64,000 nucleotides of DNA from positions 18,068-82,067 of the forward strand of contig JAZRMH010000030.1 of the NCBI GenBank assembly GCA_045647425.1, read 5' to 3'. This DNA is from Faecousia sp. (GTDB lineage: Bacteria; Bacillota; Clostridia; Oscillospirales; Oscillospiraceae). Shown in pieces: positions 1 to 64,000 of the stretch. A program made the translations under genes and the position numbers. The stretch's first letter is position 1, and every line of letters begins with the position of its first letter. Under the pieces are notes generated by a model. That model saw only the letters and a list, made by a program, of their open reading frames with translations, did no database searches and had not been told where the DNA came from.

Positions 1-1701
1 CGGGAAACCATGGACATTTATGCCCCTCTTGCCCACCGTCTTGGTATGCAAAAGATGAAGTGGGAATTAGAGGATATTGCCCTAAGGTACTTAGACCCCG
101 CCGGCTATGAGGACATTATGGCCTATTTGAAGGCCCATAAAGAGCAGGACGAGGCATTTATGCGGGTCATCCAAGAGAAAATTACCAACCGCCTGAACGA
201 TATGGGTATTCACGGCAAAACCTACGGCCGAATTAAGCACGTGTATTCCATCTATCGGAAAATGCAACAGCAGGGCAAGGATTTGGAAGAAATGTACGAC
301 ATTTATGCCTTCCGTGTGGTGGTGGATACCATTCCGGATTGCTATAATGTGTTGGGCCATGTCCACGATTTGTTTAACCTTGTCCCCGGTCGGTTCAAAG
401 ACTATATCTCTACCCCCAAACCCAATATGTACCAGAGTTTGCATACCACGGTGATCGGCTCACAGGGTATCCCCTTTGAGGTGCAAATCCGCACTTGGGA
501 AATGCACGAAACCGCGGAATACGGCATTGCCGCCCACTGGAAATATAAGCAAGGCTCCGGCGCAGGGGAAGAAAAGGACTTTGAGTGGGTGCGTCGGCTT
601 TTGGAAAGCCAGCAGGACACCGACGCGGAAGACTATGTGAATTCTCTGAAAATCGATATGTTCGACGATGAGGTGTTTGTCTTTACCCCCAAGGGTAAGA
701 TTGTATCCCTGCCCGCAGGGTCTACCCCCATTGACTTTGCCTATGCCATTCACTCCGGCGTGGGCAACGCCATGACCGGCGCAAAAGTCAATAACCGCAT
801 TGTGAACATTGACGCCACATTGAATAACGGCGATATTGTGGAAGTGTTTACTTCCAAGTCGGCAAAGGGCCCCAGCCGAGATTGGCTGAACATCTGTCAA
901 TCCAACCAAGCCCGCACCAAAATCAAGCAGTGGTTCAAGAAGGAAAGACGGGAAGAAAATGTCCTGCACGGCAAGGCAAGTTTTGAAGGGGAAATGAAGC
1001 GCCTTTTGTTGCCTCTGCCGGAAAAAATGGAAGAAGATCTGCAAAAGAGTCTTCTGAAAAAACTAGCCTTTGACAGTTGGGACGATATGTATGCCGCCAT
1101 CGGTTACGGCGGTTTGACTGCCGTGAAAGCGGTGGGTCGCATTCGTGATGATATCAATCGGGCAACCAAGCCCGCCCAACCCCTTGCCAATGTCAACCCC
1201 CTGCGCACCACGGCGGAAAATGAAACCGTCAAGCGCAATCGCCATGCTGTCAACGGCGTGGTGGTGGAAGACATTGACAGTTGTATGATTAAGTTTAGTA
1301 AATGTTGCGCCCCCGTGCCCGGGGATGCTATTGTGGGCTTTATTACCAAGGGTTTCGGCGTGTCCATTCACCGAATGGATTGCCCCAACACCATCGGTAT
1401 GCACGACCCCGAGCAGGCCGCCCGTTGGGTGCGTGTGCGGTGGGACAATGTGGAAGAACAGCCCTTTGAGACCACCTTGGAACTGGATTGCCTGACAAGA
1501 GAAGGTCTGCTTTTGGATGTGGCCACAGTGATGACCACCGCAAGAGTGCGGGTCAAAGAACTCACTGGCAAAGATGTTCCCGGGGGACACAGCGTGTTTA
1601 CCGTGCGATTTGAAGTAAAAAATGTGGCAGAATTGGACGCTATTCGCAACCGTCTGCTGAACATTCGTGATGTGCTGGGTTCTCGTCGGGGCAAGAATTG
1701 A
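1..1701 (+). CDS. relA: RelA/SpoT-family bifunctional (p)ppGpp synthetase/hydrolase, 5' end cut by the window edge
   Basis: Frame-1 ORF is open from nt 1. Synthetase motifs YQSLHTTV and EVQIRTWEMHETAEYGIAAHWKYK are followed by a TGS-like segment (VFVFTPKGKIVSLPAGSTPIDFAY) and a C-terminal ACT-like region. Confidence 0.95.
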   Translation, partial: RETMDIYAPLAHRLGMQKMKWELEDIALRYLDPAGYEDIMAYLKAHKEQDEAFMRVIQEKITNRLNDMGIHGKTYGRIKHVYSIYRKMQQQGKDLEEMYDIYAFRVVVDTIPDCYNVLGHVHDLFNLVPGRFKDYISTPKPNMYQSLHTTVIGSQGIPFEVQIRTWEMHETAEYGIAAHWKYKQGSGAGEEKDFEWVRRLLESQQDTDAEDYVNSLKIDMFDDEVFVFTPKGKIVSLPAGSTPIDFAYAIHSGVGNAMTGAKVNNRIVNIDATLNNGDIVEVFTSKSAKGPSRDWLNICQSNQARTKIKQWFKKERREENVLHGKASFEGEMKRLLLPLPEKMEEDLQKSLLKKLAFDSWDDMYAAIGYGGLTAVKAVGRIRDDINRATKPAQPLANVNPLRTTAENETVKRNRHAVNGVVVEDIDSCMIKFSKCCAPVPGDAIVGFITKGFGVSIHRMDCPNTIGMHDPEQAARWVRVRWDNVEEQPFETTLELDCLTREGLLLDVATVMTTARVRVKELTGKDVPGGHSVFTVRFEVKNVAELDAIRNRLLNIRDVLGSRRGKN

Positions 1702-1711
1702 GGGAAATGCT

Positions 1712-2176
1712 ATGAGAGCGGTATTGACTAGAGTAAAATCCGCGTCGGTGGAAATCGGCGGCGAGATTGTAGGCAAAATCGGACAAGGTTTTCTGATTTT
1801 GCTGGGCGTCGGTCCGGAGGATACCGAGGAAACCTGCCAATATTTGGCGGAAAAAGCCTTGGGTCTGCGGATTTTCGAGGACGAAAACGAAAAAATGAAT
1901 TTAGGCCTTGGTGATGTGGGCGGGGAAGTGCTGGTTGTCAGCCAGTTCACCTTGTTCGGCAACTGCCGAAAAGGTCGCCGTCCCAGTTTCACCGATGCCG
2001 CCAATCCAGAATTGGGCAACCGCTTGTATGAGCAGTTTTTAGCCGAGTGCGCGGCGTTGGGTTACCCCCCGCAACACGGCGTTTTCGGGGCGGATATGCA
2101 GGTGTCTTCCGTCAATGACGGACCGGTGACCTTGATTTTGGACACCAAACAACTGCTTCAAACCCCTAGGAGATGA
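1712..2176 (+). CDS. dtd: D-aminoacyl-tRNA deacylase
   Basis: ATG 1712 lies 11 nt after the relA stop. MRAVLTRV, GFLILLGV, VSQFTLFG and GRRPSF are typical of Dtd. The tracked ORF start at 1667 overlaps relA and is unlikely. Confidence 0.9.
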   Translation: MRAVLTRVKSASVEIGGEIVGKIGQGFLILLGVGPEDTEETCQYLAEKALGLRIFEDENEKMNLGLGDVGGEVLVVSQFTLFGNCRKGRRPSFTDAANPELGNRLYEQFLAECAALGYPPQHGVFGADMQVSSVNDGPVTLILDTKQLLQTPRR

Positions 2177-2178
2177 GT

Positions 2179-2763
2179 ATGGAAATCAGAATGTTACCCT
2201 TGGGGCAACTGCAAACCAATTGCTACTTGGTTTGGGGGGAAAACACGGACAAATGCGTGGTCATTGACCCCGGCGATGAGGCGGAAATCCTCTTGACCCA
2301 ACTGGCCCGATTGGGAAAAACCCCGGAGGCGGTTTTTCTCACCCACTGCCATTTTGACCACATTCGTGGCGTAAAAGATTTGGTGGCGGAAAGAACTTGC
2401 CCCGTGTATATCTGCAAGGAAGATTTGACCTTGCCCGAGGCGATGACCGCCGGAAGTATTTACTATACCCACACCTACAAAGAGGGGGACAGCCTTTCAA
2501 TGGCGGGACTCACCTTTACTGTGTTGCACACCCCCGGCCATACCCCCGGTTCGGTGTGCTTGCGGTGCGAGGATGTGCTGTTTACGGGAGATACCTTGTT
2601 TGCCGGCTCTTGCGGAAGAACGGACTTCCCTGGCAGTTCCCCCGCCCAAATGCGAACATCCTTAAATCGGTTGCGTGACCTTGGGGGAAATTTTGCCGTT
2701 TTGTCCGGTCACGGACCGAATAGTACATTAGATGAGGAAAGACGGAGCAATCCGTTTCTATAA
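2179..2763 (+). CDS. MBL-fold metallo-hydrolase (glyoxalase II-like)
   Basis: TAGGAG at 2167-2172 favours ATG 2179. Metal-binding motif THCHFDHIRG, then HTPGHTPGS and a late SGHG. Confidence 0.85.
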   Translation: MEIRMLPLGQLQTNCYLVWGENTDKCVVIDPGDEAEILLTQLARLGKTPEAVFLTHCHFDHIRGVKDLVAERTCPVYICKEDLTLPEAMTAGSIYYTHTYKEGDSLSMAGLTFTVLHTPGHTPGSVCLRCEDVLFTGDTLFAGSCGRTDFPGSSPAQMRTSLNRLRDLGGNFAVLSGHGPNSTLDEERRSNPFL

Positions 2764-2769
2764 AAAATT

Positions 2770-4197
2770 ATGCAGGTAATTTTAAAAGGTCACGAAGACC
2801 GTTATGCGGTGGAGCAGTTGGCGATGACATTATTTGGGGTGGATTCTCCGGCCCAAGTGGTATCCTCTTTGCATCGTGGCAAAACCTATCTCACAGCTGT
2901 CACCACGGTGAGCGTGGGAGAAAAGACCGGTCGGGGCGTTCGGCGGTTGCGGGCAGAAAAAGAAGAAGTCCGTCTGCGCCGTCAAATTCTGCAACAGAGT
3001 TTATATTTGGCATCCCTTACCCACTTGGACAAAGTTCCGGCTTGGGGTGCGCTGGCGGGGGTTCGCCCTACCAAAATTACAACAAAACATCTTCTGCAGG
3101 GAAATTCCGAAGCCTCTGCGCATAAAGTATTGAAAGATGTGTATTTCGTCACCGAGCCCCGCCGCCAATTGGCGGTGGATTGTTCCCGTTCTACGGTGCG
3201 GGCCAAAGAAAAACTGGACAAAAACGACATCTCTTTGTATGTGGGCATTCCCTTTTGTCCCACCCGTTGCGCCTATTGCAGTTTCGTCAGCCGAAGCATA
3301 GGCAAACGCACCGAGTTGTTAGAGCCCTATTTGCAGGCACTGTATCGGGAAATTCAAGTCACGGGAGAACTGTTACAATCTTCCGGAAAGCATATCCGAA
3401 GTATTTACATCGGTGGCGGCACGCCCACAACCTTGTCTGCCCAGCAAATGGCGGGACTTTTGGACAAAATCCAAAGCACTTTTGATATGTCCCGTTGCTT
3501 GGAGTTTACGGTGGAAGGCGGTCGGCCGGACACCTTGGATGCAGAAAAGTTACAAACCATATTTGCCCACGGGGCAGACCGAATGAGCATCAATCCCCAA
3601 TCGATGGTGGACAGTGTGCTGAAAGCCAGTGGCAGACCCCACACCGGTGCAGATGTGGTCAGAAGTTACCGTCAGGCGGTGGATGCCGGATTTCGGGACA
3701 TCAATATGGACCTGATTGCCGGACTTCCCGCCGATACCGTAGCAGGTTTCTGCCATTCGTTAGATGCCGTGGCGGAGTTAAATCCTTCCAACATCACCGT
3801 GCATACCCTTGCCCTGAAAAAGGGCGCGGACTTGTTTGAACGGCAGGTCAGCCTGCCCACAGCCGAGGAAGTGACCCAAATGGTGGACTATGCCAACAAG
3901 ACTTTGCGGGATTTGGGATATAAGCCCTACTATCTGTATCGGCAGAAATATATGTCCGGCAGTTTTGAAAATGTGGGTTGGAGCAAAGACGGCAGAGATT
4001 GCCTTTACAATATCTATATGATGGAAGAACTGCATACCATTGTGTCCTTAGGCGGTGGGGGAATGAATAAAGTCAACCTGCCCGACGGCACACTGGAACG
4101 GTTCCACAACCCCAAATTTCCGGAGCAGTACATCGAGCAAATCGACAGTGTTCTCAAGCAGAAAGCGGAATTGTTCCGCTTGCTGGGAAAGGAATGA
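2770..4197 (+). CDS. hemZ: Radical SAM enzyme of the HemN/HemZ (oxygen-independent coproporphyrinogen dehydrogenase-like) family
   Basis: CPTRCAYCSF is a CxxxCxxC radical-SAM cluster motif, followed by GGGTPT. The 475 aa length with an N-terminal extension matches Firmicute HemZ-type proteins. The symbol is tentative. Confidence 0.75.
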   Translation: MQVILKGHEDRYAVEQLAMTLFGVDSPAQVVSSLHRGKTYLTAVTTVSVGEKTGRGVRRLRAEKEEVRLRRQILQQSLYLASLTHLDKVPAWGALAGVRPTKITTKHLLQGNSEASAHKVLKDVYFVTEPRRQLAVDCSRSTVRAKEKLDKNDISLYVGIPFCPTRCAYCSFVSRSIGKRTELLEPYLQALYREIQVTGELLQSSGKHIRSIYIGGGTPTTLSAQQMAGLLDKIQSTFDMSRCLEFTVEGGRPDTLDAEKLQTIFAHGADRMSINPQSMVDSVLKASGRPHTGADVVRSYRQAVDAGFRDINMDLIAGLPADTVAGFCHSLDAVAELNPSNITVHTLALKKGADLFERQVSLPTAEEVTQMVDYANKTLRDLGYKPYYLYRQKYMSGSFENVGWSKDGRDCLYNIYMMEELHTIVSLGGGGMNKVNLPDGTLERFHNPKFPEQYIEQIDSVLKQKAELFRLLGKE

Positions 4198-5519
4198 AAA
4201 TTTTGGATACTTTAATTGCTAATGTCACTTTGGTGACCATGAATGAAAAAATGGACGTGCTGTTTGGCGCATATCTGGGCGTGAAAGACGGGAAAATATC
4301 CAATATTGGAAAAGAGCCCCCCGCCGAGCAACCCAAGACCATTATCGACGGCACGGGTATGGTGGCAATGCCCGGTTTCGTCAACTGCCATACCCACTTA
4401 GGCACCACAGCCTTGCGCAGTATGACCGACGATGCCCCTCGTGGCGAGGCCTTGGAACAACAACTCTATCGGCAGGATAAGTTGGACGAGCGCAGCGCCA
4501 GAGCCTGCGCCCTTTTGGGCATTGCCGAGTGTTTGCGCTTCGGCATTACTTCCGTTTCCGATTTGTATTACTATCCGGAAGCCACCGCACAGGCAGTGGC
4601 CCAAAGCGGAATCAAAGCCAATTTGGCGCTGTCTTCTTATCGGTTTATTGACCAAAACGAGGACTTTGATTTTGAAACTGACGAGCAGTGCCAAGAGCAG
4701 TGCCGTGTGTATGAAAAGTGGAACGGTTTCGATGGCGGACGCATCCGCATCGATGCCGGTCTGTATGCCGAGTACACCAGTAATTATAAGTTGTGGGAAG
4801 GCTTGTCCGCTTGGGCAAGAGAGCAGAACATCGGTCTGCAACTGCACTTGGCAGAGACCCAAGCAGAGGCCGAGGGATGCTTGGACAGAACCGGCTTGGG
4901 CGTGGCAGAACTGTTAAACACCCACAATCTGTTTGTTGCTGGCACAACGGCCACCGGCTGCGTGGCGCTGAGCGAAGAGGAGCGGAAATTGCTGGGCAAA
5001 CGGAAAGTTTCTGCAGTTGCCACCCCCGTTGCCTATGCCAAGGCAGGTTTGCCCACCACCCCCATTTTGGACACGGTAAAAGCCGGAATGAATTTGGCTT
5101 TGGGTACCGGCGGTGCCAATGAGTGCGGAAACTTAGATATGTTTGAAGTGATGCGCTGTGCGGCGATGCAAGCCCGAGTTGCCGGCGGCGATGCCAACAC
5201 CATGCCCGCTTCTGCGGTACTGATGATGGCCACCACTTGTGGCGCAAGAGCCCAAGGCCGTGGGGATACCACGGGTATGCTCAAAGAGGGTATGGATGCG
5301 GATCTGATTTTGGTAGATTTTTCCGCCCCCCACCTGATGCCCTGCCACGATGTGATGAATGCGCTGGTATTCTCTGCCAAGGGCGGAGATGTGGCGATGA
5401 CCATGGTAAACGGTAAGATTTTGTATCAAAACGGCACATTCCCCACCTTGGATTTGGGTACGGTAGTGCAGGAAATGATGGAATATGTCATCCCCCGTCT
5501 GATGGAAAATAAGGAGTAA
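4194..5519 (+). CDS. Amidohydrolase-superfamily deaminase (MtaD/SsnA-like chlorohydrolase family)
   Basis: FVNCHTH is the HxH metal site, followed by LHLAET and a C-terminal DADLILVD motif. The start overlaps the upstream stop (ATGA). Confidence 0.8.
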   Translation: MKILDTLIANVTLVTMNEKMDVLFGAYLGVKDGKISNIGKEPPAEQPKTIIDGTGMVAMPGFVNCHTHLGTTALRSMTDDAPRGEALEQQLYRQDKLDERSARACALLGIAECLRFGITSVSDLYYYPEATAQAVAQSGIKANLALSSYRFIDQNEDFDFETDEQCQEQCRVYEKWNGFDGGRIRIDAGLYAEYTSNYKLWEGLSAWAREQNIGLQLHLAETQAEAEGCLDRTGLGVAELLNTHNLFVAGTTATGCVALSEEERKLLGKRKVSAVATPVAYAKAGLPTTPILDTVKAGMNLALGTGGANECGNLDMFEVMRCAAMQARVAGGDANTMPASAVLMMATTCGARAQGRGDTTGMLKEGMDADLILVDFSAPHLMPCHDVMNALVFSAKGGDVAMTMVNGKILYQNGTFPTLDLGTVVQEMMEYVIPRLMENKE

Positions 5520-5522
5520 ACT

Positions 5523-7130
5523 ATGTCCGAAAATACGAAAAAGCAAACCTTTCTTCACGGCGCGGCGTTGCTGGCAATGGCAACGGCGGTGGTGAAGGTC
5601 ATCGGTGCTTTTTATAAAATTCCCCTTAAGGGAATTATTGGCGACCAAGGCTACGGCTATTTTATCACCGCCTATGATGTGTACTCGGTGCTTCTGCTGA
5701 TTTCCACGGCAGGTCTGCCGGTGGCAATGAGCCGGATGATTAGTCAAGCCAACGCTTTGGGCAACCATAACCAAGTCCGTCGGGTCTATCAAACCGCCCG
5801 GGGAATTTTCTTAGGGTTGGGTATCGCCAGCAGTTTGTTGATGGTGCTGGGAAGCACTTGGCTTGCCGAGGAAGTGCTGATGCAACCCAATGCCGCCTAT
5901 GCCATCGCCTGCTTAGGCCCCTGCGCGCTGTTTATGGGTCTCATTTCCACCTTCCGCGGATTTTTCCAAGGTCACGGAAATATGCGCCCCACCTCTACCA
6001 GTCAGGTGTTGGAAGCGGGCACGAAACTGCTGATTGGCTTGGGCTTGGCCTATGTGCTGATGTCCCAGTTTCGCAGCATTCCCGTTGCCGCCGCCGGCGC
6101 AATTTTAGGTGTGACTTGCAGTTGCTTGGTCAGCGCGGTGTATCTGTATGGAAAATTCCGTCCGTCTTACGCCGAGTTGCCCCATAGCCATGATACGCCC
6201 CTTTCCTTCGGCGCAACCGCCAAAAGTTTGTTGGCAATCGCTGTGCCCATCACCATCGGCTCGGCAGGCTTGCAATTTTTAACGGTGGTGGAACAAAAAC
6301 TCTATATGGGTCAGTTGCTCACTTCCTGCGGTCTTTCCCAAGACTCTGCAGATACTATGAAGGGCATCTATTCCATGACCATGACCATTTACAATATGCC
6401 CTGCGCATTTATCGTTCCCATTGCCATTAGCGTCATTCCCGCCATTACCAGCCAGTTGACATTGAAAAATGACAAGGCTGTGCGGGACACCGAAGAATCC
6501 GCCGCCCGTATCGCCGGCCTAATCAGCCTGCCCTGCGCGGTGGGCTTGGGTATTTTGGCAGAGCCGATTATGTCTTTGCTGGGTGGCTACACCGGCGAAA
6601 AACTGGAACTTGCCACAAACCTGATGCGTGTGCTGTCGGTGTGCGTATTTTTGTACGCCATCATTCAGTATACCAATGCCCTGATGCAGGCCCACGGCTA
6701 TGCCTATATTCCCGTTGTGAATATGCTGTTGGCCGGCGTGGTAAAATTAGGTGTGGTGTATTTGCTGACCGGAAATCCCCAACTGGGCATCTTGGGCGCG
6801 CCCATCGGTTCTGTATTGGGATACAGCGCCATTGCGGTGATGAACCTGCTGTCCATATCCCGAGTAGTGCCTCAAAAACCGGCACTGCTGAAAAACCTGC
6901 TTCGTCCGATTTTGCCCGCAGGAATCATGGGTTTGGCCGTCTACGGCGCACACCAAGGGCTGTTGTATCTATTAGGGGCGGATGGAAGCCGGATTATCCT
7001 CTGTGGCGGACCCATTGCTGTGGGTTTGGGGGTGTACCTTGTGGCGGTGGTTTTGCTCAAAGCCATCACAAAAGAGGATTGCCAGTTGCTACCCAAAGGC
7101 GACAAAATTGCAAAACTTTTGAAATTGTAA
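5523..7130 (+). CDS. MOP-superfamily flippase (SpoVB/YabM/YtgP-like polysaccharide or lipid II flippase)
   Basis: 535 aa with about 14 TM helices. The N-terminus GAALLAMATAVVKVIGAFYKIPL is typical of MurJ/SpoVB-type proteins. AAGGAG RBS. Synteny with hup and the S4 (yabO-like) gene matches the Firmicute yabM region. Confidence 0.8.
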   Translation: MSENTKKQTFLHGAALLAMATAVVKVIGAFYKIPLKGIIGDQGYGYFITAYDVYSVLLLISTAGLPVAMSRMISQANALGNHNQVRRVYQTARGIFLGLGIASSLLMVLGSTWLAEEVLMQPNAAYAIACLGPCALFMGLISTFRGFFQGHGNMRPTSTSQVLEAGTKLLIGLGLAYVLMSQFRSIPVAAAGAILGVTCSCLVSAVYLYGKFRPSYAELPHSHDTPLSFGATAKSLLAIAVPITIGSAGLQFLTVVEQKLYMGQLLTSCGLSQDSADTMKGIYSMTMTIYNMPCAFIVPIAISVIPAITSQLTLKNDKAVRDTEESAARIAGLISLPCAVGLGILAEPIMSLLGGYTGEKLELATNLMRVLSVCVFLYAIIQYTNALMQAHGYAYIPVVNMLLAGVVKLGVVYLLTGNPQLGILGAPIGSVLGYSAIAVMNLLSISRVVPQKPALLKNLLRPILPAGIMGLAVYGAHQGLLYLLGADGSRIILCGGPIAVGLGVYLVAVVLLKAITKEDCQLLPKGDKIAKLLKL

Positions 7131-7201
7131 CCGTTTTTTCGGCGATTTGTTGAAAATTTTTCTAGAAAGTTGTAAAAATTTAAGAAAACTGTCAAAAATA
7201 C

Positions 7202-7230
7202 TTGCAATTTTAAAATAAACATGATACAAT
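7202..7230 (+). promoter_or_regulatory. SigA-type promoter of hup
   Basis: TTGCAA (7202-7207), 17-nt spacer, TGaTACAAT extended -10 (7225-7230), 43 nt upstream of the hup ATG. Confidence 0.6.
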
Positions 7231-7272
7231 AAAGTCCCATATGTAAATTAATAAGAAACGAGGGAAACTATT

Positions 7273-7548
7273 ATGAACAAGACTGAACTCATCGCAGCAG
7301 TTGCCGAAAAGACCGGCATGACCAAGAAGGACGCAGAGCGCGTCATCAATGCGACTTTGGATTCCATCACCGCTAGTTTGGCCGCAGGCGACAAGGTGCA
7401 GGTTTCCGGCTTCGGCATTTTCGAGGTTAAGGCTCGCGAGGCTCGCGTAGGTCGCAATCCTCGCACCAAGGAGACTATCCAAATTCCCGCTACCCGTTTG
7501 CCCGCTTTCAAGGCCAGCAAGGCACTGAAGGACGCTGTTGCTAAGTAA
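7273..7548 (+). CDS. hup: DNA-binding protein HU
   Basis: 91 aa. MNKTELI...GFGIFEVKAREARVGRNPRTKETIQIPA is the canonical HU/IHF arm. Strong high-expression codon bias (AAG, ATC, GCT/GCA, CGC). Confidence 0.97.
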   Translation: MNKTELIAAVAEKTGMTKKDAERVINATLDSITASLAAGDKVQVSGFGIFEVKAREARVGRNPRTKETIQIPATRLPAFKASKALKDAVAK

Positions 7549-7560
7549 GGAGTTTTTCCG

Positions 7561-7800
7561 ATGCGTCTTGACAAGTATCTCAAAGTGTCCCGTTTGATTA
7601 AGCGTCGAACGGTGGCCAATGAGGCCTGCGATAACGGTCGTATTAGCATAAATGGCCGTGTGGTCAAGGCTAGTTACGAAGTCAAGGTTGGCGACCGGAT
7701 AGAAATCGCTATGGGTACTAGAACTGTGGCGGTGGAAGTGGTTCAGGTGGCAGATAATGTCCGCAAGGACGATGCCGGAGCCATGTACAAAGAGGTCTAA
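7561..7800 (+). CDS. S4-domain RNA-binding protein (YabO/Hsp15-like)
   Basis: MRLDKYLKVSRLIKRRTVANEACDNGRISINGRVVK is an S4 motif. 79 aa. Confidence 0.85.
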   Translation: MRLDKYLKVSRLIKRRTVANEACDNGRISINGRVVKASYEVKVGDRIEIAMGTRTVAVEVVQVADNVRKDDAGAMYKEV

Positions 7801-7801
7801 G

Positions 7802-7845
7802 AAAAGGTTCTGTAAAAAACTTTGGTTTTTTACAGAACCTTTTTT
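7802..7845 (+). terminator. Rho-independent terminator after the hup-S4 unit
   Basis: A 19-bp stem (AAAAGGTTCTGTAAAAAAC / GTTTTTTACAGAACCTTTT) with loop TTTG and a T run, starting 2 nt after the stop. Confidence 0.85.
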
Positions 7846-7849
7846 GTGA

Positions 7850-7877
7850 TTGACAAGCATTATATTAGTGGTATGAT
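7850..7877 (+). promoter_or_regulatory. Strong SigA-type promoter in front of the 44-codon ORF
   Basis: TTGACA (7850-7855), 16-nt spacer, TGgTATGAT (7869-7877). Confidence 0.55.
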
Positions 7878-7904
7878 AACAAAAATTGGAAAGGGGGTTG
7901 CCAT

Positions 7905-8039
7905 ATGGAAAAGTTGAAGTCTTATATAAAGCCCTATACTTGGTTTATTCTTTTGACGATGAGCATTAAGTTTGTGGCATCCTATCTGGACCTGAATATT
8001 CCCAATTTGAGGGAGCAAAGACATAACGCGGGGGCGTAA
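7905..8039 (+). pseudogene. 44-codon ORF resembling the extreme N-terminus of an ABC exporter (remnant or small TM peptide)
   Basis: MEKLKSYIKPYTWFILLTMSIKFVASYLDLNIPNL matches the usual start of MsbA-type exporters (KPY...hydrophobic TM1...dL.lP.l). It then diverges (REQRHNAGA) and stops. RBS AAGGGGG. No continuation in other frames. Confidence 0.45.
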
Positions 8040-8060
8040 AAAATACACAGACACAAAACC

Positions 8061-8097
8061 GTTGCGGACAGCGTTTGCTGCCCGCAACTTTCTTTCT
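8061..8097 (+). terminator. Terminator-like hairpin after the remnant ORF
   Basis: GTTGCGGaCAGC GTTT GCTGcCCGCAAC followed by TTTCTTTCT. Confidence 0.55.
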
Positions 8098-8116
8098 GTG
8101 GGGAATAAATTAGGTA

Positions 8117-8145
8117 TTTCTTTTTTTTGCCCTATGTGGTAGAAT
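8117..8145 (+). promoter_or_regulatory. Possible promoter of the dapA-dapB-dapF operon
   Basis: Extended -10 TGgTAGAAT (8137-8145) with a weak -35 TTTCTT. 32 nt upstream of the dapA ATG. Confidence 0.35.
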
Positions 8146-8177
8146 GAAATTGATGAAAAGCAAGAGGAGGCATAAAT

Positions 8178-9065
8178 ATGAAAGATATTGTTTTTAAGGG
8201 TATGGCTACTGCATTGGTAACACCTATGACCTCCACCGGTGTGGACTATGATACCTATGCCCGTTTGATTGACTTCCAACTGGAAAACGGCATCAACGCA
8301 TTGGTGGCCGTGGGAACTACCGGCGAGAGCGCAACGCTGTCCCCTGAAGAGCGCAAAGCGGTGATTCGGTTTGCTATCGAGAGAGTAAACGGCGCGGTGC
8401 CCGTCATTGCCGGCACCGGTACCAACAATACCGAACATGTTTTGGACTTTACCAAAAGCGCCTGCGACAGCGGCGCCGACGCTGTGCTGGTGGTAACGCC
8501 TTATTATAACAAAGCCACCCAAGGTGGTTTGGTCAAGCACTATTCTATGGTGGCAGATGCGGCGGAAAAGCCGGTGATTATGTATAATGTACCCAGCCGT
8601 ACCGGCTGTAATATGACTGCCGATACCGTGGCAATTTTGGCAGACCACCCCAATATTGTCGGCGTGAAGGAAGCCTCCGGCAATATGGCGCAGGTGGTGG
8701 ATATTTCCGCAAAATGCGGAGAAAAACTGGCGATTTATTCCGGTGAGGACGGCTTGGTTGTACCTATTTTATCTATAGGCGGTGTGGGCTGTATCAGTGT
8801 TTTGTCCAATGTTGCCCCGAAGATGGCAGTGGAAATGACCGACAAATTCTTTGCCGGTGATTTAGTCGGCGCGGCAGAAATTCAGCGCCGTGTTCTGCCT
8901 TTGGTTCATGCATTGTTCAGCGAGGTCAACCCGATTCCCGCCAAGGCCGCCATTGCCGAAATGGGCTTCGGAACGGAGTGTTTGCGGATGCCTTTGACAC
9001 CGATGGAAGACGGCCCCCGGGCAAATCTCTTCGCCCAAATGCGAAAGTTGGGGATTTTAAAATGA
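8178..9065 (+). CDS. dapA: 4-hydroxy-tetrahydrodipicolinate synthase
   Basis: TALVTPM, GTTGESATLS and YNVPSRTG are DapA signatures. RBS GAGGAGG. Confidence 0.95.
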   Translation: MKDIVFKGMATALVTPMTSTGVDYDTYARLIDFQLENGINALVAVGTTGESATLSPEERKAVIRFAIERVNGAVPVIAGTGTNNTEHVLDFTKSACDSGADAVLVVTPYYNKATQGGLVKHYSMVADAAEKPVIMYNVPSRTGCNMTADTVAILADHPNIVGVKEASGNMAQVVDISAKCGEKLAIYSGEDGLVVPILSIGGVGCISVLSNVAPKMAVEMTDKFFAGDLVGAAEIQRRVLPLVHALFSEVNPIPAKAAIAEMGFGTECLRMPLTPMEDGPRANLFAQMRKLGILK

Positions 9066-9790
9066 GAGCCTTATTGTGGGGCGCCAACGGCGCTATGGGA
9101 AAATTGATTGACGGACTTTTGGGCGACGAGGTGGTTGCCAAGGTCAGTTTGGATGGCGAAAACGGTGTTGCCAAAACCTTTGCCGAACTGGGAAAAGTGG
9201 ATGTAGATGTGGTCATTGACTTTTCTCACCACAGTGCAGTGGCGGATGTGCTGGCCTGCGCCATGGGATTGGGTTGCGCCGCGGTCATCGGCACCACCGG
9301 CCATACCCGTGAGGAAAAGCAACTGATTTGCGATGCGTCGGAAAAAATTCCCGTGTTTTACAGTGGCAATATGAGTTTGGGCGTTGCCGTGTTATGTAAA
9401 CTAGCAAGACAGGCGGCCGCTTGCTTCCCCGATGCGGACATTGAGATTTTGGAAATTCACCATAACCGCAAGGTGGATGCCCCTTCCGGAACGGCAAAAA
9501 TGCTGTTTCAGGCGGTGAAATCCGCCCGAGAGGAACTGTATGAGCATTGCGGACGAGCCGGTGAAGGTAAGCGTCAGCCGGGTGAAGTGGGTATTTCTTC
9601 CTTGCGTATGGGCAATGTGGTAGGCGTCCACGAGGTGCATATTACCACCGCCAACCAAAGCCTCACCTTGCGCCATGAGGCGGGCAGCCGTGAAATGCTT
9701 GCCCAAGGTGCGGTGGATGCGTCCCGCTATATCTTGGGAAAACCTGCCGGTCTGTACGCAATGGACCAACTTTTGGAGGGTAAGATTTGA
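9062..9790 (+). CDS. dapB: 4-hydroxy-tetrahydrodipicolinate reductase
   Basis: ATG 9062 overlaps the dapA stop. GANGAMGK N-terminus and the EIHHNRKVDAPSGTA signature. Confidence 0.9.
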   Translation: MRALLWGANGAMGKLIDGLLGDEVVAKVSLDGENGVAKTFAELGKVDVDVVIDFSHHSAVADVLACAMGLGCAAVIGTTGHTREEKQLICDASEKIPVFYSGNMSLGVAVLCKLARQAAACFPDADIEILEIHHNRKVDAPSGTAKMLFQAVKSAREELYEHCGRAGEGKRQPGEVGISSLRMGNVVGVHEVHITTANQSLTLRHEAGSREMLAQGAVDASRYILGKPAGLYAMDQLLEGKI

Positions 9791-10542
9791 ACATTCACCA
9801 TATGAGCGGTGCAGGCAATGATTTTGCCGTGGTGGATGCCCGTGGCTTGGACTTGGATTTTCCCGTCCTTGCCCAAGAACTCTGCGCCCAAATGGGCACA
9901 GACGGACTTTTGGCAGTAGACAGTTCGGACACTGCAGATTTTCGTCTGCATTTTTATAATTCCGACGGTTCGCGCGGGGAAATGTGCGGAAACGGCGCTC
10001 GATGCGTGTGCAAATTTGCCTACGATATGGGCATTGCGGGGGACGCGATGACGGTGCAAACCGATGCCGGTTTGGTTTCCGGTTGGCGATTAGAACAAGA
10101 AACCTATCGGGTCAAACTCAACAACCCCGGTATTTTGGATTTGCAACGGCTGGGACACACGGCTTATGTGGAATTGGGAAACCCCGGAATTCCCCACAGC
10201 GTTACGGAATTGGACGCGTTGGAATTTTCCCAAAAGGAAGAATTGCGTCCCCAATTTTTGGCGGTGCGCCATAATCCGGTCTTCCCCAAAGGGGTCAATG
10301 TGAATTTCTTCACCCGCTTGGCGGAAAACAAAGTTCGCGTGCTGACCTATGAGCGGGGGGTAGAGGATTTTACCCTTGCCTGCGGTACGGGCAGTGCCTC
10401 GGTAGCGGTGGTGCTTTGGAAAAAAGGGCAACTTCCCGGGGGCATTTTGCTGGCGGAAAATCAAGGCGGTACGCTGAAAATCACCGTTTCCGAGGAGGAA
10501 TTGTTCTTAGAAGGCCCCGCCCAAACCGTAAAAATTCTATAA
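9787..10542 (+). CDS. dapF: Diaminopimelate epimerase
   Basis: TTG start overlaps the dapB stop. SGAGNDFAVVD, with MCGNGARC and ACGTGS carrying the catalytic Cys residues. Confidence 0.9.
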   Translation: MNIHHMSGAGNDFAVVDARGLDLDFPVLAQELCAQMGTDGLLAVDSSDTADFRLHFYNSDGSRGEMCGNGARCVCKFAYDMGIAGDAMTVQTDAGLVSGWRLEQETYRVKLNNPGILDLQRLGHTAYVELGNPGIPHSVTELDALEFSQKEELRPQFLAVRHNPVFPKGVNVNFFTRLAENKVRVLTYERGVEDFTLACGTGSASVAVVLWKKGQLPGGILLAENQGGTLKITVSEEELFLEGPAQTVKIL

Positions 10543-10547
10543 TTTTA

Positions 10548-10584
10548 GGGTCTGTTGCAAACTTGCAACAGACCCTTGGTTTTT
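10548..10584. terminator. Hairpin terminator between convergent dapF and the serine hydrolase gene
   Basis: GGGTCTGTTGCAA ac TTGCAACAGACCC followed by TTGGTTTTT. Confidence 0.8.
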
Positions 10585-11692
10585 AATAAAGAACATTCAC
10601 TTCTTGCTCGCCGTCCACAGAGGTATTTTGCAATTCCTCAAAAGCAAGGGTATACACCAATTTTTTCTGAATGGGTACGCCCCGCATATGCTGACAGAGG
10701 AAGACGCTCAAGCCGTTAGGAATGTCCACCGCCAAATATGCGCCACCTGCGCCACCCCAGCCAAAGTCGGTGTAGGGGGAGCCCTCAATGGGAGTGCGGA
10801 CACCCAAACCGTAGCCGTGGTAGAGAACATTATAGGCCTTCATCTGCTCTTCGGTGAGGCGGGGGGTCAGCATCAGTTCCATCGTTTCCGGTTTTAACAG
10901 TTTGCCGGTGCGCAGACCTTCCAAAAACAGCATATACTCTTCCACGGTGGATACACAGCCTGCACCGCCGCAAGCATACTCAGGACCGACACGGAATTCG
11001 TTTCCTTTGGTGCGCAGGGTCACCTCACCGGTTTTGGCGTTGTATAAGTACAAGGGAACCAGTTTTTTCAGCATTTCTTCCGAGGGCATATAGGTGGATT
11101 GCGCCATACCCAAAGGCTTAAAAATATGCTCGGTCACATAGTCATTAAAGGGTACGCCCGCCACAACTTCCACCAAGCAGGCAAGCACATCGTGGGCGAG
11201 GCTGTATTGCCAACTGGTACCCGGTTCGTAAACCAAAGGCTTTTTGGCAAGTAGGCGGATAAATTCCCGGGTGGGACATTTTCCGTCATTTTCCTGCAGA
11301 CATAAATCTCTTGTGGCGGCAAAATCATAGTCCATACCGGCGGTCATAGAAAAGAGATTGTGGATGTAAATGGGATTTTTTGCCGGCACAACACTGCCGT
11401 CTGCCTGCAGCACCGTCATATGTTCATACTCGGGCAGGTAGTCCGACAGTTTGTCTTCCAGTTTGAATAGCCCTTTTTCCCACAACTGCAATGCGGCCGT
11501 GCAGGTAATGGGCTTGGAGCAGGAATAAATTTCATAAAGTTCATCGCCTTTTACGGGAATTTTGTTTTCTCGGTCAGAGTAGCCACCCATATGGCGGGTA
11601 ACACATTTGCCGTCTTTGCAAATCATCAAATCGAAACCCACAATGCCTTGTTCCAAATATTGGTCGCACTGGGCTTTTACTTTTTCAAACAT
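10583..11692 (-). CDS. Serine hydrolase of the beta-lactamase/transpeptidase-like family (class C-related)
   Basis: 369 aa. SxxK motif in IYSCSKPITCTAAL. Overall EstB/AmpC-related pattern. Confidence 0.85.
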   Translation of the reverse strand: MFEKVKAQCDQYLEQGIVGFDLMICKDGKCVTRHMGGYSDRENKIPVKGDELYEIYSCSKPITCTAALQLWEKGLFKLEDKLSDYLPEYEHMTVLQADGSVVPAKNPIYIHNLFSMTAGMDYDFAATRDLCLQENDGKCPTREFIRLLAKKPLVYEPGTSWQYSLAHDVLACLVEVVAGVPFNDYVTEHIFKPLGMAQSTYMPSEEMLKKLVPLYLYNAKTGEVTLRTKGNEFRVGPEYACGGAGCVSTVEEYMLFLEGLRTGKLLKPETMELMLTPRLTEEQMKAYNVLYHGYGLGVRTPIEGSPYTDFGWGGAGGAYLAVDIPNGLSVFLCQHMRGVPIQKKLVYTLAFEELQNTSVDGEQEVNVLY

Positions 11693-11865
11693 AACTTCCC
11701 TCCGTCTTGTTTTGCTTTTACCATTATATCACTTGGGAAAATGAAAGTAAAGGGCAAAAAAGAAAGGAAACTTGCAAAAACTCCCGAAAACCCTTTTGTG
11801 CAAGTTGCATATGAAAGAATGACCCTCGGCTCTTGCATTTTATAGGGATTTTTCGCAAAAAGTTG

Positions 11866-11894
11866 TTGCACTGTAGACAGATGTCTGCTACAAT
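11866..11894 (+). promoter_or_regulatory. SigA-type promoter of gdhA
   Basis: TTGCAC (11866-11871), 17-nt spacer, TGcTACAAT (11886-11894). The RBS AGGAGG follows. Confidence 0.55.
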
Positions 11895-11913
11895 GATACA
11901 TATTTGCTATTAG

Positions 11914-13263
<1,350 letters not shown>

Positions 13264-13274
13264 TTTAAGACATC

Positions 13275-13307
13275 AAAGAACACCCCAATCGGGGTGTTCT
13301 TTTTTTG
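13275..13307 (+). terminator. gdhA terminator
   Basis: AAAGAACACCCC aatc GGGGTGTTCTTT plus a T run. Confidence 0.85.
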
Positions 13308-13356
13308 GAAAAAGGACGGGCAGGACTTCATAGAGTTCTCTATGGAGGTGATGGCG

Positions 13357-14031
13357 ATGTTCGCCGCGGTATGGCTGATGCTCAGCGGTCTGTTATACTC
13401 GTTACAACTGTCTACCGGCTCGTTCCCCAAACCCCTCACAGCGGAGGAAGAGACCCATTATTTAAAACTCAGCGCCCAAGGGGATATGGAAGCCAGAAAT
13501 ATTTTAATTGAACGGAACTTGCGGTTGGTTGCCCATATTATGAAGAAATATTACGCCCAAACCGCAGACCAAGAGGATTTGATTTCCATTGGTACCATTG
13601 GGCTGATTAAGGGCGTGACCACCTTTGACCCCTCGAAGGGGGCAAGGCTTGCCACCTATGCCGCCCGATGTGTGGAAAACGAGATTCTCATGCACTTCCG
13701 CAGTCAGAAAAAGTCCAGCCAAGATGTGTCGTTAAGCGATTATATCGAAACCGGCAGTGATGGGGCGGCGCTGGAAATTATGGATGTGGTCAGTGACGAA
13801 ACCGACCTTTTGGAGCAGGTGAGCAATCGGCAAATGCAAAAAAAGTTGTGCCAGGCGGTAGACACTGTGCTGACTGAGCAGGAACGGCAGGTCATTGTGG
13901 CCCGATACGGCTTAGGTACCGGCGTGCCCATGCGTCAGCGAGAGGTGGCAAATCTCACCGGAATTAGCCGAAGTTACGTGTCCCGCATAGAAAAACGGGC
14001 ATTACATAAGTTAAAGCAAGCACTGGAATAG
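13357..14031 (+). CDS. sigK: Sporulation sigma factor, pro-sigma-K type (uninterrupted)
   Basis: SFPKPLTAEEE..., ARNILIERNLRLVAHIMKKY, EDLISIGTIGLIKG, LATYAARCVENEILMHFR and ISRSYVSRIEKRAL closely follow B. subtilis SigK. There is a hydrophobic pro-sequence. The start could be 13342, 13351 or 13357; GGAGG at 13344-13348 favours 13357. The tracked start 13294 lies inside the gdhA terminator. Confidence 0.85.
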   Translation: MFAAVWLMLSGLLYSLQLSTGSFPKPLTAEEETHYLKLSAQGDMEARNILIERNLRLVAHIMKKYYAQTADQEDLISIGTIGLIKGVTTFDPSKGARLATYAARCVENEILMHFRSQKKSSQDVSLSDYIETGSDGAALEIMDVVSDETDLLEQVSNRQMQKKLCQAVDTVLTEQERQVIVARYGLGTGVPMRQREVANLTGISRSYVSRIEKRALHKLKQALE

Positions 14032-14050
14032 GAAAAAGGGAAAACTATCC

Positions 14051-14079
14051 TTGCTTTATTTCGCCTTGTGTAGTATACT
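14051..14079 (+). promoter_or_regulatory. Candidate promoter of rfbA-rfbB
   Basis: TTGCTT (14051-14056), 17-nt spacer, TATACT (14074-14079). Confidence 0.4.
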
Positions 14080-14130
14080 GGGCTTGGTATATACTGCCGA
14101 AAAATAAAGAAAAATACGGAGGGAAACGAT

Positions 14131-15054
14131 ATGAAAGGTATTGTTCTGGCAGGCGGTTCCGGCACACGGCTCTACCCCCTGACAAGAGTGACTTCCAAAC
14201 AACTGCTTCCTATTTACGATAAACCTATGATTTACTATCCCATCTCTGTGCTGATGAGTGCAGGCATTCGGGATATTCTGATTATTTCCACCCCCCAAGA
14301 TTTGCCTCGTTTCGAGGGACTTTTGGGGGACGGTAGCCAGTTTGGTATCCGTTTGCAATATGCCCAACAGTCCAAGCCCGAGGGCTTGGCCCAAGCCTTT
14401 ACCATCGGCGCGGACTTTATCGGAAACGATTGCGTGGCTATGGTGCTGGGGGATAACATTTTCTTCGGCCACGGTTTGAGAAAACGCCTGCGTACCGCGG
14501 TGCGCAATGCCAGATCCGGCAAGGGCGCAACGGTGTTTGGTTATTATGTGGATGACCCTGAGCGGTTTGGCATTGTGGAATTTGATGCCGAGGGCAAGGC
14601 AATTTCCATTGAGGAAAAGCCGGAACGCCCCAAGAGCAATTACTGCGTCACCGGTTTGTATTTCTACGACAATCGGGTGGTGGAATACGCCCGCAATTTG
14701 AAGCCCTCTAAGCGGGGTGAGTTGGAAATTACAGACTTGAACCGCATTTATTTAGAGCAGGGCGAACTGAATGTGGAACTGCTGGGTCAAGGCTTCACTT
14801 GGCTGGATACCGGCACCCATGAGAGTTTGGTGGAAGCGACGAACTTTGTCAAAACCGTGGAAGACCATCAGAACCGTAAAATCGGCTGTTTGGAAGATAT
14901 TGCCTATGTCAACGGCTGGATTTCCAGAGAGCGGGTAGAAGAAGTGATTAAGATTTGCAAGAACCAATACGGCCGGTATTTGCAGGATGTGTTGGACGGC
15001 AGATATGTGGATGTTCTGCGGGATCGGAAGCGTCTGGAGGAACTGGAAAAATGA
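14131..15054 (+). CDS. rfbA: Glucose-1-phosphate thymidylyltransferase
   Basis: [37 protein letters not shown] is the canonical RmlA N-terminus. RBS GGAGGG. Confidence 0.95.
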
Positions 15055-16076
15055 GCAAAACAATCATCGTAACCGGCGGTGCAGGATTTATCGGCTCGAA
15101 CTTTGTGTTTCATATGCTGGAAAAATATCCGAATTACCGGATTATTTGCTTGGATAAACTGACTTACGCCGGCAATTTAAGCACCTTGGCGCCGGTGATG
15201 GAAAATCCCAATTTTCGCTTTGTCAAGTTGGATATTTGCGACAGAGAAGGGGTTTACAATCTTTTTGAGGAAGAAAAGCCCCATATTGTGGTGAATTTCG
15301 CCGCGGAAAGCCATGTGGACCGTTCCATTGAAAATCCCGAGATTTTCCTGCAGACCAACATTTTGGGCACGCAGGTGTTGATGGATGCCTGCCGGAAATA
15401 CGGCATCGAGCGGTATCACCAAGTTTCCACCGACGAGGTCTATGGCGATTTACCCCTAGACCGTCCGGACTTATTCTTCACCGAGGAAACCCCCATTCAT
15501 ACTTCTTCCCCCTATTCCTCTTCCAAGGCGGGGGCGGATTTGCTGGTAATGGCGTACCACCGTACCTATGGGTTGCCGGTGACCATTTCCCGCTGTTCCA
15601 ATAACTACGGTCCGTATCACTTCCCCGAGAAGTTGATTCCCTTGATGATTGCCAACGCCCTGAATGATAAGCCTCTGCCGGTGTACGGCGAGGGTTTGAA
15701 TGTGCGGGATTGGCTGTATGTGGCGGACCACTGTAAGGCCATTGACCTAATTATTCACAGCGGTCGAGTAGGCGAAGTTTACAACATCGGCGGACACAAT
15801 GAGATGAAAAATATCGACATTGTGAAGTTGATTTGCAAGGAATTGGGCAAGCCGGAAAGCCTGATTACCTATGTGGCGGACCGGAAGGGTCACGATATGC
15901 GCTATGCCATTGACCCCACCAAAATCCATCGGGAATTGGGTTGGCTGCCGGAGACAAAATTTGCAGACGGCATCCAAAAGACCATCCGCTGGTACTTAGA
16001 TAACAAGCCTTGGTGGCAGGAAATTATTTCCGGCGAATACCAAAATTACTACGAAAAAATGTACCATAACCGCTAA
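15051..16076 (+). CDS. rfbB: dTDP-glucose 4,6-dehydratase
   Basis: ATG 15051 overlaps the rfbA stop (ATGA). [11 protein letters not shown] and [11 protein letters not shown] (YxxxK). Confidence 0.95.
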
Positions 16077-16080
16077 AACA

Positions 16081-16120
16081 ACACCCAAGTGCTGTCGCAC
16101 TTGGGTGTTTTGTTTTCTTT
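16081..16120 (+). terminator. Terminator after rfbB, splitting the locus into two transcription units
   Basis: ACACCCAAGTGC tgtc GCACTTGGGTGT followed by TTTTGTTTTCTTTT. Confidence 0.8.
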
Positions 16121-16198
16121 TGCTTGGAAAACATTGCAAAACCGCGATTTATCATGGGAAAACATTGGGAAATCAGGGTTTTTGGTGGGGCGGTCAAG

Positions 16199-16227
16199 TT
16201 GACAGAATGGCGCAAATCGGCTATAAT
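16199..16227 (+). promoter_or_regulatory. Perfect-consensus SigA promoter of the main polysaccharide operon
   Basis: TTGACA (16199-16204), exactly 17 nt, TATAAT (16222-16227). Confidence 0.7.
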
Positions 16228-16271
16228 AGCCAGTAATATAGGGAGATTCTGTCCGAAAGGAGTTTTTGAAA

Positions 16272-17576
16272 ATGGAAAGCAAAAAAACGGAGCGTTTGAT
16301 TTATTTCAGAGATTTGATTTTTACGGTGTTGAGAAAGTGGAAAGTCGTTGTGGCAGTAGGACTTATCCTCGCTTTGGTGTCGGGTGGATTCCAGTTGTTT
16401 AGGGGGATGCGGGCAAGTGATGCCGTGCAGTCTGCTGACCTGATGGCAGAGTATGAAAACCGCAAGGCAGATATGGAAGAGCGGGTTTTTATTTTGCAAC
16501 AGCATTTGGATGGACAAAACAGTTATCTTGCCCAATCCCTTCTGATGCAGTTAGACCCCTACTACCACTATGCGGTGAAGGTCAGTTTGTATGCCCAGAC
16601 GGATTGCGTCGCCACGGAAGATGGGTTACAATTGGCGTTGGCGGTGCTTCGGGGATATGAAAAAGCCTTGTTAGATACCGAAAGCACAAAGGAAATTGCC
16701 CAAGTGCTGGAAATTCAGGAAATGTATGTGCCGGAACTTTTCGTAGTGGAACTCGATGACATTTCCGGCACGCTGTCGCTGGCTGTGAAGTGCAAGGATT
16801 TGGAAAGCGGTAAAACATTGCTCTCTGCCTTAATAGAGCGGGTGCAATCGGCAGGCAAAAACATCCAATCCGCGGTGGCGGAACATAACCTCTCTGTGTT
16901 AGAGCAGACCGTTGTCCCCTGCGTGGACACCTTGCTGGCAGAGACGCAGAAACAGAACAATACCGCGCTGGCGGATGTGCAAAAGGATTTGACCAACGCA
17001 AAAGCGGAACTGTCCGCTTTGACCCCTCTGGCAACTTCCGGCGGTGTGTCGCTGAAAAAAGTGGTTCTGTTTGCCCTCATTGGCGGTGTGTTAGGCGTAG
17101 GACTTTGCGCCTGCGTGATTTGGGTCAACTACATTGTAGGAGCAAAGGTCTATTCCGTCAGAACATTGCAGGATGTTACCGGCGTTCGGGTGCTGGGCGC
17201 TGTTCGGACAAAGTCTCACAAGTTGGGCATTGACCGGTGGCTTTATCGGGCAGAGGGTCGGGAAACCTCCCAAAGTTATGATTTGGTAGCAACGGACATC
17301 CGTTGCCGAATTGCCGGAAAATCACTGCTTCTCACCGGCGACGGTAATACCGCAGATTTGCAAGAGGCATTGCAAAAGGCGATGCCCGAGGTGCAGATTT
17401 TCGCCGGCGGGGATATTTTGACGCAAGCCTCTGCGTTGGAAGATTTGGGCAAGTGCGAAAATGTGGTCTTGGTAGAGCAGTGCGGGGCTTCTTGCTATGA
17501 CAAGGTAAAACGCCGTACCGCCCTTGTGGAGGATTATCAGAAAAAACTGGTAGGTTGTGTGCTTTTGGATGGTTAA
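16272..17576 (+). CDS. Wzz/PCP-type chain-length determinant fused to a degenerate BY-kinase-like C-terminal domain
   Basis: ATG 16272 lies 9 nt after AGGAG. N-terminal [18 protein letters not shown], a long coiled segment and a second [24 protein letters not shown]. The C-terminal ~125 aa has CpsD-like strand order but no Walker A and no Tyr tail. Confidence 0.7.
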
Positions 17577-17580
17577 GGAT

Positions 17581-18792
17581 ATGAAAAGATATACCGTTGC
17601 AGTAGCCGGTACCGGCTATGTGGGTCTGAGTATGGCAACTCTGCTGTCCCAGCATCATCGTGTGCTGGCAGTGGATGTGGTGGCGGAAAAGGTGGATATG
17701 ATTAACCGCCGGCAAAGCCCCATCGCCGATGCGGAAATTGAAGCATTTTTGGCAACCCAAAAACTGGATTTGACAGCGACGATGGATGCCGAACTGGCGT
17801 ATTCCCAAGCGGATTTTGTGGTGATTGCCGCCCCCACCAACTATGACCCTCAGAAAAATTTCTTCGACACTTCGATTGTGGAAGCGGTGATAGAGCAGGT
17901 TCTGCAGTATAACGACCACGCCTATATGGTGGTCAAATCTACCATTCCCGTAGGATTTACGGCGATGGCGCGGGAAAAATTCGGCACGGACAGATTGCTC
18001 TTTAGTCCGGAATTTTTGCGGGAGAGTCGTGCGCTGTACGATAACCTCTATCCTAGCCGAATTATTGTGGGCTTGGATGTGGCAGACGAAAAGCAGATGG
18101 AAGCGGCAAAGACCTTTGCTGGTCTACTGCAAGAGGGCGCTGTCAAAGAAAATATTGACACCTTGTTTATGGGTTACACGGAAGCCGAAGCGGTGAAACT
18201 TTTCGCCAATACTTACCTTGCTTTGCGGGTATCCTATTTTAACGAACTGGACACCTATGCGGAAATGCGTGGCTTGAATACCGCCGATATCATCGACGGC
18301 GTATGCCTAGACCCCCGCATTGGCAGTTATTACAACAACCCCAGTTTCGGCTATGGCGGGTACTGTTTGCCCAAAGATACCAAGCAACTATTGGCAAACT
18401 ATCAGGATGTGCCGGAAAACTTAATTGAAGCCATTGTGGAAAGCAACCGCACCCGCAAGGATTTTATTGCTTCCCAAGTGCTGAAACTCACCGGAAAGCC
18501 GGCAGAAGAAAGCGTTGTGGGCGTGTACCGCCTGACTATGAAAACCGGCAGTGATAATTTCCGGCAAAGTTCCATTCAAGGGGTTATGAAACGGCTGAAA
18601 GCCGAGGGCGCGCAAATTGTGATTTACGAGCCCACCTTGGAAAACGGAAGTTGTTTTTACGGGGATTTGGTGGTCAACGATTTGGACGCCTTTAAAGCCC
18701 AAACCGACGCCATTATTGCCAACCGCTATCACAGCGAATTAGATAGCGTGGCGGAAAAAGTCTATACCCGAGATGTGTTTCATCGGGACTAA
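17581..18792 (+). CDS. ugd: UDP-glucose 6-dehydrogenase
   Basis: [10 protein letters not shown] Rossmann motif and the GGYCLPKD catalytic Cys motif. 403 aa. Confidence 0.9.
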
Positions 18793-18807
18793 TCAGTGAG
18801 GATTTTT

Positions 18808-19722
18808 ATGAAGGTTTTTGTTACCGGCGTAGGTGGCCAGTTGGGTCACGATATTGTTAACGAATTGCACAGCCGTGGCATAGAGGCGGTGGGCAGTGAC
18901 ATTGCCCCAGAGTATTGCGGTGTGGCAGACGGTTCGTATGTGGCCCTTGCCCCCTATGTGCAACTGGATATTACCGATGAAGAAGCGGTTGCCCGCGTGT
19001 TGGGGGAAGTTTGCCCCGACGCGGTGATTCACTGCGCCGCTTGGACGGCGGTGGATTTGGCAGAGGACGAGGACAAAAAGGACAAAGTCCGCGCCATTAA
19101 TGCCACCGGCACCAAGCATATCGCCGACGCTTGCAAAGCCCTTTCTTGCAAAATGATCTATATTTCCACAGACTATGTGTTCAACGGCTTGGGGCAAACC
19201 CCGTGGCAACCGGATTGCAAGGATTACGCCCCCTTAAATGTCTACGGACAGACCAAGTTGGAAGGGGAACTGGCGGTAGCCAATACCTTGGAAAAATATT
19301 TTATTGTCCGTATCGCTTGGGTATTTGGCTTAAACGGCAATAATTTTATTAAGACTATGCTGAACCTGAGCAACAAATACGACACCTTGCGGGTGGTGTG
19401 CGACCAAATCGGCACCCCCACTTACACCTTGGATTTATCTCGGTTGCTGGTAGATATGGTGCAGACGGAAAAATACGGCTACTACCACGCCACCAACGAG
19501 GGCGGTTATATCTCTTGGTATGATTTCGCCCGGGAGATTTTCCGTCAGGCAGGCAAGCAAATGACGGTTCATCCGGTGACCACGGAAGAATACGGCCTTT
19601 CTAAGGCCGCCCGTCCCTTCAACAGCCGTTTGGACAAGTCCAAATTGGTGGAAAACGGCTTTACACCCCTGCCCACTTGGCAGGATGCCCTCCGCCGTTA
19701 CCTAAAAGAAATCGAGGAATGA
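18808..19722 (+). CDS. rfbD: dTDP-4-dehydrorhamnose reductase
   Basis: ATG 18808 lies 7 nt after GAGG. MKVFVTGVGGQLG, YGQTKLEGE (YxxxK) and PTYT. Confidence 0.9.
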   Translation: MKVFVTGVGGQLGHDIVNELHSRGIEAVGSDIAPEYCGVADGSYVALAPYVQLDITDEEAVARVLGEVCPDAVIHCAAWTAVDLAEDEDKKDKVRAINATGTKHIADACKALSCKMIYISTDYVFNGLGQTPWQPDCKDYAPLNVYGQTKLEGELAVANTLEKYFIVRIAWVFGLNGNNFIKTMLNLSNKYDTLRVVCDQIGTPTYTLDLSRLLVDMVQTEKYGYYHATNEGGYISWYDFAREIFRQAGKQMTVHPVTTEEYGLSKAARPFNSRLDKSKLVENGFTPLPTWQDALRRYLKEIEE

Positions 19723-19724
19723 GT

Positions 19725-20333
19725 ATGGGACAGATACAAGTAGAAAAAAATGTAGGCGGTATTGAAGGCTTGTGCATCATTACCCCTGCGGTACACGGTG
19801 ACAATCGCGGTTACTTTATGGAAACTTACAGCCGGCGGGATATGGAAGAAGCCGGTATCGATATCGAATTTGTGCAGGACAACCAATCTATGTCTACGAA
19901 GGGCGTACTGCGGGGTCTGCATTTTCAAAAGAATTTCCCCCAAACCAAACTGGTTCGCGCCATTAAGGGCAGTGTGTTTGATGTGGCGGTGGACTTGCGG
20001 AAAGACTCTGCCACCTACGGAAAATGGTATGGCGTGGAACTGACCGAGGAAAATAAAAAGCAGTTTTTGATTCCCCGAGGCTTTGCCCACGGCTTTTTGG
20101 TGCTGACGGAAACGGCAGAATTTTGCTACAAATGCGACGATTTTTACCACGCCAACGACGAAGGCGGATTGGCTTGGAACGATCCGGCTATCGGCATCCA
20201 ATGGCCCCAAATGCAGGGCGCTTACAAAGGTACGGCATCGGCAGAGGGCTACACCCTTTCCGACGGCACGCCCTTAAACCTCTCGGATAAAGATCAAAAA
20301 TGGGAGAACTTGGAAAATACCTTCCGGTTCTAA
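19725..20333 (+). CDS. rfbC: dTDP-4-dehydrorhamnose 3,5-epimerase
   Basis: HGDNRGYFMETY, RGLHFQ and PRGFAHGF. The start is 19719 (overlapping the rfbD stop) or 19725. Confidence 0.9.
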   Translation: MGQIQVEKNVGGIEGLCIITPAVHGDNRGYFMETYSRRDMEEAGIDIEFVQDNQSMSTKGVLRGLHFQKNFPQTKLVRAIKGSVFDVAVDLRKDSATYGKWYGVELTEENKKQFLIPRGFAHGFLVLTETAEFCYKCDDFYHANDEGGLAWNDPAIGIQWPQMQGAYKGTASAEGYTLSDGTPLNLSDKDQKWENLENTFRF

Positions 20334-20344
20334 AGGATAGGATT

Positions 20345-20800
20345 ATGAAAATTTGCTTTGCCGCTTCTACCGGCGGACATTTTGAACAACTGATGATGCT
20401 TCGTCCTTTGATGGACAAGCACGATAGTTTTATTCTCACAGAAAAAACCGCCTATGCCACGGTAAAGCCCACAGACAAGGCTTATTATTTGCATCAGGTC
20501 AACCGCAAGGAAAAAAACTGGCTGTTTGCGATGATTGGCAACGCTTTTCGCAGTTTGGGCATTTTTTTCAAAGAGCGTCCCGACGCGGTGATTTGCACCG
20601 GTGTTTTGGCGATGATTCCCATGTGCTTGTACGCCAAACTCTTTGGCAGGAAACTGATTTACATTGAGTCCTTCGCCAAAGTCACTTCCCCCACGGAAAC
20701 CGGTAAACTGCTGTATAAATTTGCCGACAAATTCTATGTCCAGTGGGAGAGCATGTTGGAAATTTATCCCGACGCCACATTTTTGGGAGGGATTTACTGA
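20345..20800 (+). CDS. Alg14-like glycosyltransferase membrane/anchor subunit (PssD/Cps14F-like)
   Basis: MKICFAASTGGHFEQL, RPDAVICTG and IYIESFAKVTSPTETGKL..QW are typical of the family. Confidence 0.8.
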   Translation: MKICFAASTGGHFEQLMMLRPLMDKHDSFILTEKTAYATVKPTDKAYYLHQVNRKEKNWLFAMIGNAFRSLGIFFKERPDAVICTGVLAMIPMCLYAKLFGRKLIYIESFAKVTSPTETGKLLYKFADKFYVQWESMLEIYPDATFLGGIY

Positions 20801-21291
20801 TGATTTTTGTTACATTAGGCTCTCAAAAATTTCAGTTTGACCGACTTTTGGAAAAACTGGACGTTCTGCTGGCGCAGGGGGTTATCACCGACGAAGTGTT
20901 TGCCCAATCCGGCTACAGCACCTACCGCCCCAAGCATTTTACGGCTGTGGATTTTATGGACAGAGAAACCTTTGCAAACTATATGCAAAAGGCGGATATG
21001 GTGATTACCCACGCCGGCACCGGTGCCATTATCGGCGGTGTGAAGGCGGGAAAAAAGGTCATTGCCGTGCCCCGACTTGCCAAATTTGGCGAGCATGTGG
21101 ATGACCACCAATTGCAGATTGTGGAGCAGTTTTCCGAAATGCAGATTATTGAGCCTTGCTACGATTTGACTTTGCTGGGCAAGACATATCAAAAAGCCTT
21201 GGAAACCACTTACACACCCTATGTGTCCAACACCCAAACCATTATCCGCAGTATCGAAGAATTTTTACAAGGGGACAAGACAAATGGATAA
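20800..21291 (+). CDS. Alg13-like glycosyltransferase catalytic subunit (PssE/Cps14G-like, Glyco_tran_28_C)
   Basis: The start overlaps the upstream stop. MIFVTLGSQKFQFDRL, ITHAGTGAIIGG and GEHVDDHQLQIV. Confidence 0.8.
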   Translation: MIFVTLGSQKFQFDRLLEKLDVLLAQGVITDEVFAQSGYSTYRPKHFTAVDFMDRETFANYMQKADMVITHAGTGAIIGGVKAGKKVIAVPRLAKFGEHVDDHQLQIVEQFSEMQIIEPCYDLTLLGKTYQKALETTYTPYVSNTQTIIRSIEEFLQGDKTNG

Positions 21292-22165
21292 TCTGACAAA
21301 AAATCTCATATTAACGCCATTTAATTTGCTGTATAAAATCAGCCCCGAGTTGGATTTAAAACTGCTGTTTCGGCTGAAATTGGGCTATCCTTTGCATTTG
21401 GAAAACCCCGTTACCTACAATGAAAAATTGCAGTGGATTAAACTCAACGATAAAAACCCCTTAATGCCTAAGTGCTGTGATAAATATGCGGTTCGGCAGT
21501 ATATTGAAAGCAAGGGTTACGGCCATATTCTAAACGGCCTTTTGTGGCAGGGATTTAACCCCGAGGAAATTCCTTTCGACAGTCTGCCCTCGCGGTTTGT
21601 GGTGAAAGTCACCCACGGCTCGACTTTTAATATTATCTGCACCGACAAATCCAAACTGGACCGGGCAGATGTGATTGCAAAGTGCAAAAAGTGGCTGAAA
21701 GCCAAATTTTTGCCCTGCTACGGCGAGTGGTTTTACGGTATTGAAAAACCCCGCGTGATTGTGGAAGAATTTTTGGAAGGGGACAACGGAATGCCCCTAT
21801 TTGACTACAAACTCTTCTGCTTTAACGGTGAGCCGAAAATGGCATATATCGACACTTGGAAGGATGGAAAGCATACCATTAACGCCTACGATATGGATTG
21901 CAACCTATTTAAGGGCGTCCGTTTGGGCTACCCCAACGACGACGAAACCCAAGTGGAAAAGCCTGCCTGCTGGGAAGAAATGAAGCAAATCGCCCGAGAT
22001 TTGTCCAAAGATTTCCTACATGTCCGTGTGGACTTCTACTATACCCACGGCAAAATTTATTTTGGCGAACTGACCTTCACCAAAGGCGCGGGCTTCGGCA
22101 AAATCGAGCCTCACGACTTTGATGTGAAAATGGGCAACTGGTTGAATTTGCCGAAAAAACAGTAA
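21284..22165 (+). CDS. TupA-like ATP-grasp amidoligase family protein
   Basis: YNEKLQWIKL, VVKVTHGS, DYKLFCFNGEP and RVDFYYTHGKIYFGELTFTKGAGFG are characteristic of TupA-type ATP-grasp proteins from polysaccharide loci. Visibly AT-richer than its neighbours. Confidence 0.75.
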   Translation: MDNLTKNLILTPFNLLYKISPELDLKLLFRLKLGYPLHLENPVTYNEKLQWIKLNDKNPLMPKCCDKYAVRQYIESKGYGHILNGLLWQGFNPEEIPFDSLPSRFVVKVTHGSTFNIICTDKSKLDRADVIAKCKKWLKAKFLPCYGEWFYGIEKPRVIVEEFLEGDNGMPLFDYKLFCFNGEPKMAYIDTWKDGKHTINAYDMDCNLFKGVRLGYPNDDETQVEKPACWEEMKQIARDLSKDFLHVRVDFYYTHGKIYFGELTFTKGAGFGKIEPHDFDVKMGNWLNLPKKQ

Positions 22166-22178
22166 AACGGAGCGCGTT

Positions 22179-23078
22179 ATGGAAAAAGTATTGGTTTTAA
22201 TGGCCAGTTACAACGGCGGGAAATATATTGACCAACAAATCGAAAGCCTATTCGCCCAAGAAGGCGTGGAAGTAGAACTTTTGGTGCGGGACGACGGGTC
22301 TTCCGACGATACCTGCGCCCGATTGGATGCTTGGGCAGAAAAAACAAATACCCGCTGGTACACCGGCCCCCACCTCAATGTCCAGTTCGGCTTTTACGAT
22401 TTGATGGTCAAAGCCATGGAAAGCGACGCAAAATACTATGCTTTTTGCGACCAAGACGATGTGTGGGATATGGATAAACTGTCCGCCGGTGTGGCGCTTT
22501 TGCAGACCGTGGCAGAAGGTCAGCCGGGGCTGTATTACTGCGGGCAACGGCTGGTAGATGCCAATTTAAATCACCTATCCGACCACAGCCTCAATCGCCA
22601 CAGAAGTCCCCACGCAAGATTTGTACTCAACGATATGGCAGGCTGTACTGCGGTGTTTAATCGGGCACTTTTGGAAAAAATGACCGCTTACCGCCCCGCC
22701 TACATTCGGATGCACGATGTTTGGATGACCAAAGTTTGCTTAGGACTGGGGGGACAGATTTTCCCCGACCCCGACACCCATATGGCCTATCGGCAACACG
22801 GCAATAATGTCATTGGCCTCAGCGGTGGACTAAAATCCAAACTCCGTCGGGCAAAAATGATTATTTTTGAAAGCAGTATTTATCGGCAGGCGGAGCAGTT
22901 GCTGGCCGGTTACGAACAAGAATTGCTACCGGAATATCGGGCGCTGATTGCGGACATTTTGGCAAGCAAAAAAAGCCTGCCCGCCCGTATCCGTTTGCTG
23001 AGAAAGCATAACATCCATTTCCACGATAAAGGTCTTTCTTTGACCTTTGCCTTAAAGGTACTGCTGGGAAAAATATAA
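22179..23078 (+). CDS. Family 2 glycosyltransferase (rhamnosyltransferase-like)
   Basis: VLMASYNGGKYIDQQIESL, RDDGSSDDT and CDQDDVWD (DxD). Confidence 0.85.
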   Translation: MEKVLVLMASYNGGKYIDQQIESLFAQEGVEVELLVRDDGSSDDTCARLDAWAEKTNTRWYTGPHLNVQFGFYDLMVKAMESDAKYYAFCDQDDVWDMDKLSAGVALLQTVAEGQPGLYYCGQRLVDANLNHLSDHSLNRHRSPHARFVLNDMAGCTAVFNRALLEKMTAYRPAYIRMHDVWMTKVCLGLGGQIFPDPDTHMAYRQHGNNVIGLSGGLKSKLRRAKMIIFESSIYRQAEQLLAGYEQELLPEYRALIADILASKKSLPARIRLLRKHNIHFHDKGLSLTFALKVLLGKI

Positions 23079-23096
23079 AAGTAAAAGAGGTAGACC

Positions 23097-24020
23097 ATGA
23101 ACCAGTCGGTGATTGTGTTAATGTCCACATATAATGGGCAGAAATATCTGAAAGAGCAGATTGAAAGTATCTATAATCAGGATTTTTCCGGTCATATTAC
23201 GGTGGTAATTCGGGATGACGGATCCAAGGACAATACCCTAAAAATCATTTCGGAATTTGTTCCCACGGCAGACCGTGCCGTGCAACTGATTGCCGAACAA
23301 AATATCGGCCCCCAAAAGAGTTTTTTGGAACTGATTCGTCGCGTCCCCCAAGCAGATTTTTACTGCTTTGCCGACCAAGACGATGTGTGGGATGCAGATA
23401 AGGTTTCGGTTGCCGTAAAAGCGTTGGCGCAGGAAGGGGAAAGCCCCGCTTGCTATTGCAGTAATTATCGCCTGACGGATATGAACCTGCAGGTGTATCG
23501 CCCGAAGGCCATTGCAGAAACCCCGAAGTTTACCCCCTTGAAGACTTTGCTGTACAACCGAATCCCCGGTTGTGTGATGGTGTTCAACCGCGCGCTGATG
23601 GGGCTTTTGCAGAAGGTAGAGTTGGAAGATGTGATGATGCACGATTCTATGGTGATGTGCCTTGCTTCCTACTGCGGAAAGGTCATTTTTGACCCCACCC
23701 CCCGCATTTCCCACAGAATCCACTTGGATAATGTGGTGGGCGACGGACATAAAAAAATTATTCCCCATAAATGGATTGTGGAAAAGGTCAAGTTGGTCTG
23801 CAAGAAAGAGCATTACGACCTTTCAAAAATGGCAGAGCAGCTTTTGGCGGTTGCGCCGGCGGTCAGTCCAGCCTATCATCGGGATATGTGCTTACTGCGG
23901 GATTTCAAAAAGTCCGGAAAGGACACCCGCGCCCTTTTGCGTCATCCCGACACCCAAGGCAAGCGGTTCGGTCGCACTACGATGTCCATTCGCTGTAAAA
24001 TTTGGATGCATTTATTCTAA
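23097..24020 (+). CDS. Family 2 glycosyltransferase, diverged paralogue of the preceding gene
   Basis: VLMSTYNGQKYLKEQIESI, RDDGSKDNT and ADQDDVWD. Same architecture as the 22179-23078 product. Confidence 0.85.
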   Translation: MNQSVIVLMSTYNGQKYLKEQIESIYNQDFSGHITVVIRDDGSKDNTLKIISEFVPTADRAVQLIAEQNIGPQKSFLELIRRVPQADFYCFADQDDVWDADKVSVAVKALAQEGESPACYCSNYRLTDMNLQVYRPKAIAETPKFTPLKTLLYNRIPGCVMVFNRALMGLLQKVELEDVMMHDSMVMCLASYCGKVIFDPTPRISHRIHLDNVVGDGHKKIIPHKWIVEKVKLVCKKEHYDLSKMAEQLLAVAPAVSPAYHRDMCLLRDFKKSGKDTRALLRHPDTQGKRFGRTTMSIRCKIWMHLF

Positions 24021-24034
24021 AGGAGGCAGGCGCT

Positions 24035-25099
24035 ATGCCCGAAGCAAAAAAGATTTGTTTTGTGCTTCCCAATCATATCCGTAAGCCCATTGGCGGACAC
24101 AAAATTGTTTTTGAATATGCCAATCGCCTTGTGCAGGCGGGTTTCGAGGTGGATATTTGCTACCAAAATCGGGATGTGCTGAAAAAGTTTCACCTGCCTG
24201 AACCCTTGCGCCGGATGGCCACCAACTTTTTGGCACGAAAGGGGATAAACTGGTTTCCCCTCTCTAACAAGGTGAAGAACTACTCCGGCTATGACCCCGC
24301 ATTTTTAAAACATACCAAACAATACGATTATGTATTCGCCACCGGCGTAGATACCGCAGAATTTGTGCAGAAGCAGTTCTCTTGCCGAAAGTTATACCTG
24401 ATTCAGGGCTATGAAAACTGGTCGGTGTCCGAGGAATACCTGCACAGCACTTACCAAATGGACTTTACCAACATCGCCGTTGCCAACTGGCTCAAGCCGG
24501 TGGTGGAAACCCATTCCCAAAAGCCTTGTTATGTGATTAAAAACCCCGTAGATGTGGGATTTTATCAAATTTCCAACCCCTTGGAAAATCGAAAGCAACA
24601 TACCGTGGCGGCGCTGTATCACACCACCCCTTGCAAGGGCTTTTCCTATTTGATGGAAGCGCTGTTGCAACTGAAAGAGAAATATCCGGATTTTCAGGCG
24701 GAGATTTTTGGAATTCCCCCTCGTCCTGCGGAATTTCCCGATTGGATTGTGTACACCCAAAGCGCCACCGCCGAGGAAACCGTGGCGATTTACAATCGGG
24801 TGCCGGTGTTCCTCTGCGCCAGTGTGGAGGAGGGCTTCGGCCTGACCGGATTGGAAGCCATGGCCTGCGGTGCGGCGCTGGTTTCCACCGCGTATCAGGG
24901 GGTTTTGGAATATGCTGACGAAACAACCGCCCTACTTTCCCCCGTGAAGGATGTAAACGCATTGGCAGAAAATGTCAGCGACCTATTTGAAAACGACGAA
25001 AAACGCATTGCCTTGGCACAGACCGGACACGACAGTGTGCAAGACTTGTCTTGGGATGTGGCAATGGAAAAATTGCTTGGAATTTTAAAGGCAGAATAA
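24035..25099 (+). CDS. GT-B fold family 1 (GT4-type) glycosyltransferase
   Basis: ATG 24035 follows AGGAGG. C-terminal EEGFGLTGLEAMACGAALV (E-x7-E). Confidence 0.85.
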   Translation: MPEAKKICFVLPNHIRKPIGGHKIVFEYANRLVQAGFEVDICYQNRDVLKKFHLPEPLRRMATNFLARKGINWFPLSNKVKNYSGYDPAFLKHTKQYDYVFATGVDTAEFVQKQFSCRKLYLIQGYENWSVSEEYLHSTYQMDFTNIAVANWLKPVVETHSQKPCYVIKNPVDVGFYQISNPLENRKQHTVAALYHTTPCKGFSYLMEALLQLKEKYPDFQAEIFGIPPRPAEFPDWIVYTQSATAEETVAIYNRVPVFLCASVEEGFGLTGLEAMACGAALVSTAYQGVLEYADETTALLSPVKDVNALAENVSDLFENDEKRIALAQTGHDSVQDLSWDVAMEKLLGILKAE

Positions 25100-25119
25100 G
25101 AAAAAAGGAGGAGATAAGG

Positions 25120-26301
25120 ATGATAAATTCCGTTCGCAAAGAAACGCTGTATTATTTCTTTTTGCGACTGTTTGTCTATGTCAATGTCTTCTCCGAAAGC
25201 CAGTTAGACACAATGCCGGTGGTGGGCGAACTGCTGTTTTTGCTCCGCAACGGCTTGCTTGTGGCGTTTTTTCTGCTGTTACTCATCGATGACCGTGGAT
25301 TTCGGCAAAATTTTGTGGCCATCGGTGGAAGCATTCTGCTGTTCTTCGCCTTCCGCATTGTGGCCAATAACAGCGGTCTGACCCCTATCACTCTATTTTT
25401 AATTGCGTGGACTTCTTACAAGAAAGATTTGAGCAAAATTTTTAAGTATGTGCTGACGGACATTATCCTAGGCTATCTTTTGGTCTACGGCTTGTGCGCA
25501 GTGGGTATTTTGGAAGATGAAGTGTCCAATCGGACCGTGGTGGATTTTAAAGGCTCTTTTTTAAGCGGTGATTACGCTCGTCACAATTTGGGCTTTGTTA
25601 TCCACAACCAAAGCCCCACCACATTTTTGCTGGTGGTATTATTGGCAATCGGCTATCGGGGCAGTCACTTGTCCTTTCCGATTTGCGTGGGCATCTTAGC
25701 GTTAAACACTTTGTTTTTCTATCTGTGCGGTTCTCGGGTGGTGTTCCTTTTGGGAATCGTGGTGGTGCTGGCTTACTGGCTGGCGCTGTTCCTGAAAAAA
25801 CGCTTCCACCTGACAACCCTTGCCAAAATCGGGTATTTGGCATTTCCTTTGTGCTGTATCGGTATGTTTTTGGCAACTTACCTCTATCCCCGAGGCTCTT
25901 ATGCGTTGTATTTGGCAAACGGATTGCTCAATAATCGCCTTTTGTTTGGCTACACTGCCTTGCAGAAATACGGTTTTACCTTATTCGGGGCAGGGCAGAG
26001 CGCAGGTTCCTATGCCACGATGGATGTGACGGTGGACAGCGGGTACATCATCACCTATCTTCAGCAAGGCCTTGTGGTTTTGGTGCTGATGATGCTGGTA
26101 TTCCAGCGGGCGATGACCGTAGCCATCCGTCGGAAAAATATTTTCCTAGTGATGGCGCTGTGCTTTGTGGCGGTGGAAAACATTGTCAACGCCCATATTT
26201 TCAGTTATAAACTGATACCGTTCTACTGCATCTTGCTCAATCCCGATGCGGAATTTCTGTCCGACGGGGTTGCCCCGCGAAAATGGCTGACATTGGAGTA
26301 A
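25120..26301 (+). CDS. Polytopic membrane protein, probable Wzy-type polysaccharide polymerase
   Basis: 394 aa with 10 or more hydrophobic helices and no soluble domain. Sits between the GT genes and Wzx. RBS AGGAGGAG. Confidence 0.6.
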   Translation: MINSVRKETLYYFFLRLFVYVNVFSESQLDTMPVVGELLFLLRNGLLVAFFLLLLIDDRGFRQNFVAIGGSILLFFAFRIVANNSGLTPITLFLIAWTSYKKDLSKIFKYVLTDIILGYLLVYGLCAVGILEDEVSNRTVVDFKGSFLSGDYARHNLGFVIHNQSPTTFLLVVLLAIGYRGSHLSFPICVGILALNTLFFYLCGSRVVFLLGIVVVLAYWLALFLKKRFHLTTLAKIGYLAFPLCCIGMFLATYLYPRGSYALYLANGLLNNRLLFGYTALQKYGFTLFGAGQSAGSYATMDVTVDSGYIITYLQQGLVVLVLMMLVFQRAMTVAIRRKNIFLVMALCFVAVENIVNAHIFSYKLIPFYCILLNPDAEFLSDGVAPRKWLTLE

Positions 26302-26316
26302 ATAAGGAGTTCGCTT

Positions 26317-27345
26317 ATGATTTTTGCCGTATTGTTGCTCTGCGTTTGTGCGCTACTCGGTCTAAAACTTCGGAAAGACTGTCCGGATAACTTGGGGAAA
26401 CGAGATACTACCATTATCAACGGTATTTTTGTGATTTTGATTTTTCTCAGCCACAGCACCCAATATCTGCCCATGTCCCAAGCCATTCCCGACCGGTTAT
26501 ATGTGAAGTTCCAAAACTTCCACAACCAGTGGGTCGTGACCACCTTCTTGGCCTTTAGCGGATATGGCGTGATGCACCAATTGCAGGCAAAAGGGGCGGA
26601 ATACTTGAAAGGCTTCCCACAAAACCGCCTTTTGAAGACTTGGTACCATTTTGCCATCGCCGTGGCGTTATATGTGGTGCTAAACCTGATTTTAAAGATT
26701 TCCTATCCGACTTGGGATACGGTTTTGAGTTTTACCGGTCTGACATCCATCGGCAACAGCAATTGGTATGTGTTTACCATTTTGATTTTGTATGCCGTGA
26801 CCTATCTGTTTGCCCGCTTTGCATCTCTGCGGGGGGAGCGGTTGGTTTGGGTGATGGGTGTGTTCTGCGTGGTGTTTGTGGCAGTTTCCCACCTTACCGG
26901 ACTTCCTTCCCGCTTCTGTTCCACCGTTTGCAGTTATGCGTTGGGTATGGGAGTTTATTGGTATCGGGAAAAGTTGTTGCGGTTTTTCTACGAGAAAAAA
27001 TGGTCTGTCATTTTCCCCGCTTTGGGGCTGGCGGCTACTTATTTCTTCCGAGAAAACGATTACATTATGAACTTCAACTCTTGCTGTTTCGTGCTGTGCG
27101 TGGTGTGGTTTATGTCCAATTTTTCCATGGACAACAAGTTCCTCAATTTCATCGGAACCCACGCCTTCAGCATTTATATTTTGCAACGAATCCCCATGAT
27201 TTTGCTTACGCAGTTCGTGGAAATCCCCGCTCTGTGGCGCACCCCCGTGAGTTTGGGTTTGCTGGCTTGTACCGTGGGCATTTCTGTGGCGTTTGACCGC
27301 CTAACCCCCGTTTTGGACGGGCTTTTGTTGGGGAAGAAGGAGTAA
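26317..27345 (+). CDS. Membrane acyltransferase (acyltransferase-3 family, putative O-acetyltransferase)
   Basis: 342 aa, about 10 TM helices. INGIFVILIFLSHS and HAFSIYILQRIP are typical of the family. Confidence 0.75.
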   Translation: MIFAVLLLCVCALLGLKLRKDCPDNLGKRDTTIINGIFVILIFLSHSTQYLPMSQAIPDRLYVKFQNFHNQWVVTTFLAFSGYGVMHQLQAKGAEYLKGFPQNRLLKTWYHFAIAVALYVVLNLILKISYPTWDTVLSFTGLTSIGNSNWYVFTILILYAVTYLFARFASLRGERLVWVMGVFCVVFVAVSHLTGLPSRFCSTVCSYALGMGVYWYREKLLRFFYEKKWSVIFPALGLAATYFFRENDYIMNFNSCCFVLCVVWFMSNFSMDNKFLNFIGTHAFSIYILQRIPMILLTQFVEIPALWRTPVSLGLLACTVGISVAFDRLTPVLDGLLLGKKE

Positions 27346-27351
27346 TTCGCG

Positions 27352-28773
27352 GTGAATGAAAAGTTAAAATATTTAACAACCAACACCTTGGTGTTTGCCA
27401 TCAGTTCCTTTGGCACAAAGTTTTTGTCCTTTGTGCTGGTGCCCCTTTACACCAATGTACTGACCACTGCCGAATACGGCATTGCCGATATTATTGTCAC
27501 TACGGCAACCTTGATGATTTTCTTATTCACAGTGAATATCGCCGATTCCGTGCTTCGGTTTGGCATTGAGGCAAAGTCCGGCAAGCAGGAAATTCTGTCC
27601 TACGGTATGCGGGTCATCGGCATCGGCAGCCTTTTGGCGGCCGGAGTGCTGACGGTGGTGGCGCTGAGCGGTTTGGTGGATTGGAAAACAGAATATTATG
27701 TGTTCTTGTTCCTATATTATTTCTTTACGGCGTTGTATCAAACCTTAGCCAACTATATGCGGGCGGCAGACAAGGTAAAAGATGTGGCCATCGGCGGTAT
27801 CATTTCCTCTGTGGCTATGATTGGCTGTAATTTGCTGTTTTTGCTGGTGATTAAAATCGGGCTGATGGGCTATCTAATCGGCTTGGTGGCAGGTCACTTG
27901 GCAGGCACGGTTTATTTCCTGCTCAGAGGGAAAATTACCCTGCCTTACTGGGGCATTCGGCTGTGTGACAAGGAAACCCGCCATCGAATGATGGTATACT
28001 GTATGCCCCTGATTCTCAACAGCGTGGCGCTGTGGGTCAATAGTTTTCTATCCCGCTTTTTCATCACCGGTTTTTGCGGTGCGGGTGCCAACGGCATTTA
28101 TTCCGTGGCCAACAAAATCCCCGTTATTTTATCCACTTGCTACACCGTGTTTTCCCAAGCGTGGGGACTTTCCGCCATTCGGGAATTTGACCCCGAGGAT
28201 ACCGACGGCTTCTTTGCCGGTACCTATAAAGTCTATAACGCCCTGATTTGTATGGCTTGCAGTGGGCTGATTATCCTCAATGTGCCCATTGCCAAATTGC
28301 TGTTTGCCAAGGACTTTTTTGTGGCTTGGGAATATTCCTCTTTGCTGCTGCTGTCGGTGATGTTCAATGCCCTGACGGTGTTTATGGGCAGTATTTTCAC
28401 CGCGGTGAAAAATACCAAAATTTTGGCAACCACCACGCTCTTTTCTGCGGTGGTGAATATTGGGCTGAACTTGCTTCTTGTGCCAAAAATGGGGGTTATG
28501 GGTGCGGCTTTGGCCAACTTTACTTCCTATGTGGTGATGTGGGTGGTTCGGCTGGTGTACGCCAAGAAGTATATCAAAATGAAAATCAACTTGGCCAAGG
28601 ATGTTTTGGTCTATGTGTTGCTCTTGGGGCAGGTCGTGTTGGAACATCGCCTGCCGGACCACGGCTATGTATGGCAGGGGTTGATTTTTGTGGGAATTGT
28701 CCTTCTAAACGGCAAGCAGTTTGTAGAGATTTTAAAGAAGTTATTTTCTAAATTTTTATCCAAGAAGGGGTAA
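27352..28773 (+). CDS. Wzx-type oligosaccharide flippase (MOP/PST family)
   Basis: GTG start 9 nt after AGGAG. 473 aa, 12-14 TM helices. N-terminus SFGTKFLSFVLVPLYTNVLTTAEYG. Confidence 0.8.
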   Translation: MNEKLKYLTTNTLVFAISSFGTKFLSFVLVPLYTNVLTTAEYGIADIIVTTATLMIFLFTVNIADSVLRFGIEAKSGKQEILSYGMRVIGIGSLLAAGVLTVVALSGLVDWKTEYYVFLFLYYFFTALYQTLANYMRAADKVKDVAIGGIISSVAMIGCNLLFLLVIKIGLMGYLIGLVAGHLAGTVYFLLRGKITLPYWGIRLCDKETRHRMMVYCMPLILNSVALWVNSFLSRFFITGFCGAGANGIYSVANKIPVILSTCYTVFSQAWGLSAIREFDPEDTDGFFAGTYKVYNALICMACSGLIILNVPIAKLLFAKDFFVAWEYSSLLLLSVMFNALTVFMGSIFTAVKNTKILATTTLFSAVVNIGLNLLLVPKMGVMGAALANFTSYVVMWVVRLVYAKKYIKMKINLAKDVLVYVLLLGQVVLEHRLPDHGYVWQGLIFVGIVLLNGKQFVEILKKLFSKFLSKKG

Positions 28774-28776
28774 ATT

Positions 28777-30012
28777 ATGTCGCTGATTGAGAAAGTAGTC
28801 ACCCAAGTAAAGCGCTACGGTATTTCCAGCGTGACCCAGCGGGTGTTGCAAAATAAAATATATCCCCCCTTAGATCGGCTTTGTATGGGGGTTATGAAAC
28901 GACTTACGAAAAATAAGCCCTTGCAAGACACCATTATTTTGGAAAGTCATAACGATTTTGACACCAACGGCGGCGGTTTGTATCGCTATCTCATTGCCCA
29001 AGGGCATAACCGAAACTACCGGATTGTGTGGTTTCTGCGGAATAAAAAGCCGAAGAATTTGCCGGAAAATGTGTTGGCTTTCAATATGTTCCGCCCCAGT
29101 TTCCGAAAGGCCTATTATCTTTGCACCGCAAAGATTATCAGCATCGACCATGTGTTCCCCCCGAAGGTCAGAAACGACCAAAAACTGTTTTACCTCACCC
29201 ACGGTCCTTTCTGCTTGAAGGCGGTGTCCGGCAAGGTTTGTATGCCCGAGGGGTTGGACTATTACTTATGTCCTTCCAAGGCGGTGGCGGAAATTCACGC
29301 CAGCCAGTTGGGGCAGGACTATCCCAACAAGCGCGAGTTGATTTTAGGCTTTCCCGTCCATGATGTGCTGTATTCCCAAGAAAAAGGAGATTTGCACAAA
29401 TTGACGGATAAGGCTTTTTCCAAGGTGCTGTTGTGGATGCCCACCTTCCGCCGTTCCAAGGTGCATCTCAAGCGCATTGACAGCAAAATGGAACAGCCTA
29501 TGGGCATTCCCATTATCGAAGATGAACAGAGTTATCAGGCGCTAAATTCTGCGTTGGCAAAGGAAAATGCGCTGTTGATCATTAAAATTCACCCTATGCA
29601 GGACTTGACCTATGTGAAGGTGAAGAGTCTGTCCAACATTTTGGTGCTGGACGGTATGGCTATGAAGCGGTTTGGGATTGATAACTACCGTTTGATGAAA
29701 GATACCGATGCCCTCATCAGCGACTATTCCTCTGCGGCCAATGACTATTTGCATACCGGAAAACCCGTTGCCTATACCATGGATGACGCAGGCTGTTTCG
29801 GTTCGGGCTTTATTGTGGACGATGTGACCACTATGACAGCAGGTCCGTTTATTCGCAATCAGGAAGATTTTTGGGAATTTGTCAAGCAAGTACTGTCCGG
29901 TGAGGATGCTTACCGAGAAAAACGACAACAACTACTGAAAACCATTTTCGATTACCGTGACGGCAACAGCGCCCAGCGTCTGTGCCGATTTATGGGAATT
30001 GAAAAAGAGTAA
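28777..30012 (+). CDS. CDP-glycerol glycerophosphotransferase family protein (TagB/TagF-type)
   Basis: LLWMPTFR, IKIHPM and LISDYSSAANDYLHTGKPVAYTMDD match the Glyphos_transf core. Confidence 0.8.
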   Translation: MSLIEKVVTQVKRYGISSVTQRVLQNKIYPPLDRLCMGVMKRLTKNKPLQDTIILESHNDFDTNGGGLYRYLIAQGHNRNYRIVWFLRNKKPKNLPENVLAFNMFRPSFRKAYYLCTAKIISIDHVFPPKVRNDQKLFYLTHGPFCLKAVSGKVCMPEGLDYYLCPSKAVAEIHASQLGQDYPNKRELILGFPVHDVLYSQEKGDLHKLTDKAFSKVLLWMPTFRRSKVHLKRIDSKMEQPMGIPIIEDEQSYQALNSALAKENALLIIKIHPMQDLTYVKVKSLSNILVLDGMAMKRFGIDNYRLMKDTDALISDYSSAANDYLHTGKPVAYTMDDAGCFGSGFIVDDVTTMTAGPFIRNQEDFWEFVKQVLSGEDAYREKRQQLLKTIFDYRDGNSAQRLCRFMGIEKE

Positions 30013-30022
30013 GGAGAAAAAT

Positions 30023-31834
30023 ATGCAAGGTCTGATTTTGGCGGCAGGTATGGGTCGCAGATTAAAGGATTTAACCAACAATAACACCAAGTGTATGGTC
30101 AGGGTCAATGGTGTAACGATGATTGAGCGGATGCTTCATCAACTCGACGCATTAAACCTTTCCCGCATTGTTATTGTGGTGGGTTACGAAGGGCAGAAAC
30201 TGATAGACTATATCAGCACTTTGCATGTCAAGACCCCCATTTGCTATGAGGAAAACCCCATTTATGACAAAACCAACAACATTTATTCTTTGGCGTTGGC
30301 AAAAGAGCATTTGTTGGAAGAGGACACTCTTTTGCTGGAATCCGACCTGATTTTCGAGGACAGTGTGCTCACCGCAATTTTGGAAGACCCCCGAGAAACT
30401 TTGGCGCTGGTTGACAAGTACGAAAGTTGGATGGACGGCACTTGCGTCCGCCTTTCGGAAGACGATTCCATTGAAGCCTTTGTCCCCGGCAAGAAGTTTG
30501 TCTTTGAGGACATTCCCCATTATTACAAAACCGTCAACATCTATAAATTCAGCCGGCATTTCAGCCGTACCCATTATGTGCCGTTCTTGGAAGCCTATTC
30601 CAAGGCATTGGGCAACAATGAGTACTATGAGCAGGTTTTGCGGGTGATTACCATGCTGGACGATCCGGAAATCAAGGCAAAACGGCTCAACGGCGAGTTG
30701 TGGTATGAGATTGACGATATTCAGGATTTGGATATTGCCGAGTCTATGTTCGCCACCACTGAGGATGAGAAACTCTCCCGCCTGCAGAGCCGATACGGCG
30801 GATACTGGCGCTATCCCAAGTTGGTGGACTTTTGTTATTTGGTCAATCCCTACTTCCCCCCGAAGAAGATGACCGATGAAATGAAGGCCAGTTTTGAAAA
30901 ACTTTTGACCCAGTACCCCTCCGGTATGTGGGTGAACAGCCTTTTGGCCGCCAAGAATTTTGGGGTCAATCAGAAAAACATCTTGGTGGGCAACGGCGCG
31001 GCAGAACTGATTAAATGCCTGATGGAAAAGTTTACCGGCAAGGTAGGCTTTATCCGCCCCACATTTGAAGAATATCCCAACCGTTACAATCGGGAACAGC
31101 AGGAAGTTTTTGTGCCTCAAACCGAGGACTTTTCCTATACGGCTGAGGATATTATGACCTTCTTTGCCCAAAAGGATATTGACAATTTGGTGCTGATCAA
31201 TCCGGATAACCCCACGGGCAACTACCTGCCGAAGGCAGATGTTCTGCGTTTGGTAAAGTGGTGCGCCCAAAGAAATATCCGCATCCTTGTAGACGAGAGT
31301 TTTGTGGACTTTGCCGAAGAAGAAAACAGCACTCTGATTTGTCAGGAAATTATAGAAGAAAATCCCAACTTGTTGGTGATGAAGTCTATTTCCAAGTCCT
31401 ACGGCGTACCCGGCATCCGGCTGGGCGTGTTGGTCTCTGCGGACCAAACTTTGATTGCCGAAATGAAAAAGGAAGTCGCCATTTGGAATATCAATGCCTT
31501 CGGCGAGTTCTATTTGCAGATCGAAGAGAAGTACCACAAGGATTATTTGCAGGCGCTTAAGAAGATTAAGGCAGTGCGCAAAGAATTTGTTTCCCAACTG
31601 TCCACAATTTCCGGATTGCGGGTGTTCCCCTCTCAAGCCAACTATGTGACGGCAGAAGTGGTGGGAATGCAGGCACGGGAATTGACAAAACGGCTTTTGT
31701 GCCAGTATGACTTGTTTATTAAGGATTTGACAGGCAAACTCTCTAGAAATGACCGCCAGTTTGTCCGCTTGGCTGTCCGCGACGAAAAGGACAATGCCCG
31801 CTTGGTGCGGGCACTTCGTGAGATTTTAGGTTAA
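30023..31834 (+). CDS. Fusion protein: N-terminal LicC-type nucleotidyl(cytidylyl)transferase domain plus C-terminal class I/II aminotransferase-fold (HisC/CobD-like) domain
   Basis: N-terminus: MQGLILAAGMGRRL and WYEIDDIQDLDIA. C-terminus: VLINPDNPTGN, VDESFVDF and MKSISKSYGVPGIRLG, with the PLP-lysine position conserved. ATG 30023 follows AAGGAG. Confidence 0.8.
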   Translation: MQGLILAAGMGRRLKDLTNNNTKCMVRVNGVTMIERMLHQLDALNLSRIVIVVGYEGQKLIDYISTLHVKTPICYEENPIYDKTNNIYSLALAKEHLLEEDTLLLESDLIFEDSVLTAILEDPRETLALVDKYESWMDGTCVRLSEDDSIEAFVPGKKFVFEDIPHYYKTVNIYKFSRHFSRTHYVPFLEAYSKALGNNEYYEQVLRVITMLDDPEIKAKRLNGELWYEIDDIQDLDIAESMFATTEDEKLSRLQSRYGGYWRYPKLVDFCYLVNPYFPPKKMTDEMKASFEKLLTQYPSGMWVNSLLAAKNFGVNQKNILVGNGAAELIKCLMEKFTGKVGFIRPTFEEYPNRYNREQQEVFVPQTEDFSYTAEDIMTFFAQKDIDNLVLINPDNPTGNYLPKADVLRLVKWCAQRNIRILVDESFVDFAEEENSTLICQEIIEENPNLLVMKSISKSYGVPGIRLGVLVSADQTLIAEMKKEVAIWNINAFGEFYLQIEEKYHKDYLQALKKIKAVRKEFVSQLSTISGLRVFPSQANYVTAEVVGMQARELTKRLLCQYDLFIKDLTGKLSRNDRQFVRLAVRDEKDNARLVRALREILG

Positions 31835-31846
31835 GGATTGGTGCCT

Positions 31847-32914
31847 ATGAAGATTGCAGTAATCGGCGGCGGAAATATCGGCACGCTTTTGGCGGCGGAA
31901 ATGGCAAACAAAGGCCACAGTGTTTTTGTGTATACTTCCAAGCCTGCCAACTGGCAAAAGACGCTTACGGTTTTAGATCCGGAAAAAAATCCGGTACTGC
32001 AAGGAACGCTCACCCAAGTGACCGATGATTTGCAGGAAGCGGTTTTGGGCGCAGAGTATATTTTTATTACCCTGCCAGCGCAACTGATTGCTTCTTTTGC
32101 CCCGAAACTAGAGCCTTTTGTGACGGCGGGACAGAAAATCGGACTCATCCCCGGCAGTGGCGGCGGTGAGTTTGCCTTCCGTGGGATTTCGGAAAAAGGC
32201 TGTGTCCTATTCGGCTTTCAGCGGGTTCATAGCATCGCAAGGCTGGAAACTTATGGGCAATCCGTGGTGATGCTGGGGCGGAAAAAGTCTTTGGAAATCG
32301 GCGCAATTCCCAGCGCTTACGCCCAAGAAGTCTGCCGAACCATAGAGAATCTCTTGGACATTCCCTGCAATGTCCTGCCCAATTACCTCTGCGTCACGCT
32401 CACGCCGTCTAATCCGATTTTGCACACCACACGGCTGTGCAGTATGTTTGCGGACTATCAAAAGGGAATCTTTTACCCCGAGAAACCTCGGTTTTATGAG
32501 GATTGGACGGACGCTTCCTCTCGTCTGCTCATCGCTTGCGATGAAGAATTGCAGGCTTTGTGCGATACCATCCCCTTGGATTTGCATACGGTGCAGGCGT
32601 TGACGGCGTATTACGAAAGCCCCACCGCAGAAAAAATGACTCAAAAAATCCGCAGTATTCCCGCCTTTCGGGGTTTGACCTCGCCAATGGTGCAGATGGA
32701 ACAAGGGTGGATTCCGGATTTTTCTTCCCGGTATTTTACAGCGGACTTTTCCTTCGGATTGAAGATTATCAAGGATTTGGCAGAATTGTTTGCGGTTCCC
32801 GCACCGCATATTTCCAAGGTGTGGAACTGGTATGTTGCCCAAAATCCGGAAGACAGCCAAAATGCCTTCGCGTTATCCCTGAGCAAAGAGGAATTCTTAT
32901 CCTTATATCGGTAA
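31847..32914 (+). CDS. NAD(P)-dependent octopine/nopaline (opine) dehydrogenase-family reductase
   Basis: MKIAVIGGGNIGTLLA Rossmann motif and SNPILHTTRL, a typical opine-DH helical-domain motif. ATG 31847 lies 9 nt after AAGGA. Confidence 0.7.
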   Translation: MKIAVIGGGNIGTLLAAEMANKGHSVFVYTSKPANWQKTLTVLDPEKNPVLQGTLTQVTDDLQEAVLGAEYIFITLPAQLIASFAPKLEPFVTAGQKIGLIPGSGGGEFAFRGISEKGCVLFGFQRVHSIARLETYGQSVVMLGRKKSLEIGAIPSAYAQEVCRTIENLLDIPCNVLPNYLCVTLTPSNPILHTTRLCSMFADYQKGIFYPEKPRFYEDWTDASSRLLIACDEELQALCDTIPLDLHTVQALTAYYESPTAEKMTQKIRSIPAFRGLTSPMVQMEQGWIPDFSSRYFTADFSFGLKIIKDLAELFAVPAPHISKVWNWYVAQNPEDSQNAFALSLSKEEFLSLYR

Positions 32915-32935
32915 ACGAAACAGAAGGAGCATCGT

Positions 32936-33610
32936 ATGCTAGATTTACACAGCCATATATTGCCCCAAATGGATGACGGAAGCGACAGCGTGGAAACATC
33001 CCAAAAGATGCTGGAAACCCTTTCCCAGCAGGGGGTGACGGTGGTGGCGGCAACCCCCCATTTTTATGCGGTTAAAGATAACCCCGCAGATTTCCTGCGT
33101 CGCCGCGGGGAAAGTATGGCGCAACTTGCCGAATATGCAGAAAGATTCCCCCGCATCCTATTGGGCGCGGAGGTGGCATACTTTGACGGAATGAGCCGTT
33201 GCGCAGATTTGAAACAAATGGAACTGGGCAACACGGGACTTCTGCTGGTGGAAATGCCGTTTTCCGATTGGACAATCCGTATGGTGGAAGAAGTGTTTCG
33301 CATACCCATCGAGTTGGGATTGACGCCGGTGCTGGCCCATGTGGAACGGTATCGGGGCAGAAAACAACTTCTCAAATTCCTGCCGGAACTGGCGAGCCAA
33401 AATGTGTCGATGCAGTGTAACGCAGAGGCGTTTTTGTCGGGAACAACCCGACGCTTTGCCCTTTCTATGGTGAAAAACGGGTACATCCATTTCTTAGGCA
33501 CGGATTCTCACAACTTAACCACCCGCGCACCCCGCTATGCAGAGGCGGTGCAGGTCATCACAAAAAAACTGGGTAAAGAAATCTGCGAGGAACTGACAAA
33601 AGAGGTATAA
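32936..33610 (+). CDS. cpsB: CpsB/CapC-type PHP-family tyrosine-protein phosphatase
   Basis: MLDLHSHILPQMDDGS, ATPHFY, AHVERY and GTDSHN are the metal-binding His/Asp motifs of CpsB. Confidence 0.85.
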   Translation: MLDLHSHILPQMDDGSDSVETSQKMLETLSQQGVTVVAATPHFYAVKDNPADFLRRRGESMAQLAEYAERFPRILLGAEVAYFDGMSRCADLKQMELGNTGLLLVEMPFSDWTIRMVEEVFRIPIELGLTPVLAHVERYRGRKQLLKFLPELASQNVSMQCNAEAFLSGTTRRFALSMVKNGYIHFLGTDSHNLTTRAPRYAEAVQVITKKLGKEICEELTKEV

Positions 33611-33614
33611 AAAA

Positions 33615-33647
33615 GGACTGTTGCAATTTTGCAACAGTCCCTTTTTT
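33615..33647. terminator. Bidirectional terminator closing the polysaccharide locus
   Basis: GGACTGTTGCAA tt TTGCAACAGTCC flanked by an A run and a T run. Confidence 0.85.
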
Positions 33648-34575
33648 ATCTTAAAACATACTGGGCAAGTAACACCACAAGGGGCATCGATACCAAACTT
33701 AATAAGGTGCAAAGCACCACGGCTTTGCTGGCATAGACATAATCTTTGTTGTGCAGTTGGGAATACACCGCCACATTTGCCCCCACCGGCGCAATGGCGG
33801 GGATAAGAAGCGCGGTGAGAATGTTGGCATTAAAATTGGGGACAAAGGCGTTCAGCACCCAAAATACCAGCAGAGTCAGCAGGGAAATCAACACCAAACG
33901 CACAAAACTTACCAAATACAACCGCTTGTCTGTCCAAAGGGTTTTCATATCCGCTTGTGCCAAATACACACCCATAACCAACATGGCGATGGGGGAATTG
34001 ACGGCGGCAATGCCGGACATGGTACCGGTAATCACCTCGGGCAGTTTTGCACCCCAGCCGGTGAAGAACAGAATAAGACCCAAGGGAACACTTAAAACCA
34101 AGGGGTGGGCAAGGGTTTTGAGGTGGAAATCCATTTTGGTTTCCTTGATCACCGCAACACCGTAAATCCACTGCAAAACATTCACTTGGGCAACAAAATA
34201 CACGATGTAAAACACGCTGTCCGCGCCTAAGCAGGCGGTGACCAGCGGGATGCCGATAAATCCGGCATTTCCGAAAGCGGCTGCCACACTGTCAATGGGG
34301 CGGTTTTTAAAAAACAGCCGACTGACCAAAATGGAAAGTCCTTGGGCCAAAGTCGCCGCCAAAGTGCTAAGCCCCAAGCCCACCAACCGCTCTTTGGTGG
34401 GTTCGACACAAAAACTTTTCGCCAAAACCACGGGGATGACCAGCCAAGTCAATAGGGTAGCCAGCGTGGCGCTACCGGCTTTGCTCACTTTTTTGGTGCG
34501 GTACAAAACAAAACCGAGGGCCATATATAAAAACATAATGAAAATTTGCTTCGTCAGCAACTGCGCAACTTCCAT
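33646..34575 (-). CDS. AEC-family (auxin efflux carrier-like) transporter
   Basis: 309 aa, 10 TM helices. N-terminus QIFIMFLYMALGFVLYRTKKVS is typical of AEC permeases. Confidence 0.8.
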   Translation of the reverse strand: MEVAQLLTKQIFIMFLYMALGFVLYRTKKVSKAGSATLATLLTWLVIPVVLAKSFCVEPTKERLVGLGLSTLAATLAQGLSILVSRLFFKNRPIDSVAAAFGNAGFIGIPLVTACLGADSVFYIVYFVAQVNVLQWIYGVAVIKETKMDFHLKTLAHPLVLSVPLGLILFFTGWGAKLPEVITGTMSGIAAVNSPIAMLVMGVYLAQADMKTLWTDKRLYLVSFVRLVLISLLTLLVFWVLNAFVPNFNANILTALLIPAIAPVGANVAVYSQLHNKDYVYASKAVVLCTLLSLVSMPLVVLLAQYVLR

Positions 34576-34598
34576 AGTAACCTCTCTTTATTCCAATA

Positions 34599-35360
34599 TC
34601 AATCCTGCTGAAAGGGCTTGTCCGAGGGATAGCCGCCTTTGAGTTTTTGCATACCTCTGGGCACAGCGTCCTTGGAATTTTTCCAAGGGACTTGGGCGTT
34701 GCGGTAGTCAAACTTGTCAATAAACCAGTCAATATCCTCTTGCACCCGGGCCAAGTTGTTTTCCATCACGGCAAACACCGTGGGGTAGAACCAAGAGATT
34801 TGATTGTTGGGCAAAAATTCCTCTGCCATTTCCAAAAGTTGACGGAAATGGTGCATACAAAAGCCTTTGCCTTGTTCCACGGTAGCCCGAAATTCCGGCT
34901 CTTTGAGCAGGTGGAAGAAGGTGGCATAGTAGCGGCGCATATTATAAGCAAGCCGGCTACACAAGAAACAACTGTGTTCCTTTTCCTTTGCCCATTGGGT
35001 AATGGGCAGGGATTTTTCCTGCTTTTTGGCAAACAGACCCTTCTTTTCCGGCAATTCAAAAGCGCTCAGTTGCGCCCGAAATTCCTTTTGCAGACCCACA
35101 TAATAGGTTTGCATCATCAGGGCATTTCCCAGTGCGTTGCCGTAGTCGTACAGTGCTTTATAGTGGTGGCGGCAGAAGCCTTGGGCATCGGTCACCGCCC
35201 GCACATCCGGTTCCATATAACTGGCTTCCGGTCCGGCGATATACCGCAGAGCCCGATGTTCTGCCTGCCGTTCCAAGTAGCAAAAGGGACATTCGTCGTT
35301 TTTGGAAAAGGCGTCGGTTACCGGTATGGTATCAATATGTTCTTTCATAAGTTTCGTCAC
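34599..35360 (-). CDS. Conserved hypothetical protein with duplicated CxxC...GFCxHH module
   Basis: ECPFCYLE...GFCRHHY is repeated as HSCFLCSR...GFCMHHF. No TM helix and no known catalytic motif recognised. Confidence 0.6.
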   Translation of the reverse strand: MTKLMKEHIDTIPVTDAFSKNDECPFCYLERQAEHRALRYIAGPEASYMEPDVRAVTDAQGFCRHHYKALYDYGNALGNALMMQTYYVGLQKEFRAQLSAFELPEKKGLFAKKQEKSLPITQWAKEKEHSCFLCSRLAYNMRRYYATFFHLLKEPEFRATVEQGKGFCMHHFRQLLEMAEEFLPNNQISWFYPTVFAVMENNLARVQEDIDWFIDKFDYRNAQVPWKNSKDAVPRGMQKLKGGYPSDKPFQQD

Positions 35361-35403
35361 AACCTTTCTTGACCTATCCTACCATAAAACAGCCCTCGGG
35401 GTC

Positions 35404-35446
35404 AAGAAAAAACAGAAACACCGCGTCCAATTGGACGCGGTGTTTC
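35404..35446 (-). terminator. Terminator of the M23 peptidase gene
   Basis: GAAACACCGCGTCC aatt GGACGCGGTGTTTC followed, on the minus strand, by TGTTTTTTCT. Confidence 0.8.
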
Positions 35447-35466
35447 CACAAGAAGGAAGAAAACTG

Positions 35467-36108
35467 TTAACTTAAAAAGTCTGCGGGGTCTAGGATGGTA
35501 CCGTTACAACTGACACTGAAATGGACATGGTCGCCAATTCCGCTTTCCAGCAAGGCCGTTGCGCCAACCGACCCGATTTTCTGACCGGCGGTTACGCTGT
35601 CACCGGCTTTGACGGCAACTTCCTCGGCAAGGCTGGCATAGCGGGTGGTGTAGCCGCCATCGTGACGGATGACCACGGTCATACCCATGGTTTCGTCCTC
35701 ATAGACGGTGTATACCGTGCCGTCGGCGGCGGCGGACACGGTTGTGCCGGCCTCTGCGGCAATGTCAACCCCGTCGTGTACCCGCCAATCTCGGGTGGTC
35801 TGATTGTAACAAAGGGCATCCATAGAGTATTCCAATATGGTTTTACCCGCTACGGGGGACTGAATGTTAGCAGGCTTCTGAGGCGGGGTTGTGGGTTGTA
35901 CTTCCCCGTTGGGCTGTGTGGCTACAGCCTGCACATCCGAGTTTGGTTGGGTTGCAACCACCTCTGTGGGATTTTGCAACAGATCCTTGTTGGCATCTGC
36001 ACTGCGATAGTACAGAAAGCCGGTGATTCCAATGGCAACGGCACATAGCACTAAGGCTATGTAATAGCCCTTGCCACTGACATTTCCGGTAAATTTTTTC
36101 TTTTGCAT
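35467..36108 (-). CDS. Membrane-anchored M23 (LytM-domain) metallopeptidase, SpoIIQ-like architecture
   Basis: N-terminal TM YYIALVLCAVAIGITGFLYY and a Pro/Gln linker with the ATQPN(S/G)(D/E)VQ repeat. HDGVD (HxxxD) and DHVHF (HxH) are intact. RBS GGAGGTG. Confidence 0.8.
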   Translation of the reverse strand: MQKKKFTGNVSGKGYYIALVLCAVAIGITGFLYYRSADANKDLLQNPTEVVATQPNSDVQAVATQPNGEVQPTTPPQKPANIQSPVAGKTILEYSMDALCYNQTTRDWRVHDGVDIAAEAGTTVSAAADGTVYTVYEDETMGMTVVIRHDGGYTTRYASLAEEVAVKAGDSVTAGQKIGSVGATALLESGIGDHVHFSVSCNGTILDPADFLS

Positions 36109-36308
36109 TGGTTAACACCTCCGAGAAGCATTATTGCCCAACTTTGGAAAAATAAACCTATTTTAAAAAGATTCATAAAAAAATATTTATTTTGGTGTTT
36201 TCGGCAAAATTCCACTACCATTTTCCAGAAAAATATGTTATGTTATTTGTGGGGAAATTTGGGCTTTGCCCGTTTCCAATTATGAAAAGTCTAAAGGAGT
36301 GGAATGCC

Positions 36309-37499
36309 ATGTACTTCCAGAAAAAACGATGCATTGCGATGCTGTTGGCAGGCGGCCAAGGCAGCCGTCTGAAGGTGCTGACCAAAAACACAGCCAAACC
36401 CGCTGTCCCCTTTGGCGGTAAGTATCGAATTATTGACTTTCCTTTATCTAATTGTGTCAATTCCGGCATTGATACTGTGGGTATTTTGACCCAGTATCAG
36501 CCCTTGGAATTGAACGAATATATCGGCAACGGTCAGCCTTGGGGTTTGAATAAATCCCAAGCCAGCGCGCAGGTTTTGCCCCCCTATGAACGGCACGATA
36601 AGAAAAACGGCTGGTATAAGGGCACTGCCAATGCCATTTATCAGAATATCGCCTTTATCGACCGGTATGATCCGGAGTATGTGGTGGTGCTTTCCGGTGA
36701 CCATATTTACAAGATGGACTACGCGGATATGATTGATTTCCACGAAAAGAACAACGCTTCTTGTACCATCGCTGTGCGGAATGTGCCGTTGGCGGAAGCC
36801 AGCCGTTTCGGCATCCTTAACAGCAATCCGGACAACTCAATTTACGAGTTCGAGGAAAAACCTGCCAAGCCTAAATCTACCAATGCCTCTATGGGCATTT
36901 ATGTGTTCAACTGGGATGTTCTGCGGGAATTTTTGATTGCAGACGAGGAAGACGAAACTTCTGCCAATGATTTTGGCAAGAACATCATTCCCAATCTGCT
37001 GAAGGCGGGGCATAAGTTAATGGCCTATACCTTCAACGGTTATTGGAAAGATGTGGGAACCATTGACTCTTTGTGGGAAGCCAATATGGACCTTTTGGGT
37101 AAAGAGCCGAAATTGAATATCCGCGGGGATGATCAAAGCCGGATTTACGCCCGCAATAACGCACTGCCTTCTTCCTATATAGACGAAAATGCCAAAACCG
37201 AGGCTTGCTTTATCGCTGAGGGTTCGGAAATTTACGGCGCAGTTCGCCATAGTATTATCTCCATCGGCTGTATTGTGGGAAAAGGCGCATTGGTGGAAGA
37301 CAGTGTGGTAATGCCCGGAGTCGTTATCGAGCCGGATGCTATTGTCCGTCACGCAATTCTCGGCGAAAACAGCAAGATTTGCCGAGGCGCGGTGGTAGGC
37401 GGCGCTTATGCCCCCAATGAGAAGAAGAAAATCAGTGTTACCGGTAAGGACACTGTCTTAGAAGAAAACACCGTGCTTTTGCCCGGTGAAATGCTGTAA
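36309..37499 (+). CDS. glgC: Glucose-1-phosphate adenylyltransferase
   Basis: ATG 36309 lies 9 nt after [44 protein letters not shown]. Confidence 0.93.
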
Positions 37500-37514
37500 A
37501 GGAGGGCGAGTATT

Positions 37515-38624
37515 ATGAATGTAATGGGTATTGTATTTGCCAATGATGGCACATTGGGCGCTTTGACAGAAAAGCGTACTATGGCAAGCCTTCCCTTTGG
37601 CGGTCGTTACCGTCAGGTGGATTTCGCCCTTTCCAATTTGTCCTGCGCCGGTATTCACAGGATTGGTATCGTCACAAGACATAACTACCAAAGCCTTATG
37701 AACCATGTGGGTTCCGGTGAAGAATGGGGCTTAGAAATGGAAGCCGGTGGTTTGGAATATCTGACCCCCTATTCCTCTTCCAGCACCTCGGATTATCGAG
37801 GTAAATTGGAATCGTTGTATGCGGCAATGAGTTTTTTGGAATATGGGGACGACGACTATTTAATTATGGTGGATGCGGCCATTATCAGTAATGTGGATTT
37901 GTTGCAGGTACTGCATTCCCATATCGAAAGCGGAAAAGATATTACCGTGGTCACCAAGTCCGGCATTGCCGACGGTCACCGGAAACTGGACTTGGCAATC
38001 AAACTGGACAAGGACAATTCTGTGGTAGATGTGGCGGTGGACTATCCCGCACCCAGCGATTACGAAGCCTCTATGGATATTTTTGTGCTGTCCCGCAAGT
38101 GGCTGATCAATCAGTTGCAGGAACATATTGCGCGGAACTTGTTCCATATGGACCGGGATTTGGTGCTGGGCCTTTGGAAAGAGCAAAAAGCCACACTGAA
38201 TGTCTATCGCTTTGGCGGTGTTGCGTTGTGTAATGACACCGTGGAAGAGTATTTCCAAAACAACTTGGCGCTGACGAAAAAGGAAATTCGGGACGACCTC
38301 TTTGGCCGAAACCATCCGGTCTTTACCAAAGTTCGGGACCGTGTGCCCACCTATTACGGTGAAAACAGCGAAGTGAAAAATTGTTCTGTGGCAGACGGCT
38401 GTATGCTGGGCGGTGCGGTGTGTAATTCCATGCTGTTCCGTCAGGTTACCGTTTTCCCCACTGCGGTGGTAAAGAATTGTGTCATTATGAACGATACGGT
38501 GGTAGGCGAGGGCGCTTACTTGGAAAATGTGATTTTGGATAAAGATGTGGTGGTGCGTCCGGGGACAAAACTTACCGGAACGCCGACAAATCCCGTGATT
38601 GTCAAACGAGGTGACGTGGTATGA
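37515..38624 (+). CDS. glgD: Glucose-1-phosphate adenylyltransferase subunit GlgD
   Basis: A GlgC paralogue lacking the GGxGxRL loop (SLPFGGRYRQVDFALSN). Position between glgC and glgA. Confidence 0.88.
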   Translation: MNVMGIVFANDGTLGALTEKRTMASLPFGGRYRQVDFALSNLSCAGIHRIGIVTRHNYQSLMNHVGSGEEWGLEMEAGGLEYLTPYSSSSTSDYRGKLESLYAAMSFLEYGDDDYLIMVDAAIISNVDLLQVLHSHIESGKDITVVTKSGIADGHRKLDLAIKLDKDNSVVDVAVDYPAPSDYEASMDIFVLSRKWLINQLQEHIARNLFHMDRDLVLGLWKEQKATLNVYRFGGVALCNDTVEEYFQNNLALTKKEIRDDLFGRNHPVFTKVRDRVPTYYGENSEVKNCSVADGCMLGGAVCNSMLFRQVTVFPTAVVKNCVIMNDTVVGEGAYLENVILDKDVVVRPGTKLTGTPTNPVIVKRGDVV

Positions 38625-40066
38625 AAATAGCCATCCTAGCGTCGGAAGGTGCGCCGTACATCAAGTCCGGCGGGCTGGGCGATGTGATGGAAGCGCTTCC
38701 TTCGGCACTGGCGAGAATCCCCGGAAACGAAGTGGTGCTGATATTACCCTACTATAAAAAAATATTAGAAAATGATCGGTATTCGGTGGAATTTGTCACC
38801 TGCTTCGACACCCAACTTGGGTGGCGTCAGCAGTACACCGGCGTGTTGAAACTGAAAAACCGCAACGACGGTGTGCAGGTGTACTTTTTGGACAATCTGT
38901 ATTACTTCGGCAACCGCCCCGGGGCAATTTACGGGGATATGGACGACGGAGAACGGTTCGCCTATTTTTCCAAGGCTTGTTTGGAAACCCTGAAACGCCT
39001 GAATTTTATTCCCGATGTGATTCAGTGTAACGACTGGCAAACCGGATTGGTGCCGGTGTATTTGGCGGCTCAATATTATCCGGATTTTCCCGGTACCAAG
39101 TGCATGTTCACCATTCACAATGTGGAATATCAGGGCTGGGCAGACCCCTATTTCTTCGACGATGTGCTGGCGCTACCCCATAACTGGCGGGCTTGCCTAG
39201 ACCTAAACGGCGGCGTCAATGTGATGAAGGGGGCAATTGAAACCGCCCACTTAGTCACCACCGTGTCGGAAACTTATGCCGGACAGTTGATGCAGTCTTA
39301 CTATGCCCACGGAATGGAAGGAATTTTGCAAAATGCCGCCGGAAAACTCACTGGTATTACCAACGGCATCGACACCAACACCTTCAACCCCGCTACCGAC
39401 CCTGCGCTGTGCTGTCATTATGATGTGACCAGTTTCGGCAACGGTAAGGCAAAGTGCAAGGCCGCCTTGCAACAAGAAGTCGGGCTGCCTCAAAAGCCGG
39501 ACACGCCCCTTTTGGTGATGGTCACCCGATTGGCGGGGCACAAAGGCTTGGATTTGCTGTGTTATATCGCCGAGAAAATGCTCAATGAGCAGGATTGTCA
39601 GTTGTTGATTTTGGGCACGGGCGAGGCAAAATTTGAGCAGTTCTTCCAAGAGTTGGCAGAGAAATATCCGGACCGTGTGGCGGCGGAAATCACCTTCAAT
39701 TTAGGCCTTGCCTCTCGGATTTACGCCGGCGGTGACATCTATTTGATGCCCTCGAAAAGTGAGCCGTGCGGTTTGAGCCAAATGAACGCCATGCGCTACG
39801 GTACCGTGCCGGTCGTCCACGCCACCGGTGGCTTAAAAGACACCGTGCCCGGGGTAGACGAGATGGGCAGAGGCGGTTTGGGCTTTACCTTCCAAAGTTA
39901 CAATGCCGACGATTTCTATGGTGCAATTTGCCGTGCGGTGGATTTGTACCATCACCGACCCGAGGCATTTTATGGGTTGCAGAAAACCGATATGGAACAG
40001 GATTTCGGTTGGGATAAGCCTGCCGGACGCTATATGGCGCTGTTTCAAAAGATGTTAGGAAATTAA
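38621..40066 (+). CDS. glgA: Glycogen (starch) synthase
   Basis: EGAPYIKSGGLGDV (KxGGL) and a C-terminal SEPCGLSQMNAMRYGTVPV. Confidence 0.93.
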   Translation: MKIAILASEGAPYIKSGGLGDVMEALPSALARIPGNEVVLILPYYKKILENDRYSVEFVTCFDTQLGWRQQYTGVLKLKNRNDGVQVYFLDNLYYFGNRPGAIYGDMDDGERFAYFSKACLETLKRLNFIPDVIQCNDWQTGLVPVYLAAQYYPDFPGTKCMFTIHNVEYQGWADPYFFDDVLALPHNWRACLDLNGGVNVMKGAIETAHLVTTVSETYAGQLMQSYYAHGMEGILQNAAGKLTGITNGIDTNTFNPATDPALCCHYDVTSFGNGKAKCKAALQQEVGLPQKPDTPLLVMVTRLAGHKGLDLLCYIAEKMLNEQDCQLLILGTGEAKFEQFFQELAEKYPDRVAAEITFNLGLASRIYAGGDIYLMPSKSEPCGLSQMNAMRYGTVPVVHATGGLKDTVPGVDEMGRGGLGFTFQSYNADDFYGAICRAVDLYHHRPEAFYGLQKTDMEQDFGWDKPAGRYMALFQKMLGN

Positions 40067-40068
40067 AG

Positions 40069-40095
40069 AAAAATCCCCCTTTTAGGGGGATTTTT
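40069..40095 (+). terminator. Hairpin terminator/attenuator between glgA and the GH13 gene
   Basis: AAAAATCCCCC tttta GGGGGATTTTT, immediately followed by the AGGAG RBS of the next gene. Confidence 0.5.
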
Positions 40096-40105
40096 AGGAG
40101 TAAAT

Positions 40106-41932
40106 ATGCGTATTTTATTCGATTCTAAAAAAACCGAATATAAAAACCCCTTCGGGTGCCTAAAGCCGAAGCAGGAATGCGTGTTGCACATCAAAATACC
40201 CAAGACGGTTCAGACCACCGCAGTGACAGTTGTGGTGACCGGGGAAAACGGCGCACCTTTTTTGGAAGTTCCGATGGCGTTTCTGCAGGCGGAAGAACCG
40301 TATGACATTTGGGAAGGCTTGCTTTCGTTTGCCCAAACCGGATTGTATTTTTACTATTTCCGCATCACCGGACATACCGGCACTTTCCGCCTTTTCAAAT
40401 ATGGGGACGACACCAATATGGAAGACGGTGCCTGCTGGCAGGTCAGTTGTATTCCGGCGGATTTTACAACCCCCGATTGGGCAAAGGGGGGGTTGGTGTA
40501 TCAGGTGTTTCCTGATCGGTTTTATAAATCGGGGGATTGCAACCTGAGAGGAAAACTGGGACCTTATACCGTCCATTCTGATTGGAATGCGGAAGTTTCT
40601 TGGCAACCCAATGAAAAAGGGGAGGTGCTGAACAACGATTTTTACGGCGGTAATTTTCGGGGCATTGCCGAAAAAATGCCTTATATTGCGTCTTTGGGGA
40701 CGACAATTTTGTATCTCAATCCCATTGGCAAGGCTTTTTCCAACCACCGTTACGATACCGGCGACTACAAAACTCCCGATCCTATGCTGGGCACGATGGA
40801 AGACTTTCAAAATCTCTGCCAAACCGCCCACCGCTATGGGATCAAAGTGATTTTGGACGGGGTCTATTCCCATACCGGCGCAGACAGTTTGTATTTTAAT
40901 AAATACGGTTCTTTTGGGCAGGGCGGAGCATATCAGGATGCCCAATCCCCCTTCCGCAGTTGGTACAATTTCCAAAGTTACCCCGACCGTTATGCAAGTT
41001 GGTGGGGCTTTGACACCCTGCCCACGGTGAACAAGTTGGATACGGGGTTCTTGTCCTATATCTTCGATGGGCCGGACAGCGTGGTGGAACATTGGCTCAA
41101 TGCCGGCGCGGACGGTTTTCGCTTAGATGTGGCAGATGAATTGCCCGGTGAATTTTTGCTTCGCCTAAAAACAAAACTGCGAAAACTCAGACCCGACACC
41201 CTACTTATGGGGGAAGTGTGGGAAGATGCGTCCAATAAAATTTCTTATAACCAGCGTTGCCGATACTTTGTAGACGGGGTGTTGGACAGTATTATGAACT
41301 ACCCCTTCCGAACCGCCATTTTGGACTTCTTGTGGGGTCGGGATGACGGCAGAAACCTGAAAAATACCGTGATGACCATTTTGGAAAACTATCCCAAGCA
41401 GGTGGTGCTGTGCAATATGAACTTATTGGGAACTCACGATACCCCTCGGATTTTGACAGCCTTGGTGGACGATTTTCAGGGTAGTCGGGAGGCGTTGGCG
41501 GGACGGACACTTTTCAAGGCTCAAAAAGATTTGGCACAAACAAGGCTGATGTTGGCTACGGTTTTGCAGTATACGCTACCCGGTTGCCCCAGTGTGTATT
41601 ATGGGGATGAAGCAGGCTGTGAAGGGGGCAAAGACCCCTTTAACCGCCGTACCTATCCTTGGGGGCGGGAAAATCAAGATTTACTTGCCCACTACCGCAA
41701 ATTGGGGCAGTTGCGCACAGAAAATTCCGCTTTGCAAATCGGCGATACAGCGTTTTTGCAGGGGGGTGGGGGACGAGTGTCCTTTTCCCGCAAGACGGAA
41801 GACCAAGAGATTCGGATTTATGTAAACCAAAGCGGGGAACCTTGGGAAATTCCCGACGGTAAAATCTTACTCAGCCACAACCAACGAAATAACACCTTAG
41901 ACCCCATGGGTTGGTGTATTGAGGAGATATAA
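40106..41932 (+). CDS. GH13 alpha-amylase-family enzyme (neopullulanase/cyclomaltodextrinase-like) with an N-terminal beta-domain
   Basis: Conserved regions DGVYSHTG, GADGFRLDVADE, MGEVWED and LLGTHDTPR. Confidence 0.85.
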   Translation: MRILFDSKKTEYKNPFGCLKPKQECVLHIKIPKTVQTTAVTVVVTGENGAPFLEVPMAFLQAEEPYDIWEGLLSFAQTGLYFYYFRITGHTGTFRLFKYGDDTNMEDGACWQVSCIPADFTTPDWAKGGLVYQVFPDRFYKSGDCNLRGKLGPYTVHSDWNAEVSWQPNEKGEVLNNDFYGGNFRGIAEKMPYIASLGTTILYLNPIGKAFSNHRYDTGDYKTPDPMLGTMEDFQNLCQTAHRYGIKVILDGVYSHTGADSLYFNKYGSFGQGGAYQDAQSPFRSWYNFQSYPDRYASWWGFDTLPTVNKLDTGFLSYIFDGPDSVVEHWLNAGADGFRLDVADELPGEFLLRLKTKLRKLRPDTLLMGEVWEDASNKISYNQRCRYFVDGVLDSIMNYPFRTAILDFLWGRDDGRNLKNTVMTILENYPKQVVLCNMNLLGTHDTPRILTALVDDFQGSREALAGRTLFKAQKDLAQTRLMLATVLQYTLPGCPSVYYGDEAGCEGGKDPFNRRTYPWGRENQDLLAHYRKLGQLRTENSALQIGDTAFLQGGGGRVSFSRKTEDQEIRIYVNQSGEPWEIPDGKILLSHNQRNNTLDPMGWCIEEI

Positions 41933-41933
41933 A

Positions 41934-42110
41934 ATGGAAAGAGAAGGCTTTTTCACCGGATATTGCCGACAGTTGGACAGCGCCCGCACCGTATGCGCCG
42001 AGGCAGAGGACGGAAAACTCACCGAGGTGGATTGTTGCTATCCTAATTGCAACTATGTGGCGGATTGCCCCATAGCGAAAAATTTGAAAACCTTTGCCGA
42101 AGAAGCCTAA
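41934..42110 (+). CDS. Small cysteine-rich protein (58 aa), function unknown
   Basis: MEREGFFTGYCRQLDSARTVCAEAEDGKLTEVDCCYPNCNYVADCPIA has 7 Cys. GAGGAG lies 7 nt upstream. The start is 2 nt after the GH13 stop. Confidence 0.6.
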   Translation: MEREGFFTGYCRQLDSARTVCAEAEDGKLTEVDCCYPNCNYVADCPIAKNLKTFAEEA

Positions 42111-42112
42111 AA

Positions 42113-42145
42113 AAGGGGCTGTAAAGAATTTCTTTACAGCCCCTT
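42113..42145. terminator. Bidirectional terminator (glg unit / lipid kinase)
   Basis: AAGGGGCTGTAAAGA att TCTTTACAGCCCCTT. Confidence 0.8.
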
Positions 42146-42160
42146 AAATTATGGGGGATA

Positions 42161-43060
42161 TTATTTTTTGTTGCGAATCAGGCGGATGGATTTATGCAGG
42201 CAGTTGATTTCAATGTCGCTATGCCCCATCTCTTTTTCCCCATCCAATGTCCAAGGCAAATCCTCAGGGGCAGAAATTATGAAATGAGAGTCTTTCATAA
42301 AAGTAATCATCGGGCAATCGTATGTCTGCTGTTGCATCGCCCGCACACAGTCTGCCAACTCTAAAATATCCTTGGGGGCGCGGATGAGAAGCAGTTCCAG
42401 TTTGCCGTCTTGCAAGTCCACAAGTTCTTTGGAAAGGCTAAGCACACCGCCAAAGCGGGTGGAATTGCTGACCGCACCGAAGATAAACTCGTCTTCAATT
42501 TCTGTGCCGTCGGTCAGGGTAAACCGCAGGTGATAACTCTTGATTTGGGAAATTTCCTGCATACCGCTTAAAATATAGGCGGCGTGACCGAAGATGTTTT
42601 TCAGTTCTTGGGGGGTGGCGTAACTGGCCTTGGTAAACAGACCGAAGGAAGCCACATAGGAAAAATCCCGCCCGCAAAAACTGCCGGTATCCAATTCGTC
42701 CGGCGTACCCTCTGCAATATCTCGGGCGGCCTGCAAAACATTGCTGGACAGTTCCAAACTGGTGGCAAAGTCATTGGTAGAACCGGCGGGGATATAGCCG
42801 ATGGGAAGCGCCTTGCCACTGGCAATCACGCCGGAAATGGTTTCGTTAAATGTGCCGTCACCGCCACAGCAGACCACCAAATCCAAATCCTCGGCATAAC
42901 GGTTAATCATATGTCTGCCGTCACCGGGTTCTTCGGTGATATGGGTGATGACACTGTATCCTGCCCGATTAAAAATCGTGATAATTTCCAATAAATTCTT
43001 CACGGCCTTTTTCTGTCCGGCCTTGGGGTTGATCAGTAGCAAAAGTTTTTTATCTAACAT
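42161..43060 (-). CDS. Diacylglycerol kinase-family lipid kinase (YegS/DagK-like)
   Basis: LLLINPKAGQ and VVCCGGDGTFNE (GGDGT). Confidence 0.85.
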   Translation of the reverse strand: MLDKKLLLLINPKAGQKKAVKNLLEIITIFNRAGYSVITHITEEPGDGRHMINRYAEDLDLVVCCGGDGTFNETISGVIASGKALPIGYIPAGSTNDFATSLELSSNVLQAARDIAEGTPDELDTGSFCGRDFSYVASFGLFTKASYATPQELKNIFGHAAYILSGMQEISQIKSYHLRFTLTDGTEIEDEFIFGAVSNSTRFGGVLSLSKELVDLQDGKLELLLIRAPKDILELADCVRAMQQQTYDCPMITFMKDSHFIISAPEDLPWTLDGEKEMGHSDIEINCLHKSIRLIRNKK

Positions 43061-43116
43061 AGCCCTTCTCCTGATTGTTTTCTAGGGCTATTATAGCACT
43101 TTTTTTCAAGAAAACA

Positions 43117-43142
43117 AGGCGGCAGACATATGTCTGCCGCCT
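43117..43142 (-). terminator. Terminator of the DUF975-like gene
   Basis: AGGCGGCAGACA ta TGTCTGCCGCCT followed, on the minus strand, by TGTTTTCTT. A TATAAT box for the lipid kinase gene lies at 43090-43095 on the minus strand. Confidence 0.7.
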
Positions 43143-43164
43143 AAATATGTAAATTTATTGGAAA

Positions 43165-43692
43165 TTATTGCTCTTTGTTTTGTACGGGAGCGCCACAACT
43201 TGCGCAGAAAGAAGCACCGAAGGGAACGGGCTTGCCACACTTGGGGCAAATCACAGCCTGAGAAGGTGCGGTGATTTCTTCGTAGAAAGCAGCCTGAATG
43301 AGACCGAAGTACAAAGAAGACAGAGCGGCATAGCCGATGGACAATACCAAACCTGCAAGGGTGAACAAAATACCCAATACGGGGATGGCGGAAAACAGAC
43401 CCAAAACCAAGTATGCAGCAAAGAAAAGCACAACCACCAAAACATCAGCGCCGAACATCTTGCCCTTATAGCCGTAAGTTCTAGCCTCGGAAACCTTGAA
43501 GGCGTCGGTGGCCTTCACATCGGGCTCGGTCATCAAAATGTAGGGGGTCAGACGGTAAGCATAACTTTTGATGATGAAGAAGATAGGGCCGACGATGGGA
43601 ATCAGACCCCACAAGAAGTTCCACAAAGTGGACCAAGCCATACCGCCCAAGACGCGCTTCAAGGTAGCGCCATCTCTGAAGCAGTCAAACAA
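43165..43692 (-). CDS. Membrane protein resembling the C-terminal half of DUF975 proteins, with a C-terminal zinc-ribbon
   Basis: LWNFLWGLIPIVGPIFFIIKSYAYRLTPYILMTEPD is the DUF975-like core. The tail CPKCGKPVPFGASFCASCG is a zinc ribbon. TTG start without an obvious RBS, so the start is uncertain. Confidence 0.55.
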   Translation of the reverse strand: MFDCFRDGATLKRVLGGMAWSTLWNFLWGLIPIVGPIFFIIKSYAYRLTPYILMTEPDVKATDAFKVSEARTYGYKGKMFGADVLVVVLFFAAYLVLGLFSAIPVLGILFTLAGLVLSIGYAALSSLYFGLIQAAFYEEITAPSQAVICPKCGKPVPFGASFCASCGAPVQNKEQ

Positions 43693-43817
43693 CTGGACGG
43701 AATGAACTTCTTCGCCACGGTAGCCGTGAAGGAAGATTGTGTCTTTATTGTAAACAATTTATGAATAGAAGGCAACTCTTTTTTTGACAATTTTCTGATT
43801 ATTTTTGCCGGTGGGCA

Positions 43818-43850
43818 TAAAAAAGCCAAGCAGGCGAAAACCTGCTTGGC
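43818..43850 (-). terminator. upp terminator
   Basis: GCCAAGCAGG (6-nt loop) CCTGCTTGGC followed, on the minus strand, by TTTTTTAT. Confidence 0.8.
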
Positions 43851-43857
43851 AAAAGGA

Positions 43858-44487
43858 TTATTTTGTGCCGAAGATACGGTCGCCGGCATCGCCCAAACCG
43901 GGAACAATGTAGGCGTGGTCGTTGAGTTTTTCGTCCAATGCGGCAAGATAAATGTCCACATCGGGATGGGCTTCCTGCACCTTCTTCACACCCTCGGGTG
44001 CGCCGATGATGTTGAGCATCACGATGTTCTTACAGCCGTGTTGCTTCAAGAAGTTGATAGCCGCCACGGCGCTGCCGCCGGTGGCCAACATGGGGTCTAC
44101 CACGAACACACGGCGGTTGCCGATGTCTTCGGGTAACTTGCAGTAGTATTCCACGGGTTCGTGGGTCTCGGGGTCACGGTATAGACCGATGTGACCGATT
44201 TTTGCAGAGGGAATCAGGTCAACCATAGCGTCCACCATACCCAAGCCTGCCCGCAAAATGGGGATGATTGCCAGTTTCTTACCGGCAAGGCGGCGGCACT
44301 TTGCCACAGCCACGGGGGTCTGCACATCCACCTCAACGGTGGGAAGGGTGCGGGTGGCTTCGTAACACATCAGGCCGGAAATTTCGCTGATGAGTTCGCG
44401 GAATTCCTTAACGCTGGTGTTCTTGCTTCTCAAAATTGCCAACTTATGCTGAATCAGAGGATGGTCCAGTACATGTACTGTGCTCAT
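43858..44487 (-). CDS. upp: Uracil phosphoribosyltransferase
   Basis: [20 protein letters not shown] and [14 protein letters not shown] (PRPP loop). Confidence 0.95.
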
Positions 44488-44501
44488 AATATCTATCTCC
44501 T

Positions 44502-45203
44502 TTATTTTTGTTCTCGGGCGAGCCGTTCCCGCTCTGCCTGAGAAAGTCTTAAGTAGTTAGGGGTTAACTCTGCGCCGTTGCCGGATGCGCCTTGGGCGAT
44601 TTGCGCTTCTGCCGTCAGAGCCACACCGCTTGCCCGCTGGTGCAACCGATGTTCCGGGGGCAAAACAAGATGGGGAACGTGCTCCTGCAAACTAGTATAA
44701 CACAAATTACTGCCATCGCCAACTAAAAAAATCGGTTCTGCCAAATTTTTTATTTCTTCTTGCAATTCTGTCAGGGCAATGGCGCGGTCTTCACACAAGC
44801 GGGTAAGTTTTCCGTCCTCTGCCCGAAACAGCGCGTTATAAACTTGATTTCGGCGGGCATCCATCACCGCGCAAACAATGCCGTTGTAAATACCCAAAGA
44901 AAGGGCCATCGCTTCCAAGGTGGACACGCCGTATAGGGGCAATTCGCCACCCCAAGCAAAGCCTTTCGCCACCGCCACGCCGATGCGAACGCCGGTAAAA
45001 CTGCCCGGACCTGCCGCCACGGCCACCGCCCCGATGTCCTTGGGGGTGAGGGAGCAACTTTGCAAAAGGGATTGGGCCATGGTCATCACTGTTTGGGAAT
45101 GGGTCAGGCCGGTATTTTGGAAATATTCTCCCAGCAAAACGCCGTCTTCCATGAGCGCCACAGAACCGGCCTTTGCCGAGGTTTCAAAGGCTAATATTTT
45201 CAT
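44502..45203 (-). CDS. tsaB: tRNA t6A37 threonylcarbamoyltransferase complex dimerization subunit TsaB
   Basis: ATG 45203 follows [23 protein letters not shown] and [12 protein letters not shown]. Confidence 0.88.
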
Positions 45204-45618
45204 AACCGCCTCCCGAAATTGTAATTTTGCGGGTGTCCTCACCCAGTTTTTCTATGCGGATATGCAGAGGGTTTTCTAGGGCATCTGCCACATTTTCGCT
45301 CCATTCCACCGCGCAGACACCGCCCCGCTGAAGATAATCTTCCCAGCCGATATCCCACAGTTCGTCACTGCTTCCCAAGCGGTACATATCAAAGTGAAAA
45401 AGGGGTAGCCGGCCGGACAAGTACTCGTTGACAATGGAGTATGTGGGACTGGTCACCCGTTCCGTTGCCCCCAAACCCCGAGCCAAACCCCGGGTAAAGG
45501 CGGTTTTTCCTGCGCCCAAATCCCCTGCGTAGGCAATCACTGTATTGGGTTTTAAGATATTTCCCAGCCGAAAACCGATTTCCTCTGTTTCTGCCGGATT
45601 GTTGGTCGTATATTCCAT
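45184..45618 (-). CDS. tsaE: tRNA t6A37 ATPase subunit TsaE
   Basis: GDLGAGKTAFTRG P-loop, SPTYSIVNEY and HFDMYRL. Confidence 0.9.
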   Translation of the reverse strand: MEYTTNNPAETEEIGFRLGNILKPNTVIAYAGDLGAGKTAFTRGLARGLGATERVTSPTYSIVNEYLSGRLPLFHFDMYRLGSSDELWDIGWEDYLQRGGVCAVEWSENVADALENPLHIRIEKLGEDTRKITISGGGYENISL

Positions 45619-45629
45619 AATAAATCCTT

Positions 45630-46688
45630 TTATTGGGCGTTTTTTAGTTTTTCGGCTTGGTCGGCAGTGGCAAGGGCGTCGATAATCTCGTCAATGTCCC
45701 CGTCCATTACGCTGTCAATGCGGTAAAGGGTCAAGCCGATGCGGTGGTCGGTGACACGACCTTGGGGGAAATTGTAGGTGCGGATGCGCTCATTGCGCAT
45801 ACCGGTACCTACTTGGCTTCGCCGCATACCCGTGACTTCGCTGCTTAACTTTTCCTGCGCAATTTCATAGAGTTTGGATGCCAGCAGCCGCATACATTTT
45901 TCTCGGTTTTGCACCTGAGAACGCTCTTCTTGGCAGGCAACCACAATCCCCGAGGGTTTGTGAATGAGCCGTACGGCAGAACTTGTTTTGTTGACATGCT
46001 GACCGCCTGCGCCACTGGCGCGGTACACCTGCATCTCGATGTCGGCGGGGTTAATCTGCACATCCACTTCTTCTATTTCCGGAAGCACCGCCACCGTGGC
46101 GGTAGAGGTGTGGACACGGCCGCCGGACTCTGTCTCCGGCACTCGTTGCACCCGATGGACGCCGGACTCGTATTTTAGCCGAGAGTATGCCCCCCGACCG
46201 GAAATCACAAAGTCCGCTTCCTTCACACCCCCCAGTTCCGTGTCGGCGTAGTTCATCAGTTCCACCGACCAACCCTTTTGGGCGGCATACATACTGTACA
46301 TCCGATAAAGAGAGTGGGCAAACAGTGCGCTTTCCTCACCGCCTACACCACCGCGGATTTCCACAATCACATTTTTTTCGTCGTTGGGGTCTTTGGGCAG
46401 GAGAAGAATTTGCAATTTTTCATACAATTCCTCGGAAGCGGTCTTAGCAGATTGAAAAGTTTCCTGACACAGCGCCTTCATTTCCGGATCGGACATCAAC
46501 TCTTGGGCATCGTCCATTTCCTGACGGGCACTTTTATAGGCGGTAAAGGCTTCCACAATGGGCTCTAAGTCATTTTTTTCCCGCAATGTGGCGGCGGCTT
46601 TTTTGGGGTCTGCGTAAAAATCCGGCTGTTCCGAACGGGCGCAGATTTCTTCATAGCGGTTCTGCACCGCTTCCAACTTGTTGAGCAT
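45630..46688 (-). CDS. prfA: Peptide chain release factor 1
   Basis: ATG 46688 follows GGAAAGGAGG. RVQRVPETESGGRVHTS (PxT tripeptide region) and SGAGGQHVNKT (GGQ). Extended -10 TGTTATAAT lies upstream. Confidence 0.93.
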   Translation of the reverse strand: MLNKLEAVQNRYEEICARSEQPDFYADPKKAAATLREKNDLEPIVEAFTAYKSARQEMDDAQELMSDPEMKALCQETFQSAKTASEELYEKLQILLLPKDPNDEKNVIVEIRGGVGGEESALFAHSLYRMYSMYAAQKGWSVELMNYADTELGGVKEADFVISGRGAYSRLKYESGVHRVQRVPETESGGRVHTSTATVAVLPEIEEVDVQINPADIEMQVYRASGAGGQHVNKTSSAVRLIHKPSGIVVACQEERSQVQNREKCMRLLASKLYEIAQEKLSSEVTGMRRSQVGTGMRNERIRTYNFPQGRVTDHRIGLTLYRIDSVMDGDIDEIIDALATADQAEKLKNAQ

Positions 46689-46917
46689 TCCTGCCGCCTC
46701 CTTTCCATACTTATGCCCATTATAACAGTATTTCATAAAAAAGTAAATATTTTGCAACTTAATACTTTTTTAATATTTACCCACTTATTTTCTTCACATT
46801 TACCCGATATAATCAATATCGTGAAAGTTAATGTCACTTTTTCATTTTTCCTCTCCTTTTTCTCTCTCTAAAGCAAAGTCGCAGGTTGCCTGCGACTTTT
46901 GCGATTCTAAAGCATAA

Positions 46918-46960
46918 ATCTGCCACCTCCGGGGTAAATTACCCAAAAGAGGTGGCAGAT
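46918..46960 (+). promoter_or_regulatory. SD-sequestering hairpin immediately before the DUF421 gene start
   Basis: ATCTGCCACCTC (46918-46929) pairs perfectly with GAGGTGGCAGAT (46949-46960). The 3' arm contains the only SD (GAGGTGG). The TTG start is at 46962. Confidence 0.5.
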
Positions 46961-46961
46961 T

Positions 46962-47639
46962 TTGATTTTATCCTACTTGCGTACGATTATTTTGTACTTG
47001 GTGCTCATTGCGGTGATACGGCTGATGGGCAAACGGCAAATCGGACAGATGGAACCGACGGAATTTGTGGTGACCATGCTGGTGGCAAACTTGGCGGCAA
47101 TCCCCATGCAGGATGGGGGTATCCCTTTGTTTTCCGGCTTTGTGCCCATTGTCACGGTGCTGGGGGTGGAGTTGGTGCTTTCCCACTTGTCCTTAAAAAG
47201 CATCAAAATTCGAAAGTTATTGTGCGGAAAACCGGTGATTTTAATTGAAAATGGGAATATTATGCAGGAAAATTTGCGTAAAACCCGTGTCACCATGGAC
47301 GAACTGACCGGACATTTGCGGGAAAAGGATGTGCTGGATGTGACCACGGTGCAGTATGCTATTTTGGAAACCGACGGCAATCTATCCGTGTTTCCTTATC
47401 CCAAAGAACGCCCCGCCACCGCTAAAGAGGCCGGCGTGCAGACGAAAAAGCAGTATATGCCCCTGACGGTGATTTCCGACGGCGCACTGCTCAGGGAAAA
47501 CCTTCAAAAAGCGGGGAAAGACGAAAAGTGGGTGGAAAAAGTGCTCAAAGTACGAAATGCCACGGTCAAGAAGACTTGGTATCTCAGCGTGGACGGGCAG
47601 GATAAAATTGTATTTTATCCCAAGGAGGTGGGCAAATGA
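46962..47639 (+). CDS. DUF421 (YetF-like) membrane protein
   Basis: TIILYLVLIAVIRLMGKRQIGQMEPTEFVV, PVILIENG and ETDGNLSVFPY are typical of YetF/DUF421 proteins. Confidence 0.8.
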   Translation: MILSYLRTIILYLVLIAVIRLMGKRQIGQMEPTEFVVTMLVANLAAIPMQDGGIPLFSGFVPIVTVLGVELVLSHLSLKSIKIRKLLCGKPVILIENGNIMQENLRKTRVTMDELTGHLREKDVLDVTTVQYAILETDGNLSVFPYPKERPATAKEAGVQTKKQYMPLTVISDGALLRENLQKAGKDEKWVEKVLKVRNATVKKTWYLSVDGQDKIVFYPKEVGK

Positions 47640-48016
47640 ACCGTTGTTTCCTTGGGGTTGTGATTTTGGTTGTGTTTTTGGTGCTGGGGATTTTTGTGGG
47701 GGTGGCAATGGATAGTACCCATTTGCAAATTGCGGAAAAACTGAAAGAGGCATCTGTTTTGGTGCTGGGGCAAGCGCCGGAAAGGGGGATGGCTTTGGCA
47801 AAATCCGCCTTTGCGGATTGGGAGAAGAGTTGGGAAAAGACGGCTTCTGTGGCAGACCACGCCCCAATGGACGAAATTGACGGTCTGTTTGCCCAACTGC
47901 AATCTTTTGAAAAGCCGGAAGATGCCGCCCACTATTCTGCCACCTGCGCCCAACTTTCCAAGTTGGTGGAGGCGATGGCAGAGGCCCACCGCCTATCTTG
48001 GTGGAGCCTGCTGTAA
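47636..48016 (+). CDS. DUF4363-family small membrane-anchored protein
   Basis: ATGA overlap with the DUF421 gene. N-terminal TM plus a helical domain. This is the usual partner of DUF421 genes. Confidence 0.65.
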   Translation: MNRCFLGVVILVVFLVLGIFVGVAMDSTHLQIAEKLKEASVLVLGQAPERGMALAKSAFADWEKSWEKTASVADHAPMDEIDGLFAQLQSFEKPEDAAHYSATCAQLSKLVEAMAEAHRLSWWSLL

Positions 48017-48049
48017 AATTGGCAATTGAGAAAATACCGCACTGAAACC

Positions 48050-49030
48050 TTAGCCGTTGGCGCCAGAGGAAAGGTCTAGAATGGCCTCTGCCAAAATTCT
48101 GCCTGCCAGCAGGGCTTCTTGGCGGGTATTGCCCGCCGACCCCACTTCCACAATCAGCGCCCCCGGGGATAAGTCCTGATTAAACCGCTGTTTGCGGAAA
48201 CTGATGGGACGGCAAATCCCCGGTGTCTGCTTTTCCAAATAGGCGTGGAGTTTTACCGCCAACGCCATATTGTCCGGCCAGTTGGGGTGCTTTAACCCAT
48301 TGGCGTCCGTGCCCACCACCATCATCAGCCGAGAGGATGTGCCGTATTTTGTCTTCGTGACGTAGCGCACCTGCTCGCCTTTTTTGTTGGCGATGGCATC
48401 GCGGTGAATGTCCAGCACCATTTGGATAGAGGGGTACTGCTCAAGATATTCTTTGACACTTTTGCGGGAATTGGAATAGGATTTGGAATAAGAGGGGTAA
48501 TCGTGGCAGGCGGTGTCGTGGATGACGGAAATACCACCGGACTCGAGTATTTTTTTGATTTCCGCCCCAATAGATACTACATTATAGTCCGTGTTTTTGG
48601 TGCGGTATTTGGTATGCTCGTCATAATCTTCCGTTTTGGTGTAACTTTCTGTGCCGTGGGAATGGACAATCAGCACCGTGGGCTTTGTCTGCTTCAGTTG
48701 CCAAGACAAGGGCTCTGCCAACAGCGCAGGTAAATCCGCCTTGTAGCCGTTGACGGCGTGGACCTTGACCAAATCCGCATCGGAAGGGGAAAAGGCCGGC
48801 AGGACAAGAGGGGTAGTTTCTTTTGGAATATCCGGCGCTTCCGGTTGGGATACTTCCGGCGCAGGACGCAAAATCCGTCCGGTTTCCAAAAACAGCAACG
48901 CCGAAGCCATTTCCGGTTGGGCGAGTTTTTCCACCACTGCCTGCACCGCACCGCCCCCCATCAGCCGAACTGCCAAGGCAAACACCACCGCGCCGCCACC
49001 AACTCGTAAACACCATTTTTCCCAGTTCAT
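48050..49030 (-). CDS. spoIIP: Stage II sporulation protein P
   Basis: ATG 49030 follows AGGAG. N-terminal TM, VLIVHSHGTESY and LDIHRDA are SpoIIP amidase-like motifs. Confidence 0.88.
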   Translation of the reverse strand: MNWEKWCLRVGGGAVVFALAVRLMGGGAVQAVVEKLAQPEMASALLFLETGRILRPAPEVSQPEAPDIPKETTPLVLPAFSPSDADLVKVHAVNGYKADLPALLAEPLSWQLKQTKPTVLIVHSHGTESYTKTEDYDEHTKYRTKNTDYNVVSIGAEIKKILESGGISVIHDTACHDYPSYSKSYSNSRKSVKEYLEQYPSIQMVLDIHRDAIANKKGEQVRYVTKTKYGTSSRLMMVVGTDANGLKHPNWPDNMALAVKLHAYLEKQTPGICRPISFRKQRFNQDLSPGALIVEVGSAGNTRQEALLAGRILAEAILDLSSGANG

Positions 49031-49083
49031 ACTTGCTCCTTTCCGAAAAAAAGACAAGCGGCAATTTGACCGCTTGTCTTTCT

Positions 49084-49566
49084 TTATTCCGGTTTTTTCC
49101 ACTTTGGTCTGTCCTTCAAAGTTTTCCGAAGGTTTTCAAAAAATTGTTGCATCAGCGCCTTGCTTTCCTCTGCCAGCACACCTTCCGTCACCTTGGGGTG
49201 GTGATTAAATTCCATAGAAAACAAATCGCACACACTTCCGCAAGCGCCGTATTTTTCATCCCGCGCCCCGAAGACTACACGCCGAATGCGGGCATTGAGG
49301 ATTGCGCCGGCGCACATGGGGCAAGGCTCTAAGGTCACATACAAGGTGCAATCCCACAACCGCCAACCGCCTAAATTTTCGCAGGCATCGGCAATGGCGG
49401 AAAGTTCTGCGTGACCCAAGGCGGTTTTTTGTTCCTCGCGGTTGTTTTTGCCCCGCCCCACAATTTTGCCGTTGCGCACAATCACGCACCCCACCGGCAC
49501 TTCGCCTTTTGCACCGGCTTCCTGCGCCAGTTGCAACGCTTGACGCATAAACAAAACATCATCCAT
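49084..49566 (-). CDS. tadA: tRNA adenosine(34) deaminase
   Basis: GHAELSAI and LEPCPMCAG zinc motifs. ATG 49566 lies downstream of the mapped promoter. The longer tracked ORF would include the promoter. Confidence 0.9.
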   Translation of the reverse strand: MDDVLFMRQALQLAQEAGAKGEVPVGCVIVRNGKIVGRGKNNREEQKTALGHAELSAIADACENLGGWRLWDCTLYVTLEPCPMCAGAILNARIRRVVFGARDEKYGACGSVCDLFSMEFNHHPKVTEGVLAEESKALMQQFFENLRKTLKDRPKWKKPE

Positions 49567-49588
49567 AGTATCGCCCCCAATTTTCTTC

Positions 49589-49617
49589 ATCATACCCAAA
49601 TTTTGGGGGTTCGTCAA
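49589..49617 (-). promoter_or_regulatory. SigA-type promoter of tadA(-spoIIP)
   Basis: On the minus strand: TTGACG, 17 nt (AACCCCCAAAATTTGGG), TATGAT. Confidence 0.6.
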
Positions 49618-49662
49618 GAAGTATACCACACTTTTCCTGCAAACATACAAGAAACAAGTATC

Positions 49663-49691
49663 TTGCATTGAAAGTTTTGCCGTGTTATAAT
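49663..49691 (+). promoter_or_regulatory. SigA-type promoter of queH
   Basis: TTGCAT (49663-49668), 17 nt, TGtTATAAT (49683-49691). Confidence 0.6.
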
Positions 49692-49719
49692 AAACAAAAT
49701 ATTGCCTTGAGGTAAAAAG

Positions 49720-50265
49720 ATGAAAACATTACTGCATAGTTGTTGCGCCCCTTGCGCAAATCAATGTGTTGATGTGCTTCGCGCAGACGGATACGAGGTT
49801 GCGGGATTTTGGTACAATCCCAATATCCATCCCTTCACCGAATACCGCGCCCGACGGAACTGCTTGCGAGAGTACGCCCAAACCATTGACTTGCCTTTAA
49901 TTGAAAAAAATGACTACGGTTTGCGCCCCTTTGTGCGGGAAGTGGCCGAGGATATTGACCATCGCTGTGTCAAATGCTATGAGATGCGCCTATATGAAAC
50001 TGCCCGCCAAGCCAAAGAACTGGGCTTTGACAGTTTCACTTCCAGTCTATTCATCAGCCCTTACCAAAATCACGAACTGATGAAAGAAATTGCCGCAAGA
50101 GTCGGCGCAGAGTTTGGGGTGGAATTTCTCTATCGGGATTTTCGGCCCTATTTCAAGGCCGGTCAGGAAAAGGCAAGAGAATGTGGCTTTTATATGCAGA
50201 AATACTGCGGTTGCGTCTTTTCTGAGGAAGAGCGATACTTAAAGATAAGCAAAATTATTCGATGA
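49720..50265 (+). CDS. queH: Epoxyqueuosine reductase QueH (DUF208)
   Basis: LLHSCCAPC, NPNIHPFTEY, CVKCYEMR and the YCGCVFSE Cys pattern. Confidence 0.88.
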   Translation: MKTLLHSCCAPCANQCVDVLRADGYEVAGFWYNPNIHPFTEYRARRNCLREYAQTIDLPLIEKNDYGLRPFVREVAEDIDHRCVKCYEMRLYETARQAKELGFDSFTSSLFISPYQNHELMKEIAARVGAEFGVEFLYRDFRPYFKAGQEKARECGFYMQKYCGCVFSEEERYLKISKIIR

Positions 50266-50273
50266 GGTGGTCT

Positions 50274-51407
50274 ATGGGAAAATTTACATTTGCCGTACCC
50301 TGCTTGTTCGGTTTGGAAGGACTGGCCGGGGATGAATTACGGCGTTTGAATATGGAAGATGTGAAGGTGGAAGACCGTCGGGTGCTGTTTGCCGGCGACG
50401 AGAAGGATTTGGCACGAGCCAATATCTGCTTGCGCACCGGCGAGCGGGTGATGGTGGTGCTGGCTCAGTTTACCGCCAAAAGTTTTGAAGAACTGTTCCA
50501 AGGCGTTTTGCACGCGCCTTTAGAGGAATTTATTCCTAAGGACGGTCAGTTCCCCGTAAAGGGACACTGCCTCAATAGCCAGTTAATGAGCGTTTCCGAT
50601 TGTCAGGCCATTATCAAAAAGGCCGCTTCCCGCCGTTTGGGGGAAAAGTACGGCATCTCTTGGCTTCCGGAAACCGGCGTGAAGTTCCAATTGCATTTTA
50701 CCATTTTAAATGACAATGTGACTTTGTGCTTGGACACTTCCGGACAAGGCCTGCATAAGCGGGGCTACCGCGCTGTGGGCAACGATGCCCCCTTGCACGA
50801 GACCTTGGCGGCGGGTATGATTCAACTCACCCGCTTCCGTGGCAGAGAGTATTTTTGGGACCCCTTCTGTGGCAGTGGCACCATTCCCATTGAGGCGGCG
50901 CTGATTGCTAAAAACCGCGCCCCCGGTCTGAGCCGCACCTTCTGCGCACAAGAGTACCCTTGGCTGCCCAAAGAAATTTGGCAGGAAGCCAAGGACGAGG
51001 CCCAAGATAAGGAATTTAAAGGGGAATATCGGATTATGGGTTCGGACGCTGACCCCACCTGCGTTTCCTTGAGTTTTGCCAACGCCAAAAAAGCCGGTGT
51101 TTCCGATTGCGTCACATTCAAAGACGGGGACGCCACCAAACTGAGCCTGCCCTGCGACAGCGGTATTTTGGTCTGCAATCCGCCCTACGGTGAGCGAATG
51201 ATGGAACAGCACTCCGCCCAACGGCTTTATGGCGCATTGGGTCGCCACCTGAAGTATGCCGACGGCTGGAAAAAATTTGTCATCACTTCCGAGCCGGAAT
51301 TTGAGCATTGGTTCGGCAAGCGGGCGGACAAAAAGCGGAAGTTCTACAACGGCAAAATCAAATGTGATTATTATATGTTTACCGACAATCAGAGAAAGAA
51401 GAAATAA
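50274..51407 (+). CDS. THUMP-domain class I SAM-dependent RNA methyltransferase (RlmL/YpsC-like)
   Basis: DPFCGSGTIPIEAAL (SAM site) and LVCNPPYGERM (NPPY). Confidence 0.85.
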   Translation: MGKFTFAVPCLFGLEGLAGDELRRLNMEDVKVEDRRVLFAGDEKDLARANICLRTGERVMVVLAQFTAKSFEELFQGVLHAPLEEFIPKDGQFPVKGHCLNSQLMSVSDCQAIIKKAASRRLGEKYGISWLPETGVKFQLHFTILNDNVTLCLDTSGQGLHKRGYRAVGNDAPLHETLAAGMIQLTRFRGREYFWDPFCGSGTIPIEAALIAKNRAPGLSRTFCAQEYPWLPKEIWQEAKDEAQDKEFKGEYRIMGSDADPTCVSLSFANAKKAGVSDCVTFKDGDATKLSLPCDSGILVCNPPYGERMMEQHSAQRLYGALGRHLKYADGWKKFVITSEPEFEHWFGKRADKKRKFYNGKIKCDYYMFTDNQRKKK

Positions 51408-52333
51408 TGAAGCATATCTTTATTATCAATCCCGCGGCGGGTTCTCGCAACCGCACCAAGGAATACAAAGAACAAATTGAAAAAAGTTGCGGAAAACGGG
51501 GCCTGTCTTATAAAATCCATGTTTCCCGTTCCCCGGGGGATTGCCGTTGCATTGCCCAGTCCTATGCCAAAACCGGTGAGGAAGTTCGGCTGTATGCTTG
51601 CGGCGGTGACGGCACGCTGAACGAAGTAGTCAACGGCGCAGTGGGGCATCCCAACGCGGCGGTGACGGTGTTTTCCGGCGGCAGCGGCAACGATTTTGCC
51701 AAACTGTTCGATGACCCCCAAGGCTTTTTCGATTTGGAACGGCTGTTGGATGCCAAGGAAACGGAATTTGACCTCATTCGGTGTAACGACGATTACGCAA
51801 TGAACATCTGTTCCGTGGGCTTGGATGCCCGAATTGGCACCGATGTGTCCAACTATAAGCGCATTCCTTTGCTCAGCGGTTTCCGCGCCTATGCGGTGTC
51901 CACGCTGGTGAATGTGGCTCGGGGCATCGGGGAATATTATGAGATTGAAATTGACGGTGAGCGGATAGAAGGGGAAAAGACCCTGATTTGCGTGTGCAAC
52001 GGCAGATATTACGGCGGTGGATTTCATCCCGTGCCCGATGCCGACCCCACCGACGGCAAATTGGATGTGCTGGTCATTGAAAAAGTGTCCCGCCTGCAGG
52101 CGGCAAATGTCATCGGCAAGTACAAAGACGGCGGTTATCGGGAACTTCCCCAATTCATTCGCCATTTCCGCACAGAGGGCTTGAAAATCACCTGCAAGGA
52201 AGACAGCCCCGTGAATTTGGACGGCGAACTGCGGATTGCCAAGGAAATTTCTTTTTCTGTGGCAAAGGAAAAACTGCGGTTTTTCTATCCTAAGGAATTA
52301 CATATCCGGAATTTAGAGAAAATAACATTGTGA
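51407..52333 (+). CDS. Diacylglycerol kinase-family lipid kinase (YegS/BmrU-like), second paralogue in the window
   Basis: FIINPAAGS and YACGGDGTLNEVVNG. Confidence 0.85.
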   Translation: MKHIFIINPAAGSRNRTKEYKEQIEKSCGKRGLSYKIHVSRSPGDCRCIAQSYAKTGEEVRLYACGGDGTLNEVVNGAVGHPNAAVTVFSGGSGNDFAKLFDDPQGFFDLERLLDAKETEFDLIRCNDDYAMNICSVGLDARIGTDVSNYKRIPLLSGFRAYAVSTLVNVARGIGEYYEIEIDGERIEGEKTLICVCNGRYYGGGFHPVPDADPTDGKLDVLVIEKVSRLQAANVIGKYKDGGYRELPQFIRHFRTEGLKITCKEDSPVNLDGELRIAKEISFSVAKEKLRFFYPKELHIRNLEKITL

Positions 52334-52340
52334 GGTTACT

Positions 52341-54038
52341 ATGCGAAAGCGGACAATCCTAGTGGTGCTTTGTATTTTAATTGCATATCTTGGCTTGGAT
52401 GTGTCGGCTGCCACCGGTGCCAGCGCACAAGAGAGTTTTGCTACGGTATCTAGCGACGGAAGTTGTCAAGTCACTACCACCGTCACATTGCATTTGGAAG
52501 AACCGGTGGCGGATTTGAAATTCCCCGTTCCTGCCGATGCCACCGGTGTGACCTTAAACGGTTCTCGGGTCAGCGCATCCCGCAGTGGGGATGTGCGGTA
52601 TTTGAATTTATCCCGCCTGACCAAAAATGTGGTGGGCGATGTGACCGTGAGCATCCACTACAGTTTGTACGATGTGATTGAAGCCACGGACACCGGATTG
52701 CAACTGAAAATGCCCCTTTTGTCCGGTTTTACCTATCCGGTGGCTCAGTTGCAGTTTTCTGTGACATTGCCCGGCGCCATTGAAGTTCTGCCCGGATTTG
52801 TCAGTGGCTACCACGGGGCTAGAATTGAAGAGGATTTAACTTATCAGGTTGACGGCGCGACGGTTTCTGGGTCATCTTTAAAGGCTATGAAGGACCAAGA
52901 AACCTTATATATGACATTGCTGGTGACAGAAGCCATGTTTCCCCAATCCATAGTTCAAACCCAAGATTATGGCTGGGGTTCAACAGGTATGCTGGTCTGC
53001 TTCCTGCTTGCTTTGGGGTATTGGTTGCTGTTTCTTTGGAATTTGCCGGTTATCCCCGGACAGTGCGCCCACCCTCCCCAGGGGTATCACCCCGGTCAGG
53101 TTGGCGCAATGATGGCGGGTCAGGGAATAAACTTGTCCCTTACGGTTTTGCATTGGGCGCAGTTGGGCTATATTTCTATCCGTCCCCAGCGGGGTCGGGT
53201 TGTGCTGTATAAGCGTATGGAAATGGGCAACGAGCGGACAGAAGGGGAAGTGCGGTTGTTCCAAAAACTCTTTGGCACTCAGAAATCCGTGGACACTTCC
53301 GACTATCGCTATGCCCAATTGCTTAGAACCTGCACCAAACAGCGCATCGGTTTGGCAGAAGTGTTCCGCAAATGGGGCACCAATGCCAAAATCTTCCGTT
53401 TCTTCGCCGCAGGCATCGGTCTGTTTGGCGGCGCATCCTTGGCGGTGGCGATGGCAGACGGCGCGGCATTGCAGGGACTGCTTTTGGCGGTGCTGGCGGT
53501 TGCCGGTTTCTTTAGCGGTTGGTTTATGCAAAATATCGGCGCAGGGCTTTTGCTGGCAGATAGCCGAAAGCGGAAAATCAGTCTGCTTTGTGCCAGTTTT
53601 TGGCTGGTATTCGGCGCATTGGCGGGGGATATGACCACTGCTTTTTATATGGTGGTGGGACTTTTCTTATCCGGCATTTTGCTGTGCTGGGGCGGTCGAC
53701 GCACCCGAGAGGGACGGCGTGTTTTGGCAGAACTGATGGGTCTGCGAGGCTATTTGCGGAAAAATCCCCAAAAAAATGTCTTAATGAGTCAGCAGGACTA
53801 TTTCTTCAGCATGCTTCCTTGGGCGATTAGCCTTGGCTGTGGCGCCCAGTTTACAAAGAATTTCGGTAAGGTGAAATTTGAAAATTGTGACTACCTCTTT
53901 TTCGGGGTGGACAAAGTCACAACCCCTTGGAAGTGGTATCGGCTGTTTACCCAAACCCTTACGGATATGAACCGTCGGGCGGACAATCTGCCTTTGGAAA
54001 AGTTCTTCGGAATTTTGCAATCTGTAACAAGACGGTAA
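52341..54038 (+). CDS. DUF2207-type membrane protein
   Basis: Signal/TM N-terminus, a ~200-aa extracytoplasmic beta-rich domain, then several TM helices and a cytoplasmic tail. This is the DUF2207 architecture. Confidence 0.65.
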   Translation: MRKRTILVVLCILIAYLGLDVSAATGASAQESFATVSSDGSCQVTTTVTLHLEEPVADLKFPVPADATGVTLNGSRVSASRSGDVRYLNLSRLTKNVVGDVTVSIHYSLYDVIEATDTGLQLKMPLLSGFTYPVAQLQFSVTLPGAIEVLPGFVSGYHGARIEEDLTYQVDGATVSGSSLKAMKDQETLYMTLLVTEAMFPQSIVQTQDYGWGSTGMLVCFLLALGYWLLFLWNLPVIPGQCAHPPQGYHPGQVGAMMAGQGINLSLTVLHWAQLGYISIRPQRGRVVLYKRMEMGNERTEGEVRLFQKLFGTQKSVDTSDYRYAQLLRTCTKQRIGLAEVFRKWGTNAKIFRFFAAGIGLFGGASLAVAMADGAALQGLLLAVLAVAGFFSGWFMQNIGAGLLLADSRKRKISLLCASFWLVFGALAGDMTTAFYMVVGLFLSGILLCWGGRRTREGRRVLAELMGLRGYLRKNPQKNVLMSQQDYFFSMLPWAISLGCGAQFTKNFGKVKFENCDYLFFGVDKVTTPWKWYRLFTQTLTDMNRRADNLPLEKFFGILQSVTRR

Positions 54039-54043
54039 TGCGC

Positions 54044-54071
54044 GGGCAGTCCTTTTAGAACTGCCCTTTTG
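54044..54071 (+). terminator. Terminator after the DUF2207 gene
   Basis: GGGCAGT (9-nt loop) ACTGCCC TTTT. Confidence 0.6.
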
Positions 54072-54088
54072 GAAAAGAAGGGATACGG

Positions 54089-55870
54089 ATGATATTTGGA
54101 AAGCATATGAACCGATATTATCGAAAAAATGCGGTCTTTTTGCTTTTGGGTATTTTGGTTCTTTTGGTCGAAGACTACCTGATGCTGTTGGTGCCTGCCA
54201 AGTATGCCACGGTCATCAACGGTATGAACCAAGGGTTTATCGAGGAAAACGGCGTACAAGTGCCCTTTGATATGGCATATTTGCTGGACAAAATCTGTAT
54301 GCCTCTGTTTGTGATTATTATGCTGATGCTGTTGGGGCGTTTTTTGTGGCGGGTGCTGTTTATGAGTTCTGCCCTGCGGATGGAAACGGACCTGCGCAAT
54401 CGGATGTTTGAACGGGCACGGCATTTAAGTCCGTCTTTCTATAGCCGAAACAAAATCGGCGGTCTGATGAGTTTGTTTACCAACGATTTGGAAACGGTAC
54501 ACGAGTGCTTCGGCTGGGGCATGGTGATGGCGGTGGATGCCGCCATTATGGGTGTGATGGCACTGCGGAAGATGCTTTTAATGGATGCAAAACTCACCTT
54601 GTATTGTATGCTTCCAATGCTGGTTTTGATGTTTACTGCCACATTGATGGGGCGGTATATGGCGAAAAAATGGCGGATACGCCAAGAGACCTTTTCTCAT
54701 TTGTCGGACTTTGTCCAAGAGCGGGTGTCCGGTATGGGGGTGGTAAAGGCCTTTGTGAAGGAAAAATTGGAACTTTTTGCCTTCAAAAACCTGAATATTG
54801 CCAACGAAAAAGCCAATGTCAAGCACACCAAGGCATCGGTGCTGATGCGGATTTTGGTGACGCTGTTTGTGCAAAGTGTAACGGCGGTGATTTTGGGTTA
54901 CGGCGGTTATTTGATTTACGACGATCGGTTTAATGCCGGCGAACTGGTTGCGTTTATCGGCTATTTTAACAATGTGGTCTTTCCGGTGATGGCGGTGAGT
55001 GAGCTCATTGATATGACCAGCCGTGGCAAGGCATCCCTGCAACGGATTTCGGAACTTTTGGATGCCGAGCCCGATGTGGTAGATGGGCCGGATGCCAAGG
55101 CTTGTCCGAATATGCAAGGTCATATCCATTTGGAAAACCTGACATTTGCCTATCCGGATACGGAGCAACCCGTGCTGAAAAACATCACCCTGACCATCGA
55201 AAAAGGGGAAAAAGTGGGCATCGTGGGCAAAACCGGCGCAGGAAAAACCACCTTGGCAGACCTGCTTTTACGCGCCTATAATGTCCCCGACGGCACAATT
55301 TTTATCGACGGACAAGACATCAATCATATAATCTTGCGGGATTTGCGGGACGGCTTCGGCTATGTACCCCAAGATAATTTCTTGTTTTCCGATACCATCG
55401 CCAACAACATTGGCTTTGGAGTAACGGGGGCACAACAGGAGAAAATCCAGCAGATGGCAACCTTTGCCGATGTGGATGAGAACATCCAAGGCTTCCCCAA
55501 GGGCTATGAAACCATGCTGGGGGAACGGGGCGTTACCGTCTCCGGCGGTCAAAAACAGCGGATTTCCATCGCCCGAGCGTTTTTGAAGGATGCACCGGTG
55601 CTGATTTTAGATGACGCGGTATCTGCGGTGGATACCCAAACCGAGAAGACCATTTTGGAAAATATGCACCGCATCCGTCAGGGGAAAACCACCTTGATGA
55701 TTGCCCACCGGATTTCCACGGTGGAAAGTATGGATCGCATTTTTTTCTTGGAAGACGGGGAACTGATTGCCCAAGGCACCCATAGGGAACTTCTGCAAAC
55801 TTGCCCTTCCTACCAAAACCTTGTGCTGTTGCAACAGTTGGAAGCGGAAGGAGGCGGGGAAAATGGCTGA
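54089..55870 (+). CDS. ABC exporter half-transporter (permease + ATPase), subunit A
   Basis: Six-TM N-domain. GKTGAGKTT (Walker A), VSGGQKQR (signature) and LILDDA (Walker B). Confidence 0.92.
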   Translation: MIFGKHMNRYYRKNAVFLLLGILVLLVEDYLMLLVPAKYATVINGMNQGFIEENGVQVPFDMAYLLDKICMPLFVIIMLMLLGRFLWRVLFMSSALRMETDLRNRMFERARHLSPSFYSRNKIGGLMSLFTNDLETVHECFGWGMVMAVDAAIMGVMALRKMLLMDAKLTLYCMLPMLVLMFTATLMGRYMAKKWRIRQETFSHLSDFVQERVSGMGVVKAFVKEKLELFAFKNLNIANEKANVKHTKASVLMRILVTLFVQSVTAVILGYGGYLIYDDRFNAGELVAFIGYFNNVVFPVMAVSELIDMTSRGKASLQRISELLDAEPDVVDGPDAKACPNMQGHIHLENLTFAYPDTEQPVLKNITLTIEKGEKVGIVGKTGAGKTTLADLLLRAYNVPDGTIFIDGQDINHIILRDLRDGFGYVPQDNFLFSDTIANNIGFGVTGAQQEKIQQMATFADVDENIQGFPKGYETMLGERGVTVSGGQKQRISIARAFLKDAPVLILDDAVSAVDTQTEKTILENMHRIRQGKTTLMIAHRISTVESMDRIFFLEDGELIAQGTHRELLQTCPSYQNLVLLQQLEAEGGGENG

Positions 55871-57743
55871 GTATTTGCCGATTTTGCTGTTAGGCGGTTT
55901 TTTGGGACTTTTGAGTGTGCTTTTTTTGGTGGCATACGGGGTGTTCAAAAAACGCAAAGGTCCGGAATTTCAGCGCACAATGTCCGATGGACAGATTATC
56001 CGCAGACTACTGGGCTATGCCAAGGGATACTGGGGCTATTTTGCGCTGGCGCTTTTGATTATGCTGGTATCTGTGGCCCATGATGTGATTTCCCCCTTGC
56101 TCATCGGTCATATTGAAGAGATTGTCACGGGGGATTTTCGTTTGCCCTACCTGTTTCAGGTGGTGGGGGTGTATGTGGGTATTTTGCTGGTCAGTGTGGT
56201 GTGTACCTATTTGCAGGCGCTGATTTTACAGCATGTGGGTCAAAAAATTCTCTCGGCTCTGCGAACCGATGTGTATGCCCGGGTGCAGGAACTGTCCCAC
56301 GACCAACTCAACCACATCCCCGTGGGCAAACTGGTGACCCGGGTGGTCAATGATCCGGAAGGCATCGCCTATTTGTTCACCAATATTTTGGTGACACTGG
56401 TGAAAAATATGATGGTGGTCATCGCCATTACCGTGGCGATGCTGATGCTCAACTATGCCTTGACGCTGATGCTGTTGAGTTTTGTGCCGTTTTTGGTACT
56501 GGTGACGTATATTTTCCGGAAATTTTCCCGCAACGCCCATCGGGCGGTGACGGATACTACCACGGAAATGAATGCCTTTTTATCGGAAAATCTGTCCGGT
56601 ATGAAGTTGGTCCAAATTTTCAATCGAGAAGATGCCAAAATGGAGGAATTTTTGACCCGTTCCTATGCCCAAAAAAAGGCAAAACTGGGCAGAATGTTTG
56701 TCTTTGGTATTTTCCGCCCGGTGGTGCAGATGCTCAATGTCGGCGCAATTTTGTGCCTGCTGTATTTAAGCGGTCGGGGTTATATTCAAGACACCCCTTT
56801 CTTCGGGCAGATGATTACCGGCAGTGTTGTGGTCTCTTTTTATATGTATATCTCGAAGTTTTTCAATCCCATTCAATCTATGGCAGAGCAGTTTGATATG
56901 CTGCAAAAGTCCTTTGCCTCGGCGGAAAAGATTTTCAGTGTGCTGGATATGGTGCCGGAAGTGATGGACACAGAAGATGCCGTAGACCTTCCGCAAATCA
57001 AGGGCGAGATTGAATTTCGGGATGTTTGGTTTGCCTATGAGCCGGATGTTTGGGTACTCAAAGGCGTGTCTTTTAAAGTGGAAGCGGGACAGACCGTGGC
57101 CTTTGTGGGGGCAACCGGTTCCGGCAAAACCACAATATTGTCCCTGATTTGTCGCAATTATGACATCCAAAAAGGGAAAATTCTCATTGACGGCATCGAT
57201 ATTCGCAATATTAAAATTGCCAGCCTGCGGAAGCACTTCGGACAAATGCTTCAAGATGTCTTCCTGTTTTCCGGTACGGTGGAAAGCAATATCACCTTGG
57301 GGTTGGATGTTTCCACACAGCAGGTGTGGCAGGCGATGGAATTTGTCAATGCCGACGGCTTCGTGAAAAAACTACCTAAGGGCTTGCAAGAAGAAGTTCG
57401 GGAACGGGGCAACAACTTTTCTGCCGGACAACGGCAATTGCTCAGTTTTGCCCGCACGGTGTTGCATAAGCCCTCTGTGATGATTATGGACGAGGCCACT
57501 GCCAACATTGACACGGAAACGGAAGTGCTGATTCAAGATTCTTTGGATAAGATGAAAAATATCGGCACCATGCTGGTAGTTGCCCACCGCCTTTCCACCA
57601 TTCAACACGCAGATAACATTATTTTGCTGTCCCACGGAGAAATTTTAGAGCAGGGCAATCACCAAGCACTGCTCAAACGCCACGGGCACTATTATAAACT
57701 CTACACCTTGCAACATCAAAAACAAGAATTGCAAAACAGTTGA
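55863..57743 (+). CDS. ABC exporter half-transporter (permease + ATPase), subunit B
   Basis: ATG 55863 overlaps the upstream gene end. [17 protein letters not shown] and MIMDEAT. Confidence 0.92.
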
Positions 57744-57745
57744 CG

Positions 57746-57774
57746 AAAAGCACCGCTTTTGCGGTGCTTTTTCT
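57746..57774 (+). terminator. Terminator after the ABC exporter pair
   Basis: AAAGCACCGC tttt GCGGTGCTTT TT. Confidence 0.85.
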
Positions 57775-57802
57775 TGCATATTCCAAATCTGTTTTGTATA
57801 AT
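57774..57802 (+). promoter_or_regulatory. SigA-type promoter of the deoC-deoD-deoB-cdd operon
   Basis: TTGCAT (57774-57779), 17 nt, TATAAT (57797-57802). Confidence 0.6.
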
Positions 57803-57823
57803 GAAGAAAAAGGAGTGTTGGAT

Positions 57824-58489
57824 ATGGAACTTTCTGAAATTTTAGCAAAATGCGACCATACTTTGCTGGGGCAAACTGCCACATGGGCGGACATTCAGGG
57901 GATTTGTGATGACGGTATGAAATATCAAACCGCGTCGGTTTGCATTCCCGCCTGCTATGTGAAGCAGGCGAAGGACTATGTGGGGGATAAACTGGCCATT
58001 TGCACGGTCATCGGCTTCCCCAACGGCTATGACACCACCGCTTCCAAGTGCTTCCAAGCCACCGACGCTGTGGAAAACGGCGCAGATGAAATCGATATGG
58101 TCATCAATGTGGGTCTTTTGAAAGACGGCAAGGATGCACAAGTGCTGTCGGAAATCAAGGCGGTGAAAAAGGCCTGCTGTGGCAAACTGTTGAAGGTCAT
58201 TATCGAAACCTGCTTGCTCACCGAGGATGAAAAAATCCGGATGTGCCATATCGTCACCGAAGCCGGCGCAGACTATATTAAGACTTCTACCGGCTTTTCC
58301 ACTGCCGGCGCAACCTTCTCTGATGTGGCGCTGTTTGCCAAGCATATCGGCGAATATGTGAAAATTAAGGCCGCCGGCGGTATCGCCAGCCTAGAAGATG
58401 CCGAAGAATTTATTCGGCTGGGGGCAAGCCGTTTGGGTACATCCCGTATCGTGAAAATTGCAAAGAACCAGAAAGGTTCCGGTTATTAA
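57824..58489 (+). CDS. deoC: Deoxyribose-phosphate aldolase
   Basis: ATG 57824 follows [23 protein letters not shown] and IKTSTGF (Schiff-base Lys). Confidence 0.92.
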
Positions 58490-58501
58490 GGAGGAAATGT
58501 T

Positions 58502-59248
58502 ATGTTAACTAAACCGACCCCCCATATCAGCGCAAAACCCGGTGACTTCGGAAAAACCGTTCTGATGCCCGGTGACCCTTTGCGTTCAAAATTTATTGCG
58601 GAAAACTTTTTGGAAAATCCGGTTTTGGTGAATAATGTCCGCGGTGTGCAGGGCTACACCGGCAGGTACAAAGGCGTGAAGGTGTCCGTGATGGCTACCG
58701 GTATGGGTATGCCCGCCATGGGTATTTATTCCCACGAGTTGTTTAACGCCTATGGTGTGGAAAATATCATTCGGGTAGGCTCCGCCGGCGCCATTCAGGA
58801 GCATATTAAACTCTACGATATTGTGCTGGGTCAGGGCGCTTGCACGGATTCCAACTTTGCTAGCCAGTTCCATTTGCCCGGTACATTTGCCCCCATTGCC
58901 TCTTTTGAACTTTTAACTAAGGCGGTGGAAGCGGCTCAAGAACAAGGCGCTACCTACCATGTGGGCAACATCAATTCTTCCGATGTGTTCTATGGGGACC
59001 ACGAAGGCGTGCCGGAAGGGTTGGACAGCGTGTATGCCCTGAAAAAAATGGGCGTGTTGGCGCTGGAAATGGAAGCGGCGGCGCTATATATGAATGCCGC
59101 CCGCTACGGCAAGCGGGGTCTTTGCATCTGCACCATTTCCGACCATATTCTCACCGGTGAAGAAACTACTTCGGATGAACGGCAAACCGCCTTCACCGCA
59201 ATGATGCGGGTGGCGCTGGAAACCGCCGTGAAAATGGAAAGCCTATGA
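58502..59248 (+). CDS. deoD: Purine nucleoside phosphorylase, DeoD type
   Basis: [29 protein letters not shown] and [20 protein letters not shown] closely parallel E. coli DeoD. Confidence 0.92.
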
Positions 59249-60363
59249 AACGAGTATTTTTGATTGTATTGGACTCTTTCGGCATTGGGCAGATGCCCGA
59301 CAGCGAGTCTTTTGGGGACGGGGGGGCAAATACCCTTGCTTCCTGCGCCAAATCTGCATATTTGCACATTCCCAACCTGATCAAGGCGGGTTTGGGCAAC
59401 ATTGACGGAGTCACCTGCCTGCCCAAAACGGAAAATCCCACCGGCATTTACGGAAGGCTTGCGGAAAAATCCGCCGGCAAGGATACCACCATCGGGCACT
59501 GGGAACTGGCGGGAATTGTGTCGGAAAACCCACTGCCCACCTATCCCGAGGGATTTCCCGAAGAAGTGCTGAAACCTTTTCGGGAAGCCGTTGGTCGTGA
59601 TGTGCTGGCTAACGCCCCTTGGTCGGGCACGGCTGTGATTGCAGAATACGGCAAACAGCATATGCAGACCGGCGATTTGATTGTCTATACCTCTGCCGAC
59701 TCGGTGTTTCAAATTGCCGCCCATGAGGACATTGTCCCGCCGGAACAACTTTACGAATATTGCCGAATTGCTCGGAAAATTCTCACGGGCAAGCACGGGG
59801 TAGGGCGGGTCATCGCAAGACCCTTTGTGGGCACGCCGGGGAACTTTACAAGAACCGCCAACCGCCACGATTTTTCCTTAGAACCCCCCGAGGAAACACT
59901 GCTGGACATTTTGAAAAAGCAGGGGAAAGATGTGATTGGCGTGGGGAAAATTCACGATATTTTTGCAGGGTGTGGGCTAACGGAATATGTGTATAACAAG
60001 TCCAACCTCGACGGCATCCACCACGCGCTTGATTATGCAGACAAGGACTTTTCCGGTCTGTGCTTTGTGAATTTGGTGGATTTTGATATGGTCTACGGTC
60101 ACCGTCGGGATGTGGACGGCTACGCCAAAGCACTGTCGGAATTTGACGGTTTTCTGCCTAAGTTATTGGAAAAGTTAGAGGAAGAAGATGTCCTTATCCT
60201 CACGGCCGACCACGGCTGTGACCCCGGCTTCACCGCCACCACCGACCACACAAGAGAGTATGTGCCTTTCTTGATGCTGGGAAAAGGCATCACGCCGGAA
60301 AACATCGGCACGAAAGACAGTTTTACCTTTGTGGCTGACACGGTAATAAAGGCGTTGTTGTAA
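59245..60363 (+). CDS. deoB: Phosphopentomutase
   Basis: [23 protein letters not shown] and LTADHGCDP. Confidence 0.92.
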
Positions 60364-60375
60364 TAGGAGAAGAGT

Positions 60376-60765
60376 ATGGAAGAAATGCTAATGGAACAAG
60401 CCAAACTTGCCATGGGAAACGCCTACGCCCCCTATTCCCATTTTCAGGTGGGTTGTGCGCTTTTGGGGGAAGACGGTAAAGTTTACACCGGCTGTAATGT
60501 GGAAAATTCCGCCTTTAGCCCCACCATATGCGCAGAGAGAGTGGCAATCGGCAAAGCCGTTTCCCAAGGCTGTCGGAAATTTACCGCCTTGGCAGTTTGC
60601 GGGGGCAAGAATGGGGAAATCACCGGTCGCTGTACCCCCTGCGGGGTGTGCCGTCAGGTGCTGAGCGAGTTTTGCCAGCCGGATTTTCCTATCTATGTAA
60701 CCGACGGTAATGTGGTTCAAACCTATTTGCTGGCGCAATTATTACCGGCGCAATTTTGTTTGTAA
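60376..60765 (+). CDS. cdd: Cytidine deaminase
   Basis: CAERVAIGKA and TPCGVCRQVL zinc motifs. 129 aa. Confidence 0.92.
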   Translation: MEEMLMEQAKLAMGNAYAPYSHFQVGCALLGEDGKVYTGCNVENSAFSPTICAERVAIGKAVSQGCRKFTALAVCGGKNGEITGRCTPCGVCRQVLSEFCQPDFPIYVTDGNVVQTYLLAQLLPAQFCL

Positions 60766-60787
60766 AAAAGATTCACCGCACCAAAGC

Positions 60788-60806
60788 CTCCCTTGTGTAA
60801 AGGGAG
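60788..60806. repeat. Left copy of a perfect 19-bp inverted repeat bracketing the DUF559 gene (itself a stem-loop)
   Basis: CTCCCTTGTGTAAAGGGAG. The reverse complement is identical to 61222-61240. Confidence 0.9.
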
Positions 60807-60840
60807 GTGGCATGGCGTAAGCCGTGACGGAGGGATTGTT

Positions 60841-61218
60841 ATGCAGTCAAAACATAATAAGCAGTTGGTTCCATTGGCGAAGCAACTGCGAAAGGAAATG
60901 ACAAAGGAAGAACGACACCTTTGGTACGATTATCTTCGTAGTCATCCCGTGCGCTTTTCCAGACAAAAGGTACTGGGGAAGTACATTGCCGATTTTTATA
61001 GTGCAGAAGCCAAGCTGGTAATTGAATTGGATGGCTCGCAACATTATGAAGATTGGAATGTAGAGAAAGATGCAGAGCGAACCGCTTTTCTGGAAGGATA
61101 TGGATTAACAGTTATTCGTATTCCAAATAACGAAGTCAGCAAAAACTTTCGCGGAGTTTGTGAGCATATCGGTAATGCGGTAAGACAATCCCTCAGTCAA
61201 AAATCAGAAGATTTTTGA
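60841..61218 (+). CDS. DUF559 (Vsr-like endonuclease fold) domain protein
   Basis: ATG 60841 follows GGAGGG. EERHLWYDYLR, FSRQKVLGKYIADFY and VIELDGSQH are typical of DUF559. AT-richer than the flanks. Confidence 0.8.
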   Translation: MQSKHNKQLVPLAKQLRKEMTKEERHLWYDYLRSHPVRFSRQKVLGKYIADFYSAEAKLVIELDGSQHYEDWNVEKDAERTAFLEGYGLTVIRIPNNEVSKNFRGVCEHIGNAVRQSLSQKSEDF

Positions 61219-61221
61219 CAG

Positions 61222-61240
61222 CTCCCTTTACACAAGGGAG
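61222..61240. repeat. Right copy of the 19-bp inverted repeat
   Basis: CTCCCTTTACACAAGGGAG, starting 4 nt after the DUF559 stop. Confidence 0.9.
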
Positions 61241-61294
61241 CCGTGGGTGCTGTAAACGCCAGTGCAACTTGAATTTGATGCAGGAGGAATATCA

Positions 61295-61804
61295 ATGAAG
61301 AAACGAATAGGATTAATAATCGCAATTGTGATAGCTGTACTGATCATTGGTTTGCTTGGTTGGCGATTTTGGCCGCAGTCTGCCTCTAGTGTGATGCCCG
61401 TTAGTGAGGACACCATTACAAGTTTTGCGGCTTATGGAATGCTTGATAGTTTTGAAATGGGTTGCTGCGATTTATATAGCATAAATAGTCCAGCACCTAT
61501 TAGCAATGAACCTGGGGAGATTCTGGAAATTCTGGCTATGTCAAAATATCAACAAGATTTCCGCAATCTGTTACCATGGGGAGTTGATGGCGTAAGTGCT
61601 GATAAAAATTATGATGGGAATATGGTAACCTTGAGCCTGTATTTCCAGGACAAACAGGGATACATAGAATTTCAGTTTCTTAGCAATAGTATCGTGGTTG
61701 TTAGAACATCCAATCAACCCAATATGCGTATCTACCATCCTACAAATAGCGCAGCATTTGAAAAGTTGGTAGAATACCTGAAAACCCACGGTGTTTTACA
61801 ATGA
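61295..61804 (+). CDS. Hypothetical membrane-anchored protein (169 aa)
   Basis: ATG 61295 follows AGGAGGA. N-terminal TM IGLIIAIVIAVLIIGLLGW. No recognisable domain. AT-rich (about 40% GC by eye). Confidence 0.5.
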   Translation: MKKRIGLIIAIVIAVLIIGLLGWRFWPQSASSVMPVSEDTITSFAAYGMLDSFEMGCCDLYSINSPAPISNEPGEILEILAMSKYQQDFRNLLPWGVDGVSADKNYDGNMVTLSLYFQDKQGYIEFQFLSNSIVVVRTSNQPNMRIYHPTNSAAFEKLVEYLKTHGVLQ

Positions 61805-61855
61805 CACCCAAATTCAAATCCACCCATTCAGCGGGAAAGTCATTTGCAAAAGCCC

Positions 61856-61884
61856 TTGATTTTTGTCAAAATATGGTGTATAAT
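61856..61884 (+). promoter_or_regulatory. SigA-type promoter of the NCS2 permease gene
   Basis: TTGATT (61856-61861), 17 nt, TATAAT (61879-61884). Confidence 0.6.
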
Positions 61885-61910
61885 GCCAAATGGAATTGAA
61901 ATTCGAAAGC

Positions 61911-61958
61911 AAGGAGGAAAAACCGCGTTTTTATTGCTCGGTCTTTCCTTCTTTTTTT
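61911..61958 (+). promoter_or_regulatory. Leader terminator/attenuator upstream of the permease gene
   Basis: AAGGAGGAAA (61911-61920) pairs with TTTCCTTCTT (61944-61953), with an inner ACCG/CGGT helix, followed by TTTTT. Located between the predicted TSS and the RBS. Confidence 0.5.
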
Positions 61959-61994
61959 GCGAATTTAATTATCAAAAAATTGGAGGAATTTTCA

Positions 61995-63314
61995 ATGAAT
62001 CTGATCTATGGCATTAAAGACAAACCCAAATTTGGCCAGATGCTGATCTTCGCATTCCAGCAGGTTCTGGCAATCCTGGCAGCTACCATCGCAGTTCCCG
62101 CAATCATCGGTAACGGTATGAGCCAGGCGGCTGCTTTGTTCGGCGCTGGTGTCGGTACCATCGTTTACCAGCTCTTCACCCGTTTCCGCAGCCCCGTGTT
62201 CCTGGGCTCTTCCTTCGCATTCCTGGGCTCTATGGGCGCAGCCTTCGCAGGCGCTGCTTCCGGTTCTGCCGGCTTTGCAGGTATCCTGTTGGGCGCTGTG
62301 TTCGCAGGTCTTGTTTATGTGGTGATCGCTCTGGTGGTTAAGGTTGCCGGCGTCAAGTGGATCGACAAGCTGATGCCCGCTGCTGTTATCGGACCCACTG
62401 TGGCCATCATCGGTCTGAGCCTGGCAGGCAATGCTGTGGGCGACCTGACTACCGGTCGTGTTGCCGGCTGCAGCCCCTATGTTGCTTTGATCTGCGGTCT
62501 GGTGACTCTGCTTGCCATCGTTCTGTTCTCTGTTTACGGCAAGAAGATGATGAAGCTGATTCCCTTCGTGCTGGGTATCCTGGTGGGCTATGTGGTCGCT
62601 ACCATCTTCACCGTGATCGGCACTGTTTCCGGCAACGATGCTCTGAAGGTTATCGACTTCTCCGCATTTGCCAACCTGAAGCTTTTTGCTATTCCTGATT
62701 TCACCTTTGTGAAAGCTTTCCAGGGCTTCAAGGAAATTGACGCTACCTACATTGCAACCGTTGCCGTTGCCTATATTCCTGTGGCATTCGTGGTCTTTGC
62801 TGAGCACTTGGCTGACCACAAGAACCTGTCCACGATCATTGATGAAAACCTGCTGGAGAACCCCGGTCTGCACAACACCCTGTTGGGTGACGGCGTTGGC
62901 TCCATCGCCGGTGCTTTCTTCGGCGGCTGCCCCAACACCACCTACGGTGAGTCCGTTGGCTGTGTTGCAATCACCAAGAACGCTTCCGTGGTAACCATCA
63001 CCACCGCAGCGATCCTGTGCATCATCATCTCCTTCTTTGGTCCTTTCATCACCTTCCTGGCTTCCATCCCCAACTGCGTGATGGGCGGCGTGTGCATGAC
63101 CCTGTACGGCTTCATCGCTTGCTCCGGTCTGAAGATGATTCAGAAGGTCGACCTGAACAACAACAAGAACCTGTTCGTGGTTGCTGTGATCCTGATTGCC
63201 GGTATCGGCGGTCTGTCCCTGACCTTCGGCAAGGTGACTCTGACCTCCATCGCTTGCGCTCTGATCCTGGGCATCATCGTCAACCTGGTAGTATCCAAGG
63301 CAAAAGACGAATAA
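61995..63314 (+). CDS. NCS2-family nucleobase (uracil/xanthine) permease
   Basis: ATG 61995 follows GGAGGA. 439 aa, 13-14 TM helices. LIFAFQQVLAILAATIAVPAIIG and NTTYGESVG are NCS2 motifs. The tracked 5' extension covers the promoter and leader. Confidence 0.88.
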   Translation: MNLIYGIKDKPKFGQMLIFAFQQVLAILAATIAVPAIIGNGMSQAAALFGAGVGTIVYQLFTRFRSPVFLGSSFAFLGSMGAAFAGAASGSAGFAGILLGAVFAGLVYVVIALVVKVAGVKWIDKLMPAAVIGPTVAIIGLSLAGNAVGDLTTGRVAGCSPYVALICGLVTLLAIVLFSVYGKKMMKLIPFVLGILVGYVVATIFTVIGTVSGNDALKVIDFSAFANLKLFAIPDFTFVKAFQGFKEIDATYIATVAVAYIPVAFVVFAEHLADHKNLSTIIDENLLENPGLHNTLLGDGVGSIAGAFFGGCPNTTYGESVGCVAITKNASVVTITTAAILCIIISFFGPFITFLASIPNCVMGGVCMTLYGFIACSGLKMIQKVDLNNNKNLFVVAVILIAGIGGLSLTFGKVTLTSIACALILGIIVNLVVSKAKDE

Positions 63315-63392
63315 TCCTCAGAGAGTCATAGAAACACCAAACCGTCAAAACAGAAACATATTGAGATAAAAAAGCATCTATTATCGGTTGTA

Positions 63393-63413
63393 GGGGACGG
63401 GTCTTCCGTCCCC
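63393..63413. other. GC-rich hairpin in the convergent spacer
   Basis: GGGGACGG gtctt CCGTCCCC. The 3' arm can alternatively pair with the downstream GAGAAGGGG. Confidence 0.6.
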
Positions 63414-63468
63414 TCTAACGGAGAAGGGGCCAAAAAACTTGCTGGCGCAAGATGTTTTGACTTACTTC

Positions 63469-63516
63469 ACAACTCGAACCTTACCGTACCTATGTACGCC
63501 TACAGGTTCGAGTTGT
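63469..63516. other. Long hairpin in the convergent spacer
   Basis: ACAACTCGAACC (63469-63480) pairs with GGTTCGAGTTGT (63505-63516). The 24-nt loop contains a GTAC..GTAC sub-stem. Confidence 0.6.
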
Positions 63517-63544
63517 TTGTCTTTGGCGTTTCTCTGACCTCTGC

Positions 63545-63581
63545 AAAAAATACTGCCGGTTTATTCCGGCAGTATTTTTTT
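63545..63581. terminator. Bidirectional terminator overlapping the 3' end of the minus-strand membrane protein gene
   Basis: AAAAAATACTGCCGG tttatt CCGGCAGTATTTTTT. Confidence 0.8.
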
Positions 63582-63935
63582 GTCCAAAAAGGCATACAGT
63601 AAGGTTGCACCCAAACCAATGGGCACCCACAAAAGGCAAAACGGCAGGCAAATCTGTCCCCGCACATTCATAGGCATATCCCGATAATCCCAAACCCCAT
63701 AGGATTTGTTCACCAACAGACCGGCGGTAAATTCCACGCCGGTGATAATCCCTGCCCCTACCAAACTGCGGGTGAGGGGATTTTTTGTAACCTGAGCCAA
63801 TTTCCCCAACAGCAAAAAACAACTGCCCCCAGCCAAAAACATACTGCCGTGACTCCACCCTCGCCACAAAAGTTCCAGCCCCATATACCCGCAACCGCCC
63901 AGCGCAAATAGCATACTTTTCTTCCAAAAATCCAA
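63561..63935 (-). CDS. Small four-TM membrane protein (resembles the putative ABC-transporter type IV / CmpB-like family)
   Basis: 124 aa. GVWDYRDMPMNVRGQICLPFCLLW resembles the conserved W-Y-D..P motif of that family. TTG start 63935 follows GGGGTG; an alternative ATG is at 63914. Confidence 0.5.
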   Translation of the reverse strand: MDFWKKSMLFALGGCGYMGLELLWRGWSHGSMFLAGGSCFLLLGKLAQVTKNPLTRSLVGAGIITGVEFTAGLLVNKSYGVWDYRDMPMNVRGQICLPFCLLWVPIGLGATLLYAFLDKKILPE

Positions 63936-64000
63936 ACAATATCACCCCAAACAAGTTTTCCCGAAAAAATCTTGAAAAATACAAACTTTTCTCTTGACAA

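Follow-up and report, generated by a model that had tools for sequence, protein, structure and literature searches.

A predicted module for a nitrogen-containing phosphodiester substituent in a polysaccharide operon of Faecousia sp.

Three adjacent, co-oriented genes at positions 28777-32914 (+) of the 64,000-nucleotide stretch of Faecousia sp. DNA analysed here (the window) were identified by ORF and Pfam analysis as encoding a TagF-like phosphotransferase, a fusion of a LicC-type cytidylyltransferase with a CobD-like PLP enzyme, and an opine-dehydrogenase-family reductase. The position of this trio and the motifs ascribed to its products in a preliminary description of the DNA were both borne out. 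Genes of the operon are spaced 3-21 nt apart and share a single terminator, and sequence comparison found catalytic residues intact in all three enzymes. The features are as follows:

27352-28773, + strand: Wzx-type flippase, directly upstream of the trio (Pfam Polysacc_synt 2e-18, MurJ 9e-8)
28777-30012, + strand: TagF/TarL-family (Glyphos_transf) phosphotransferase, 411 aa (Pfam PF04464 3.5e-36, full-length match over aa 49-405)
30023-30772, + strand: N-terminal LicC/PntC-type nucleotidyltransferase domain of the fusion, aa 1-250 (Pfam NTP_transf_3 1.9e-10, NTP_transferase 7e-9)
30782-31834, + strand: C-terminal CobD-like class I/II PLP domain of the fusion, aa 254-603 (CobD TIGR01140, Pfam and PDB matches)
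31847-32914, + strand: NAD(P)-dependent opine-dehydrogenase-family reductase, 355 aa (Pfam Octopine_DH 1.4e-29, NAD_Gly3P_dh_N)
32936-33610, + strand: CpsB/Cps4B-type (PHP) phosphatase (Pfam CpsB_CapC 7e-43; NCBIfam Cps4B 6e-25, below cut-off)
33615-33640, + strand: strong terminator-like hairpin at the operon end, 11-bp stem and T-run

The flippase gene directly upstream, whose stop is followed 3 nt later by the start of the TagF-like gene, indicates that the module belongs to a heteropolysaccharide operon of the Wzx/Wzy type; rml genes occupy positions 14131-20333 of the window. The trio had been assigned to the 3' end of the polysaccharide locus, and the only gene found after it is the CpsB-like phosphatase, which is the last of the operon and is counted as context rather than as a module member. 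Past the hairpin, the next gene (33646-34575) lies on the opposite strand. In line with the reported lack of TagD, tblastn with a B. subtilis TagD query gave no match in the window and a six-frame scan of the 64 kb gave no HxGH motif.

The TagF-like protein carries the motifs LISDYSSAANDY, PTFR and KIHP, and its KIHP and LISDYSS segments align with KMHP and LISDYSS of S. aureus TarL (PDB 8va1). We propose that it moves a phospho-substituent from a CDP donor to the repeat unit. The fusion ORF (29957/30023-31834, +) encodes 603 aa from the ATG at 30023, a start chosen because a 64%-identical homologue aligns with it residue 1 to residue 1, and contains the motifs LAAGMGRRL, WYEIDDIQDL, NPDNPTG, DESF and SISKSYGVPGIRLG. 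Within its N-terminal domain the two Pfam matches span aa 3-122, and the PDB matches were the PntC domain of Tde1415 (6pd1, 4e-12 over aa 2-251) and LicC (1jyk, 1e-11). Residues G9, G11, R13 and K23 are invariant among 34 fusion homologues, and E106 aligns with E104 of Tde-PntC, a residue in contact with the amine of the substrate (PMC6697681). As judged from these similarities the domain is probably a cytidylyltransferase. Tde1415 itself has been characterised (PMC6697681): its LicC-like cytidylyltransferase part is joined to a PLP enzyme that supplies this part with its substrate, which bears an amine; the NTP domain of the window protein aligns full length to its PntC part, and both proteins join LicC-like and PLP parts.

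The C-terminal domain matched Pfam Aminotran_1_2 over fusion aa 315-598 (2.8e-30), and its best NCBIfam match was CobD TIGR01140 (4e-53), with 180.6 bits against a cut-off of 290.55; the hisC model scored lower (149 bits), and the domain lies beneath both equivalog cut-offs. Its closest PDB matches are Thr-P/Ser-P decarboxylase-type enzymes, comprising 6oux, a 'Thr-P decarboxylase-like enzyme' (1.6e-46), and CobD 1lc5 (6.5e-30). K458, N396, D424, R466 and R582 align with CobD K216, N157, D185, R224 and R337, and K567 aligns with CobD R323. The DESF motif has the same Phe as the DEAF of CobD, whereas HisC carries DEAY. The integrity of the PLP pocket had been put forward as a check, and the six residues just named, the Schiff-base lysine and the PLP- and phosphate-binding positions among them, proved invariant in the 34 homologues. 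We therefore propose that the domain is an O-phospho-L-serine (or Thr-P) decarboxylase by family resemblance, a chemistry used in C. jejuni capsule synthesis by the Ser-P decarboxylase Cj1436 (PMC11800397).

Because its scores fall beneath the CobD and HisC cut-offs, the PLP domain may instead be a transaminase. In such a pathway a HisC/Cj1437-type enzyme would convert DHAP to serinol phosphate, which would then be cytidylylated, with the reductase acting on the amine or elsewhere. The HisC score is also strong, Cj1437 provides a precedent for this chemistry in capsule synthesis (PMC11800397), and in one variant locus (L013) a reductase homologue adjoins a standalone, clearly HisC-like PLP enzyme (250 bits). 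CobD nevertheless outscores HisC on the window domain, the closest solved relatives are of the decarboxylase type and the motif Phe is CobD-like, and we regard a CDP-serinol route as improbable. Of the two hypotheses in the preliminary description, the one with a true PLP enzyme of the CobD/HisC kind, its product passing to the fused domain for cytidylylation, is the better supported, given the invariant residues, the decarboxylase matches and the Tde1415 precedent.

The reductase ORF (31838/31847-32914, +) encodes 355 aa from the ATG at 31847, with the motifs VIGGGNIG and SNPILHTTRL, and matched OcDH (3c7a, 6e-19) and CENDH (1bg6) in the PDB. It keeps the opine-dehydrogenase His-Asp dyad and carboxylate-binding Arg: H193, R295 and D300 align with OcDH H212, R324 and D329 and are at least 90% conserved among 61 family representatives. 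With its AF2 model (pLDDT 94), all of the top 12 Foldseek PDB matches were opine dehydrogenases (TM 0.64-0.85), followed by the 2-oxo-acid reductases ketopantoate reductase and D-mandelate dehydrogenase. Neighbours of family members include HisC-like and class V aminotransferases, an amino-acid permease and an amidohydrolase; an OCD/mu-crystallin imine reductase replaces the reductase at locus L004 and accompanies it at L009, L026, L028/L033 and L065. Fusions of family members with an Asp/Glu racemase and, separately, with LicD also occur, the latter tying the reductase to the phospho-substituent pathway. The conserved opine-dehydrogenase machinery and the recurrent nitrogen-chemistry neighbours suggest that the reductase modifies an amine. 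Counting against this, some homologues in metagenome loci have no PLP or kinase gene within reach, L010/L011 for instance comprising LicD, reductase and NTP-transferase only.

The fusion is widely conserved. Its best 120 matches, which include the window protein itself, are 595 to 618 aa long; the rest are 72-76% identical to it, all but one of the 120 carry all three Pfam domains, and more than 100 full-length homologues fall within that identity range. Carriers of the module include Clostridia and an Arcanobacterium MAG, whose fusion is 64% identical. A survey of co-occurrence had been suggested, and among 80 metagenome loci the two genes were found side by side in 38 (in 14 of the 31 loci that were non-redundant and had adequate flanks), a recurrence that argues against chance adjacency. 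The partner phosphotransferase varies between TagF, LicD and CDP-OH_P_transf and is always of the CDP-alcohol type, a swap that fits a CDP-activated donor. The module is thus widespread.

The intact residues, operonic arrangement, co-conservation and CDP-alcohol-type partners support the earlier general proposal that these genes make up a self-contained module, in which a TagF-type enzyme transfers an unusual small phosphate ester activated with CDP. Our leading, still tentative, reading is that the trio synthesises and transfers the donor of a nitrogen-containing phosphodiester side group, with N-carboxyalkylation, on a rhamnose-containing Wzx/Wzy polysaccharide. We infer the substrates (from family resemblance), the products and the order of steps. 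The PLP domain would decarboxylate a phospho-amino acid, most economically O-phospho-L-serine from serine biosynthesis or alternatively L-Thr-P, to ethanolamine phosphate or 1-amino-2-propanol phosphate, respectively, and the fused LicC/PntC-type domain would join this with CTP to give a CDP-amino-alcohol. At the phosphate or CDP stage the reductase may form an imine between the free amine and a 2-oxo acid (e.g., pyruvate) and reduce it, the least certain step, giving an N-(1-carboxyalkyl)amino-alcohol phosphate, a group of the R-Cet-EtnP type. The TagF-like enzyme would then attach the phospho-amino-alcohol to a hydroxyl group of a sugar in the lipid-linked repeat unit on the cytoplasmic face, prior to Wzx flipping.

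The PLP, NTP and TagF evidence is identical for a plain CDP-ethanolamine or CDP-aminopropanol pathway, in which the fusion and TagF-like enzyme install an unmodified phospho-amino-alcohol and the reductase is peripheral, for instance providing or regenerating an amino donor or a 2-oxo/2-hydroxy acid, or serving another part of the repeat unit. The next structural relatives of the reductase, ketopantoate reductase and D-mandelate dehydrogenase, would suit such a role, and in Paludicola sp. and other loci the fusion and reductase are kept while all else differs, which leaves the exact role of the reductase unconstrained. Against this stand the tight, recurrent fusion-reductase adjacency, the reductase-LicD fusion and the conserved opine-dehydrogenase catalytic set, and we consider the plain pathway rather unlikely.

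The preliminary description favoured instead a version of the pneumococcal Gtp1/Gtp2/Gtp3 and WchX system in which gtp2 and gtp3 are joined in one gene and which makes CDP-2-glycerol for a glycerol-2-phosphate decoration. Wang et al. reportedly found in 2010 that pneumococcal Gtp1 reduces dihydroxyacetone to glycerol; should Gtp1 belong to the reductase family, this would count against opine formation. The layouts are alike, each with a TagF-like transferase, reductase, nucleotidyltransferase and one further enzyme beside rml genes (wchX, gtp1, gtp2, gtp3, rmlACBD in pneumococcus; PMC5581491), and the annotation of gtp1 as a 'putative glycerol-2-phosphate dehydrogenase' (PMC3493582) would suit the NAD_Gly3P_dh_N-like N-terminus of the window reductase. 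At L051, moreover, a reductase homologue is encoded by the first gene of an operon that also contains a GlpA-like DAO/BFD, Pyr_redox_2 and DUF1667 trio, a setting that could hint at the chemistry of DHAP or glycerol. However, gtp3 is annotated as a 'putative phosphotransferase' (PMC3493582) rather than a PLP enzyme or aminotransferase, and a route from dihydroxyacetone through glycerol to Gro-2-P gives no role to an intact, invariant PLP site with phosphate-binding arginines. The NTP domain retains the acidic E106 matching the PntC amine contact, and streptococcal proteins were absent from the inspected named relatives of the reductase. A more natural counterpart of Gtp1-3 is a kinase-containing module variant, in which the reductase accompanies a fusion of an NTP-transferase with a choline-kinase/APH domain. 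The window module thus probably differs from the glycerol-2-phosphate pathway, and we regard their equivalence as improbable.

Related substituents occur elsewhere, as R-Cet-EtnP is present in the Proteus mirabilis O14 antigen (PMC5560731 S4 table; PMC9630907), a likeness to the proposed product in chemical structure, and C. difficile flagellin bears phospho-N-methyl-threonine made with a LicC-like enzyme (PMC4441256).

All three open reading frames of the module are present on the forward strand where the preliminary description placed them, with every motif quoted there, and they are separated by intergenic gaps of 3-21 nt. Wzx lies directly upstream of the trio. The ATG at 30023, which gives a fusion protein of 603 aa, is taken as the real start because the alignment with a homologue of 64% identity begins at residue 1. 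The locus begins with rmlA (14131), followed by rmlB, UDP-glucose dehydrogenase, rmlD and rmlC, and further comprises an Alg14/Alg13-like pair, a TupA-like ATP-grasp protein, three glycosyltransferases, a probable Wzy and an acyltransferase. The features of the window used in the analysis are as follows.

Features of the polysaccharide locus and its surroundings (window coordinates)
16266-17576: 436-aa product without a Pfam match
17557-18792: UDP-glucose dehydrogenase, in the same operon as the trio
20300-21291: Alg14/Alg13-type split glycosyltransferase, assigned by eye; two short overlapping reading frames (166 and 182 aa) with a GGHFEQL motif
21221-22165: TupA-like ATP-grasp protein (PF14305, 4.6e-42)
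25051-26301: 416-aa product without a Pfam match, probably Wzy
28777-30012, + strand: TagF-like enzyme, 411 aa (Pfam Glyphos_transf, 3.5e-36, full length)
30023-31834, + strand: fusion protein (Pfam NTP_transf_3 / NTP_transferase in the N-terminal part; Aminotran_1_2, 2.8e-30, in the C-terminal part)
31847-32914, + strand: reductase, 355 aa (Pfam Octopine_DH, 1.4e-29; NAD_Gly3P_dh_N)
32936-33610: CpsB/Cps4B-type PHP phosphatase, last gene of the operon
33615-33640: strong hairpin terminator, closing the operon after the phosphatase
34599-35360, - strand: DUF6062 protein (1.4e-90), just past the locus and unrelated to the trio
36192-40066, + strand: glycogen operon (glgC-like, glgD-like, glgA), unrelated to the trio

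The phosphatase is distant from the 5' end of the operon, the usual place of such regulators, and the stretch scanned yielded no initiating phosphoglycosyl transferase. A search with a TagD probe, combined with a scan for the HxGH motif, found no TagD-type cytidylyltransferase in the 64 kb, in line with the earlier claim, and an ordinary supply of CDP-glycerol in cis was rejected on this ground.

The TagF-like enzyme matches its family profile over the full length (PF04464, 125.4 bits against a cut-off of 22.1, aa 49-405) as a distant member, with TarL as its sole sequence match in the PDB (E = 0.0016). Its KIHP and LISDYSS motifs align with KMHP and LISDYSS of TarL 8va1, and the histidine of the K-x-H-P motif is presumably catalytic, as in TagF. 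Scores fall far below the equivalog cut-offs for both TarF (32.5 versus 550) and TarL (27.2 versus 1000). The N-terminal domain of the fusion aligns with the PntC domain of Treponema denticola Tde1415 (6PD1; aa 2-251, E = 4e-12) and, over its first 100 residues, with pneumococcal LicC (1jyk, 1e-11). Both AAGMGRRL, which holds the G-x-G-x-R-L signature, and the catalytic-lysine position K23 are invariant. E106 aligns with E104 of Tde-PntC, a residue that hydrogen-bonds the primary amine of its substrate (PMC6697681), and this suggests, as an indirect pointer, CTP-dependent activation of a phospho(no)-amine.

Tde1415 (PntC-AEPT; 6PD1/6PD2) is also a characterised precedent for the domain arrangement, being a single polypeptide in which a LicC-like cytidylyltransferase precedes a PLP enzyme. 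In that phosphonate-tailoring system the PLP enzyme makes an amine-bearing substrate, which the first domain activates with CTP for the decoration of cell-surface glycans (PMC6697681). The PLP domains differ, however: that of Tde1415 belongs to the class V transaminases and works on a phosphonate (AEP), whereas that of the window is a class I/II, CobD-like domain whose substrate would presumably be a phosphate ester. The Tde1415 system also lacks a reductase partner, which the window module has.

The similarity of the fusion's C-terminal domain to CobD proposed earlier proved significant. CobD was the best NCBIfam match (TIGR01140, 180.6 bits, cut-off 290.55) and HisC the second (TIGR01141, 149 bits, cut-off 276.55), neither at equivalog level, and the best solved relatives were 6OUX, a 'threonine phosphate decarboxylase-like enzyme' (1.6e-46), followed by Salmonella CobD. 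We believe 6OUX to be S. multivorans SMUL_1544, an L-Ser-P decarboxylase. Counted along the alignment with CobD 1lc5, the Schiff-base lysine K458 of the fusion corresponds to K216, and N396, D424, R466, R582 and K567 correspond to N157, D185, R224, R337 and R323, respectively. None of the six residues varies among 34 fusion homologues with identities down to 54%, and the invariant positions, spread over both domains, number 219 in total. The pocket is thus intact, with the Schiff-base lysine, the PLP-binding Asn, Asp and Arg and the substrate-phosphate arginine all kept, and this invariance indicates a PLP site that is live and suited to a phosphorylated substrate. A vestigial PLP domain was ruled out by the same 219 positions, which include the whole PLP site. 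The fold, Schiff-base lysine, PLP-binding residues and substrate-phosphate arginine are shared with S. enterica CobD (1LC5) and 6OUX; unlike CobD, the window domain scores below the equivalog cut-off, is fused to a nucleotidyltransferase, belongs to a polysaccharide operon rather than a cobamide pathway, and reads YGG where CobD has its N-terminal HGG motif.

The higher CobD than HisC score, together with a DESF motif resembling DEAF of CobD, suggests a decarboxylase rather than a transaminase. Both activities are represented in the capsule system of Campylobacter jejuni, whose PLP enzymes are alike by description in supplying an amine phosphate: Cj1436 is a Ser-P decarboxylase and Cj1437 a DHAP transaminase, providing ethanolamine-P and serinol-P for capsule decoration (PMC11800397). 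Cj1437 is therefore a precedent for an alternative in which DHAP would be transaminated on the way to CDP-serinol, and a HisC-like standalone enzyme in one variant locus (L013) also speaks for it; given the CobD-type lean of the window domain, we rate this route as improbable. In C. jejuni the ATP-grasp amidoligase domain Cj1438C links ethanolamine-P or serinol-P to glucuronate as an amide, which is then dephosphorylated (PMC11800397). That system has neither CDP activation nor a TagF-like enzyme, and uses an amide link instead. The UDP-glucose dehydrogenase and TupA-like ATP-grasp protein of the window operon recall the Cj1438 setting, and the amine phosphate made here might for that reason also feed an amide decoration.

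The reductase belongs to the opine dehydrogenase family (Octopine_DH PF02317, 103.5 bits, cut-off 30). H193, D300 and R295 align with H212, D329 and R324 of octopine dehydrogenase (OcDH), and each is at least 90% conserved among 61 family representatives; from the OcDH literature, we take the His-Asp dyad to be catalytic and the arginine to bind the carboxylate of the 2-oxo acid. An AF2 model (pLDDT 94) returned only opine dehydrogenases as its top 12 Foldseek matches in the PDB, comprising octopine, staphylopine, yersinopine and pseudopaline dehydrogenases and CENDH, with TM scores of 0.79-0.85 to OcDH and CENDH; ketopantoate reductases and D-mandelate dehydrogenases followed in the ranking. 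A 2-oxo acid is the substrate type of every close structural relative. The window reductase shares the fold (TM 0.64-0.85), the His-Asp dyad and the carboxylate-binding arginine with Pecten OcDH (3C7A), Arthrobacter CENDH (1BG6) and the staphylopine, pseudopaline and yersinopine enzymes, but is only 22-23% identical to them, has conserved residues of its own and sits in glycan-decoration loci. These conserved residues, specific to its family (R126, W220 and K267), could bind a phosphate. Members of the family occur with OCD/mu-crystallin proteins, aminotransferases, a permease and an amidohydrolase, and in a fusion with a racemase; this genomic company suggests that the enzyme may join an amine to a 2-oxo acid by reductive condensation. 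Natural fusions include a 597-aa protein joining Octopine_DH to an Asp/Glu racemase (P0196) and a 922-aa protein joining Octopine_DH to LicD and about 460 further residues without assignment (P0259). Pairing of a racemase with an opine dehydrogenase has a precedent in staphylopine biosynthesis (CntK/CntM), which the racemase fusion parallels.

The module is common in gut Clostridia. The best 120 matches to the fusion are 595-618 aa long, all but one with all three Pfam domains and, the window's own protein aside, 72-76% identical; they derive from MAGs and isolates of Ruminococcus, Oscillospiraceae, Acetatifactor and other Clostridia. In public records the fusion is named only 'aminotransferase class I/II-fold PLP-dependent enzyme' and the reductase only 'octopine/nopaline dehydrogenase family protein'. 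The reductase family comprises 265 clusters (50% identity) at E <= 1e-30 and 2271 proteins at E <= 1e-20, the latter in a profile search from 21 low-GC representatives. Cultured carriers are Paludicola sp. MB14-C6 (CP133133.1) and Haloimpatiens sp. FM7315. A plasmid search with the reductase gave distant matches alone (<32% identity), on rhizobial and Burkholderia replicons in unrelated contexts.

Linkage of the genes recurs across these genomes, as the co-occurrence survey called for earlier confirmed. Three loci (L001-L003) combine a CDP-OH_P_transf protein with the fusion, Octopine_DH and rmlACBD, and an Arcanobacterium MAG (L005) carries the fusion and Octopine_DH with LicD nearby. A metagenome scan with a 15-sequence reductase alignment yielded 80 loci, which were surveyed by tblastn; the fusion directly adjoins the reductase in 38 of them, each time as a single reading frame, and five further fusions beside the reductase are cut by contig ends. 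The 80 loci collapsed to 56 clusters, 31 of which have at least 2.5 kb on either side. Within this non-redundant set the fusion stands beside the reductase in 14 of 31 loci and a standalone PLP enzyme occurs in four; a LicC-like nucleotidyltransferase is found in 19 and a phosphotransferase in 22 (LicD 16, TagF 10). The interchangeable transferases are all of families that use CDP-activated alcohols, and this forms our main comparative argument that the module would make a CDP donor.

The reductase partner itself varies. An OCD/mu-crystallin protein replaces the Octopine_DH reductase beside the fusion in L004 (11842-12786), a locus that also includes LicD, and accompanies the reductase in L009, L026, L028/L033 and L065; the best NCBIfam matches of these proteins are archaeal alanine dehydrogenase, Pyr2C/Pip2C reductase, SbnB and BhcD. 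The same fusion is therefore tied to two unrelated imine-reductase families. A simpler outcome in which the reductase is peripheral and the donor is plain CDP-ethanolamine or CDP-aminopropanol appears unlikely, if still a serious contender.

A second cassette around the reductase contains an NTP-transferase fused to a choline-kinase/APH domain (L047:9094-13380; L062:953-5013; L078:301-3575; L013:9115-13476), in one version as an 882-aa triple HTH-NTP-kinase-NTP protein. The cassette often includes an extra HTH-NTP-transferase, an Amidohydro_3 protein or an APC-family amino-acid permease (L047, L062, L065, L078) or, in L013, L014 and L018, LicD together with an acetyltransferase and a HisC-like aminotransferase. 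Reductases of PLP-type and kinase-type contexts have the same nearest relatives among the retrieved family proteins, mostly at about 45-65% identity and without an obvious split by context, so one reductase type seems to serve both cassettes. Both plausibly lead to a phosphorylated amine, by decarboxylation of a phospho-amino acid in one case and by uptake and phosphorylation in the other.

This second cassette bears on the suggestion, favoured in the preliminary description, that the fusion unites Gtp2 and Gtp3 and makes CDP-2-glycerol. WchX and Gtp1/Gtp2/Gtp3 of pneumococcal serotypes 23F and 15 form CDP-2-glycerol and put in place a small side group of the phosphodiester type (PMC1391919, PMC5581491), from genes ordered wchX-gtp1-gtp2-gtp3-rmlACBD (PMC5581491). 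By annotation, the rml genes of both systems have a dehydrogenase, a nucleotidyltransferase and a TagF-like transferase as neighbours. The pneumococcal genes are labelled as a putative dehydrogenase of glycerol-2-phosphate (gtp1), a 'putative nucleotidyl transferase' (gtp2) and a 'putative phosphotransferase' (gtp3) (PMC3493582), whereas the window has a PLP domain, and no kinase, in place of the third enzyme. Moreover, glycerol-2-phosphate is nitrogen-free, and a role for an intact PLP site in its synthesis is hard to see. Pfam calls the APH/choline-kinase family 'Phosphotransferase', and on this ground we infer that Gtp1-3 would form a kinase cassette rather than a PLP fusion; judging from these annotation names, the second cassette may be their counterpart. 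If so, the window module would be their sister variant with a decarboxylase in the kinase's place, and its product need not be glycerol-2-phosphate. We consider a CDP-2-glycerol pathway a rather remote prospect.

No Streptococcus name occurred among 20 cluster representatives of the reductase family, chosen partly for low GC, which gave Ruminococcus, Treponema, Gallitreponema and Marinifilaceae, nor in the best 120 of the 2271 family matches; the named relatives are from Clostridia, Treponema and Marinifilaceae. One family protein, P0197 (CRH87940.1, 'Opine dehydrogenase [Chlamydia trachomatis]'), was considered as a mislabelled pneumococcal protein and rejected, as the genome scan gave a single Arcanobacterium MAG locus instead. 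It is 100% identical to the gene beside the fusion in that MAG (L005), and its Chlamydia label is almost certainly contamination or mislabelling.

What was seen directly, namely the operon structure, three enzymes with intact catalytic residues, their conserved linkage and transferase partners of the CDP-alcohol type, can be read as a pathway whose steps we give in falling order of confidence. The TagF-like enzyme would transfer a phospho-substituent whose CDP donor is made in cis; the fused PLP domain would, as in Tde1415, produce what the cytidylyltransferase domain acts on; and that compound would be an amino-alcohol phosphate arising by decarboxylation. Taken jointly, these three steps are reasonably probable. 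O-phospho-L-serine is the parsimonious precursor: it belongs to central metabolism, and a threonine kinase is missing from the locus. In the last step the reductase would condense the amine with a 2-oxo acid to an N-(1-carboxyalkyl) derivative, and with it included the scheme falls somewhat short of an even chance. Making, CTP-activating and transferring a small phosphate ester is the same logic as in the Lic, Pnt, Tar and Gtp pathways. In its most specific form, which we hold to be less likely than not, the scheme would be a route, widespread in gut Clostridia and present in some Actinobacteria, from O-phosphoserine through CDP-ethanolamine to CDP-N-(1-carboxyalkyl)ethanolamine, with capsules, wall polysaccharides and possibly the glycans of flagella receiving this 'opine phosphate' from interchangeable transferases of the TagF, LicD or CDP-alcohol kind.

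The O14 antigen of Proteus mirabilis carries N-[(R)-1-carboxyethyl]ethanolamine phosphate (R-Cet-EtnP), phosphodiester-linked to a sugar (PMC5560731 S4 table; PMC9630907). This is exactly the predicted product type, the amine of ethanolamine phosphate bearing a 1-carboxyethyl group. It is known by structure alone; descriptions of the O14 gene cluster call it simple, and the cluster paper and its supplements name no genes for R-Cet-EtnP. We found no characterised system joining a CobD-like decarboxylase/cytidylyltransferase fusion with an opine dehydrogenase-family enzyme. If the N-carboxyalkylation route is true, the module offers candidate genes, and a first genetic and enzymatic basis, for these long-known but genetically orphan substituents, a kinase-independent bacterial way to CDP-ethanolamine and a new glycan-decoration role for the opine dehydrogenase family. 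It would also be a genetic marker for a nitrogen-containing, possibly opine-like, surface epitope in commensals. Small charged phosphodiester side groups of surface polysaccharides, such as phosphocholine, phosphoethanolamine and glycerol phosphate, have a strong influence on antigenicity, on recognition by phages and lectins and on host immune responses. With cultured carriers and relevance to gut-commensal surface antigens, the module is a cheap target for enzymology.

Two loci place the module beside flagellin genes. In L088 (Haloimpatiens sp. FM7315, CP175761.1) a reductase homologue, an NTP-transferase and an aminotransferase, the latter two called as separate, possibly degraded, genes, occur with a giant TPR-GT-Glyphos_transf protein adjoining a flagellin gene, and in L031 a reductase homologue and an NTP-transferase lie beside fliD with a class V aminotransferase. 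Both are apparent flagellin-glycosylation islands. A clostridial glycan with a phospho-linked nitrogen group is likewise known from the type A flagellin modification of C. difficile 630 (CD0241-CD0244), which carries phospho-N-methyl-L-threonine and uses a LicC-like enzyme (PMC4441256). In contrast to the window module, that system keeps the phospho-amino acid whole, has no decarboxylase and no opine dehydrogenase-like reductase, and differs in the families of its other steps.

Dissenting contexts were also observed. In L051 (8001-12335) a reductase homologue is the first gene before DAO+BFD, Pyr_redox_2 and DUF1667 proteins, a trio that might represent either a glycerol-3-phosphate dehydrogenase or an amine oxidase of the opine-oxidase-like type; upstream of the operon are an LCP gene and a GH25 lysozyme that carries choline-binding repeats. 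L010 and L011 hold LicD, the reductase and an NTP-transferase alone as module genes; TupA is also found beside the reductase in both.
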